From positions 310,001 to 374,000 of the forward strand of contig MU008165.1 of NCBI GenBank assembly GCA_010909165.1: a stretch of DNA of 64,000 nt, in the 5' to 3' direction. The notes below the pieces were generated by a model, which worked only from the letters and a program-made list of their open reading frames with translations, had not been told where the DNA came from and searched no databases. Within the stretch, counting starts at the first letter, position 1. Each line of letters opens with the position of its first letter. Shown piece by piece: positions 1-64,000 of the stretch. This DNA is from Anthoceros angustus. Lineage: Eukaryota; Plantae; Anthocerotophyta. A program made the translations under genes and the position numbers.

Positions 1-1689
1 TGGTTGTGGCGAACATAGCGATGGTCATGATCGTGGGGGCATGGTGGGGCATGGTGACTCGGGGGCAGGGCAACGAAGAACATGGTAGGGAGAGGCGTCG
101 GTATAAGTGAGTTGTACATGGGGCCGGTACACATCCGTGGAATGGCGATGCAGGACATCAAGGCCGGTAGTGGCGCAACAGATGGGCGGGATGGACAATG
201 GAGGCGAGGGGGGGACCGTGGGGTGACGACATGTGCGCAATGGTGCCAAAAACGCTTTCTCGGCGGGCGGGGAATGGAGGCGCGAGATGTAAATGAGACA
301 TCATCACGGGATCCAGCAGCCTCCAATGGAGATCGACGCGGCCACGACATGGTGACGATGAGGAAGAGCAGGAGGTGGCGGAAGAGGATGGAGATGTGAA
401 CGCGCCTGCGAACTTTGTACACATACCGCCGAGCCGATGCCGAGAGCATGGACCGCATGGGCTCCAAAAGGTGACGCAACCTATGGAGGATGGAGGAGGC
501 CTAAGAGGAAAGGAAGGGAATGCCCAAGGCGATGGGGAAGGAAGAGTTATCCCGAGGGTCAGTGGCAGCCCAAGGAACGGTGACAAGCACGCAATCGAGG
601 CGAAGTGGGCGGAAACAAAACAAAGAGAAGGCCGAGAAGGTAAGCACGCAAATTGCAACCGCACTCGCCACCGCTTGTGCTTACAGCCAAGGGCCATGGG
701 AATGGCATGTGGTCATATGTTCTTGCAAAATTGTGAAACAGGTGGAATCGCGAGTCAGACGGAAGGAAAAACCAGCACGCTTGAGGAAGGGAAGGGCAAA
801 ATCAGAACCGTGTGGAGGTGCAGTTCCATACGACGAGGAGTAGGCCTTCACTGAAACGAGAACGGGCGGGGCAACAGAGAATGCCAACCACAACCCCAAA
901 TTCACCCCTCCCGCGCGAGGAGGGAGCACGGTAGGTCGCGGATGGAGATTGCGGTTCATTCCTCGCCGACGAGAGCACGGACACCGGATGCGGATGCCGT
1001 AGATTCATCCCGCTACGAGGAGGACGCCAATTTTGGATGTGGATGCGGCAAAGAACCGGCATGTTATCTGTAGGGTGCGAAACTACGCCTTCGTTGTTCT
1101 TGTGGTATAAGGGTTTCCAAAACAAGTACCCTATACGGGACGCCCACAAGGGCAAAATACGAGTGACGTGAAAGGCACCGCAGTAATAGGGTGGAAACAA
1201 AGCGTAAAATTTGCAGGTGCACCGTATTGCAAAACGGAGTGCACAACACGGATACCACTTGTAATGTACATAATTTGAAAAGGCATCGATATGTATTTGA
1301 GTAATGACATCGGGCAATACGTGCACGGAAGCCAAGGCATATTATATACTTATAGTCCGTACACGATAACAATAAAGGCGGGGAAAACAAAGGAATGAAA
1401 GCAATAATGGCAAACCCACATGGGAAGGAGGTTCGTACCAAGCCTCGCAAAATCAGAATAAAAGAAGGTGTAACACTTTGGTTGTTGCAAATATGTTGAA
1501 ATTTTGAAAGGGCCAAATACCGCCTCTCACTACATCGCAACAAAATTGCAACAAGATCAGAATGCTGATTGTAACAAGATGGAGGGTTGGTTACCAAGCT
1601 CGACTGTAATAAGGCCAAATAAGTGTAACAAGACCCCAAGATTTTAACATAATTGCAACAAGGGGGGGTTCGAATCTTAACAAAAAGTG

Positions 1690-2060
1690 TAACATAGGCG
1701 GCCTTTTCTAGTAGGGATGCGAGACCACTTTCACCACCCACAAGCCAACTCCACAACAACATGCGTAAGGTCTTGTTAATTAAGGTTGGAAGAGTCGTTT
1801 CCAAACCACTCTCTCCGGATTCCCTCCTTTCATAATGCGAGCCTAGTTTTACTATCCACAAACAAGACAAACTTCTCTCCACTCTCTCGGGACTTCCCTC
1901 TTTCACAATGCGAGCCTAGTTTTACTATGCACTAGCCAGCTCTGGACACAACAACATGAGTTAGTTCATGTCGATTAAGCTTGGAAGAGTCTTCCACACA
2001 AACTTTTCTCCACTCTCCTTCGACTTCCTCCATTCGCAATGCAAGCCCACTTCCACCAGC
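1690..2060 (-). repeat. Dispersed repeat (purine-rich module), inverted relative to the copy at ~7440-7760
   Basis: Reverse complement of 1978-2021 (gaaggagagtggagaaaagtttgtgtggaagactcttccaagc) matches 7655-7710 (gaaggagagagtggagagaagtttgtgcggaagactcttc...ccaagc). The module is also internally repeated (1790-1930). Confidence 0.55.
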
Positions 2061-2106
2061 TTCATGTCTACTAAAGAACCTATAACCGTCTCATACTTAT
2101 ATCAAA

Positions 2107-4066
2107 CAGCGTCTATGTAGAAAGGGGTTTCTCCTGAAACCCCTTTTGCACACCTGAGACGTCGGACCCTTTTGCACTTGAAAAATCCGCACTATTATCG
2201 CCTTGGTATTTCTCTGCGGACATGTCACCGCAACCTTTTGAATAATTGTTTTGATACACGTTATTTGAGATTGTAGATTGCAAGTACGTGGCAAAAACCT
2301 AAAGTCCCATTCTTGTTCGGCTTTTTCTTTCAAACTAGATACAGAATTCGTGCGCAAACTTATGCGCGCAATTACATCTAAATAGTCTCCAACACATGGC
2401 AATCAAACGTGTAGAGTTTTTAGGGCTTGCTGTAATTCTGGTGCCCAAACTTGTTTGCGCACCAACCTTTCATTGATACCAATCAATCCTAAGACTATAC
2501 TCTCGCTCTGGAAATTTTACAGGACTTTGTTTCTTAGACATTGGGACAATAATATCTTCGTTGACTTGATGCTCTTGATCCGCGTGCAGTGCGAGAATGA
2601 GAATGGCATGGTCTGCACTTGGAGCTGGGCCCACGCCAAACATCTCAAGATTCAAAAGGTGCAAAAGGTTCTCACTACTAGTTCAAAGTTTCAACCACTA
2701 GAAAAAAGATGAGGGCTAAGTAAAGATAAGTTTGGATACTTTTGGCTTTGGCGAAGCCCAAGGTGGAGACCCGACGTATCTTTCTCTTGCTAGTGCATAT
2801 CCACATTAGGGAGATGCACCAAAAAGGTTGAAAACGTCGAAATGAACCTTTTAAAACAATAAAAATATCAAAAAATACCAAAAATTCAAAAAATATCAAA
2901 ATTTTAGGACAAATGTGCGCACTTGCCTCAAAAAATTGGACTTTTTTGGGATTTGTTTGGGGTATTTTAGATTGTTTTCTCTTTTTTTCTTTGGATGAAC
3001 CGTCTGGGAATGCACTAGAAGGCTTCATGTGGGTTCATGCTCTTAGGCCCTTTTTGACCTTGGGTGCGCACACAAGTGCACGCACTTGGGCCTCCTTGCC
3101 CCACAGTGCGCGCCCTGGTGGGTGCACACCTCTGCCCCACAGTGCACGCACTTGTGCAGCCTCGTCTGCTGCCCCGGTGCACGCGCGTGCGTGCACCTAA
3201 ATCCCACAGTGCACTTGTGCAGCACAGGCCCTTGCGCGCTAAGTGTGTGCACTGGCCCCTGCCCCGGTGCACGACTTCAGCGCGCACCTAGGTCCCCTGC
3301 CCTGCGCGCACACAGTGCGCACCTAGGTCCCTGCTCACTGGTGCATGCCCAGCGACCGGGCCCCTTGCCTCGGGCCAGTAGACAAGTGTGTGTGTGCACT
3401 GGCCCCTGCCCCGGTGCACGCACCTGGGCCCCCTTACCCCCTGGTGCACGCACTTGTTCACCCAGCTGGGCCCCCTTGGCATGTTTGATGATAAACCCGC
3501 ACTAGGTCACCGCCGAAAGAGACGGAAACGCTGTAAAGGATAAAAAGAGGATATGGTGTTCTTCGTCGTATTAGGGCATAGGATAGATATATGAGAGCGG
3601 TCTAGACGAACCTCCGCCGATGCCTACTACTTGTTATTTTGTGGAGTTCAGACATCCTCGACTCCAAAGGACATGTTTCCCCATTAAAAGATCGATGCTC
3701 TTTTGCACAATCTGCATGCACAAGTTTGCGCATCGTGTTGTTTAGATGCGCACTTATGCGCTAGGCTCCTCGTATACAAAACATACAAAACCACACAAAT
3801 GCGTAAACTACTGACATGACGTAAATTATGGAACAATGAGGTCACTGCCCTTCATCACACCGAAGAGCCATGAACACGAGTTCTGGGCCAACATGTGTAA
3901 ATGACTCGATAGGAAGTGGTGCCGGAGCCGAGAATGCTTGAAACCGATGTTTAATTTTTTTTCAAAAACCAATAAAAACCAAACCAACTTCATTTTTAGG
4001 CGAAATAGGGTTGGGATTTTTTCCAAAACCCCTTATGAGGAGAAACCCCTTTCTACACAGACGCTG
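2107..4066. mobile_element. Non-autonomous TIR DNA transposon (hAT-like), copy 1
   Basis: ~29-bp terminal inverted repeats: CAGCGTCT(A/G)TGTAGAAAGGGGTTTCTCCT at 2107 and its reverse complement ending at 4066. No transposase ORF. A colinear second copy lies at 52785-54989. CAG- termini are typical of hAT, but no 8-bp TSD is visible. Confidence 0.75.
3062..3470. repeat. Degenerate GC-rich minisatellite (gtgcac/gcgcac/ggcccctgcccc units) inside the TIR element
   Basis: Repeated gtgcacgcac and ggcccctgccccggtgcacg motifs. Homologous to the 36-bp array at 53714-54005. Confidence 0.8.
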
Positions 4067-4177
4067 TTTTCTTTGTTTCTTTCGTCCATTGCTTCAGTTT
4101 TTAATGTGTTAACATTACTACAACAACCATCCGTTTTACAAAAATTGGATAACACAAGTGGAGTGTCGCATAGGTTA

Positions 4178-4340
4178 CGTGAATTAAGGGTACTAAAATC
4201 GGTTCATTATTGCCCAGAAATAGATCTAGAGTGGTTCCTGTTCCGATTGGAAGGACAACCATCAAGGTCTTGTGAGTGAGAACATCCAGATCGGACCCTT
4301 GTAATCTATCATGCAACGATGCTACAGAAGAGACCTTCCA
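4178..4340 (+). repeat. Diverged duplicate of the sequence 3' of the auxilin-like gene (19715-19870)
   Basis: gtgaattaagggtactaaaat...ttccgattggaaggacaaccatcaa...cagaagagaccttcc versus gtgaattaagggcaccaaaat...ttccgatcggaaggacaaccatcaa...cagaagagaccttcc. Confidence 0.75.
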
Positions 4341-5133
4341 ACCAGGAAGTTCTTGTATGTGGGCATTACACTCATGTAGGACTTGCTGCCCGCACTCGCT
4401 TTGGCCTCGCTCGAGATCATCCTTTCATTTAGTGTTGTTGTTGGAACTACTCGAAGAAGCCTGCTTGAATTGTGCTCCATATCCTTTGCCTTAACTGTTG
4501 GACGGGCTGCAGATTGTGTGGAAACCGACCATGCACCCATCTGGGATGTGCAACAATCAATTGTAAACTTTCTTCCATCTTCACCATTTGCAGCTACAGC
4601 CCACCAGGGAACTACATAGGAGAGAGGCCCTAATACTAAGGTTAATGCTCGGCTTTGGGGCATGTGGCTAGACCTAAGAAGCCTCGATTTTTCTCCCGGT
4701 CTGCTTGCGTTTTTCATAAGTCATTTTCAGAGGACCCAGCTTGTTATTGAGGTATGTGAGCAGATCTGTGAAGCTTTGATTTTGCTTCCGGTTTGCTTCC
4801 GTTGTGCATGACAAGTACTTTTCCAACACATTCCGTAGGACCCTTGAGATTGTTAGAAGTTAGAACTTTGTGATTCCTTTTGCTTTTGGAATAATATTGT
4901 GAAAGGTCTCCATCTGCCATCCTGATAGTATAGAGGAAAGACCTTCCTCCAAAGTCTAGAATTAGCCTAGTCTGGCTAGCCAATTATTTGCCAGCAATGA
5001 TGCTTGTGGTAGCTTCAATGTTGTCGCAACTCATCCTTGTAATCTTGCGACCATTCATTGTTCACTATTGTGCACTGATTTGAGTTGTTGCGAGGATGTG
5101 TCCCTCAAGGACTTTTGAAATTAGCTTAATCAG

Positions 5134-5292
5134 TCTGATTCCAACCTTATAGATGGATCAGGATTTCCTCTGTTTGGCTCAGGTTGCGATATTTCACTGA
5201 TGTTTCTAGAGCCACAGACAGTTGAACCTGCTTACCTCACAAAATTGGCTAGCCCAACCAATTTTGTCTTGTGGAAAGATAATAGGGACTTG
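5134..5292 (+). pseudogene. Inverted duplicated fragment of the auxilin-like gene's large exon
   Basis: Translates as [47 protein letters not shown], versus [47 protein letters not shown] at ~22958-23115 (minus). Confidence 0.85.
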
Positions 5293-6696
5293 GAGCAGGG
5301 TCACACAAGACTGGATCCTTCCGCGAGTGCGAGCAGGACTCCCAATGCCAGTGCAGTGAGGCGGGAGAGGGAGCTCCTCACGGTGGGCGGTTGCGGATTG
5401 TGGAGATGGAGCCACTTAGATCTGGATTGACATCCACTAGTCACACAAGACTGCAATCCCGGCCCTTAAAGCAGGAGGTCCGGAGAAGGAGAAGAGGACA
5501 GCACAGCGGCAGGATGTGGGGATGCGGCTGGATTTAAACGCAGTAGCAGCGGCAGCGGCCTTCCATCTTTTGCTTCACTGCTGGGATGCAGTGGCATGAA
5601 AGCCAACCATGCTTGGTGCGGCAAGGCGATTGCTGCACCTCGTCCTTCATCGTGCATTTGTGTTCTCGGGCGGGATTCGGTGCACAGCGGCTCGGCTGCT
5701 GCTATTTTCAAATGTTTTGGCCATTTCCGAGCACTTGAATGAATCATGGATGTCTCACTTTATCTCCCATGGGGCCTCTGAGTGTTTTTGCTGTTGCACC
5801 GCCCAAATCAGAGAGAATCATCTTGCCAATTCGGCCTCATATCAGAATGGGGCAATCAGAGAGAACTACCCCGCTAATGTGGCCTAACATGAGAATGGGC
5901 CAATCACATGGTGGACGAAGTTCTCTACTGTGATTTCAGATACAAACCACAACAAACATCGAACCTAATGTGGAGTCTCATGGCTTGTGATTTAATCACA
6001 TGACTTCAGAAAGCATAGTCTCCCGTGGAACCTCCAAGTGTTGTTACACCCCCCGCTAAGCAAAGAGTCTAATTATCTCGCCAATCCGGCTTGATGAGAA
6101 TGGCCAATCACAGATATCGAAGATCTCAAGTTCATGTATTGTGATGGAGATCACATGACTCTAGAAAGTAGAACAATCCATTGGCCCATAATGCACTTGA
6201 AAAAAAGTAACCAAGGATATTTTAAATATATAACTAGAATGTATTTTTTACTTAATAGATATATAATAAATATATATATGTTTTTTTAATTAGCAAACAT
6301 TCATCATCTCATTGTCTCACTCTAATTAGGGATACATATCCTATTAGTTAGCGCATATTTTTTTATTAACTACTAAAGTTTTAACTTGCGGTCGCGTACC
6401 CTAATAATTTGCTAAGTTTGACTCCATGATTATTTGGCTCACTAACTTGCTAATATTTATAATCTATTAAATAAAATTAATTGATGTGGTATATGTTTAG
6501 CTTAATTTTCCAATCTTATGATGTAGAAATCAACGAATTGGCGCATTATCTTAATGTTGTTGCATTGACATCCCAACTTTCTCAACAACGAAAGCACCTA
6601 TTTCTTTCACCTATTGCTTCAATTACACAATACTATGTGGCCTTCAAATTAGGACAATGTATTATGTCCCCACTTATAGTACCAATCCTCATAGTG

Positions 6697-6890
6697 AAGA
6701 CTTTCAACATTTCTAGCAGTAGCAAGTGCTGAGTATGCAACACCGCTTAGGTTGAAATGCTTCTCAAGGTGATCCGGGTCACATATCGTTTACATTCAAC
6801 GTGGAATGTACCAAACTAATGAAGATTTTCAGCATTCCTAGCAGTAGCAAGTGTTGACTATGCAATGCCGCTTAGGTTAAAGTGTGCTCC
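6697..6890. repeat. Two-copy direct repeat (~65-bp core, ~125-bp spacing)
   Basis: gaagactttcaacatttctagcagtagcaagtgctgagtatgcaacaccgcttaggttgaaatg / gaagattttcagcattcctagcagtagcaagtgttgactatgcaatgccgcttaggttaaagtg. Confidence 0.75.
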
Positions 6891-7899
6891 TTGATAGCCC
6901 GGACATTCATATGTGCTCGAGCACCTTGGTTTCCAAAGATAAACAAACCCCTAAGGTGCATCGCATCTATATGTTTTGGCAGTTATTTTGTATATAATAC
7001 GATAGTAGGCTGTGTAATAAACACTTTTATTATATACATGAATTCTTTTGCATAGACAAGCATGTGATATACCTAAAAGCAAGATCTACAACAAAAACCG
7101 CCGTTGAACAAACTATTGCTTTTAGCTGTCATCAAACTACCATTCTGGGAAGTTGGTTTGGCTCTATCATCAGAACCAGGTAATTTGAGAGACATATGAG
7201 CAGGAAAAATAACCTACGGGCATCGAAACCCACAACCACACACCGTTGCCAACCTTCCCTTACCTGTGATCCGCCTAGCGCCTTGCATGAACCATTGTGC
7301 TTTTATGTCCATTAGCAAACCTAACTATCATAATGCGATAACCCGAAAAAAAAGGCTGCTTTTGTGAAGCCCTTCAAGATCTTGGGATCCTCCTCCTAGT
7401 ACGAGGATGCTTACCACTGCTAGAAACCATTTCTATACAAGGGAGTGGAAGGCTTGTGGAAGTGGGCCCGCATTTTGAAAGCACTAAGTCGGGGGAGAGT
7501 GAAGAAAAGTTTGTGGAAAACTCCTCCAAGGTTGTGTGGAGGACCTGGCATGACCCTAACGCATATAGTTGTGGAGCTAGCTTGTGGGCTGGCTTTGGAA
7601 GGAGAGGGAGTGGGAGCGGGAACGGAAGGTGGTGGAAGTGGGCTCGCACACTGGAAGGAGAGAGTGGAGAGAAGTTTGTGCGGAAGACTCTTCTAAAATT
7701 CCAAGCTGAATTGGCATTTTGTTGTGGGCTGGCTTCCCCTGCCAAGCAAGTGGGAGTAGTAGGAGAATCTCTGCTCTTGTAAGACCCTTCGGAATCCTCT
7801 GATTTGGGTATCTCCCCTCTTGTAAGAGCCTTCGGGATCCTCCAAACGAAGTGGAATGAAAATATCTAATCTATCCAATAAAATAAAAAGTTAGCAAAG

Positions 7900-8230
7900 A
7901 CTCATCCTTTTAATTAGTAGGCACTTATTCTAATAACTAGTTAATATTCATCTCATTTATTAGGTACTTAAGCTTTATCCCTCGAATACTCATCGTGGTA
8001 ATTTACTAACGTATATCATTCTTTTAATTAAATAAATTTCTTTTAGGTTTAGCTTAATTCTCTAATCTTATAATGTGGAAAGTAATCAATCAGCACGTTT
8101 ATCTTTCTTTTTTTTCTTAACCCCATATTGCAAAGGCTCTATTTTGCTTATATAGAGATGAGACGGTTTTTAGGTTCTTTCTTCATGTAAATTATTTTTA
8201 AAATATTCAAAAAATACAAAAGAAAGCCCC
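7900..8230 (+). repeat. AT-rich dispersed repeat family, with other copies at ~6290-6560 and ~11040-11380
   Basis: Shared blocks tttaattag..ggcact..ttct, catctcatt.attagg.acttaag, tcattcttttaattaaat and tttagcttaatt.t..aatctt. The 7900 and 11040 copies align best; the 6290 copy shares fewer blocks. Confidence 0.6.
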
Positions 8231-8551
8231 CTTCTTGCTGCACTACAGGGTGGCTCAATCTAATAAGTTCACAATTACGATACGATCTCTACAGTTATCT
8301 CACTCGCAAAAACGGTTGCTATTGTGAAGTCTTTCGGGGACCTTGATATACAATCTTTGTTATCTCACCAGCAAAAAGGGCTTTTATTGTGAAGGCCTTC
8401 GGGAGTGTCTAACATTTGATCTCTGATATACGACCTCCATTGTGTTGCCGACAATGGGCCATAGTTGTTAGACTCTCGGATGCCTCCTAGTAAGTTATCT
8501 TTGCTATTGGAAGAGCCTTCAAGGTCCTCTAAATAAAATAAAAACAAAAAT

Positions 8552-10974
8552 GGAGACTTTATTAATAAGAAGAGATGGGAAACCCATCTACCTTGAACCG
8601 AGGGGGACAACCCACTAAAGGGCCAAGATCCAGGGGGGCTAGCCCCTACAAATGCCAACCTAGAAGCTACCTACCGCCCCGATTATGTCGTGGTCCAAGA
8701 TGAGGAAAGGCCTACCTACAACTGGTGCTGATGACTCCACGTCTCCAGCGCTCGTTGCCGTCCTGTAAATAGCATTGGCCAGCGCCCTCTGTAGGGCGAT
8801 GCATACCCGCTATCGAAAGAAAGCCACCATCAAGGAAAGAGGGAGACCTACCCCGTTCCGACAACTGTGGTAGGCTTTAGCACAATCCTTAATGTGCCGA
8901 GAAAAATCCTTGCCCATAGTCCCGTGAGTCTCAAAGGCAAGAGAGATGAAGGCGTGGCCGTCCGGCAAAGGTATGTACTTGTATACCTTGGCAGTCACGT
9001 ATCCCTCCGTCGCCCAGCCCGGAGGGTTGATAATGATATGCTCACAAATGGAGTTTCATGTAGGGTCAGTGTTGACTCTCCTAGCCCAAGACCTTTAACG
9101 TGTTTTTCATGTAGCTCACGTCCTAGGGCCTTGGTGAGAACATCTGCTGGATTGTCTTGTGTCGGAACGTATAGTAGTCCAATGGTCCCTACTGCTAACA
9201 GTTCTCTTATGTAGTGGTACTCCACTTCCACGTGTTTTCTTCTAGAGTGAAATACCGGGGTCTTAGCAAGTGCGATAGATCCTTGGTTGTCGGTATGTAT
9301 AATTGTACAGGTTGGGAGCTCGATCCTAAGCTCAAAGAATAGGAGTTTGCACCAAAAAACTTCCTTAGCAGCTACTGTGAGTACCCTGTATTCTGCCTCT
9401 GTGCTGAACAGGCAACGGTAGGTTGCTTTTTGGTGGACCAACAGATAGGCCCACTTGCAACGCATAGCACTATCCAGAGACAGATTTTCTCGTGTCTATA
9501 TCTCCTGCATAGTCGGAGTCTGTGTAGACTTCTAGGTCTAAAGGGCTTCCCATCTCGTAGGATTATTTGATGCCTTTGTTGGCTTTCCCCTTTAGATACC
9601 TAAAGACTCGCTTAACACAACTCCAGTGTTCCTGTCCAGGGTTTTCCAGATATTGAGATAGAACACTCGTTGCGTAAGCTACCTCTGGCCTAGTTCCATG
9701 ACATCTGCAACAGAGATTTTGTCCCCGCGGGTCAAAAATAAATCCGCCCTTAGCGACACTCCATTGCGCAGGGTATATGGACACTCCCTGCATGGAAAAT
9801 AACCGGTCTCCTTGGCAATCAAGAACATGACAACGTGAACGGTATCATGCATAGCAATACGTTGCCCTCCAATTAGACAGCGAGCTAGGTGGGACCCTGA
9901 GTCGTCGAGGGGGGTCCCACAGCTACAGGCTGAGAGAGAACAAGCCAAAGGCTGGACCAAACCCAGACGGAACCTGATCGCAGTAGAAAAAGAAGCTGGT
10001 GCGATTCAGAATGCCTAGATGTAAGGCCGAGCTAGGAGCCAAGAGCCTGCTCCCTTCCTCGGCAAGAGCGGATATGGGCACGAACAGGCCGGGGAATAGT
10101 AGAGTCCAAAAGGATTGCCTGCTGTGCCTACCCATATTGCTTCTCATGGAGAGAGGCATGAAGGTCATATAGCCTTGGAAAAGGGCATGGCCGCCCTAGC
10201 CTCGGAGGAAAGGGTGTCCCTGGCCAACTTAAGGGAAGCCTGCAAAGGGAAGGCCTGCAAAGGGATGGCCCCCTCCTCGACGCCCAAGATGAAGGCCTCC
10301 AAGATGGGAACATCCTGAATTAAGAAACGAGCGGTGAAGACAGGGGTAGAGAGGGCACACCTCCCAAGGAAGGCCGTCGGCACCGAGACCTCCATGGCCA
10401 GCAAACCTGTGCCCCCACAAGCAATAGGAAGAGACGCCTGCCGCTGCGCAAGGCCCCCTGCGGCACATTCGAAGGTCCCCGGCCCAATAATGTCTCCAAA
10501 TGCCTGCATAGTCTGTTAATAGAAAAGCTGGGGAGGGAGTTATCGTCCTGGTGAGGTAACCCGGCTGACGCGCAAAGCAAGACAAAATGATGCCAAATGC
10601 CACATGAGGGTCCCCTAATAGAGATAGGTCACCGACGTGGGCCAAGTCCTCCTTCAAAGCCTCATCCACAAAACCCTGAATAAAGGGTGGAGGTCCCATG
10701 GGGACCCCCAAGACTCAAAGTCCCTTCGAAGGAACAATGTCCCCTAGGGAAATTGAAGAGAGGAGTTATGCTAGACGGGGACCAAACCTTGCACTTAAGA
10801 ATCTTGACCCCCAAACCTAGGTGGGAAAGTTGAGAGGAGAAGAGTGCGAAAGCTTTTTGGCTTTGCCCTCGAGTCCTAAGATATGAGTGTTGTCCGCCAC
10901 GGACAGAAAGAGACACTCTCCGACCGCGTCGGAAGTAACAGCCAAGGCCTTGAAGTGCGCACTGGCAAAGAGGG
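8552..10974 (-). mobile_element. 5'-truncated, degenerate CRE-clade (restriction-like endonuclease) non-LTR retrotransposon, copy 1
   Basis: Frameshifted pieces in order: RT motif PLFASAHFKAL...FLSVADNTHILG, GLGVKILKCKVWSP, LGVPMGPPPFIQGFV...CFARQPGYLTRT, QASLPIACGGTGL, zinc knuckle CSCG-x8-HLARC, RIAMHDTV, RADL...VADV, KVYKY...FISLAFETHG and IALQRALA. The 3'UTR has a hairpin and AATAAA (8558-8563, minus). Confidence 0.8.
9072..9696 (-). mobile_element. Ty1/Copia pol fragment (RT C-terminus + RNase H), no LTRs, nested in the CRE-like element
   Basis: GTRPEVAYATSVLSQYLENPGQEHWSCVKRVFRYLKG, YTDSDYAGDIDTR, STEAEY, IHTDNQGSIALAKTPVFHSRRKHVEVEYHYIRE and QDNPADVLTKAL are canonical Copia RT/RNaseH motifs. 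Confidence 0.9.
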
Positions 10975-11624
10975 TAAAATATAATTAAGTGAAATATAAA
11001 TACCCAAGCTACCTATTCACTAAAGTAAAACATTAGTGAACACCCTTCCCTTTAATTAGCCGGCACTCATTCTATTGACTAGCTAACTCATCTCATTAAT
11101 TAGGAACTTAAGTTTTAGATCTCATGTACCTACTCATCCTGCTAGTTTTCTAACATATGTCATTCTTTTAATTAAATCAAGCTAATAAATAGGTTTCTTT
11201 ATTTTTAGCTTAATTCTTCAATCTTCATATAGCTTTGAAGAATCGGCAAGTTATCTTCTAGTTGTTTTCTTAACCACATATTTCTAAAGCTTATTTTGCG
11301 GGTATACAACCCGTTTTTTAAGTTCTATCTGTATGTAGGTTAATTTTTAAATTGTTTTTAAAAATAGGTAAAAAAGCCCCAGCAGAGCTCTTCCGACTAT
11401 GCCAGTTAGCTCAATTTCAGAATCACTTATGGCTCACCTTATAAAGTTTCTCTCCACGCGGGCCTTGGCCTTGGTTTTCTCACACCTCATTCCCGGGGAT
11501 GCTGGCCAAAATACATGACTCAACAATCTAGCAAACAAATCCTTCTCTCTCTCACTGGTTGCTTAAATCTTTTTAGTGAATGCGAAAACTTAATAGATAT
11601 TTCAAAGTATACATCAAAGTCTCA

Positions 11625-12342
11625 CACTAGGATTTTGATATGGAGTAACCCTCATAGGACACTAACGCTTGGTGGCCTCGCGCTATGGAGACGAGGGCTG
11701 GAGTAAGTTCTACCCTGGGATTTTGATATGGAGTCACCCTACAGGACACTAACACCTGGTGTTCGTGACAAGCCATCAACATAGGAAATGGGCTAGTGTT
11801 CACGACAAGCCATCAACGTAGGAAACGGGCTAGTGTTCGGGACAAGCCATCAATTTAGGAAACAGGCTAGTGTTCGCGAAAAGCCATCAACGTAGGAAAC
11901 GGGCTAGTGTTTGCGACAAGCCATCAACGTAGGAAACGGGCTAGTGTTCGGGACAAGCCATCAACGTAGGAAACGGGCTAGTGTTCGGGACAAGCTATCA
12001 ACGTAGGAAACGGGCTAGTGTTCGGGACAAGCCATCAACGTAGGAAACGGGCTAGTGTTCAGGACAAGCTATCAATGTAGGAAACGAGCTACTGTTCGCG
12101 GCAAGCCATCAACGTAGGAAACGGGCTAGTGTTCACGACTAGCCATCAACGTAAGAAACGGGCTACTGTTCGCGACAAGCCATCAACGTAGGAAACGGGC
12201 TAGTGTTCACGATAAGCCATCAATGTAAGAGACGGACCAGTGTTCACATGCTCGGAACATCAACCCGCTATATAATTGTGATAAGTGAAAAAGTACCGTA
12301 TAATGAGTAAACAGTCCTTTGCAACAATTGGAGATAGAAGTG
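11625..12342. repeat. Complex host repeat, left part (ggattttgatatggagt..ccct..aggacactaac modules + 37-bp array). It continues at 18415-18842 and 19472-19610.
   Basis: The same ~87-bp modules appear at 11630-11760 and 18660-18842. Sequence reads through seamlessly once the 12343-18414 and 18843-19471 insertions are removed. Confidence 0.75.
11759..12247. repeat. 37-bp tandem array, ~13 copies
   Basis: Unit gtgttcgggacaagccatcaacgtaggaaacgggcta repeated head-to-tail with no spacers. Confidence 0.95.
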
Positions 12343-13451
12343 TGTGGTAGGGAAAACCCTGGGGCGTCCGAGATCCTCCCACTCTAGCGGCCACACTTAT
12401 CCCACTGTCGTTCGTACGTTGGGTTTCGTCCCATGAGACTTGTGGGAGGGTCGAATCCTGAGAAATCACTCGCTACTTGCAGCTACACACTACCTCAGCC
12501 TTCTAAATAAGCAAGGCGCCCTCTACTTTCCCTCTCACAGCAGCTACACCGCCTGCACTGCTCCGAATCTTAACAGTCCTCGACCTATAACGACAACACA
12601 CATTTGCAGGCATGCCTTGGCATCCAGGATTCCTCCACGGGTGCCCAGGGACCCCCTGACCCACACCGCGGTGTCGTCCTTGACACCCAAGCCAGCTCCT
12701 CAGCAGTGGAGCTCCTTCTTCCTCTTTACAGCAGCTGCATCGCCCGCACTACTTCGACAACTCACAAATCCTTCACCTACAACGACATCACACAATTGCA
12801 GGTCATGCCTTAGCAGCAAGGATTCCACCACGTGCGCCCAGGGACCCCCTGACCCGCACCGTAATTTCGTCCTCACTCCTAAGACAAATCTTCTCCACAC
12901 AGGGAGCGCCTTCTTACTGCAGATTTGGGGTTCGTCCCATAGGCTTTGCTTGCGGCCTTCCGTTTTTCTTACACTCTAATCTCTTCCCAACCTTCTCAAC
13001 CAACAATACCTTCTCTTTCTCTACTCATCTATCCTTCCTTCTTCCACAATCTCCTACTCTAACGCCATGACTTGGCTCATTAATCCCAACTCGCCCTTAC
13101 GGCACAACTGCCTGGGGTCCGTTCGAGGTTAACGAGTTCTTCCTTGGGCCGGTTGCTACGTGGTTTGCACCAATCAGCGAGAACCTCCAGGGAGTCTTTC
13201 CCTGTAGTCTACCCTCAAGCCGAAAGTTCCTTGAGCATCGCCACACACTCAAAGCAAAACAATTCACACAGCAACCATTCACAAGGGAAGCAACTGGTAA
13301 GGGTGCCTGCAGAATGCAAGCCCACTGCCCAAGACTGACTGTCACAGACTCTCTACAGACTGCGTTGGCCTACGGTGACGAAATTCACACAAAGCGAAGG
13401 ACTCGGGAGGATGGGAGCGCAAGTCACGATAATTTTACTTCACAAGCTCCC

Positions 13452-13464
13452 TCCTTTTATAGGG
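13452..13464 (-). promoter_or_regulatory. Putative LTR TATA box (CCCTATAAAAGGA)
   Basis: The minus strand reads CCCTATAAAAGGAGGG, a typical plant LTR core promoter context, ~1.1 kb from the element end. Confidence 0.45.
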
Positions 13465-14308
13465 AGGATCCCACGTACTACCTCCCTCTGGCACGCCCTA
13501 CTGGCGCCGCCTCACACCTTATTTTAGTGTATCCTACCGTCAGTCTTTAAGTCCTGACCTCTGGGTCCACCAGTTCATCCTAAGTAAAAGTCTATATCAG
13601 TAATTTTACCTACGTCAGAACTAAGCACTTTTGCAAAAAGCGTCTTCTTATCTAGTCTACACACCACTACTTGACTGCTGGTCATTTATGATTGTCTTCT
13701 CCCAAGGAGAATTCCCTGCGAGCAGTATCATGTCTATGTCACGTAGCTAAATCTAGGGGCTTTCCATGGATTTCCCCTTCCTTCCTATTGGACAGGCGAC
13801 TGCGCGCTGTCCGCTTGGCTCCTCCGCGCTTCTTTTTGCCTCGGGTTCTCCCCCTCTTTTGGCTCCTTCTCCCTTTCGCGGAGTCTGCGCCATCAACCCC
13901 TTCGTCGCTCGTTACGGGCGGCGTCTCTTCGTTTCCTTGCTCTTGCCTGTTGGCGACGCACGTACGGCCTCTTTCTCCTTTCAGGTAAAAGGCACCCTCC
14001 TTGCCCTCTTCTTCTTCACGTATGACAGGGCCTTCGGACCCTGTCTCCTGTCTTGGACCTATGGTGGTAGGTTCCCGACCTACCGAGGTAGGTTGACCAC
14101 CTACCGTGGTAGGGTGGTCACCTTACCTGCAATTTTCTGAGAAAAAGGTCTTCTTGGGTTACAATCTTCTCCGCTCCAGCCTTTGGCCTGATTAGTCCAT
14201 ACCTACCAGGAGCATCTTCGAAGATTGTCTTTTCCTTCGACTGACCTTTCAATTCCTCCGGACCTTCTTAGAGTCCGACTCCTCTCCTGGCTCCGGATCA
14301 TCCCTCCC

Positions 14309-17183
14309 TCACGTGCTAAGGGATTCCTTCACTCCTGCCTCCGCTAGGACGGTCAATGATCCGCCCTTGACGTCCTCCGTCGGCGCTGCCGGTTCCTCCA
14401 TGTGGGCGCCATGTGTAGGGGGCACAGCGCTTACTCCCCCTTTCCCTTTTTCCCTAACCGGGTCTCTTGGACCGGTTGCTTCCCCCGGACCTACGGTCGT
14501 AGGTCCATGTCCTACCGCGGTAGGTTGGCTACCTACCGCGGCGGGATGATCACCTACCGGGGTAGGTTGACCTCCTGCAAGCGTAGGTTGTTCCCCTACC
14601 TTGCTCTCGGCGCCCTCTCCTTCTGCTGGCGCTGGGTTTTCATCTCCTCTTTCCTCCGATCCTTCGGAGTCCATTTCACTTGTCACCTCATCGAAGTCCG
14701 AGGTTCCTGGCTGCACCTGTGACAAAGCCTCCCTGTCATCATCATGAGGCCCAAGCATTCTCCTTTCTGCCAAACGGAGTATCTCATTGTTGGTTTTTAG
14801 AATCCGATTGTGGAGATGTGCTCCTAGACCTTGATATTGCATCTCCAGATCATCCAGTTCGGCTGGCCATTCTCCGTCTTCGTGCCTACCCTTGTAGGCG
14901 TCCCTTGCCATGGTCAGCTCTCCTACTCTCACGTTAAGGACGACATTCTCTTCCTTGGCCCTTGTCAACTCGGTGGTTAATTTAGTTTGAAGGGCATAAT
15001 CTGCCCTGAACCGTCTTTTTCTTACCACCAGCATTCTGTGCACCACCTTCTTGTGATGCTCCTCTTCGCGAGCCCTCTGTTGCTCCAGATCAGCCAATTG
15101 CTGGGCCGATCGTTCCCGTTCCTCTTGCCATGCATTCTTCTCTCTTTCCAGCTTCTGTATTTGGAGGTCTTGCTGAATTAACTCCGTGCTTCTTACCTCC
15201 AAGCTCATCCGGACCCTGCGCAATTCTTCCTCCAAGTCCCGAATCTTGACGGCTTGGGTGGCTAAGACTTGTTCTTGCGCTTCCACCTGTTGAGTTGCCT
15301 TCTCCTCCCTTTCTAGAGCTTCAGATTTTACCTTTCGTTCCTGCTCTAATTGAGCATAGTGGCTCTCAGCCTTCTCCTTCCAAGTGTTGCGCTGGGCGGT
15401 GGCCCTGTGGGCCCTTTCCTCCGTTAGGGACAACTTCCCTTCCATGGCCCTCTCTCGCTGTCGGTGTTCTACAAGCTCCTTGTAGCGCTCTTCCAGCTCT
15501 TGAACCAACTTTGCCGCCTTCTCATCGGACTCCATGGCTTCAAGCTGCCATCGCCTATCCGCTTGGCTGTCCTTTTGTTTTCGGGCTCTAGCAGCCCGCA
15601 TTTCCTCCTGATTCGCTAGGAGGGAGTTGGCCACTTCCCTGGCCTTTCTTACATCCACCCTGCTAAGGACTTCGCAGATATTTATCATTTCTTCGAGAGG
15701 TCCCAATTCCGACCTCTCCAATCCGTCGCCGAGGGTTTCCAGTGCCCTCGCACGCGATGGTTCAGCCTCCTGGCTGATGTGCTCCGTGGTAGGTCCTTGC
15801 GCGGATGCCCCCTCGCCCCTACCTACGGGTGACTGCTGCCTTGTTGCAGCTTTCGGCGTTCCGCGCCGAAGCTCCTTCTCTTCCCTGGCCGCTGGAGGTG
15901 GCCTACCTCCCCCGGTAGGTTGCCTTTTTACCGGCGTAGGCAGCGTAGGCGCCTCCACGGGCCTTCGGCCTACCGGCGTAGGTGATCTACCTACCTCCGT
16001 AGGTTGTCCACCTACTGCCGTAGGTTGCCTACCTACCGTAGTAGGTAGCATGGGTGCCTCTCCTGCTGGCACAAAGGAAATGGTGGGCGCACCCCACACC
16101 CTTGGTAATGGTCCTACCCTGGTAGGCTGCTCACCTACCACGGTAGGTGCATCCAAATACACCACCATTTGGCCTTCATCGGCCTGAATCTCCGGCGTTG
16201 CCGAAGGCAATGTCTCTTCTTCTGGCACGGCTGTCACTTCTTTTTCGGCCCTTGGTCTTGCCGCACTGCTGGAGGATGCTGGTCCTCCCATGGTCCTCCT
16301 CAAAGCAAACGGTACTGGCCTCTCTAGGCTTGGTTGGAGATGGATAATTTCGAAAGGATGCCAAGAGTCTTCTAGCTCCTTGCTCGTCAACAGCCCCTCT
16401 GTCTCCCATAAATGCACAAGGTAAGTGCTAAGGTAACAAGGCCTTGCACTTCCTTCATCTGCTGCGTTAGGCTTAAGGAGCTTCTCCCTATGATGAATGT
16501 AAGCCTCATACATAATAGTTCCCCAATCCGGTTTTGCTCCTCCCACAATCTTCCATAGGAAATGAAGGAAATTGGTGCTGAAATAGGACGTGCGTTGATA
16601 GTTCACCAATCCCAAGACGATCTTGGCAAAGAGCCTCCACTTGAGCTCTTTGATACTCTCCGTTTTCCAGCCATTCTTCGTCTTGGCCTTCATTCCACCT
16701 TCCATGAGGTCTAATACTTCTTGGGGGATATCCACTGTGAGGGACCTTTTTCCCCCATTAGTCCGCTCAATAAGGGCTACACCTGAGTTCTCCTCATCCG
16801 ACCTCCCATAAACTTGGCGAATGCTTGATCGCCCAACATGAGGATCGGGCCCTAGCATTTCTTTCCGGCAGGGCGGCAAGAGCAGTCTCCGATTGATGGA
16901 GGTTGATGTAACACTCCTCAATCAGCTCCAAATTTGTGTAGGCCCACTGGCGGCCATACACCCATCCTAATTGGATGTTCGGCTCCTCTGCCCATGGCCT
17001 GAAATCCACCAAGTCTCGGGGGTTGAGTTGCCCCGCGAAACAGGTGAACTGCGGCATTACCAAGCCGCGGCCTTTTTGAGATGGCCCTTCGGCGACTGGC
17101 CTTTTGCCTCTCCTTGCACCTCCGCCTGAGGCTGAACCCCTCGCAGCTGTTTCCCTTTCTCTGGTTCTGGAACCCCGTGCCAT
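14309..17183 (-). CDS. Retroelement accessory-type protein (~958 codons, one frameshift near 16860): N-terminal globular domain, Pro-rich 7-aa repeats, long coiled coil, acidic tail
   Basis: ATG at 17183 (MARGSRTRE...). The frame runs to ...LAALPE, then shifts into the 870-aa ORF (KEMLGPDP...). Motif IVGGAKPDWGTIM...PCYLSTYLVHLWETEGLLT, VGRQPTA-type repeats, ~300 aa E/R/Q/K-rich coiled coil. Intronless. Confidence 0.7.
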
Positions 17184-18842
17184 ACTGGAAACCGTTGACG
17201 TTAGGATGGAAAACAAGCAAGTTGTGGACGTTTTTCCTGCCACGCCTGCGCTTTGGTTTTCTTCTCCGCTCTTGGCTTCTCGACTTCGGCGCTCCAACCG
17301 CGGAGACTGGTGGCGCCTCCAAGCTTGCCTTCTTCTTTCTTTCTTTGCCGTTCTTCTTTTCCCCGCTCGAGGCCCGCTCCTGCTCTCTTCTTTGACACCG
17401 CTGCTCGCTTGGTTCCTCAACTTCCAGCCCCACCCGCTCGCTTATCTCATATCGATACATCGAAGACTTCTAAGTTTGCGGCGGTGGCGTTGTTTTGCTC
17501 CTTCACTCGGTCACTTGGCCTTGGAGCGTAATACTCTGCATGCGTCAGATCATAGGGGAAGGAGAGAGAGTATGTACAGCCTCGTGCCTGGAGATTCCGC
17601 CACTCTCGGATGCGTGCCACCTGGCTAGTTTTTATCCATAGATCTCCTGCATTACTTCCTAAAAGAATTACTTCTACTTTCAAAACACTAAATCCTGTCT
17701 TGGCCGGGAACGCGGGGTTCTGTCAATCTTGCTTGGCTGATTCGGGCCGAACATATATAGTCCGTTTGTCCTTGGCCGTTGGTGTCTGGAAAAATATTAT
17801 CGACGTTCTTCCTTGGACGTCGGTCTTTTGTCATCCTAATTTGGCCAGATAATTTCCTTGTCCTTGATCCACGGTAATCTGCCAGTTTCGCTTTGTCCTC
17901 GGCCGTCGACGTTTTCGCGCGTTTCCCTGTCCTGATCCGGCTATAAATGTTCTCGCCATTAATTGAGTCGTTTGCCCGACGCCGTCTCCCAGCCTGGCGG
18001 TCCTACGTCCGGACCCGTCCTTGGTACTTCTGACTCTGTCCGTCCTGATTCCCAACTTCTTCACGACCCGCGTTGTACTTGGGCCTTGGTTTCAGCATCC
18101 TGCTCGCGTGCAGTTTACCATCGTAGGTTGCTTCTCTACGGTGGCAGGTTGCTCACCTACCGGGGTAGGTTGGCAGCTTACCGCGGTAGGTTGACAACCT
18201 ACAGGGTCGTTGTCAGCCTACTCTTCTACTCCAAAACCTGGTGCGTCCTAGTTTCTTTTGCCTATTCTGCTTACCTAAACTTTTTGCCTTCCTTAGAGCC
18301 TCAGCGTCAGGAACATCAAAAAGGTTCAGATTTTGTCCAACGCTGTTAGTTTGAGCCAAAGTTGTTCGCCTTTTCCTCGAAAAAAAACGGTGACCCAAAC
18401 TTTTACGTTCCACAAAGTGTTTGCGACAAGCCATCATTGTAGGAGACGGTGTTCCCATGCTCGAAACATCAACCCGCTATATAATGAGTAAATAGTCCTC
18501 CGCAACAATTGGAGATAGAAGTTTCCGTCTACGGATGTTGCCGATGGTCCAACCTATTATTAGGTACGATAGACCAACCTGTTATTAGGATGGTCCGATA
18601 TTGGGGCGACGGACAGAGGGGGCTTCAAACTCCGGCTGGAGTAAGTTCTACACTAGAGTAAGTCCTACACTAGGGATTTTGATATGGAGCCACCCTCGCA
18701 GGACACTAACACTTGGTGGCCCCGCGCTGTGGAGACGAGGGCTGGAGTAAGTCGTACTCTGGGATTTTGATATGGAGTAACCTTGTAGAACACTAACACC
18801 GGGTGGCCCCACGCTGGAGAAGATTGAGGGCTGGAGTAGCCC

Positions 18843-19471
18843 GGCTAGCCGTAAAAATCAGGTGGCCAGGTGCGGGGCCCGCTGACTCCCTCGTGCAGAG
18901 CGGTCATGATCATGTAGTCCATACCCTCTCAATCTGCCATATGAATATGTATATACAGCCACTGCAACTCAGATCACGTCGGACCCAACAAAGGCAACCA
19001 GTTCGCCCAGGACCCAACAAGGGCAACCCGGGTGACGCCAAACCCAACAAGGGACCCAAGGGACCCAACAAGGGCAACTCGGGTGACGTTTAGACACAGG
19101 GTGTAAAAGTGTAAAACATGTGTTTAACAGTCCGACACACAAAATGACGGATTGAGAACGGGACCTCCTTGGTGTAGAGGGTTGATGCGACCACGAACCA
19201 AATAGGTTTCTTTATTTTTGTCTTTTGGTTTGTATATTATTACACTTGTCTTGTCGAATTGTAAGTAAGACAAGTGTAATAATATACAAACCAAAAGACA
19301 AAAATGCCGCTCAAACGAGCCCGTGTCCAATGGAGCCGGTGGCCGGTGAATTGTTGGACTGTATACACGTCTCTACGTCATGGATGTTAATGGCAATGTG
19401 AGAGACATGGACCATAAAGTACACCAATGTCAGAGGCCCCGCACCTGGCCACCTGATTATTACGGCTAAAC
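18843..19471. mobile_element. 629-bp Mutator-like MITE
   Basis: TIR core TAGCCGTAA(A/T)AATCAGGTGGCCAGGTGCGGGGCC (33/34 identical). G...C termini. 10-bp direct repeat GGAGTAGCCC at 18833-18842 and 19472-19481. Non-coding, with internal ggacccaacaagggcaac repeats. Confidence 0.85.
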
Positions 19472-20237
19472 GGAGTAGCCCTGTAGGACACTAACAACCC
19501 GCAGTTGGAGTAGTCCTGTAGGACACTAACAACCCGTGGTTGGAGTAGCCCTGTAGGACACTAACAACCCGCGGCCCCACAGTACAAGAACGGCCCCGCA
19601 GTACAAGAATGAGGGCATAATGTTTATGATGCATTGCTTTGGTATGTACTCTAATACGATGAGCATCCTTTTTCCAGAAATCTGAAAACACTAGTGAAGT
19701 ATCGCAGAAATGAAGTGAATTAAGGGCACCAAAATTGAATAATTATTGGCCAGAACTATTTCTGGCAACAGTTTCCCCTTCCGATCGGAAGGACAACCAT
19801 CAAATTCTTGTGGGAGAGAATATCCAAAATACGACACCTGTAGTGTATCATGCTTCAGAAGAGACCTTCCGAGCGAGAAGTTGTTGAGAGTGAGAGGTAA
19901 AATTTGGCACTTGTAGTCTATCATGCAACTACGTTTCAGACGACGGCGTATGAACCTCTTACAACCACAAATCTACTTCATACGCAAGCAACTTACATCC
20001 CAATTGGGACTTCTACACAGGCGCCAGGGCCCTCTGAAACTCACATCCAAATGGGAGGGTGTCAAAATATGGCGTCGCTCCATACCTCCTGAGTACGAGG
20101 GGGCCACATGCAGCGGCTTCCATCATATATGGCAAACGGGACAATCTAAGAGAGAGATGATCATGGACAAGATGAAGGTAGATGTCACATGCTCTAAAGA
20201 AAGCTTGGGCACCGAGAAGAAATAATTGTTGCAACCT

Positions 20238-23200
20238 TCAGAAAAGCTCTTCCGAATTGAACTTGTTCCACGCTTCCTGTGATTTCAGACTGCATTTAGC
20301 AAGCAGAACCTACAAGTGCAAGAAACTGGTTGACTTAAGGATTAGTACACACGTACCTTTAGAATGTCAAAAACTTTCTCCGCAATGTATTTCTGCTGTA
20401 CTGTTGCCCCCTTCTGCTGCACTTTGTCCGGGTGCACACAAAGAGTTGCTTTCCTGTATGCCTTCTTCACAGCTATTGCACTGATGATGTCAGTCAGGGA
20501 TATAGGCTGCCAACCACATTCAGGCCACAATACCTGACACAGCAGACACTGAGGGTCAGAGAACCAACACACTTTTCCATTTGAATGTCATGAGCAGGAC
20601 TAGGAGGTTCAAACTAGTTCACAGTGGAAACCGAGAGGCATTACATATTGTAGAGTAGAAAGCAGTGCTCGCAGATTCCCTTCCTTTCCCGCAGCCCAAC
20701 GTTTTATTTCCGTATCCAGCACTTCTCCAGCCCTCTGCAACGGGAAACCAAATAGCATAATGCGATAGCAGAGGATAACACGATATTCTCCTGGGGTAGT
20801 CTACACATGAAGTGGCAAGGCAGGGATAGTCTTACATGCTTCTCAGCTTGTTCCCACTGCTGATCCAAATCTCGTTGATTTTTATCTGCAAGTGCCTTCG
20901 CCTGCAACAGGGGAAAGAGGAAGTGTCATTCAGCACTGGAGGTGTTAGAAGTGACAAAGAATGCAAGGATCATCCAAGACAGACAAAGGGCCTTAGCACA
21001 GCACCGCAAGAGAGACATACCGCTCTCTCCAAAGTTCGTTGATGGCGCTCCCACCTTGCTTTTCGCCGGTCGGGAGTCTCTCCCTCAATTTCTTGGAATA
21101 CATCCTGAGATGCAGGAGCTGTCCCAGAGACGAATCTCAGCAGACAGCGACTTGCAGCTTCCATCCGAACCCCCACAAGAGACTTGACCTCATCCTTGCC
21201 AATTTTGGTTTATTCAAAGCCACCTACAACAAAGAGGAACTCACCAAAAAGTGATGTCCAGTCATCAGCAATATTTGTTGACGACGAGACTTTACGCACA
21301 GGAGGCATTGAAGAGGGTCCCCTCCTGTCACTACCAAAAGTTTGACTTGATCGAGTATCAGCTGCATGTTCCTGCAAAAGGTCCCAAACAAATAAGAGTT
21401 AGTAACAATACCTGAGGACATGTCCAACCAGATGGCTGCCACGTCTGCCCTCATACCGAATTCTGTGGCCTCTGCCGTGGCTCACTGTTTGCTCGATTAC
21501 CAAACAGTCTATCCCAGTCAGTTTCGCTCCGGCGTTGCTGGTCCCTTGCTCTCTCAGCAGCATTTCGCTCTGCCTTCTCACGGGCTTCAGCAGCAGCGCT
21601 TTCAGCTCTAGCTCGAGACTCAGCTGCTGCCCTCCTGGCCTCAGCAGTAGCTCTCTCTCGTGCTTCAGCTGTTGCTCGTTCAACCGCGGCCCTCTCCACT
21701 CTCTCTCTGGCCTCATTAGCTGCTCTTTCCCTGGCTTCTGCTGCAGCCCTCTCCACAGCAACTCTTTCAGCTCTCTCTCTTGCCTCGTTAGCAGCTCTTT
21801 CCCGGGCTTCAGCAGCTGCCCTTTCTACGGCAGCTCTTTCAGCTCTTTCCCTCGCTTCATTGGCAGCTCTTTCCCGGGCTTCTGCTGCAGCCCTTTCAAC
21901 CGCAGCTCTTTCAGCTCTCTCTCTGGCCTCATTGGCTGCTCTTTCACGGGCTTCAGCTGCAGCCCTCTCAAAAGCAGCTCTTTCAGCCCTTTCTTTTGCT
22001 TCAACCGCTGCTCTTTCACGAGCTTCCGCTGCAGCCCTCTCTACAGCTGCTCTTTCTGCAGCCCTGTCTTTCTCACGTTCTCTTTCTCTTTCCTTCAAGC
22101 GCTCTCTTCTTTGCCTCTCCCTTTCCCTCTCCTCCCTGGCTTCCCTCTCTTTCTCTTCTCTCTCTCTTGCCTCTCTCAGTTTCTGCTCTCTCGCTTCTCT
22201 TTCCTCTCTCTCTCTTGCAATGGCCCTTGCTATCATTGCCTCTCTTTGCTTCTCTTCCCTGTCTTTCTCCCTTGCTTCCTTAGCTAGTCGGAACTTCACA
22301 TCTCCTCTCTCTGAAGCATCCTTCATGGGTGGAGATCCAGCACCTTCGCGATCACCGTGCCCTTCCTCCCCTTGCAAATTTGGGGCTCCAGATTTGTGTA
22401 AAACTCCAGCCACAAACTCCTCTAGCCCATCTATACCCCTTGCAGCAGCTTCCTTCATTACATCCTCGGCAGTACCTGGTGCCCAAGGTGGAGAGGCAGC
22501 CTGCTGGCGCACTTGCACAGGAGGAGCTTGCCATGGAGACTCACTATTGAACTCCGCCCCATCATTGTCAAACACTTCTTCAAACGAAAATGCTTCCTTT
22601 TCATTTCTAAGTTGTGGTGCTTGCCGGGACGGCGGGGGCACTGTTGAGGGTGTTGTGACGAGCTTGACTTCCTCAACAGTCAACCAGGTCTCTTCAGGAA
22701 CAGGTTCCACTCTCTCTTTCTCCGATGGTATTGAGGGGGGGCTTGCAGATGCCCCAAAGAAGGCAAATCCAGACTCATCCTTCATGCTGGAGTTTGTAGT
22801 TGAACTCCCTGTATCCTTTTGACGGTCCTTCGCTGGGCGTGATGTCCTCAGGAGATAAGAGGCTTCAATTGGCTCAGTGTCAGATACTGAAGCAGATTCC
22901 ACACTTGATCCAAATAAAGGAAACCCAGATCCTTCCCGGAGACTGGCTTCTGTAGCCAAGTCCCCAGTATCCTTCCGCCAGACATTCTTGGCTGGGCGTG
23001 CTGATTTTGTGAAGTAGGCAGGTTCGACTGTCTCTGGCTCTGGAAACACCGGTGAGGTATCGCCACCTGAGCCAAACAGAGGAAATCCAGATCCATCCTT
23101 AAGGCTGGAATCAGATGCCAGCCCTGCATTATCCTTCCGTCGCCCTTCCTTTATAGAGCGTGATGAAGGTGGAAAATAGGAATCATATGTTGGAGTAAAT

Positions 23201-24684
23201 CCATCAATAACATCAGCTTCAATACTTGAACCTGCACCATCAGTGACAGTCTCTGACTGGCCTCCCATAATGTCACTCCCCAGTGGCACAGAAGCGGAAG
23301 TTTGCTGCATGATGGAGATAATGGGGTCCACAAACCCACCAGAAACTTCAGCAGGACCAGTAGAGGAGATGGAGGGTTGTGGTTCAGCATTCTGGGAGGG
23401 CTTCGAGTCTGTAGACCAACTGCACACGTCAGCCACAAGTAATGAGATTCAGAAAAAGCACCGTTCCATCGTGTAGATTGTCTCAGATTCCAAAACATTT
23501 CTCAAGAAGAGCATGGGACAACGCTGCTTTCTACACACTACAAAAAAACTGTCCACAGACAAACCGAACGTTCAGAAAACCAAAATATCAGACCAGGCAC
23601 CAGCTGCAGTTGAACTTTCTTGAAACCCTCAGTCTGTGGAGCACAATGGACTTAACAATAAAGCAGCACAGTGAAGTACGCTAAATGGACCTCGCAGGAG
23701 AACAGGTCTTGTCAAACCCAGCTCAGAGGCTCCGAAGAAATTGGAATTCACAACCCCAAGATCACCAGTTTCGGATTAGAATTTGAAGCTGACAGGCTAG
23801 TTCAGCGACTAGGAACGATCACATGAAAATTGAATGCGATGGCGTCAGGTCTGACAACAGCAACTAAGCTAAATGGACAGGAGATAGCAGGATATCCAGG
23901 GCCCGCCGGTGACAAAGACAGGCAGCAAGACATACCGCAGCTTCGAGGACTCCACGGAGCTAATCCCTGACAGAAGATCGTCAAAACCCCTGTCAGCCTC
24001 CAACGGAGCAGAAGAACGAACGGGACCCGATCTGTTGGATGCAGGTGCAGGTTTGGGCTTGCGGTCTGTTGCCGTCGAGTATCCTCCTAGTAAATCCTCG
24101 AACTGTAAGGTGGAAGCAGCTGCCGAGCCTCCACCTCCACCTCCACCTGCACCTCCACCTCCACTTCCACTAAACACATCATCGAACACTGCCGAAGTGT
24201 TTCTGGTACCAGGCACCCCTCCGAAGATGTCGTCATCGTACACAGGAGTATCGAAAACAGGCAAATTGACGCTTTTGGACATGCCGGACTGCGGCTTGGT
24301 AGACACCCTAAAGATATCGTCGTGACTGCCATACTTGGGAGACGAGTACTTGGGAGGTCCCCCAAACACATCATCGTACCCGCTGCCTGACGCGAGCCCA
24401 AACGGATCGTCAAGATTGGTGCGAGTAGGAGCTCTGACATTGCCATTACTGCCCGCCCCAAACATATCCTCCCCAAACTCATCCAAGCTCGGCTCCAGCA
24501 CGGATCCCCTCCCATTGCCTCCATTCCTGCTGGCTCTGCCCGTGGAGCCCTCCCTCCAGCTGCTGTTGCCGCCGTTCTCCCCCCCGATCCCCAGGCCCAG
24601 GCCCCTGGAGCCCGCCATCGGGGCCGACTTCCCCTGCGGCTTCAATCCATAGTCCCGCTGCAGTATGTTGGCAAAATCCTCCAT
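20238..24684 (-). CDS. AUXI1: Auxilin-like (auxilin-related 1/2 type) J-domain clathrin-uncoating co-chaperone, multi-exon
   Basis: N-terminus [24 protein letters not shown]; DDIF/DDVF/DPF/DLL motifs; ER/AA coiled coil. Exons encode [86 protein letters not shown]...[15 protein letters not shown], and [12 protein letters not shown]-stop at 20238. GT-AG introns. One small exon between 23408 and 23936 is unresolved. Confidence 0.93.
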
Positions 24685-26129
24685 GCTGTCCCTCCAGATC
24701 GGATCAGATCGAGCGCATCACCAGCTCCAGAGCCCTGGAACCTGCGCCGGCTCGCCTCCGCTCCTGACGGGTGGGTGGGGGAGGCCAAACCCCGGCGTCA
24801 TTGCCAGCCCCCTGCCCTGGCCATGCCGATCGAGAGAGGCCAGATCCGATGCAGCAGTAGGGGATTCTCGATGTCAAAGATGAGACCGCATGAAGGCGAG
24901 CGCTGGTAGCGTGGTGGATGTGTGCGGGATCATCCCCATCACACTCTCCGTGAGTTCAATCCGGTCAGTCCTGGTCGCTGTGCGAACGCGAACCAGGTTT
25001 TGGGCCTTCCCTCCTCTTTTAGCTACCGGACAAAATCACCTTCTACTCCTCATGCTCGTGTGTACCCAGTTATTGCGATCTACTATACATCCACATATGG
25101 AAGACGGGGTCGACTCGTATCCCACACTCTACGATACCGCGTGAAACGAGAAACGACCGTTGTTCACGAGGCTCTAAAAAAACCGAGTGACTTATATGCC
25201 ACTTTCGTATTTTCCGATTAGTATGTGTGTGACCTGAATTTGTCAAACGGTTTAGGCATTGGATTTGAGTGGATAAATCAATGTCATAAGTCCTTATATT
25301 ATTATTTAAATCAAGTTAAGTTTTATTTATATATCTAATATCTCGCACTGGAGAACTCACTCTAGAGAGTTTGGTGCACCCATCCACGCGGAAAACAAAA
25401 TAAATTGTAGAAGAAGAAGAAGAATATATTATAGTGCACTTGGACGGAATTTTTCTGTCATGGGACATGGTACTTAACAACTTGTACCATGGTGTGCCCA
25501 AGCTACTTGCACCAAGGGCATCCACTCCCTTTAGGCACCCTTCTAAGAAAGAAGCTTAATAGCGGTGTTCTTATAAATGTGTGTCCATTTGGCCTAAGCC
25601 ACTTGTAATAGTGGGACATCGGTCTACTAATTCGAGATAATGTCTGTTTCCATACGATTAGAAATATTTGACAAATGTCTGGTATACTATGAGAGAACTT
25701 GCTTTAACTCTTAGTAGAGAAAAGACTTGATATGTGGGCCTGCTGGGCTAGTATTGGATAATACAGTTGCCATATTCCAATATATGTTGTGTTGTGTACG
25801 ACTTACGAATATGATCATAGTCGCCTTTCATAGTCGCCTTGCATTGTTACTAATTGCTAGCCATGGTGAGGGTTTCATTGATGTCCAAGTGCAGAGGATC
25901 ATAGAGTGAGCATTTCAGCATAGGGATACGGTCACAAGGATTGAAGCACTTACAATTGAGGCTCTAGGTTAATAGAAAGGATTAACTATTCCAAGCCTTA
26001 ATCTTGCAAGATTACATAACTATAAGGATTCCTATCAGGTATCAATTATACTAGTTCTAGGGCCCACACCTTTTCAAAAATTATATTATTTTTCGCTTTT
26101 ACTAATTTTTCAAGTTTTGATTATTACTT

Positions 26130-27600
26130 GTCGAGAACTCAAAAAGTTATTAAACTCGCCTTTACTCGCGATTCCCGCCCGGGAGGCGCCAAGGCCAGAG
26201 AGCTCGAGGCTCGAGCCCGGGAGTTCGACACACTGTGCATATATGGCCACCAGGGAAGTTCCCAGAAGTTCCCTGTGAGAGCAGCTGCCTGCCCGCCTGT
26301 AAGGCACCCGTGATTGCACAGGCCTTGAGAAGGCAAGAAAATGTGATGTGGTTACCTACAATCAGAGCATCCTGCTCCATTGGCCATACAGAACAAGCGC
26401 CTCTTGCCTGAGGCCATGATTTGGATATCCAGCTATCAGGGCATTCTGTCACCACAGCCTCTGAGGCCGAGGTGTCAAAACCGGACGTGCATCTTGCAGT
26501 TCGCCACCCTTTGCATACATGTCCACCAGGAAAGTACCCACAAGTATGTTCAGTAGTTGTCCACATTCTCTAAGCTGAGAGTGCAGCTGCCTGCCCAGTA
26601 ATTGCACAGGCCTTGAGGAGGCAAGCAAAAATAACATGGTTACCCACAATCAGGCCCTCCTGCTCCATTTGTGCACACAGAACAAGGCCCACTTGGCCCA
26701 GGCCATGATTTGCATACCCAGATAGCAGGGGATTCCACGTCCCCACATCCTATGTGTCCAAGCTGTCGAAAACCCTGCATGATCTTCCAGTTCGCCACAT
26801 TTTACGTACATGTCCACCAGGCAGCTGCCATCACTGAAGTTAGGAGGAATGCCACTCTGCAACACATCACTATGCACTTTTCTGCCAGATTCCGAGTCCG
26901 CAACGGATGCACAAGCTTCAAGGACTGCTACACAGACGAGAGGATTTGCCTTCTCAGCTGAGCGGAGATTATGGGAAACCACAAAAAGGCATCTGGTTTG
27001 CCCATCCTGTTGAACACATCCATGGCCTCCTGTAGCCTACCTCGACTTGCATACATGCGTAAGACACGGTTTCCCACGGATGCATTTGACTCGAACCCAA
27101 GTTTGAGAGTGAGATGATGAACTCGCCGTGCCACACCCGCATCCTTCCTTGTCTGCACATAGTTTAAGCACTCTACAGAACAGAAGGTAAGAAATAGGGA
27201 CAGAGATTCCAGGGCTCCAACGGGCTCAGTAAGCTTCCCCTGCTGACATAGCGTGTTCACTATTGCAGCTGTTACAGCGCTGAAGGAAAGTCACCATTCC
27301 CAATCTGCATATCCAAAGAAACGAGCAGGCTGCTCATCCACCCAAGCTAGCCTGAATGTGTTGTCTAACTAGAGGACCTCGCCAGCGGGCCTCCTCGGTG
27401 TGCTGATTTCCTTACAGTGCTGCACCTGGAGGCCTAGATGTTTGCCACCGCACTGACTCCCTAAGGTGATTTGAGCGGGAGCCGCTGGTAGCATCCCTGC
27501 ACACCCACCAATCTTGTCCGATCCACAAGGGATCTGGTTGCCATACTGTGGACATCTTACAGGCACACTGTCGGAGGATGAGACATATGGCTTGGTCATG
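26130..27600 (-). pseudogene. PLS-class PPR protein pseudogene, copy 1
   Basis: ESNASVGNRVLRMYASRGRLQEAMDVFNRMGKPDAFLW, VAVLEAC...GSCLVDMYVKCGELED, LVDMYAKGGELQDAR and ITFSCLLKAC, with multiple frameshifts and stops. Confidence 0.88.
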
Positions 27601-27714
27601 TGGAATGGGTGCAGAAAACTGCTGGTGAATTCACCCAAAGGTGAGGAAAAAAATTGCGTATACGATAGGCTGCTAAAGAATCTTCAAGCACGTCGTGCGC
27701 CCGGCAAAACAAGC

Positions 27715-30700
27715 TCATCTAGCTTGGGGCGCTATACTCGCAAGGAAAACTTGGGAAGGCAGGTCTATGCTGTAGGAGGCGGAGCTGGGCGTAACCTCGG
27801 AAGTGGGATTTGGGAGGACGTTGTCGCTGAACGTCTTACCGCTAGACTGGACCGATCCTCCTCGTCGTTCTCTGGACTCCAGTTCCAGAGTTTGGGCGAG
27901 CTCGCTCACCACTCTGCTCATACCAGGTCTGGCAGACGGAGCAGGTGGCACGCACCTCATGGCTATGTCGGCAAACCTCCACAACGACTCTACCTTGCAG
28001 TTACCTCGCAGAGCCGGATCCACCACTGGTAACAAACTTCCAGTGTTCATAGCGGCTCTCACCTGCCAAATCAACTTGGCACACACAACCATGACTTCCT
28101 GCTGTAGATCTTCGACATGCAGGCAAGAGAAGGTAGGACTCTCACCCTTTCGACGATGGCCCCTCCTTGTGAAATGGGCGGCTGTCCACACAAGATCTCC
28201 AACAACACCACTCCAAAACTGTACACATCGCTCTTGTCGGTGAGCATGCCAGTTGTGTAGTACCTGTGAACACGCCCACCATTACCAGCTGCAGAGGGTT
28301 TCCAGGACTTGTGCAACATCCATGCTTGTAGAGTGGGTGAGAAAACAACTCACTCAGGATCCAGGTATCCTAGCGTGCCCTTCACCATGGTCTGAACGGG
28401 AATTTTTCCATCCACTGTGAGCTTGACAACCTGAAGTCCGCCACTTTGGCTTCTAGTTTGCTATTCAGGAGGATGTTGCTGCTCTTGACATCCCTGTGGA
28501 AGATTGCTGGGTTGCAACCATGGTGCAAATATTCCAGACCTGCCCACCGACAGCAAGTCAGTACCTCTTTATCTTCCACTAGGATGTAAGGCAAGTCCAG
28601 CGGGACGATTTGGACAGTCAACTGGAGTTACCTTTAGCAGCGTCCAGGGCTATCTGCAGTCTCTGTGTCCAGTTCAGTGGAGAGTCCTGTGCGTCTTTGC
28701 TACCTGCAAGCCGTTGAGTGCACAGCACGAGTACACTGAGCTCACAGCATTTGAGGGACTGAGTTGGGAGATCGTCAGTGTTGGAAATTGGAATCCGAAG
28801 GAAAGGAGAAAAGATAGTTTTGATGTAACAAACAATGGGTGAGGGCCAAAACTGGGAACTACCATACAAGCGGGCTCGAAGATCTCCTCCAGACATAAAC
28901 TCATACAGAAGAATGAGTTCCTTTCCTTCCTGACAGTACCCAACAAGTGACACCAGTTTTTTGTAGTGCACCGTTGACAGAAGATCGATCTAGGGAACAA
29001 CCACCAGCAAACCGTCAGGCCTCCTACAACGCCCTCCCGGGAAGGCATCTTCAAAGAAATTCAAGCTTTAGTCCGAGACTCCAAGATGCGTGCAACATAT
29101 GGAATGAAAGGGGTGTACACCAGTCTGGAATGCCTACCTCATTGGCGAACTCGGACAACCCTTGCCGGGATTTTTCGGACATGACTTTTACGGCAACTTC
29201 ACGGCCCTCGAGCAGCCCATAATACACTGGCCCAAAGCCGCCCTCCCAATTTTCCTTGCAAAATTGTTTGTAGCTTCTAACTGTGCTCAGAGCATATGGC
29301 TGACCTTTTCTAGCAGGATGATGGATCGACCTGGTCGGTTTCTTCCGGCAGCAGAACCAAAGGACGAGGGAAACTATGAAAAGGAGGACCAAGACACCTC
29401 CCACAACGCCACCAATAACCGGCCCAATGGAACTTTTGCGATTGGGCTTACTGCCGCTCCCTCCAGATGTCCCTGGGGGTGGGCTCCTTGTTCCAGTGGG
29501 TGGTGCAGTAGGTGGTGGTGGGCTCGTTGTTCCAGTGGGTGGTGAGCAAACTGCATTCGCGTAAGGAACACACTGAAGCTGAAGATTACCAGAATACCTA
29601 CAACAGAACAGCCAACCTGAACATGAACTGGTCTTTCATGTCTTCACAAGTGCAATTGAGAAGAGTAGCAAGCTGCTTAGGGGTTGAAACTGTGACACTC
29701 GTTAGCCTTCACCTGAAGTCAGTGATCTTGGTGATGTAGGTGGCAGGGAAGGTGCCATCCAAGTTGTTGTTACTGACATCCCTGGACCACGGCGGAAGCT
29801 CGTTTCAAGATCAACATGCCAAACTCATGATAACGCAAGTTATAAATGCATACGCAGACATTCCAGATGCGCACGAAGTCCAGGTCGCACTTACAAAGTT
29901 TTCAAGGAAGAAAGCTGTGCGACCCAAGTGGGCAAAGGGCCAGAGAATTGGTTGTCAGATAGGTTCCTGTCAGTTGCAACCAGACACCCAACATCAGTTG
30001 GGGCAGTACTCAAACGCAAGCAGCACGCCCTCATTATCATCGCTTGCACAACTATATCTCAAGCTCCGGGACCCAGTTCCCTTCGCCTGCTGTCATGCAA
30101 ACTGAGTTGCCAGGGTCACAGGGGCATGGACTACAGGTTTTGAAGAGCTGCCAGGCCTGAAATGACTATCGGAATCGGGCCGCGGAGTCCCTTGCCCGAG
30201 AGATCCCTGCAAACATTGGCAACACGTACACAGTCAATCGCTGTCTTGTGTACACTGACATGCCTGCAGGCCAACATGTGCTGGGTAGAACTTCACAAGG
30301 CTGTCACTGCATTGTCGGTACAGAGGACTTCATCCCAAGGCACAGGATTGCACGGATCCCCCGTCCACCGACTGTAGTTCAAAGCTAGCTTTAACCCAGC
30401 CAGCGCAGCGACTGCAATGAAGCACCCACATCATTAGCAGAAAAAGCCATGGAAACGACCAATCAGGGGACCTTCTCCAGGAACTCACCATCGTCCGCAT
30501 TTGCAGGTGATCCCAGTGGGATGATCTGATACACCTCGACTGCGTTCATAATCGGGGGCAGGTCCGTGTAGGCATCAGGAACCAAAGTGAACACCAGTGA
30601 TGGGTCAGTCTCAGGAACCGTGTAATTGTGTGCTCCAAACTCGTACACAGAGAGAGGAGGAAGAAGAGCTGTGAGATTGAGAACATAGCCCGGTGGAGGC

Positions 30701-32115
30701 CTGTAGTTGAAATTCGGGACGAAGTCCATTACACGGCTGCAAAACCCCAAACCGGGCATGAGCAGCCAGAAGTACTAATGGCCATGAGGTGAAGAAGAAA
30801 ACAAAGCAGGGAATGGTCCGAGCTGAAGTCACCTGAGTCCCGAGGTCCCAGTATTGTTGATCTCGGCAAAGAAAAGAAAGGCATAAACTTGAGGAGAGGT
30901 GTTGTTGTAGACCTCCAGAGTGACGGAGTAGTTGAGAAGATTGGGATCCGTGATGGCTGACTGCATGACAATGGGGGGAGGGTGGTCTGCCTGATAGTTC
31001 CCATCGTAGACAATCTGGGTAGGAGAGTGAGGATACCCAGGAGTAAAAATGCTCGTGTAAGTATCACCAGCGCTCCTTGCCAAGGGCGGCCATATCCGAT
31101 CAAAATTATCTTGAGGATACCTGCATTACGCAAACAAAGACTCCACGTCATGCCAGGGCCCATGAATTGAGGTGCACATTGGTCGGACCTTCATAGACAG
31201 AGACAGACAGATATCCAACCTGTACGTGGTCACCTGCTCCCCAAAGTTGCGGCGGATGAGCAGGGGCATGATGTTGGTCTCCGCCGTCATTGTGGCGATA
31301 TACGCGTCGCGATTGATGGGCCTGAGCTCCAGGGTGTTGATGAAGGGGTCGCTGCTGTCGGTGCGGATCAAGCAGACGCTGATGTGGGGCCTGGTAGTGA
31401 TGAGCAGGACCTCGTACGTGGAGGACGTATTGGGAGTGGTGTCAATGGTGACGTGCGTCCAGAACGTCTCCTCCACAGCAAGCTGCCGCCATAGCACCAT
31501 GCATATCACACACACCGGCCTGTCCAGAAACCAGAAATGCAGGGGAACCCAAAGCCGAATTCAGGGAAACGGAGGCAGCGGTGCCAGTACCTCGAAGTTG
31601 ATCCCGGATGCGGGCACCGACGTAGTGTAGCCCCCGAAGTAGAACCAGGCTCGCACCAGGTACTGCATGTTGAGTAAGGCGGGGATGTCGTAGCAGTTCT
31701 TGGTGGGCGATGATGCCGCAGGGAAGTACCGGAGCGTGGTGAGATCCGACACAACGGCATCTCCGGTGGACGCGGCCACGCCCGTGGAGATGAGGCGTGC
31801 GTCGCTGTGGAACGTGAGATTCGTGTGGGGATTCAGGTACGCGGATCCCACGGGCGCGCCGCAGTCGATGTTGATGAATCCTGCACACGCGCATTCCGGC
31901 ATCCAGGTGCTGGATATCTAATTCGGAGGCAGATTTGCAGGCATCAGCTGCTGCTGCTGCTGCGGCTGCAGCGCGCACTCACCTGTGCTGATCTGGGCAT
32001 TTGCAATGCGGTGCAGACTGTGCGGCAGAGAGATCCACACAGCGCATAGCAGAAAAATCCTCCAGATTCCAGCGCGGGATTCCATCGCGGGGAGCTGGGA
32101 GACGGCAATCGCCAT
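27715..32115 (-). CDS. Malectin-like domain LRR receptor-like kinase (LRR-I type), copy 1; DFR kinase; apparent frameshifts (possible pseudogene or sequencing error)
   Basis: ~15 exons: signal peptide, [50 protein letters not shown], 3 LRRs, SPPP stalk, [50 protein letters not shown]. Homopolymer deletions at ~28425, ~29246 and ~29277. Confidence 0.88.
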
Positions 32116-32486
32116 CGCTGCCTGCTCCTGTCCACCAGCCCCGGACTTGAGTACTCGAGTTCTCAAGTCCCCGCGGCAGCGGCAGGGCGAAATTCTGACC
32201 GGAAAGACCGGCGCTTCGCGACCGGCCTGGACGGTAGACCGGTGGTCATGGGACCGGATGCTTTGACACCCGAAATGTGAAGTGAAATATTAAAAAACTC
32301 TGAAAGCAATTCTAATTAGGAAACCTGGCTACTTAGAAGAAGAAGAATTTTACTTAAGTCCACTAAGGACGGATTTTACCAAGTTCATTCACGGATTTTA
32401 CCAAGTTCATTCTGTACAATGGATGCCACAGGTGTGGGACATTGCTCCAACAAGCGTACTGCATGAAATGTGCGAGGTGGAAGGGC

Positions 32487-32542
32487 TGCACCGGGGCACC
32501 GGGGCACCGGGACACCGGGGCACCGGGGAACCGGAGCACCGG
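32487..32542. repeat. 9-bp minisatellite (gcaccgggg) x ~6
   Basis: gcaccggggcaccggggcaccgggacaccggggcaccggggaaccggagcaccgg. Confidence 0.85.
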
Positions 32543-32609
32543 AAGGCAGCCTGAGCTAAGTACATATCTGCAACTTAATCCGGCAACTTGTTCAGTATGT
32601 TATCTACCA

Positions 32610-34005
32610 GTCCTCTTCCACAATTTGTGAGTGCATCAGCCTGCCTTCCTGTAAGGAACCCGTAATTGCACAGGCCTTGAGAAAGCAAGAGAGAGTGATA
32701 CATTTAACTACAATCAGGCCCTCCTGCTCCATTGTCCACACACCACAAGAGCCTCTGCCCGAGTCCATGATCTGCATATCCAGCCATTAGGGCATTCCAT
32801 GCCACCACAGCCTTTGAGGCCAACATGACAAAGCCCGACGTGCATCTTGCAATTCCCCACACTTTGGAGACGTGTGTCCACCAGGCAAGTTACTTACCCA
32901 CAAGTATGTTCAGTAGCTGTCCACTTTCTATGAGAGTACAGGTAAGGCCCACCAACCCATTGCACAGGCCTAGAGATGGCAAGCAAGTTACCCACCTCTA
33001 GGCCCGCCTGCACCATTTCTGCAGACAGGACAAGAATCTCTTGGCCCAGGCCGTGGTTTGCATACCCAGATACGGATATCAGGGCTTTCCACGTCACCAC
33101 ATCCTCTGTGGCCAAGCTGTCCAAAACTCTGCCTGCATCTTCCACTTTGCCATATTTTCCATACATGTGCTCCAGGCAGCTGCCAACAAACAGCTTGGGA
33201 GGAATGCCACCGTGCGACACGTCACATTGTACTTATCTGCCAGATTCCAAGTCCGCAATGGAAGCTTGAAGGACAGCTGCAAAGATGAGAGGATCACATG
33301 GTACACTTGTATGGCGTCCCAGGCCATGAGCGGGGATTATGGAAAGCACATGTTATGTGGATGTGGCCACATAAAGGCACCTGGTTTCCCCATCCTGTTG
33401 AACAAATCCATGGCCTCCCGTAGCCTACCTCGACATGCATACATGCGAAGACACGGTTTCCCCACGGATGCATTTGACTCGAACCCGAGACAGTGAGATG
33501 ATAACTCGCCGTCTGACACCCACATCCTTCCTTGTCTGCAGTTTGAGCACTGTACAGAACAGAGGCTGACAAGTAAGAAAGCGTGTGTGCGACAGAGATT
33601 ACAGCCTTGTTGGAGCCCTGTAATTTACAGGGCTCCAACAGGCTCAACAAGCTTCCCTTGCTGACATAACGTGTTCACTATTGCAGCTGTTGTGGCGCTG
33701 AAGGAAACACACCCTTCCCCATCTGCATATTCTAGGAAACGAGCTGCTCGTCCACCATGGTGGCTTCAATGTGTTGTTCAAGCAGAGGACCTCGACAGCG
33801 GGCCTTCTGTGTATACTAATTTCCTTACGCTGCTGCACTGGGAGGCCTGCTTGTTTGCCACCGACTGACTCCCTAAGATGGAGGTGAGAGGGAGCTGCTG
33901 GTTGAATCCCTGTAAACCCACCAATTTTGTTCAATCCAAAGGGATCCGGTTGCCATACTGTGGCCAGCTTACACGCACGCTCTTGGACGATGAGACGCAT
34001 GGCAC
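32610..34005 (-). pseudogene. PLS-class PPR pseudogene, copy 2
   Basis: LRMYACRGRLREAMDLFNRMGKP and VGSCLEHMYGKYGKVEDAGRVLDSLATEDVVTWKALI...GYANHGLG. Colinear with copy 1 and frameshifted. Confidence 0.88.
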
Positions 34006-34218
34006 TGTCTTGTGAAAGGGCTGCAGAAAAAGCGCTGGCTCAACAAGGGAGTTTTAGCATCACTTGTCTGTTTGCTGCCTAAAGGTTGCGCATTGGTTGT
34101 TTCATTGGTAGTGAGATTCCAACGATGTGGTCCAACCGAGACACTTGCTTGTCACATGGCAAACTACAATAGACTGCTGGAGAATCTTGAAGCACCTCGT
34201 GCTCCGGCAAAAAGACGC

Positions 34219-37200
34219 TCATCTAGCCTGGGGCGCAATACTCGCAAGGAAAATTTGGGAAGGCTGGGCTGTGCTGTAGGAGGTGGAGTCGGACATAACC
34301 TCGGACGTGGGATTTGGGGGGACGTTGTCGCTGAACGCCTTACCGTTAGACTGGACCGATTCTCCTCGTCCTTCTCCGGACTCCAGTTCCAGAGTTTGAG
34401 TGAGCTCGCTCACCACAATAGTCATGCCAGGTCGGGCAGAAGGAACAGGTCGCACGCACCTCATGGCTATGTCGGCAAACCTCCACAATGACTCTAGCTT
34501 GTAATTTCCTCGCAGAGCCGGATCTACCACTGGTAGCAAATTTCCAGTGCTCAAAGCGACTCTCACCTGCCAAATCAACTTGGCACACACAACCATGACG
34601 TCCTGCTGTAGATCATCGACATGCAGGCAAGAGAAGGTAGGACTCTCACCCTTTCGACGATGGGACCTTCTTGTGAAATGGGCGGCTGTCCACACAAGAT
34701 CTCCAACAACACCACTCCAAAACTGTACACATCGCTCTTGTCGGTGAGCATGCCAGTTGTGTAGTACCTGTGAACACGCCCACCATTACCAGCCGCAGAG
34801 GGTTTCCATGCCAGGACTTGTGCAACATCCATGCTTGTAGAGTGGGTGAGAAAACAACTCACTCAGGATCCAGGTATCCTAGCGTGCCCTTCACCATGGT
34901 CTGAACGGGAATTTTTCCATCCACTGTGAGCTTGGACAACCTGAAGTCCGCCACTTTGGCTTCTAGTTTGCTATTCAGGAGGATGTTGCTGCTCTTGACA
35001 TCCCTGTGGAAGATTGCTGGGTTGCAACCATGGTGCAAATATTCCAGACCTGCCCACCGACAGCAAGTCAGTACCTCTTTATCTTCCACTAGGATGTAAG
35101 GCAAGTCCAGCGGGACGATTTGGACAGTCAACTGGAGTTACCTCTAGCAGCGTCCAGAGCTATCTGCAGTCTCTGTGTCCAGTTCAGTGGAGAGTCCTGA
35201 GCGTCTTTGCTACCTGCAAGCCGTTGAGTGCACAGCACGAGTACACTGAGCTCACAGCATTTGAGCGACTGAGTTGGGAGATCGTCAGTGTTGGAAATTG
35301 GAATCCGAAGGAAAGGAGAAAAGATAGTTTTGATGTAACAAACAATGGGTGAGGGCCAAAAGTGGGAACTACCATACAAGCGGGCTCGAAGATCTCCTCC
35401 AGACATAAACTCATACAGAAGAATGAGTTCCTTTCCTTCCTGACAGTACCCAACAAGTGACACCAGTTTTTTGTAGTGCACCGTTGACAGAAGATCGATC
35501 TAGGGAACAACCACCAGCAAACCGTCAGGCCTACAACAACGCCCTCCCGGGAAGGCATCTTCAAAGCAGTTCAAGCTTTAGTCTGAGAGTCCAAGATGCG
35601 TGCAACATATGGCATGAAAGGGACACCAGTGTGGAATGCCTACCTCATTGGAGAACTCGGACAACCCTTGCCGGGACTTTTCGGACATGACTTTTACGGC
35701 AACTTCACGGCCCTCGAGCAGCCCATAATACACTGGCCCAAAGCCGCCCTCCCCAATTTTCCTTGCAAAATTGTTTGTAGCTTCCCTAACTGTGCTCAGA
35801 GCATATGGCTGACCTTTTCTAGCAGGATGATGGATCGACCTGGTCGGTTTCTTCCGGCAGCAGAACCAAAGGACGAGGGAAACTATGAAAAGGAGGACCA
35901 AGACACCTCCCACAACGCCACCAATAACCGGCCCAATGGAACTTTTGCGATTGGGCTTACTGCCGCTCCCTCCAGATGTCCCTGGGGGTGGGCTCCTTGT
36001 TCCAGTGGGTGGTGCAGTAGGTGGTGGCGGGCTCGTTGTTCCAGAGGGTGGTGGGCAAACTGCATTCCCGTAAGGAACACACTGAAGCTGAAGATTACCA
36101 GAATACCTACAACAGAACAGCCAACCTGAACATGAACTGGGCTTTCATGTTTTCACAAGTGCAATTGAGAAGAGTAGCAAGCTGCTTAGAGGTTGAAACT
36201 GTGACACTCGTTAGCCTTCACCTGAAGTCAGTGAACTTGGTGATGTAGGTGGCAGGGAAGGTGCCATCCAAGTTGTTGTTACTGACATCCCTGGACCACG
36301 GCGGAAGCTCGTTTCAAGATCAACATGCCAAACTCATGATAGCACAAGAAATAAGCGCACGAAGTCCAGGGCTCACTCACAAAGTTTTCAAAGAAAAAAG
36401 TTGTGCGACCCAAGTGGGCAAAGGGCCAGAGAATTGGTTGTCAGATAGGTTCCTGTCAGTTGCAACCAGACACCCAACATTAGTTGGGGCAGTACTCAAA
36501 CGCAAGCAGCACGCCCTCATCATGATCGCTTGCACAACTATATCTCAAGCTCCGGGACCCAGTTCCCTTCGCCTGCTGTCATGCAAACTGAGTTGCCAGG
36601 GTCACAGGGGCATGGACTACAGGTTTTGAAGAGCTGCCAGGCCTGAAATGGCTATCGGAATCGGGCCGCTGAGTCCCTTGCCCGAGAGATCCCTGCAAAC
36701 ATTAGCAACACGTACACAGTCAATTGCTGTCTTGTACAAGTACACTGACATGCCTGCAGGCCAACATGTGCTGGGTAGAACTTCACAAGGCTGTCACTGC
36801 ATTGTCGGTACAGAGGACTTCATCCCAAGGCACAGGATTGCACGGATCCCCGTCCACCGACTGTAGTTCAAAGCTAGCTTTAACCCAGCCAGCGCAGCGA
36901 CTGCAATGAAGCACCCACATCATTAGCAGAAAAGCCATGGAAACGACCAAACAGGGGACCTTCTCCAGGAACTCACCATCGTCCGCATTTGCAGGTGATC
37001 CCAGTGGGATGATCTGATACACCTCGACTGCGTTCATAATCGGGGGCAGGTCCGTGTGGGCATCAGGAACCAAAGTGAACACCAGAGAGGGGTCAGTCTC
37101 AGGAACAGTGTAACGTTTTGCTCCAAACTCGTACACATTGAGCGGAGGAACAAGAGCTGTGAGATTGAGAACGTAGCCCGGTGGAGGCAAGTAGTTGAAA

Positions 37201-38616
37201 TTCGGCACGAAGTCCATTACACGGCTGCAAAACCCCAAACTGGGCATGAGCAGCCAGAAATACTAATGGCCATGAGGTGAAGAAGAAAACAAAGCAGGGA
37301 ATGGTCCGAGCTGAAGTCACCTGAGTCCCGAAGTCCCAGTATTGTTGATCTCGGCAAAGAAAACAAAGGCATAAACTTGAGGAGAGGGGTTGTTGTAGAC
37401 CTCCAGAGTGACGGAGTAGTTGAGAAGATTGGGATCCGTGATGGCTGACTGCATGACAATGCGGGGAGGGTCGTCTGCCTCAGAGCTCCCATTGTAGACA
37501 ATCTGGGTAGGAGAGTTAGGATACCCAGGTGTAAAAATGCTCGTGTAGGTGTCTCCAGCACTCCTGGCCAAGGGCGGCCATATCCGATCAAAGCCATCAA
37601 AGGGATACCTACATGACGCAACACAAAGACTCCATGTCATGCCAGGGCCGACATTGCTGGGACCTTCATAGGCAGAGAGACAGATAGATATCCAACCTGT
37701 ACGTGGTCACCTCCTCCCCACAGTTGCGCCGGACGAGGAGGGGCATGATGTTGCTTTCGTCGCCCAATGTGGCGATATAGTCCTCGCGAGTGACGGGCCT
37801 GAGCTCCAGGGTGTTGATAAACGGGTCGCTGCTGTCGGTGCGGATCAAGCAGACGCTGATGCTGGGCTTGGTAGTGATGAGCAGGACCTCGTACGTGGAG
37901 AACGTATTGGGAGTAGTGTCAATGGTGACGTGTGTCCAGAACGTCTCCTCCACAGCAAGCTGCCGCCATAGCACCAAGCATATCACACACACCGGCCTGT
38001 CCAGAAACCAGAAATGCAGGGGAACCCAAAGCCGAATTCGGGGAAACGGAGGCAGCGGTGCCAGTACCTCGAAGTTGATCCCGGATGCGGGCACCGACGT
38101 AGTGTAGCCCCCGAAGTAGAACCAGGCTCGCACCAGGTACTGCATGTCGAGTAAGGCGGGAATGTCGTAGCAGTTTTTGGTGGGCGATGATGCCGCAGGG
38201 AAGTACCGGAGCGTGGTGAGGTCCGACACAACGGCATCTCCGGTGGACGCGGCCACGCCGGTGGAGATGAGGTTTGCGTCGCTCTGGAACGCGAGAGTCG
38301 TGTCGGGATTCAGGTACGAGAATCCCGCGGGCGCGCCGCAGTCGATGTTGATGAATCCTGCACACGCGCATTCCGGCATCCAGGTGCTGCATATCTAATT
38401 CGGAGGCAAATTTCCAGGCAGCGGCAGCTGCTGCAGCTGCAGCGCGCACTCACCTGTGCTGATCTGTGCATGCGCAATGCGGTGTAGGCTCTGCAGGATT
38501 ACCATCCCCACAACCCCTAGCTGGCACATCCTCCCAATTCCAGCGCGGGATTCCATCGCCTGGGACTGGGAGAAGGCCATCGTCACGCCGCACAAGAACA
38601 CCATCTCCAGCCTCAT
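34219..38616 (-). CDS. Malectin-like LRR-RLK, copy 2; DFR kinase; 1-nt deletion at the WTGDPC codons
   Basis: Same exon structure as copy 1. ADFRLSK at 34940-34948. C4 instead of C5 at 36848-36851 shifts the frame just before GDPC. Confidence 0.88.
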
Positions 38617-39595
38617 CCTGTCGTCAACCCTTGTCTTGACTTTGTCCTAAAGCCCTCCGGGCCATGAGGAAAAGGCGGCCCTCCCCGGGCCCCCCGGCCC
38701 GAATCAGCCTGCTTCCTCATGTCGGAATCACAGCTGGCACGTATGTTATGTTTCCTGGACTGCAACTATAAATCGTTAATCTAATGAGAGATCTTCGTAC
38801 GATTCATCACGACCAGGACTAGTTCAAATCACATTACGATATGTAAAAGCGCCGCCTCGTCAAGGGGCCCGGCGCGCTCGGCAAGTCAACTTAACGGACC
38901 GCATACGTAAAAACTAAGAGAATATTACTCAATGATGGTATTTATCAATTTATATAGTTAAAAGTACATAGAGAAAGGAGGAAAAAATAGAGAAGGGATC
39001 AAAAATATATGATGGGATAGATAATATAGTATAAGGGGTAAAATAAGATAGCAAATAACTATTTAGTAAACTCCATTACAAGTAATGGAAGAAATTATTG
39101 GAGGGAATCTACTTCAAATTCTTTTCATCTCAGTAATTCAATTATTATGCAGTTAATTATTTTATATGCGTTATATTTTTCATGCCTGTGCATAATATAT
39201 ATGAGAATTTTGAGGAAGTTGTTCCTTATTACTTGTATATCTCGGATCGGAATGCAAATTAGTTAATGATATTTTGTTTTTATTTTCAGATCATGAAGTT
39301 CACTGAATGATTAGCAACAAATCTTGGCTTGTGCCTCGATCTGAAGACAACACAAGAAAACAAAAAACTCACATTTGTACGTGATGTTCAAAGTAATTGG
39401 ACAGTTGTTAAAAACTCTAGATATCATTTTGGAGATAGGAGTATCCAATTGGGGCTCGTCACTCCTATCATACTTGGATGAAACTCATTTACCTCGGGAC
39501 TTAATTTATTATCCCCTGGACTCCGTGACAAGGGGTCATTCGCCCCTGGGATAATTTGCTTGCAGAAGATATTATCTACTTGCTTATCGTGCTCC

Positions 39596-41288
39596 GGCTT
39601 TGGGACTGTAGATTCTAGGGGTCCCCTTCGGTTCCCTTGACTTCATCGGGAGCTTCTTGGACCAGGCTCTCGCAAAGGACCTCCCTTTGCTGGAGGATAC
39701 ATAGGTGGCCTTTGGAATTCTTTCCTCCTGTTTTGCTAGGCGCCCTGGTTACCTCATCCGTACGCTGCCTCCGTCCCCGACCCTTTTGTCCCGGCTGCGG
39801 CGGTTTGATAGGAAGATTATGGATATTCTTGGGGATATCCTGAGCTCAGGGGCTTTTGAGTGCCCTGTGGGCGATTTGTGGCAGCATCCCTACTGCAATT
39901 TGAGGCACAGTGCGCTCTGGAGGTCTCTTCCCGACGGCTTTCACAGGCGATTGGGCCCTCTGCCTTGCTTTGGCTTCTCGCTTTATCCTCCATAACAGGC
40001 CCTTTTTGGAGGATCTCGTATCTGGAGAGGAGGCGGAAACCTTCTCTCTCCAAACGTCCTTGAGGCAAGCTAGGGACATGTTATCGGTGGATGCTGGAAG
40101 GACTTCCCTCCTTTCTCGACATTTATTCGATGGTTTCGGGGTTGCATCTCTCGGCGGCTCGGCAAGCTTTCGATCGCCTCCGGGACCCCTCCATCCCAGT
40201 CCACAAGGCGCGGCTCGCTCTTGTTCGGGAAGGGCGCAGTGCTTGGCTATTGGCCGCCCATGCATACGGGTTTTCACATCGCACCAACCACCTTCACTCT
40301 GCGATGCGATTCCGTCTTGGCCTCTGACTGTGGCTTCTTCGCTCCTTACTTGCAGTGCGGCTCACTCGATGATTGGGTACACCTTGCTCATCCCCACGGG
40401 CCATTGCATTGCCACTCACGGCGCCATCCGCGATGTCATGTTCGCCATCACTCGCGGCGGCTACATGGCTGGAGGCGGGTGTATACTCTCCGCAGTCGTT
40501 CAATCGGGCATGCATCGGGGTTTTCACATCGCACCAACCACCTTCACTCTGCGATGCGATTCCGTCTTGGCCTCGCCTGACTGTGGCTTCTTCGCTCCTT
40601 ACTTGCAGTGCGGCTCGCCTCGATGATTCGGGGTACACCTTGCTCATCCCCACGGGCCATTGCATTGCCACTCACGGCGCCATCCGCGATGTCATGTTCG
40701 CCATCATGGCTACATGGCCTCGGAGGGAGCGGGTGTATACTCTCCGCAGTCGTTCAATCGGTGACACATGCATCGCGGCGACCGTTTTGATGGCGGATGT
40801 GGTGGTTACCAATCCTACACAAGACACCATCTCCACTAAGGTCATCACTAAAATCGTTGAAATTTCAGCTGCGCTCTCAAGATCCGCAAATATAGCGGGA
40901 TGCAAGCGGGCCACCTCTTTATTCGCTTGCACTAGAAAGCGTATGGGGCAATGGTGAGGACTTTGACAAATTTGTCAAGTCTTGCTTGCTACCACAGACC
41001 TGTCTTGTCCCTCGTACAGCATATATACTTCCAACAACGGGTTTCAATTGCCCTTCAACGGGCGCTCTCAACGGCGATCCTCCACAAGGCGGCGATAGTA
41101 AGTGACGCATCTTCCTCTACCTCCGTGGTTTGCAGGCCGTTTATTCTCCCTGCATATGACATTGTGGGTGCAGTAGGTGACTTTAGGTAGGGAGCTTAGT
41201 TGCTCCTCTCCACCTCGACCCCCTGGTCCCCTTTGGTTGTCCCCTCCTGGATGGGCTTTTCCCATCGGTTTTTCACCTCAATAAAAAC
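39596..41288 (+). mobile_element. 5'-truncated CRE-clade non-LTR retrotransposon, copy 2
   Basis: LGVPFGSLDF...AFGILSSCFARRPGYLIRT, zinc-knuckle/CIATHGAIRDVMFAI, MADVVVTNPT and FQQRVSIALQRAL, followed by a 3' hairpin and AATAAA. The empty site is present upstream of RLK copy 3 (cttatcgtgctcc|aaaaaaaacaaacatg at ~51716). Confidence 0.85.
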
Positions 41289-44070
41289 CTCCAAAAAAAC
41301 AAACATGAATAGAATGTGAAACTCAAACTTAATGTCCATAACAGAATGTAAGACTTGGACTTTTATGTCCATAACAGAATGTAAAACTTGGACTTAATGT
41401 CCATAACAGAATGTAAAACTTGGACTTAATGTCCATAACAGAATGTAAAACTTGGACTTAATGTCCATAATAGAATGTGAACCTTAGACTTTAAGTAAAA
41501 TTAAACAAACTTGACCAAAACAAATGGACATGCTTACCAAAACAGGAGTCACATCATTGCTTTGAATAGGCAGTGAGTTCTTTTCCATCTCCAATTGTTT
41601 TAGCCTATACTGAGAAATCTAAACATCATGATACATTCTCTCTTCCGTGCGCGAATTTCCAAAGCCTTCTATCTTTGATTCTCCAAAAGAATCTGGACAG
41701 CTCTTTGTCGCTGCTTGACAATCCTATACTCTTTCTCCCGTTGAAGACAAATAACCCCTAAATTTTTCTCAAATTTAGCTATAAAATCCTTGTCCAACTC
41801 CTTCAAAACCTTCTCCACTCCAGAGGTGCAAGAATCCTCCCCAACATCTGCATTGGGAGGAGCTTCCTAAAGAGCGAAGCTATACATGTACCCTAACCCT
41901 AGGTCGTTGCGACCGCCAGGCCGTAACTCATCGTTCCGCCAGACTTCTTCCACCGGCCGCACCCCGCCAAGCAGCAGATCCATTACCGGACTACGCCATC
42001 GGCGGACCAACCGTCATGTCGCCTACGGACTATCCCGCCAACTGCGGATCCCTAACCGGCTACGCCGGACTACGCGCACGAATTATGCCGCCCGACCGGA
42101 CCAACCCGCCAACGATACTAACGGACCTACTGCAAGCTTCCTTCGAAACCCTTCCACCAAGGAAAAGAGAAACCATGAATGTAAAACATGAAAATGATCA
42201 TGAATGACACCCACAGCCCACCAATGAAAAATTAAAAGAAAATTGAGTGTGAATATTGAATGAAAAGACAAAAACACACTTAGCCATATCAAACTAAGAG
42301 AAAAGAGGAAGCCAACCAGATTTAGCAACAGTCAAACCGCAAATCACAATTAAAAATTAGAGGCCTTTATAGAATCAACAACACCGTGGAAAACTAATCG
42401 CTATGAACCAAGGGATAACCTACACAAGACACCATCTCCACTAAGGTCATCAACCGCCTGTGTTGTCTTGCCGGAGCTGCTCAAGATCCGCAAATATAGC
42501 GGGATGCAAGCGGCCACCTCTTTATTCCGCTTGCACTAGAAAGCGTATGGGGCAATGGTCGAGGACTTTGACAAATTTGTCAAGTCTGTGCCAAAGCTTA
42601 CCATGCTTGCACGCGGGTGTCCCTCTCGTACTTCACAAAGATATATACTTCCAACAACGGGTTTCAATTGCCCTTCAACGGCGCCTCAACGGCGATCCTC
42701 CACAAGGCGGCGATAGTAAGTGACGATCTTCCTCTACCTCCGTGGTTTGCGTGCCGCTTATTCTCCCATATGACATTGTGGGTGCGAGGGTGACTTTAGG
42801 TAGGGAGCTTAGTTGCTCCTCTCCACCTCGACCCCGGTCCCCTTTGGTTGTCCCTCCGGATGGGCTTTTCCCATCGGTTTTCACCTCAATAAAACCTCAA
42901 AAACAAACATGAATAGAATGTGAAACTCAAACTTAATGTCCATAACTGAATGTAAGACTTGGACTTTTATGTCCATAACAGAATGTAAAACTTGGACTTA
43001 ATGTCCATAATGAATGTAAAACTTGGACTTAATGTCCATAAGAATGTAAAACTTGGACTTAATGTCCATAATAGAATGTGAACCTTAGACTTTAAGTAAA
43101 ATTAAACAAACTTGACCAAAACAAATGGACATGCTTACCAAAACAGGAGTCACATCATTGCTTTGAATAGGCAGTGAGTTCTTTTCCATCTCCAATTGTT
43201 TTAGCCTATACTGAGAAATCTAAACATCATGATACATTCTCTCTTCTGCCGTGAGACGCTGAATTTCCAAAGCCTTCTATCTTTGATTCTCCAAAAGAAT
43301 CTGGACAGCTCTTTGTCGCTGCTTGACAATCCTATACTCTTTCTCCCGTTGAAGACAAATAACCCCTAAATTTTTCTCAAATTTAGCTATAAAATCCTTG
43401 TCCAACTCCTTCAAAACCTTCTCCACTCCAGAGGTGCAAGAATCCTCCCAACATCCATTGGGAGGAGCTTCCTAAAGAGCTATACATGTACCCTAACCCT
43501 AGGTCGTTGCGACCGCCAGGCCGTAACTCATCGTTCCGCCAGACTTCTTCCACCGGCCGCACCCCGCCAAGCAGCAGATCCATTACCGGACTACGCTACT
43601 GGCCGGACCAACTTCGTCATGTCGCCCGGCCGGACTATCCCGCCAACCTGCGGATCCCTAACTGGGCTACGCCGCCCGGACTACGCCGCACGAATTATGC
43701 CGCCCGACCGGACCAACCCGCCAACGCATACTTCAACGGACCTACGCTGGCAAGCTTCCCTTCAGCGGAAACCCTTCCCACCAAGGAAAAGAGAAAACCA
43801 TGAATGTAAAACATGAAAAATGATCAGCGGAATGATAAATTCTGCCCCTACAGCCCACCAATGAAAAATTAAAAGAAAATTGAGTGTGGAATATTGAATG
43901 AAAAGACAAAAACACACTTAGCCATATCAAACTAAGAGAAAAAGAGGAAGCCAACCAGATTTAGCGAACAGGCTGGGAACTGCAAATCACAATTAAAAAA
44001 ATTAGAGGCCTTTATAGAATCAACAACACTGTGAAAACTAACTGCTATGAACCAAGGGATAACCTACACA
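40814..44070. repeat. ~1.6-kb tandem duplication (40814-42418 / 42419-44070)
   Basis: Both units start cctacacaagacaccatctccactaagg and are colinear. They differ mostly by many 1-3-nt indels. Junction at the 8-bp microhomology cctacaca. Confidence 0.85.
41329..41490. repeat. 32-bp tandem array, ~5 copies (also ~42933-43090 and ~51753-51820)
   Basis: Unit ttaatgtccataacagaatgtaaaacttggac. Confidence 0.9.
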
Positions 44071-44767
44071 TTGCACAGGCGAAATCAAATCATGAAAAGA
44101 AATTCCAAGTCCACAATGACAGACCAATAATACAAGAAAAACCATAACAGAGACATCAAAAAGCACCATGCAGAGCCAAGGTCAGGTTCTGAGAGTTTAT
44201 TAGCAATAGACCAAATGAGTTAAAACGTAAAAAAAGCTATCCTAAAAAAATATGGCTATAGAAAAAGATGCTAACCACAGAGAGCTAACACCTTGCATAA
44301 CAAACGAAACATAAAAGACATGACCGGACATGCACCACATTGGAAAAGCCAACTATAAACCAGAAAGCTTCATGAACTCAAGGGAAGAGCAAAACCTAAA
44401 AGAATTACCTCGCAGATACAACCTCCGGTCGTGCAATGGTTCGCTGCATGAGCAAAGAAACAAATCGGTCGTCAACGCCACAACTCACCATGAAAGGGCA
44501 CCAAAAGATAAACCCTAGGCCCTAAAATGCTATGTTGCTCTGCTCTTTCATTGCCTATACATACCAGTCTGCTTGCACATACCTCCTCCCGCGGCTGCAG
44601 ACATTTTTCCTGACTTGAGGGTACAGATCTTAGCTAGCTGGCCGCAATTTGTTTGGTACAAGTGACCCGCCGATTGCACGAGCATTGCATGTATAGACCA
44701 AAGACACCATCGGGGCACCCGACATAGATCCGCTCTACGCCCCTCTGGGGAGGCGTTCCCTAATACA

Positions 44768-44890
44768 TATATGCTTGCCATCACAATCGCATATATGCTT
44801 CTCATCATAATCACATATATGCTTGTCATCACAATCACATATATGTTTGCGATCACGGTCACATATATAATTGCAATCACGATCACAAGT
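44768..44890. repeat. 24-bp tandem array, ~5 copies (also ~58665-58780)
   Basis: Unit atatatgcttgtcatcacaatcac. Confidence 0.85.
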
Positions 44891-45794
44891 GAGTGAGGAT
44901 GGTCGAACACAAGGTTCACAATCTCCACGATTAAGTGAGGACGATCTTGTGTTCAAGAACTTTCTCTTTATACATACATATATGTGCAAAGATAGGTGTC
45001 CTATCTACAACATTATGCCTGCCATGAGTTGGAGAATGTTCTCCACAAATACTTGGATTGAAAACCTGCCATGAGTTGGAGAATGTTCTCTATAGAAACT
45101 CGATTGAAAACCTCCTAGTGCTATGTTATATTGTAACTTCCTTACTGTCGGGTTGTTAGAAGCATCTTGCATTCATTGTTATCGTTAAGTAAGTGGTGTC
45201 GCCTAGAAGAACTCACTTTGTATAGCATAGAGAGATAGAATGGTCCTAACATAGCATTGTTCAAAACCACCAAGCACTAAATTGGGCATTGGGAGTAGGA
45301 GAATTGGACCAAAAATCTTTGTCGCACAAGGTAAGCACTTGCATTCATACGACCACTTCCTCAACACACAACCAAACAAAACAAATTTAATATGTAAATA
45401 TAGGTGACAACCAAAAACACCAGGAGAGAGTGGCTCTCACGTGGCACAAACACACTCTCCCCACAAGAACATGCAAATTTTCACACATCGCTCTCGGAGT
45501 CATAGCTTTGGCCTCCTCACAACACTCTTGTAGTATATCTAAAGGACAAGCTATGATATGTAGCTTGTCCTCTATGAAAGGGTCTATATATAATAGTTCT
45601 CGGCATCGACATATTGCTAATACATTCTATTAGCATAAGCATATATCGGAAATATCCTAAGAATAGAATAGAATAAAATATATAATATATAAGTTATAAA
45701 ATAAAATGTATAACTTGTACTTATCCACTTAGTTATTGTTATTAACGTTTAATTAACACTAATCAGAAGGAAAACCTGTCTTGCGCCAGACATT

Positions 45795-46205
45795 ACAGGG
45801 TTCCAACAGGCTCAACAAGCTATCCTTGCTGACATAACGTGTTCACTATTGCAGCTGTTGCGGCGCTGAAGGAAAGACCCTTCCCCATCTGCATAAGGAA
45901 AGACCCTTCCCCATCTGCATATTCAAGGAAACGAGCTGCTCGTCCACTCAAGGTGGCTTCAATGTGTTGTTCAAGCACAGGACCTCGACAGCGGGCCTTC
46001 TGTGTATACTAATTTCCTTACACTGCTGCACTGGGAGGCCTGCTTGTTTGCCACCGACTGACTCCCTAAGATGGAGGTGAGACGGAGCTGCTGGTTGAAT
46101 CCCTGTACACCCACCAATTTTGTTCAATCCACAAGGGATCCGGTTGCCATACTGTGGCCAGCTTACACGCACGGTCTTGGATGATGAGACGCATGGCAAT
46201 CCCAT
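45795..46205 (-). pseudogene. 5' stub of the PPR gene, copy 3
   Basis: MGLPCVSSSKTVRVSWPQYGNRIPCGLNKIGG... is homologous to the 5' ends of PPR copies 1 and 2. Truncated before the first PPR motif. Confidence 0.75.
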
Positions 46206-46413
46206 TTGAAAGGGCTGCAGAAAGAGCGCTGGCTCAACAAGGGAGTTTTGGCATCACTTCTGACTGTCTGCTGCCTAAAGGTTGCACATTGGTTGCTTCA
46301 TTGGCAGTGTGATTCCAACGATGTGGTCCAACGGAGACACTTGCTTGTCCATAGCAAACTACAATAGGCTGCTGGAGAATCTTGAAGCACCTCGTGCTCC
46401 CGCAAAAATAAGC

Positions 46414-49400
46414 TCATGTAGCCTGGGGCTCAATACTCGCAAGGAAAATTTGGGAAGGCTGGGCTGTCCTGTGGGAGGTAGAGTCGGACATAACCTCGGA
46501 CGTGAGATTTAGGGGGACGTTGTCGCTGAACGCCTCACCGCTAGACTGGCCCGATTCTCCTCGTCGTTCTCTGGACTCCAGTTCCAGAGTTTGGGCAAGC
46601 TCGCTCACCACTCTGCTCATACCAGGTCTGGCAGAAGGAGCAGGTGGCACGCACCTCATGGCTATGTCGGCAAACCTCCACAACGACTCTACCTTGCAGT
46701 TACCTCGCAGAGCCGGATCCACCACTGGTAACAAACTTCCAGTGTTCAAAGCGGCTCTCACCTGCCAAATCAACTTGGCACACAACCATGACTTCCTGCT
46801 GTAGATCTTCGACATGCAGGCAAGAGAAGGTAGGACTCTCACCCTTTCGACGATGGGACCTTCTTGTGAAATGGGCGGCTGTCCACACAAGATCTCCAAC
46901 AACACCACTCCAAAACTGTACACATCGCTCTTGTCGGTGAGCATGCCAGTTGTGTAGTACCTGTGAACACGCCCACCATTACCAGCCGCAGAGGGTTTCC
47001 ATGCCAGGACTTGTGCAACATACATGCTTGTAGAGTGGGTGAGAAAACAACTCACTCAGGATCCAGGTATCCTAGCGTGCCCTTCACCATGGTCTGAACG
47101 GGAATTTTTCCATCCACTGTGAGCTTGGACAACCCGAAGTCCGCCACTTTGGCTTCTAATTTGCTATTCAGGAGGATGTTGCTGCTCTTGACATCCCTGT
47201 GGAAGATTGCTGGGTTGCAACCATGGTGCAAATATTCCAGACCTGCCCACCGACAGCAAGTCAGTACCTCTTATCTTCCACTAGGATGTAAGGCAAGGCC
47301 AGCGGGACGATTTGGACAGTCAACTGGAGTTACCTCTACCAGAGTCCAGGGCTATCTGCAGTCTCTGTGTCCAGTTCAGTGGAGAGTCCTGTGCGTCTTT
47401 GCTACCTGCAAGCCGTTGAGTGCACAGCACGAGTACAATGAGCTCACAGCATTTGAGGGACTGAGTTGGGAGATCGTCAGTGTTGGAAATTGGAATCCGA
47501 AGGAAAGGAGAAAAGATAGTTTATGGGTGAGGGCCAAAACTGGGAACTACCATACAAGCGGGCTCGAAGATCTCCTCCAGACATAAACTCATACAGAAGA
47601 ATGAGTTCCTTTCCTTCCTGACAGTACCCAACAAGTGACACCAGTTTTTTGTAGTGCACCGTTGACAGAAGATCGATCTAGGGAACAACCACCAGCAAAC
47701 CGTCAGGCCTACAACAACGCCCTCCCGGGAAGGCATCTTCAAAGCAATTCAAGCTTTAGTCCGAGACTCCAAGATGTGTGCAACATATGGAATGAAAGGG
47801 ACACCAGTCTGGAATGCCTACCTCATTGGCGAACTCGGACAACCCTTGCCGGGATTTTTCGGACATGACTTTTACGGCAACTTCACGGCCCTCGAGCAGC
47901 CCATAATACACTGGCCCAAAGCCGCCCTCCCCAATTTTCCTTGCAAAATTGTTTGTAGCTTCCCTAACAGTGCTTAGAGCATATGGCTGACCTTTTCTAG
48001 CAGGATGATGGGTCGACCTGGTCGGTTTCTTCCGGCAGCAGAACCAAAGGACGAGGGAAACTACGGAAAGGAGGACCAAGACACCTCCCACAACGCCACC
48101 AATAACCGGCCCAATGGAACTTTTGCTGTTGGGCTTAGTGCCGGGTGGTGAGCAAACTGCATTCCCGTAAGGAACACACTGAAGCTGAAGATTACCAGAA
48201 TACCTACAACAGAACAGCCAACCTGAACATGAACTGGGCTTTCATGTTTTCACAAGTGCAATTGAGAAGAGTAGCAAGCTGCTTAGGGGTTGAAACTGTG
48301 ACACTCGTTAGCCTTCACCTGAAGTCACTGATCTTGGTGATGTAGGTGGCAGGGAAGAGGCCATTCAAGTTGTTGTTACTGACATCCCTGGACCACGGCG
48401 GAAGCTCGTTTCAAGATCAACATGCCAAACTCATGATAACACAAGATATAAATGCATACGCAGACATTCCAGATGCGCACGAAGTCCAGATCGCACTTAC
48501 AAAGTTTTCAAAGAAGAAAGCTGTGCGACCCAAGTGGGCAAAGGGCCAGAGAATTGGTTGTCAGATAGGTTCCTGTCAGTTGCAACCAGACACCCAACAT
48601 CAGTTGGGGCAGTACTCAAACGCAAGCAGCACGCCCTCATCATGATCGCTTGCACAACTATATATCAAGCTCCGGGACCCAGTTCCCTTCGCCTGCTGTC
48701 ATGCAAACTGAGTTGCCAGGGTCACAGGGGCATGGACTACAGGTTTTGAAGAGCTGCCAGGCCTGAAATGGCTGTCGGAATCGGGCCGCTGAGTCCCTTG
48801 CCCGAGAGATCCCTGCAAACATTGGCAACACGTACACAGTCAATTGCTGTCTTGTGTACAACTGACATGCCTGCAAGCCAACATGTGCTGGGTAGAACTT
48901 CACAAGGCTGTCACTGCATTGTCGGTACAGAGGATTTCAGCCCAAGGCACAGGATTGCACGGATCCCCCGTCCACCGACTGTAGTTCAAAGCCAGCTTTA
49001 ACCCAGCCAGCGCAGTGACTGCAATCAAGCACCCACATAGTTAGCAGAAAAAGCCATGGAAACAACCAAACAGGGGACCTTCTCCAGGAACTCACCATCG
49101 CTCGCATTTGTAGGTGATCCCAGTGGGATGATCTGATACACCTCGACTGCGTTTACAATCGGGGGCAGGTCCGTGTGGGCATCAGGAACCAAAGTGAACG
49201 CCAGTGAGGGGGTAGTCTCAGGAACAGTGTAGTTCGTTACTCCAAACTCGTAAACATAGAGCGGGGGAACAAGAGCTGTGAGATTGAGAACATAGCCCCC
49301 TGGACTCGTGTAGTTGAAATTCGGCACGAGGTCCATTACACGGCTGCAAAACCCCAAACCGGGCATGAGCTGCCAGAAATATTAATGGCCATGAGGTGAA

Positions 49401-50748
49401 GAAGAAAACAAAGCAGGGAATGGTCCGAGCTGAAGTCACCTGAGTCCCGAGGTCCTAGTATTGTTGATCTCGGCAAAGAAAACAAAGGCATAAACTTGAG
49501 GAGAGGGGTTGTTGTAGACCTCCAGAGTGACGGAGTAGTTGAGAAGATTGGGATCCGTGATGGCTGACTGCATGACAATGGGGGGAGGGTGGTCTGCCTG
49601 ATAGTTCCCATCGTAGACAATCTGGGTAGGAGAGTAAGGATACCCAGGTGTAAAAATGCTCGTGTAAGTGTCACCAGCGCTCCTTGCCAAGGGCGGCCAT
49701 ATCCGATCAAAGTCATCTTCAGGATACCTGCATTACGCAAACAAAGGCTCCACGTCATGCCAGGGCCCATGAATTGAGGTGCACATTGGTCGGACCTTCA
49801 TGGACAGAGAGACAGATAGATATCCAACCTGTACGTGGTCACCTGCTCCCCAAAGTTGCGGCGGATGAGCAGGGGCATGATGTTGGTGTCCGGCGTCATT
49901 GTGGCGATATACGCGTCGCGATTGATGGGCCTGAGCTCCAGGGTGTTGATGAAGGGGTCGCTGCTGTCGGTGCGGATCAAGCAGACGCTGATGTGGGGCT
50001 TGGTAGTGATGAGCAGGACCTCGTACGTGGAGGACGTATTGGGAGTGGTGTCAATGGTGACGTGCGTCCAGAAAGTCTCCTCCACAGCAAGCTGCCGCCA
50101 TAGCACCATGCATATCACACTCTCCGGCCTGTCCAGAAACCAGAAATGCAGCGGAATCCGAAGGCGAATTCAGGTAAACGGAGGCAGCAGTACCAGTACC
50201 TCGAAGTTGATCCCGGATGCGGGCACCGACGTAGTGTAGCCCCCGAAGTAGAACCAGGCTCGCACCAGGTACTGCATGTTGAGTAAGGCGGGGATGTCGT
50301 AGCAGTTCTTGGTGGGCGATGATGCCGCAGGGAAGTACCGGAGCGTGGTGAGATCCGACACAACGGCATCTCCGGTGGACGCGGCCACGCCCGTGGAGAT
50401 GAGGTGTGCGTCGCTCTGGAACGTGAGATTCGTGTAAGCATTCAGGTACGCGGATCCCACGGGCGCGCCGCAGTCGATGTTGATGAATCCTGCACACGCG
50501 CATTCCGGCATCCAGGTGCTGGATATCTAATTCGGAGGCAAAGTTCCAGGCAGCAGCAGCTGCTGGAGCTGCAGCGCGCACTCACCTGTGCTGATGTTTG
50601 CATGCGCAATGTGGTGTAGGCTCTGCAGGAGCACCATCCCCACAACCCCTAGCAGGCACATCCTCCCAATTCCAGCGCGGGATTCCATCGCCTGGGACTG
50701 GGAGAAGGCCATCGTCACGCCGCACAAGAACACCATCTCCAGCCTCAT
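46414..50748 (-). CDS. Malectin-like LRR-RLK, copy 3; apparently intact, DFG kinase, short stalk
   Basis: All exons are present. ADFGLSK at 47133-47141 and WTGDPC in frame. In-frame 78-nt deletion of the Pro/Thr-rich stalk near 48143. Confidence 0.9.
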
Positions 50749-52784
50749 CCTTGTCTTGACTTTGTCCTAAAGCCCTCCGGGCCATGAGGAAAAGGGGGCC
50801 CTCCCCGGGCCCCCCCCGGCCCGAATCAGCCTGCTTCCTTATGTCGGAAACACAGCTGTCACGTATGTCATATTTCCCGGACTGCAACTATAAATCGTTA
50901 ATCTAATGAGAGATCTTCGTACGATTCAGCACGACCAGGACTAGTTCAAATCACATTACGATATGTAAAAGCGCCGCCTCGTCAAGGGGCCCGGCGCGCT
51001 CGGCAAGTCAACTTAACGGAACGCATACGTAAAAACTAAGAGAATATTACTCAATAATGGTATTTATCAATTTATATAGTAAAAAGTACATAGAGAATGG
51101 ATGAAAAAATAGAGAAGGGATCAAAAATATATAATGGGATAGAGAATATAGTATAATGGTAAAATAAGATAGCTAATAGCTACTTAGTATACTTCATTAC
51201 AGGTAATGGAAGAAATCATTGGAAGGAATCTACTTCAAATTATTTTGATCTCAGTAATTCAATTATTATGCAGTTAATTATTTATAATGCGTTATATTTT
51301 TCATGCCTATGCATAATATACATGAGAATTGTGAGGAAGTTGTTCCTTATTACTTGTATATCTCGGATCGGAATGAAAATTAGTTAATGATATTTTGTTT
51401 TTATTTTCAGATCATGAAGTTCACTGAATGATTAGCAACAAATCTTGGCTTGTGCCTCGATCTCAAGACAACACAAGAAAACAAAAAACTCACATTTATA
51501 CGTGATGTTCAAAGTAATTGGACAGTTGTTAAAAACTCGGGATATCATTTTGGAGATAGGAGTATCCAATTGGGGCTAGTCACTCCTATCATACTTGGAT
51601 AAAACTCATTTACCTCGGGACTTAATTTATTTTCCTCTGGACTCCGTGACAAGGGGTCATCCGCTTCTGGAATAATTTGCTTGCAGAAGATACTATGTAC
51701 CTGCTTATCGTGCTCCAAAAAAAACAAACATGAATAGAATGTGAAACTTAAACTTAATGTCCATAATAGAATGTAAAACTTAGACTTAATGTCCATAATA
51801 GAATGTGAAACTTAGACTTGAAGTAAACTTAAACAAACTTGACCAAAACAAATGGACATGCTTACCAAAACAGGAGTCACATCATCGCTTTGAATAGCCA
51901 GTGAGTTCTTTTCCATCTCCAATTGTTTTAGCCTATACTAAGAAATACAAGCATCATAATACATTCTCTCTTTTGCCGTTAGACGCTGAATTTCCAAAGC
52001 CTTCTATCTTTGCTTCTCCTAAAGAATCTGGACAGATCTTTGTCGCTGCTTGACAACCCTGTACTCTTTCTCCCGTTGAAGACAAATAACCACTAAAGTT
52101 TTCTCAAATTCAACTGTAAAATCCTTGTCCAACTCCTTCAAAACCTTCTCCACTCTAGAGGTGCAACCCCAACATCTGCATTGGGAGGAGCTTCCTGAAG
52201 AGCGAAGCCAGGTACGTACCCTAACCCTAGGTCGTTGCGATCGCCAAGAACTCATCGTTCCGCCAGATTTCTTCCACCGGCCGCACCCCGCCAAACAGCA
52301 GATCCGTTATCGGACTGCGCCACTAGCCGAACCAACTCCGTCACGCCGCCCGGCCGAACTATCCCGCCAAGCAGCGGATCCCTAATTGGGCTACGCCGCA
52401 CGAATTATGCCGCCCGACTGGACCAACCCGCCCATGCATACTTCAACTGACCTACTCTGGCAAGCTTCCCTTTAGTGGACCACATCCCCCCTCGCCGGAT
52501 TACCCATCTCGACGGACCAGCCTAGCACTCGTCGGACATAGGAATGAAAATTCACTCTTAGTATCTAGCTGCACTTGAGGGCCTGCTCCCCGGAAATTAG
52601 ATTTCTGCGAGCAAGCCTTGGCAACATAGACAACCATGACATCAAAAGATACAGGAATTGTAATCCCAACCACGGATGCTACCCCTCTTTCTGTGACTGG
52701 AACATACTTAGTAATTTCCCTCAAACCTCAATCAACCAATACTACATGCCTTGTGTCCAAATGCTTCCTCCTTTATGCAAATAA

Positions 52785-54989
52785 CAGAGTCTGTTTAGAA
52801 AGGGGTTTCTCCTGAAACCCCTTTTTGCACACGGACGTGGCCGGACCCCTTTTTGCACTTGAAAAAATCCGCACTATAATCAGCCTTTTTGGTATTTCTC
52901 TGCAAACATGTCACCCGCAACCTTTGAATAATTGTTTTGATACACGTTATTTGATATTGTAGATTGCAAGTACATGGCAAAAACCTAAAGTCCCATTCTC
53001 GTTGGGCTTTTTCTTTCAAACTGGACCCAGAATTGGCGCGCGAACTTATGCGCGCACTTATGCGCGCACTTACATCTAAATGCTTCCAACATCCGCAATC
53101 ATTGCGTGTTGGACGATACAAACGCTTAGAGTTTTAGGGCTTGTTAGACTCTGCGCAAACTTGTTTGCGCACCAACCTTTCATTCATACCTCAATCCTAA
53201 GACTATACTCGCCCGAGAATTTTACAGACTTTGTTTCTTACACATTGGGACAATAATATCTTCTGACTGATGTTCTTGATCCACATGCGGCGAGAATGAG
53301 AGTGGCATGGTCTGCACTTGGAGCTGGGCCCACGCCAAACGTCTCAAGATTCAAAAGATGCAAAAGGTTCTCACTACTAGTTCAAAGTTTTAACCACTAG
53401 AAAAAAGATGAGGGTTAAGTAAAGATAAGAACATATCCACATTAGGGAGGTGCACAAAAAAGGTTGAAAACGTCGAAAGGAACCCTTTAAAACAACAAAA
53501 ATATCAAAATAAATTCCAAAAAATTCCAAAAATTGTCAAAATTTTAGGGCAAGTACGCATACTTGCCTCAAAAAACTGGACTTTTTTGTGATTTTTTAAG
53601 GGGTTTTAAGGGTTTTTTAGACTTTTTGCTCTTTTTTTCTTTGGATGAACCATCTGAATGCACTAGGAGGCATGAACCATATGGGTTCATGCTCCTAGGC
53701 CCTTGTTCACCTTGGGTGCGCGCACAAGTGAGCGCACCGGCCCCTGCCCCGGTGCGCGCACAAGTGAGCGCACCGGCCCCTGCCCCGGTGCGCGCACAAG
53801 TGAGCGCACCGGCCCCTGCCCCTGCTCGGTGCGCACAAGTGAGCGCACCGGCCCCTGCTCGGTGCGCACAAGTGCGCGCGCGCACCTGCCCCTGCCCCTG
53901 CGCGCACAAGTGAGCGCACCGGCCCCTGCCCCAGTGCGCGCACAAGTGCGCGCACCTGCCCCTGCCCCGGTGCGCGCACTTATGCGCGCACCGGCCCCTG
54001 CCCCTAGTACATGCACTTGTTCACCCAGCTGGGCGGCCCTGGCATGTTTGATGATAACCGGGTACTAGGTCACCGCCGAAAGAGACGGAAACACCGTAAA
54101 GGATAAAAAGGGGATAGGGTGTTCTTCGTCGCATTAGGAAATACGATAGATATATGAGAGCGGTCTAGGTGAACCTCCGCCGATGTTTACTACTTGTTAT
54201 TTTGTTGGGAGTTCAAGACATCCTCGGACCTCAAAAAGGACATGTTTCCCATTAGAATATTATTTTTGCATTCTTTTGCACATTGCGTGCACAAGTTTGA
54301 TAGCGTTGTTTAGACGCCAAGACTTATGCGCCTAGGCCCCTAGTACATGCACTTGTTCACCTTGGGGTACGGTATACAAAACCACACAAAATGCGAAATA
54401 ATTATTTTTGAAAAATAAGGTTCAACATAAATATTTATATTTTTCAAAATTTCAACATTTACAAAAAATAATTTGATCAGATTTCAATATTTATTAAAAT
54501 ACATAGGTATATATATATAACTAATAGATATGTATAGACGTCCCCTAAATAGGCCCTAATTTTCCACACAAACCCTAGTTTTCTTATTTTCGGCATCATA
54601 AACTCATAAATTTTTACCTATTCAACATTTTAAGTATAATAATTTCTGGATTTTCAACTTTTACCAATTTTAATTAATTAACGTCGAATCACCCCTTGGG
54701 GTACGGTATACAAAAACATACAAAACCACACAAAATGCAGAAACTACGGACATGACGAAATTATGGAACAATGAGCTCACTAGCCCTTCATCACACCGAC
54801 TAAATTGCCATGAACCTGAGTACAAGGCGCCAATGCGGTGTAAATGACTCGACAGGAAGTGGTGCCGGAGCCGAGAATGCCCGAAATCGATGGATGAACA
54901 CCTATAAAAACCAACAAAAACCAAACCAACTTAGGTTGGGATTTTTTCCAAAACCCCTTTTGACAGGAGAAACCCCTTTCTAAACAGAC
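52785..54989. mobile_element. Non-autonomous TIR DNA transposon (hAT-like), copy 2
   Basis: Left TIR CAGAGTCTGTTTAGAAAGGGGTTTCTCCT. Right TIR aggagaaacccctttctaaacagac lacks the last ~4 nt. Colinear with 2107-4066, with an extra AT-rich insert at ~54340-54700. Confidence 0.78.
53714..54005. repeat. 36-bp GC-rich tandem array, ~8 units
   Basis: Unit ggtgcgcgcacaagtgagcgcaccggcccctgcccc. Confidence 0.92.
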
Positions 54990-55064
54990 ATAAGAAAAGA
55001 TGCTAACCAGAGAGCTAACATCTTGCAAACCTCCTACAAGGCTTCTCAATAGACTTAATAGGCA

Positions 55065-58000
55065 CTAAAAAAGTACCCTCGTTGTTAATCATGACACCAT
55101 CCACAACACCGTCATCATTAGGGCATTTCCCAACAACATGCCTGTAGGCGGAAATAATCCTCTTCCTGGTGTGGGGCTCTGACAGAACTTCATTAAGAGA
55201 CTTGGACTTCTTAGATTTTCCCTCTATTTCACTCCAAAGAATCTTCTTAGGAGGCATCTGAAGATCAACAGAAATGATTAGTGTCAGAACTAAAACTATT
55301 ATCAAAAAAGGAGAAGGGTATCCTCAGACATTAGACACACACAAGCATCACATACACAAGACTGTTACCTTGGAAATGTTTGAATAGAGAAGGGGCCTGC
55401 TAGACAGACTTCATGCTTCCGAATTAGAGCAGAAATTGAAAAGACTAACATTTTAACTAGCAACTGGTAAACCAAAAGGGATTAAACCCTTCCCACCAAG
55501 GAAACGAGAAAATCATGAATGTAAAACATGAAAAATGATCATCGGAAGGATAAATTCTGCCCCTACAGCCCACCAATGAAAAATTAAAAACAAAAATTGA
55601 GTATGGAATATTGAATGAAAAGACAAAAACACACTTAGCCATATCAAACTAAGAGAAAAGAGGAAGCCAACAAGATTTAGCAAACAGGCTGGGAACTGCA
55701 AATCACAATAAAAAAAATTATAGGCCTTTATAGAATCAACAACACTGTGAAAACTAACTGCTATGAACCAAGGAATAACCTACACATTGCACAAGCGAAA
55801 TCAAATCAGGAAAAGAAATTCCAAGTCCACAATGACAGACCAATAATACAAGAAAAACCCATATAATAGAGACATCAAAAAGCACCTTGCAGAGCCAAGG
55901 TCAGATTATGAGAGTTTATTAGCAATAGACCAAATGAGTTAAAACATAAAAAAAGCTGTCCTAAAAAAATATGGCTATAGGTAGCATGTCTACACATTAG
56001 AAACACGTGCATGCGGACTAAAAGCGAACACATTCCACCAAATACTCAATGTGAGCGGCAAGGAAGTGAACATCACACAACAACCTACAAACAACACTCA
56101 CATGCACGCTGCAGAGCTAAACAACGAGAACCGATATACCTGAAAATGAATAGTCACTCAGGAAGCTTGACTTAGACCTTCACTAACATAAACAAAGAAA
56201 CATAAACATTAGAAATGAAGGTAGGAACAGCATAAGAAAAAGGCGTAAGTGAAAGTCAAAATTAAGCATTAACCAATAAAGCCACACCGCTAGGGCTGGG
56301 AAAAAACAATCAAGAAAAAGATGCTAACCACAGAGAGCTAACATCTTGCATAACAAACGAAAGATAAAAGACATGACCGGATATGCAACACATTGGAAAA
56401 GCCAACTGTAAACCAGAAAGCTTCATGAACTCAAGGGAAGAGCAAAACCTAGAAGAATCACCTCAGATACAACCTCCGCTGCATCGCCGCATGAGCAAAG
56501 AAACAAATCGGTCGTGAACGCCACAACGCACCATGAAAGGGCACCAAAAGATAAACCCTAGGCCTAAAACTAAAAAGTACCCTCGTTGTTAATCATGACA
56601 CCATCCACAACACCGTCATCATTAGGGCATTTCCCAACAACATGCCTGTAGGCGGAAATAATCCTCTTCCTGGTGTGGGGCTCTGACAGAACTTCATTAA
56701 GAGACTTGGACTTCTTAGATTTTCCCTCTATTTCACTCCAAAGAATCTTCTTAGGAGGCATCTCAAGATCAACAGAAATGATTAGTGTCAGAACTAAAAC
56801 TATTATCAAAAAAGGAGAAGGGTATCCTCAGACATTAGACACACACAAGCATCACATACACAAGACTGTTACCTTGGAAATGTTTGAATAGAGAAGGGCC
56901 TGCTAGATGACTTCATGCTTCCGAATTAGATTGAAAAGACTAACATTTTAACTAGCAACTGTAAACCAAAAGGATTAAACCCTTCCCACCAAGGAAGCAG
57001 AAAATCATGAATGTAAAACATGAAAATGATCATCGGAAGGATAAATTCTGCCCCTACAGCCCACCAATGAAAAATTAAAAACAAAAATTGAGTATGGAAT
57101 ATTGAATGAAAAGACAAAAACACACTTAGCCATATCAAACTAAGAGAAAAGAGGAAGCCAACAAGATTTAGCAAACAGCTGGAACTGCAAATCACAATAA
57201 AAAATTATAGGCCTTTATAGAATCAACAACACCGTGAAAACTAACTATGAACCAAGGAATAACCTACATTGCACAAGCGAAATCAAATCGGAAAAGAAAT
57301 TCCAAGTCCACAATGACCAATAATACAAGAAAAACCCATATAATAGAGACATCAAAAAGCACCTTGCAGAGCCAAGGTCAGATTATGAGAGTTTATTAGC
57401 AATAGACCAAATGAGTTAAAACATAAAAAAAGCTGTCCTAAAAAAATATGGCTATAGGTAGCATGTCTACACATTAGAAACACGTGCATGCAGACTAAAA
57501 ACTGAACACATTCCACCAAATACTCAATGTGAGCGGCAAGGAAGTGAACATCACACAACAACCTACAAACAACACTCACATGCACGCTGCAGAGCTAAAC
57601 AACGAGAACCGATATACCTGAAAATGAATAGTCACTCAGGAAGCTTGACTTAGACCTTCACTAACATAAACAAAGAAACATAAACATTAGAAATGAAGGT
57701 AGGAACAGCACATAAGAAAAAAGCTGTAAGTGAAAGTCAAAAATTAAGCATTAACCAGCAATAAAGCCACACCGCTAGGGCTGGGAAAAAACAATCAAGA
57801 AAAAGATGCTAACCACAGAGAGCTAACATCTTGCATAACAAACGAAAGATAAAAGACATGACCGGATATGCAACACATTGGAAAAGCCAACTGTAAACCA
57901 GAAAGCTTCATGAACTCAAGGGAAGAGCAAAACCTAGAAGAATCACCTCGCAGATACAACCTCCGCTCGTGCACTGCTTCGCTGCATGAGCAAAGAAACA

Positions 58001-58065
58001 AATCGGTCGTGAACGCCACAACGCACCATGAAAGGGCACCAAAAGATAAACCCTAGGCCCTAAAA
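55065..58065. repeat. ~1.5-kb tandem duplication (55065-56569 / 56570-58065)
   Basis: Both units begin ctaaaaa(a)gtaccctcgttgttaatcatgac and are near-identical apart from small indels. Junction microhomology ctaaaa. Confidence 0.85.
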
Positions 58066-59397
58066 CGCTATGTTGGTCTGCTCTTTCATGGCCTATACAT
58101 ACCAATCTGCTTGCACATACCTCCTCCCACGGCTGCAGACATTTTTCCTGACTTGAGGATACATCTCTGTGCTCGTGCTCTCAGTCGGCGGGTCACTTGA
58201 CCCAAACAAATTGCAGCCAGTTAGCTAAGATATGTACCGTGATGTGAGGAAAAATGTCTGCAGCAGCGGGAGGAGGTATGTGCAAGCAGACTGGTATGTA
58301 TAGGCCATGAAAGAGTAGAGCAACATAGAGGAGCACGAGCACAGAGATGGAACATAAGCGCAAGCACAAAGATGACCCCTAACAAAAGCAAACCCTGATC
58401 AACACCTTGCATCATCAACAAGGTTCAAGTTAGAAGAGATGCGGCTGCAGTAGGAGGAGCTATGTGCAAGCAGAATTGTAGATAAATGTATACACCTTGA
58501 AGCATTGCACGAGCATTGCATGTATAGACCATCTCTAGTCTCGGCGTGCTCTGTCACGTGCGGGAATGCCTGCCCGTCGGGGCGCCCAACATAGATCCGC
58601 CTCGGCCTAACGGTCTCAGCGGCTCTACGCCCCTCCGGGCAGGCGTTCCCTAGTACATGTATCCTTGCCATCACAATCACATATATGCTTGTCATTAGAA
58701 TCACATATATGCTTGTCATCAGAATCAGATATATGCTTGTCATCACAATTACATATATGTTTGCAATCATGATCACGAGTGAGTGAGGGTGGTCGAACAC
58801 AAGGTTCACAATCTCCACGATTAAGTGAGGACGATCTTGCGTTCAAGAACTTTCTCTTTATACATATATACATGTGCAAAGATAGGTGTCCTATCTACAA
58901 CGTTATAGCTGCCATGAGTTGAAGAATGTTATCCAGAAATACTTGGATTGAAAACCTGCCATGAGTTGGAGAATGTTCTCCATAGAAACTAGATTGAAAA
59001 CCTCCTAGTGCTATGTTATATGGTAACTAAGGATTTGAACAGACCTACTTTCCTTACAGTCGGGTTGTTGACGAGAACATGCAAATTTTCATACATCGGT
59101 CTCGGAGTCATAGCTTTGGCCTCCTCACAACACTCTTGCAGCATATATAAAGGACAAGCTATGATAGGAACTTGTCCTCTCTGAAAGATATATATATATT
59201 AGTTCTCGGCATCGACATATTGCTAATATATCCTATTGGCATTAGCATATATCGGAAATATTCTAAGAATATAATATATAGTATATAAGTTATATATTAA
59301 AGTGTATTACTTGTGCTTTTCAACTTAGTTATTGTTAATATGTTTAATTAACACTAATTAGTAGGAAAGCGTGTCTTGCGCCAGAGATTATTTATTA

Positions 59398-59784
59398 TAG
59401 GGCTCCAAAACGCTCAAACAAGCTTTCCTTGCTGACATAACGTGTTCACTATTTCAGCTGTTGCGGCGCTGAAGGAAAGACACCCTTCCCCATCTGCATA
59501 TTCAAGGAAACGAGCTGCTCGTCCACTCAAGGTGGCTTCAATGTGTTGTTCAAGGAGAGGACCTCGACAGCGGGCCTTCTGTGTATACTAATTTCCTTAC
59601 ACTGCTGCACTGGGAGGCCTGCTTGTTTGCCACCGACTGACTCCCTAAGATGGAGGTGAGAGGGAGCTGCTGGTTGAATCCCTGTACACCCACCAATTTT
59701 GTTCAATCCACAAGGGATCCGGTTGCCATACTGTGGCCAGCTTACACGCACGGTCTTGGACGATGAGACGCATGGCAATCCCAT
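59398..59784 (-). pseudogene. 5' stub of the PPR gene, copy 4
   Basis: Near-identical to 45795-46205. Confidence 0.75.
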
Positions 59785-59993
59785 TTGAAAGGGCTGCAGA
59801 AAGAGCGCTGGCTCAACAAGGGAGTTTTGGCATCACTTTTGACTGTCTGCTGCCTAAAGGTTGCACATTGGTTGTTTCATTGCTAGTGAGATTCCAACGA
59901 TGTGGCCCAACGGAGACACTTGCTTGTCACATAGCAAACTACAACAGGCTGCTGGAGAATCTCGAAGCACCTCGTGCTCCCGCAAAAATAAGC

Positions 59994-62900
59994 TCATCTA
60001 GCCTGGGGCTCAATACTCGCAAGGAAAATTTGGGAAGGCTGGGCTGTGCGGTGGGAGGTGGAGTCGGACATAACCTCGGACGTGGGATTTAGGGGGACGT
60101 TGTCGCTGAACGCCTTACCGCTAGACTGGACCGATTCTCCTCGTCGTTCTCCGGACTCCAGTTCCAGAGTTTGAGTGAGCTCGCTCACCACAATGGTCAT
60201 GCCAGGTCTGGCAGAAGGAGCAGGTCGCACGCACCTCATGGCTATGTCGGCAAACCTCCACAACGACTCTACCTTGCAGTTTCCTCGCAGAGCCGGATCT
60301 ACCACTGGTAGCAAATTTCCAGTGTTCAAAGCGGCTCTCACCTGCCAAATCAACTTGGCACACACAACCATGACTTCCTGCTGTAGATCTTCGACATGCA
60401 GGCAAGAGAAGGTAGGACTCTCACCCTTTCGACCATGGGACCTTCTTGTGAAATGGGCGGCTGTCCACATAAGATCTCCAACAACACCACTCCAAAACTG
60501 TAGACATCGCTCTTGTCGGTGAGCATGCCAGTTGTGTAGGACCTGTGAACACGCCCACCACTACCAGCTGCAGAGGGTTTCCAGGACTTGTGCAACATCG
60601 ATGCTTGTAGAGTAGGTGAGAAAACAACTCACTCAGGATCCAGGTATCCTAGCGTGCCCTTCACCACGGTCTGAACGGGAATTTTTCCATCCACTGTGAG
60701 CTTGGACAACCCGAAGTCCGCCACTTTGGCTTCTAGTTTGCTATTCAGGAGGATGTTGCTGCTCTTGACATCCCTATGGAAGATTGCTGGGTTGCAACCA
60801 TGGTGCAAATATTCCAGACCTGCCCACCCACAGCAAGTCAGTACCTCTTTATCTTCCACTAGGATGTAAGGCAAGTCCAGCGGGACGATTTGGACAGTCA
60901 ACTGGAGTTACCTCTAGCAGCGTCCAGGGCTATCTGCAGTCTCTGTGTCCAGTTCAGTGCAGAGTCCTGTGCGTCTTTGCTACCTGCAAGCCGTTGAGTG
61001 CACAGCACGAGTACAATGAGCTCACAGCATTTGAGCGACTGAGTTGGGAGATCGTCAGTGTTGGAAATTGGAATCCGAAGGAAAGGAGAAAAGATAGTTT
61101 TGATGTAACAAACAATGGGTGAGGGCCAAAACTGGGAACTACCATACAAGCGGGCTCGAAGATCTCCTCCAGACATAAACTCATACAGAAGAATGAGTTC
61201 CTTTCCTTCCTGACAGTACCCAACAAGTGACACCAGTTTTTTGTAGTGCACCGTTGACAGAAGATCGATCTAGGGAACAACCACCAGCAAACCGTCAGGC
61301 CTCCAACAACGCCCTCCCGGGAAGGCATCTTCAAAGCAATTCAAGCTTTAGTCCGAGACTCCAAGATGCGTGCAACATATGGAATGAAAGGGACACCAGT
61401 CTGGAATGCCTACCTCATTGGCGAACTCGGACAACCCTTGCCGGGATTTTTCGGACATGACTTTTACGGCAACTTCACGGCCCTCGAGCAGCCCATAATA
61501 CACTGGCCCAAAGCCGCCCTCCCCAATTTTCCTTGCAAAATTGTTTGTAGCTCCCCTAACAGTGCTCAGAGCATATGGCTGACCTTTTCTAGCAGGATGA
61601 TGGGTCGACCTGGTCGGTTTCTTCCGGCAGCAGAACCAAAGGACGAGGAAACCTATGAAAAGGAGGACCAAGACACCTCCCACAACGCCACCAATAGCCG
61701 GCCCAATGGAACTTTTGCGATTGGGCTTACTGCCGCTCCCTCCAGATGTCCCTGCGGGTGGGCTCCTTGTTCCAGTGGGTGGTGCAGTAGGTGGTGGTGG
61801 GCTCGTTGTTCCAGTGGGTGGTGGGCAAACTGCATTCCCGTAAGGAACACACTGAAGCTGAAGATTACCAGAATACCTACAACAGAACAGCCAACCTGAA
61901 CATGAACTGGGCTTTCATGTTTTCACAAGTGCAATTGAGAAGAGTAGCAAGCTGCTTAGGGGTTGAAACTGTGACACTCGTTAGCCTTCACCTGAAGTCA
62001 GTGATCTGGGTGATGTAGGTCGCAGGGAAGGTGCCATTCAAGTTGTTGTTACTGACATCCCTGGACCACGGCGGAAGCTCGTTTCAAGATCAACATGCCA
62101 AACTCATGATAGCACAAGAAATAAGCGCACGAAGTCCAGGTCGCACTCACAAAGTTTTCAAAGAAAAAAGTTGTGCGACCCAAGTGGGCAAAGGGCCAGA
62201 GAATTGGTTGTCAGATAGGTTCCTGTCAGTTGCAACCAGACACCCAACATCAGTTGGGGCAGTACTCAAACGCAAGCAGCACGCCCTCATCATGATCGCT
62301 TGCACAACGATTTCTCAAGCTCCGGGACCCAGTTCCCTTCGCCTGCTGTCATGCAAACTGAGTTGCCAGGGTCACAGGGTCATGGACTACAGGTTTTGAA
62401 GAGCTGCCAGGCCTGAAGTGGCTGTCGGAATCGGGCCGCTGAGTCCCTTGCCCGAGAGATCCCTGCAAACATTGGCAACACGTACACAGTCAATTGCTGT
62501 CTTGTACAAGTACACTGACATGCCTGCAGGCCAACATGTGCTGGGTAGAACTTCACAAGGCTGTCACTGCATTGTCGGTACAGAGGACTTCATCCCAAGG
62601 CACAGGATTGCACGGATCCCCCGTCCACCGACTGTGGTTCAAAGCCAGCTTTAACCCAGCCAGTGCAGTGACTGCAATCAAGCACCCACATAGTTAGTAG
62701 AAAAAGCCATGGAAACGACCAAACAGGGGACCTTCTCCAGGAACTCACCATCTTCCGCATTTGTAGGTGATCCCAGTGGGATGATCTGATACACCTCGAC
62801 TGCGTTCATAATCGGGGGCAGGTCCGTGTCGGCATCAGGAACCAAAGTGAACACCAGTGAGGGGTCAGTCTCAGGAACAGTGTAGTTCGTTATTCCAAAC

Positions 62901-64000
62901 TGGCACACATAGAGCGGAGGAAGAGCTGTGACATTGAGAACATTGCCCGGTGGAGGCAAGTAGTTGAAATTCGGCACGAAGTCCATTACACGGCTGCAAA
63001 ACCCCAAACCGGGCATGAGCTGCCAGAAATGTTAATGGCCATGAGGTGAAGAAGAAAACAAAGCAGGGAATGGTCCGAGCTGAAGTCACCTGAGTCCCGA
63101 GGTCCCAGTATTGTTGATCTCGGCAAAGAAAGCAAAGGCATAAACTTGAGGAGAGGGGTTGTTGTAGACCTCCAGAGTGACGGAGTAGTTGAGAAGATTG
63201 GGATCCGTGATGGCTGACTGCATGACAATGGGGGGAGGGTGGTCTGCCTGATAGATCGAATCGTAGACAAGCTGGGTAGGAGAGTTAGGATACCCAGGTG
63301 TAAAAATGCTCGTGTAGGTGTCTCCAGCACTCCTGGCCAAGGGCGGCCATATCCGATCAAAGCTATCAAAGGGATACCTACATGACGCAACACAAAGACT
63401 CCATGTCATGCCAGGGCCGACATTGCTGGGACCTTCATAGGCAGAGAGACAGATAGATATCCAACCTGTACGTGGTCACCTCCTCCCCACAGTTGCGCCG
63501 GACGAGGAGGGCCATGATGTTGCTGTCGTCGCCCAATGTGGCGATATAGTCCTCGCGAGTGACGGGCCTGAGCTCCAGGGTGTTGATAAACGGGTCGCTG
63601 CTGTCGGTGCGGATCAAGCAGACGCTGATGCTGGGCTTGGTAGTGATGAGCAGGACCTCGTACGTGGAGAACGTATTGGGAGTAGTGTCAATGGTGACGT
63701 GCGTCCAGAACGTCTCCTCCACAGCAAGCTGCCGCCATAGCACCAAGCATATCACACACACCGGCCTGTCCAGAAACCAGAAATGCACCGGAATCCAAAG
63801 CCGAATTCCGGGAAACGGAGGCAGCGGTGCCAGTACCTCGAACTTGATCCCGGATGCGGGCACCGAAGTGTAGCCCCCGAAGGAGAACCAGGCTCGCACC
63901 AGGTACTGCGTGTTGGGTGTGGCGAGGATGTCGTAGCAGTTTTTGGTGGGCGATGATGCCGCAGGGAAGTACCGGAGCGTGGTGAGGTCCGACACAACGG
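59994..64000 (-). CDS. Malectin-like LRR-RLK, copy 4 (5' end outside the window); DFG kinase; no frameshift seen
   Basis: Same exons. ADFGLSK at 60710-60718, WTGDPC in frame, long stalk. The activation-segment end reads DPESY instead of DPEYY. Confidence 0.9.

Follow-up and report, generated by a model that had tools for sequence, protein, structure and literature searches.

A 6-kb integrase-type insertion in Anthoceros angustus, possibly a solo LTR that holds an accessory gene

Within the analysed window, a 64-kb stretch of DNA from Anthoceros angustus, we found an inserted unit of 6,072 bp (12343-18414, no strand assigned) with TG...CA ends. We consider it about an even bet (probability roughly 0.5) that this unit is a solo LTR left by a large retrotransposon of Ty3 type (Tat/Ogre-like), with an LTR that holds a self-promoted accessory gene. 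The unit starts with TGTGG and finishes with CCACA, and a 5-bp target-site duplication, AAGTG, flanks it on both sides (12338-12342 and 18415-18419, plus strand). Its imperfect terminal inverted repeat, with the left arm at 12343-12363 (plus strand) and the right arm at 18394-18414 (minus strand), pairs at 15 of 21 positions (71%; p = 1.7e-4 against 200,000 random TG..CA pairs from the window, p = 6.6e-4 by a length-free score), whereas an inner TG at 17573 pairs at 9 of 21. Hence, the two outer ends are true partners. The flanks are host repeat: over 30 positions, 26 on the right agree with a 37-bp host unit, and about 110 bp of host sequence is present both to the left and to the right of the insertion. 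Neither strand of the unit contains a second copy of its terminal 60-200 bp (local scores of 18-27; shuffle controls with means of 19-23 and maxima of 22-32); against the rest of the window these ends scored 24-27, and the terminal 200 bp scored at shuffle level against the reverse strand. An earlier sequence-only reading had described the paired ends with their perfect duplication, the insertion into a host repeat and the unrepeated termini, and our data bear it out on each of these points. Overall, the data support a single integrase-type event and ends that are paired and co-adapted.

The same reading saw no recognisable gag, protease, RT, integrase or transposase, which agrees with our scans: no Pfam family was matched at E ≤ 0.1 in any of the six frames of the unit that were searched, and CCHC, HHCC, YxDD and protease motifs were absent. 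Rfam and tRNA searches of the unit returned no match, a PBS scan with a short list of motifs returned scattered short matches only, and no clear poly(A) signal was seen in a scan of the sequence. TG...CA ends with a short inverted repeat and a 5-bp duplication around a single unit are what a solo LTR presents, and 5-bp duplications are described for most LTR elements (PMC6839031, in excerpt). A full element with two 6-kb LTRs would have been integrated by its own integrase, and recombination between the LTRs would later have deleted gag-pol and left one LTR behind. The solo LTR proposed earlier stays the most likely class, given the paired ends and the duplication; less secure is the part of that proposal in which all 6 kb are one LTR, since we have one copy only. 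Against the solo LTR also stands that no full-length element, outside PPT, PBS or RT is linked to the unit, and no direct pair of the unit around gag-pol was found within the 64-kb window. Stretches related to the unit were confirmed in 0 of 417 metagenome cases and in 0 of 1 viral case, and the repeat pattern was found in no viral contig. Ten metagenome loci with the 18-nt terminal pattern were rejected as chance matches, extending over at most 23 nt and encoding no relative.

The unit resembles the solo LTRs of Ogre and Retrosat2 in size, TG...CA ends, short inverted ends and 5-bp duplication (excerpts of PMC6431247 and PMC3485330). Ogre LTRs are given as 1.9-6.5 kb long (PMC6431247, in excerpt), non-chromovirus LTRs as reaching about 5 kb (PMC6317226, in excerpt), and for Retrosat2 an LTR of over 3.2 kb and 429 solo LTRs in rice have been reported (PMC3485330, in excerpt). 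A 6-kb LTR therefore has a precedent in Ogre, but a gene within a plant LTR would be unusual. Our literature search found no precedent for it, and the excerpts on Ogre and Retrosat2 describe no gene within their LTRs (PMC6431247, PMC3485330); unlike in our unit, the extra ORFs of these elements are internal, with ORF0 of Retrosat2 upstream of gag-pol (PMC3485330, in excerpt). In general, plant additional ORFs sit in the internal region between the LTRs (PMC7264820). A whole ORF within U3 is known from MMTV sag, which is expressed via a second U3 promoter, P2 (PMC9412291). However, MMTV is a vertebrate retrovirus and the sag product a superantigen, so that we see a likeness in layout and propose no sequence relation (PMC9412291).

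The gene itself is not intact as presented earlier. From the ATG at 17183 to the stop at 14309 there are 2,875 nt, that is 958 codons and one base, and the supposed ~958-codon gene falls into two frames on the minus strand, with the frame broken by one base somewhere between codon 87 and codon 128. The first, of 129 codons from ATG 17183 (16794-17183), covers the basic N-terminus and the start of a globular region; the second runs over 870 codons from stop to stop (14309-16921) in a different frame, with its first Met at 16858, and covers the remainder of the globular region and everything that follows it in the protein. Its length is far above chance (mean 198 and maximum 551 codons in 200 Markov resamples). 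The frames overlap at 16794-16921, and the break lies inside this overlap, which contains no run of four identical bases as a sign of programmed frameshifting and neither of two Ty heptamers. The signal of a codon-bias scan was too weak for placing the break. The frame break, which counts against the solo-LTR reading, is possibly an assembly error; either this copy is dead through the frameshift or the assembly is wrong at this point. Downstream, a 127-codon stop-free frame without a start Met (13739-14122, minus strand) opens with a second copy of the long ORF's C-terminal repeat region (61% over 33 aa by tblastn). A stretch at 17185-17204 (minus strand; CTAAC, then CAG) ends two bases before ATG 17183 and resembles the splice-acceptor consensus, which makes it a candidate acceptor.

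From its basic N-terminus onward, the predicted protein consists of a globular region, a Pro/Gly/Ser/Thr-rich linker, a long charged coiled-coil-like region and an acidic tail, with basic clusters at residues 24 and 721 and the charged region at 491-815. No transmembrane segment was detected (top 19-residue hydropathy 0.72), which speaks against an Env-like membrane protein. NCBIfam gave weak coiled-coil matches only, far below cut-off; the SMC match reached 18 bits against a cut-off of 567. Residues 46-290 may resemble the Transposase_32- or ATHILA-type accessory ORFs that moss and liverwort Ty3 elements carry, a likeness to which Pfam lends no support. At E ≤ 10 no Pfam family matched any of four pieces, including a read-through across the frame break, and PMD, Transposase_28 and ATHILA domains were not matched in the ORF. 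For extra-ORF domains this blank is a weak test, because only 21.4% of known extra ORFs match a CDD domain (PMC6317226, in excerpt).

Word-seeded protein searches found 0 of 1,236 candidates at E ≤ 0.001 with residues 20-230 of the long frame and, with read-through residues 40-290 as query and shorter proteins as targets, 0 of 241 at E ≤ 1; the same search was also blank for a host receptor-kinase fragment (0 of 734), so that its blanks weigh little. In a full phmmer search with a 184-residue piece that excludes the part before the frame break, none of 1.84 billion representatives reached E ≤ 0.001. Two PDB sequence matches (E of 0.15 and 0.16) were discarded as chance. Single-sequence structure models reached pLDDT values of 38.1 and 44.4, and Foldseek returned no match at E ≤ 0.001 with these low-pLDDT models. 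A wide structure search with a low-pLDDT model gave a best Z of 6.4 (rmsd 4.4, 110 residues aligned), in the range of common arrangements, and 0 of 48,161 chains at Z ≥ 8; we propose no fold. The most likely role of the protein would be that of a nuclear regulator or scaffold of the element, comparable to the coiled-coil accessory proteins of Retand.

Three TATA boxes lie in the non-coding part of the unit. The box CTATAAAAG (13454-13462, minus strand) is directed toward the left end, 1.1 kb away, and is the candidate LTR promoter of a minus-strand element; CTATATATG (17752-17760, minus strand) lies 577 bp upstream of ATG 17183 and is a candidate promoter of the gene; CTATAAATG (17941-17949, plus strand) is directed toward the right end, 0.47 kb away, and is the candidate LTR promoter of a plus-strand element. 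For the 3.2 kb of non-coding unit, the frequency of CTATAWAWR in the rest of the window predicts 0.28 matches, and three are present (P = 0.003, for a pattern that was picked after the boxes had been seen). The minus-strand box expected near 13458 is indeed present, at 13462. The ~5-kb U3 and its sense-strand gene that had been built on it depend on one of three equally good boxes, and with three boxes the unit may be read in either orientation. The opposite orientation, in which the gene is antisense, is supported by the box at 17941 and by a purine tract at 17554. If the unit is a solo LTR, the box at 17760 would be the promoter of the accessory gene, and the element would be driven by the box nearest its U5 end, 13462 on the minus or 17941 on the plus strand with about even odds.

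The purine tract comprises 17 nt (17554-17570, plus strand) and is followed by two bases and the TG at 17573; there are three such tracts in the 64-kb window, both strands taken together. It is either PPT-like on the plus strand or a minus-strand pyrimidine tract in the gene leader. Judged by its sequence, the following 842 bp (17573-18414, TG...CA) look like an older 3' end or former LTR. Purine tract, TG, TATA box and CA (17554-18414) agree with a short 3' LTR of the normal kind that has an antisense ORF upstream of it, which speaks against one 6-kb LTR.

This layout invites comparison with the extra ORFs of the Tat clade (Retand, Grande, RIRE2, Ogre, Athila), which share with our unit a long non-enzyme ORF with an SMC-like coiled coil, weak in our case. 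Further likenesses are a candidate own promoter and short tandem repeats; moreover, the 5.2 kb to the left of the purine tract match the 2.9-6.6 kb from pol to the 3' LTR in Retand, and the 842-bp stretch falls within the Retand LTR range of 315-1,194 bp (PMC7264820, PMC11963269, PMC6317226). Retand accessory ORFs accompany tandem repeats, and 11 Smc-like domains were reported for 104 antisense ORFs (PMC11963269, in excerpt). Unlike in Tat-clade elements, our ORF lies between paired TG/CA ends without gag-pol and not between LTRs, and it is without Transposase_28, PMD, ATHILA or any Pfam match. Retand is reported from flowering plants only (PMC7264820, PMC11963269, PMC6317226). With no Pfam extra-ORF family matched at E ≤ 10, the Tat/Ogre assignment is a tentative one, drawn from layout.

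Repeats connect the parts of the unit. Besides a non-coding tandem duplication of about 190 bp, 77% identical (12537-12723 and 12728-12918, plus strand; 12537-12918 in all), a semi-palindromic 21-bp (7-codon) repeat forms four groups on the minus strand: a cluster inside the ORF (14487-14586), copies in the ORF linker (15969-16149), a cluster 208-291 bp from the right end (18123-18206) and a cluster within the region of the 127-codon frame (14055-14132). The repeat is common to the ORF and the non-coding sequence on both sides, so that these parts have a joint history. The clusters at 18123-18206 and 14055-14132 are direct repeats, 76-79% alike, which bound the gene segment; without this segment 2,001 bp remain, an ordinary LTR size, and this fits a deletion or capture product, too.

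It is possible, although we give it a minor share, that the unit derives through two deletions from an ordinary Tat-like element whose LTRs measured about 2 kb. The 21-bp cluster of the first LTR would have recombined with an internal cluster, with loss of gag-pol, and an internal cluster with that of the other LTR, with loss of the PPT and the start of that LTR. True ends and duplication would be kept and no end would recur. The direct clusters around the gene segment make this easier than the sequence-only reading had supposed, and extra ORFs and tandem repeats are usually internal (PMC7264820, PMC11963269). On the other hand, two events through short repeats of 75-80% identity are needed, and after the first of them an ordinary solo LTR would be the favoured outcome, given about 290 bp of perfect LTR homology. 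Moreover, the sequence beside the 14055 cluster copies the C-terminal region of the ORF, as one would expect of a local duplication rather than of an LTR junction.

The significant inverted ends (15/21) and the TATA boxes directed outward at both ends, with not one clear polarity, could also suit a non-autonomous DNA element with a passenger gene and 21-bp inverted ends, moved by an integrase-like transposase of Ginger2/TDD or GingerRoot type. This we regard as unlikely. Ginger1, Ginger2/TDD and GingerRoot have TG...CA-type ends, inverted termini and a similar size (excerpts of PMC2836005 and PMC6839031), the Ginger termini are LTR-like, and TDD-4 and TDD-5 give 5-bp duplications (PMC2836005, in excerpt). 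Yet the inverted repeats of this group span 40-270 bp, with an integrase-like transposase and mostly 4- or 6-bp duplications (PMC2836005, PMC6839031, in excerpt): 40-270 bp in Ginger1, 50-180 bp in Ginger2 and 100-150 bp, with 6-bp duplications, in GingerRoot. Our unit pairs over 21 bp at 71% only, and Pfam and motif scans of it found no transposase or remnant of one. Short inverted ends also occur on LTRs, with 10 bp in Retrosat2 (PMC3485330, in excerpt).

Little probability is likewise left for a shorter solo LTR with a later one-off insertion or capture of the gene, or for a composite of two outward LTR ends (minus strand at 12343, plus strand at 18414). Each end does have its own outward TATA box and CCACA finish, and the right end carries the PPT-like tract and the 842-bp TG..CA stretch. 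However, a nested element around the ORF is at chance level, with a 5-bp duplication in 5 of 4,784 TG..CA pairs (5.6 expected) and none that combines an 8-bp inverted repeat with a duplication. The sharing of the 21-bp repeat between ORF and both non-coding sides also argues against this origin, and a composite alone would not be expected to show a perfect 5-bp duplication (about 1 in 1,000).

Solo-LTR formation is taken as a loss of retrotransposon coding capacity. If the solo-LTR reading is true, the LTR holds a gene of nearly 3 kb, and solo-LTR formation would instead disperse whole gene cassettes, with two in each full element and one in each solo LTR. LTR finders with a length limit would miss such units or mis-annotate them as host genes. 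The unit would also offer a clean system for the role of the extra ORFs of plant Ty3 elements. If it is a double-deletion relic, it would be a dead fragment of ordinary kind that carries an accessory ORF of no assigned class. More tentatively, and with considerable doubt, we envisage a plant Ty3 family in which the LTR has grown to 6 kb by taking in the whole 3' accessory region through an upstream shift of plus-strand priming by about 5 kb; the old purine tract and 842-bp LTR would lie inside (17554-18414), and each solo LTR would drop into the host genome a self-promoted gene of about 960 codons from a new coiled-coil family. The inner purine tract would then reveal how LTRs grow.

Several features establish the 6,072-bp piece at window positions 12343-18414 (the unit, presumed to be a solo LTR) as a real insertion with paired ends. 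It starts with TGTGG and ends with CCACA, as read directly from the sequence, and AAGTG flanks it on both sides as a perfect 5-bp duplication. The sequence-only reading had also proposed insertion into a host repeat, and this is borne out: a 37-bp array stops at 12245 and the right flank matches the 37-bp repeat at 26 of 30 positions. A host segment of about 110 bp is present on either side, and the insertion point is the junction of its two copies. Moreover, the termini form an imperfect inverted repeat (15/21 bases), a match reached in 1.7 in 10,000 among 200,000 random TG..CA pairs, or in 6.6 in 10,000 when scored without a fixed length. Taken together, the ends, the duplication, the host flanks and the significant inverted match show that the insertion is real and that its two ends belong together. 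As had been claimed, neither end recurs: on both strands of the remaining unit, the outermost 60 to 200 bp align no better than shuffled sequence does, and their scores in the rest of the window are no higher. Alternatively, the unit might be a non-autonomous DNA element whose inverted ends are short. We regard this as improbable, since the available text of PMC2836005 gives repeats of 40-270 bp for Ginger elements and that of PMC6839031 gives repeats of 100-150 bp with 6-bp duplications for GingerRoot.

The unit contains a real coding region. Its longest frame spans 870 codons from stop to stop (14309-16921, minus strand), while in 200 Markov resamples of the unit the longest frame averaged 198 codons and never exceeded 551. 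The 958-codon gene previously read from ATG 17183 thus holds as a long coding region but not as an intact frame, because its span of 2,875 nt has one base over. The first frame from this ATG (16794-17183, minus) ends after 129 codons, and the break lies somewhere in codons 87-128. The gene is therefore broken in this sequence. The break may be an assembly error, as four receptor-kinase copies of the window (about 4 kb each aligned) show 8 private gaps of 1-2 bases (4, 2, 2 and 0), each of them within a short run of one base or of a dinucleotide; the count covers gaps, not private insertions, and the gaps could also reflect decay of those copies.

These kinase copies are malectin-like receptor kinase genes arranged in tandem, in a window whose short introns and GC content near 49% may point to a non-seed plant such as a hornwort or Selaginella. 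At least four copies of a unit of about 6.5 kb, 93-96% alike, lie at 27300-39600, 45460-51700 and 59070-64000; three of them have the private gaps counted above, through decay or assembly error. Between kinase copies lie degenerate gene pieces that we take to be PPR-like (26274-27618, 32626-34030). The gene at 21451-24717 (minus) is presumably an auxilin-like host gene, judged by its translation; a 72-bp tandem repeat in it encodes an Ala/Glu/Arg-rich helix, and a 160-bp piece of its coding region (22956-23115) recurs inverted at 5134-5293, 17.7 kb off and 83% alike, perhaps as a captured gene fragment. The 166-codon frame at 8995-9495 (minus), which to our eye resembles a Ty1/copia polyprotein at its RNase H end, matched no Pfam family at E<=10. 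A MITE-like piece of 633 bp (18841-19473) is bounded by inverted ends of 39 bp, 92% alike, and contains a perfect 39-bp hairpin in its centre (19214-19305). Two diverged copies of a repeat of about 2 kb with a GC-rich tandem core lie at 2105-4062 and 52783-54989, the former with 32-bp inverted ends (2104-2135, 4038-4069). Two tandem duplications lie at 40814-44070 (about 1.6 kb, 91% alike, including a 32-bp satellite) and at 55068-58066 (about 1.5 kb, 96%). The host duplication of about 110 bp (12191-12342, 18415-18523) has the unit exactly at its junction, which the 5-bp duplication spans; a long target duplication, considered as its origin, would leave one base unaccounted for at each end.

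We consider it plausible, at a probability of about one half, that the unit, known from one copy, is a solo LTR. An element of the Ty3 type, flanked by LTRs of 6 kb, would have integrated at this site, and recombination between the LTRs would then have deleted its interior, leaving the unit. On the side of this reading are the observed ends, duplication and coding region, and three promoter-like boxes of the pattern CTATAWAWR. One, at 13462 on the minus strand, points outwards to the left end; another, at 17941 on the plus strand, points outwards to the right end; the third, at 17760 (minus), lies 577 bp before ATG 17183 and by its position is the natural candidate for a promoter of the gene. 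Three boxes in 3.2 kb of non-coding unit sequence compare with 0.28 expected (5 in the other 58 kb; P=0.003, to be read in light of the pattern having been chosen after the fact). The minus-strand TATA box of the sequence-only reading exists, at 13462, but the polarity deduced from it is not fixed, since the box at 17941 faces the opposite end and the presumed LTR could have either polarity. A one-off capture or composite seems to us just as improbable as a DNA element. A search of public sequence collections returned no relative.

A 21-bp semi-palindromic repeat forms four clusters, two in the ORF and two outside it, in one common codon register. The outer clusters (14055-14132 and 18123-18206) are direct repeats bounding the gene segment, without which the unit would measure 2,001 bp. 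This arrangement speaks for a double deletion via these clusters, an origin that we consider unlikely, if less so than a DNA element. A search around the ORF revealed no nested element: of 4,784 TG..CA pairs, 5 have a 5-bp duplication where chance predicts 5.6, and an 8-bp inverted repeat plus duplication occurs in none.

A 17-base purine tract (17554-17570, plus) is followed two bases later by TG, one of just 3 such tracts in both strands of the window. From this TG to the right end of the unit are 842 bp, including the box at 17941. Tract, TG, box and right end together resemble an ordinary 3' end preceded by an antisense ORF, by analogy with Retand, for which the available part of PMC11963269 gives LTRs of 315-1,194 bp, a pol-to-LTR region of 2,933-6,566 bp, and antisense ORFs, Smc-like domains and tandem repeats. 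The inner TG matches the right end at 9/21 inverted positions, that is, without pairing, so it is at most a relic. The tract may also be a pyrimidine stretch in the leader of the gene.

The predicted protein was read on the frame-joined translation, with X placed at the break. A basic N-terminus (first 45 residues) precedes a globular-type region (residues 46-290), a linker rich in Pro, Gly, Ser and Thr, a charged region (residues 491-815) and an acidic tail. Hydropathy stays at or below 0.72 in every 19-residue window. In agreement with the earlier reading, the product contains no gag, protease, RT or integrase motif. The one family to which it shows any similarity is the SMC coiled coil, and that match is weak (18 bits; cut-off 567); a Pfam search of the unit and gene pieces found no family. 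Protein sequence searches with the gene pieces found no homologue; the word-seeded search also missed a host kinase fragment, so these blanks carry little weight.

As far as the available text of the cited papers goes, an LTR of 6 kb is within the known size range, with Ogre LTRs of 1.9-6.5 kb (PMC6431247) and non-chromovirus LTRs of about 5 kb (PMC6317226). Retrosat2 has an LTR of >3.2 kb, and its ORF0 is internal (PMC3485330). Tat elements are present in all main land-plant groups, and the available parts of the papers describing them make no mention of ORFs within LTRs (PMC13468544, PMC10508981, PMC11656987). Full-text searches, largely of open-access papers, turned up no description of a plant LTR that contains a gene; the element tables of PMC6317226 may bear on this point. 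A comparable layout is described for MMTV, whose sag ORF lies entirely within U3 and has a second promoter there (PMC9412291, available part). The extra ORFs that PMC7264820 reviews lead us to infer, by analogy, that the gene product would act as a nuclear regulator or scaffold of the element.
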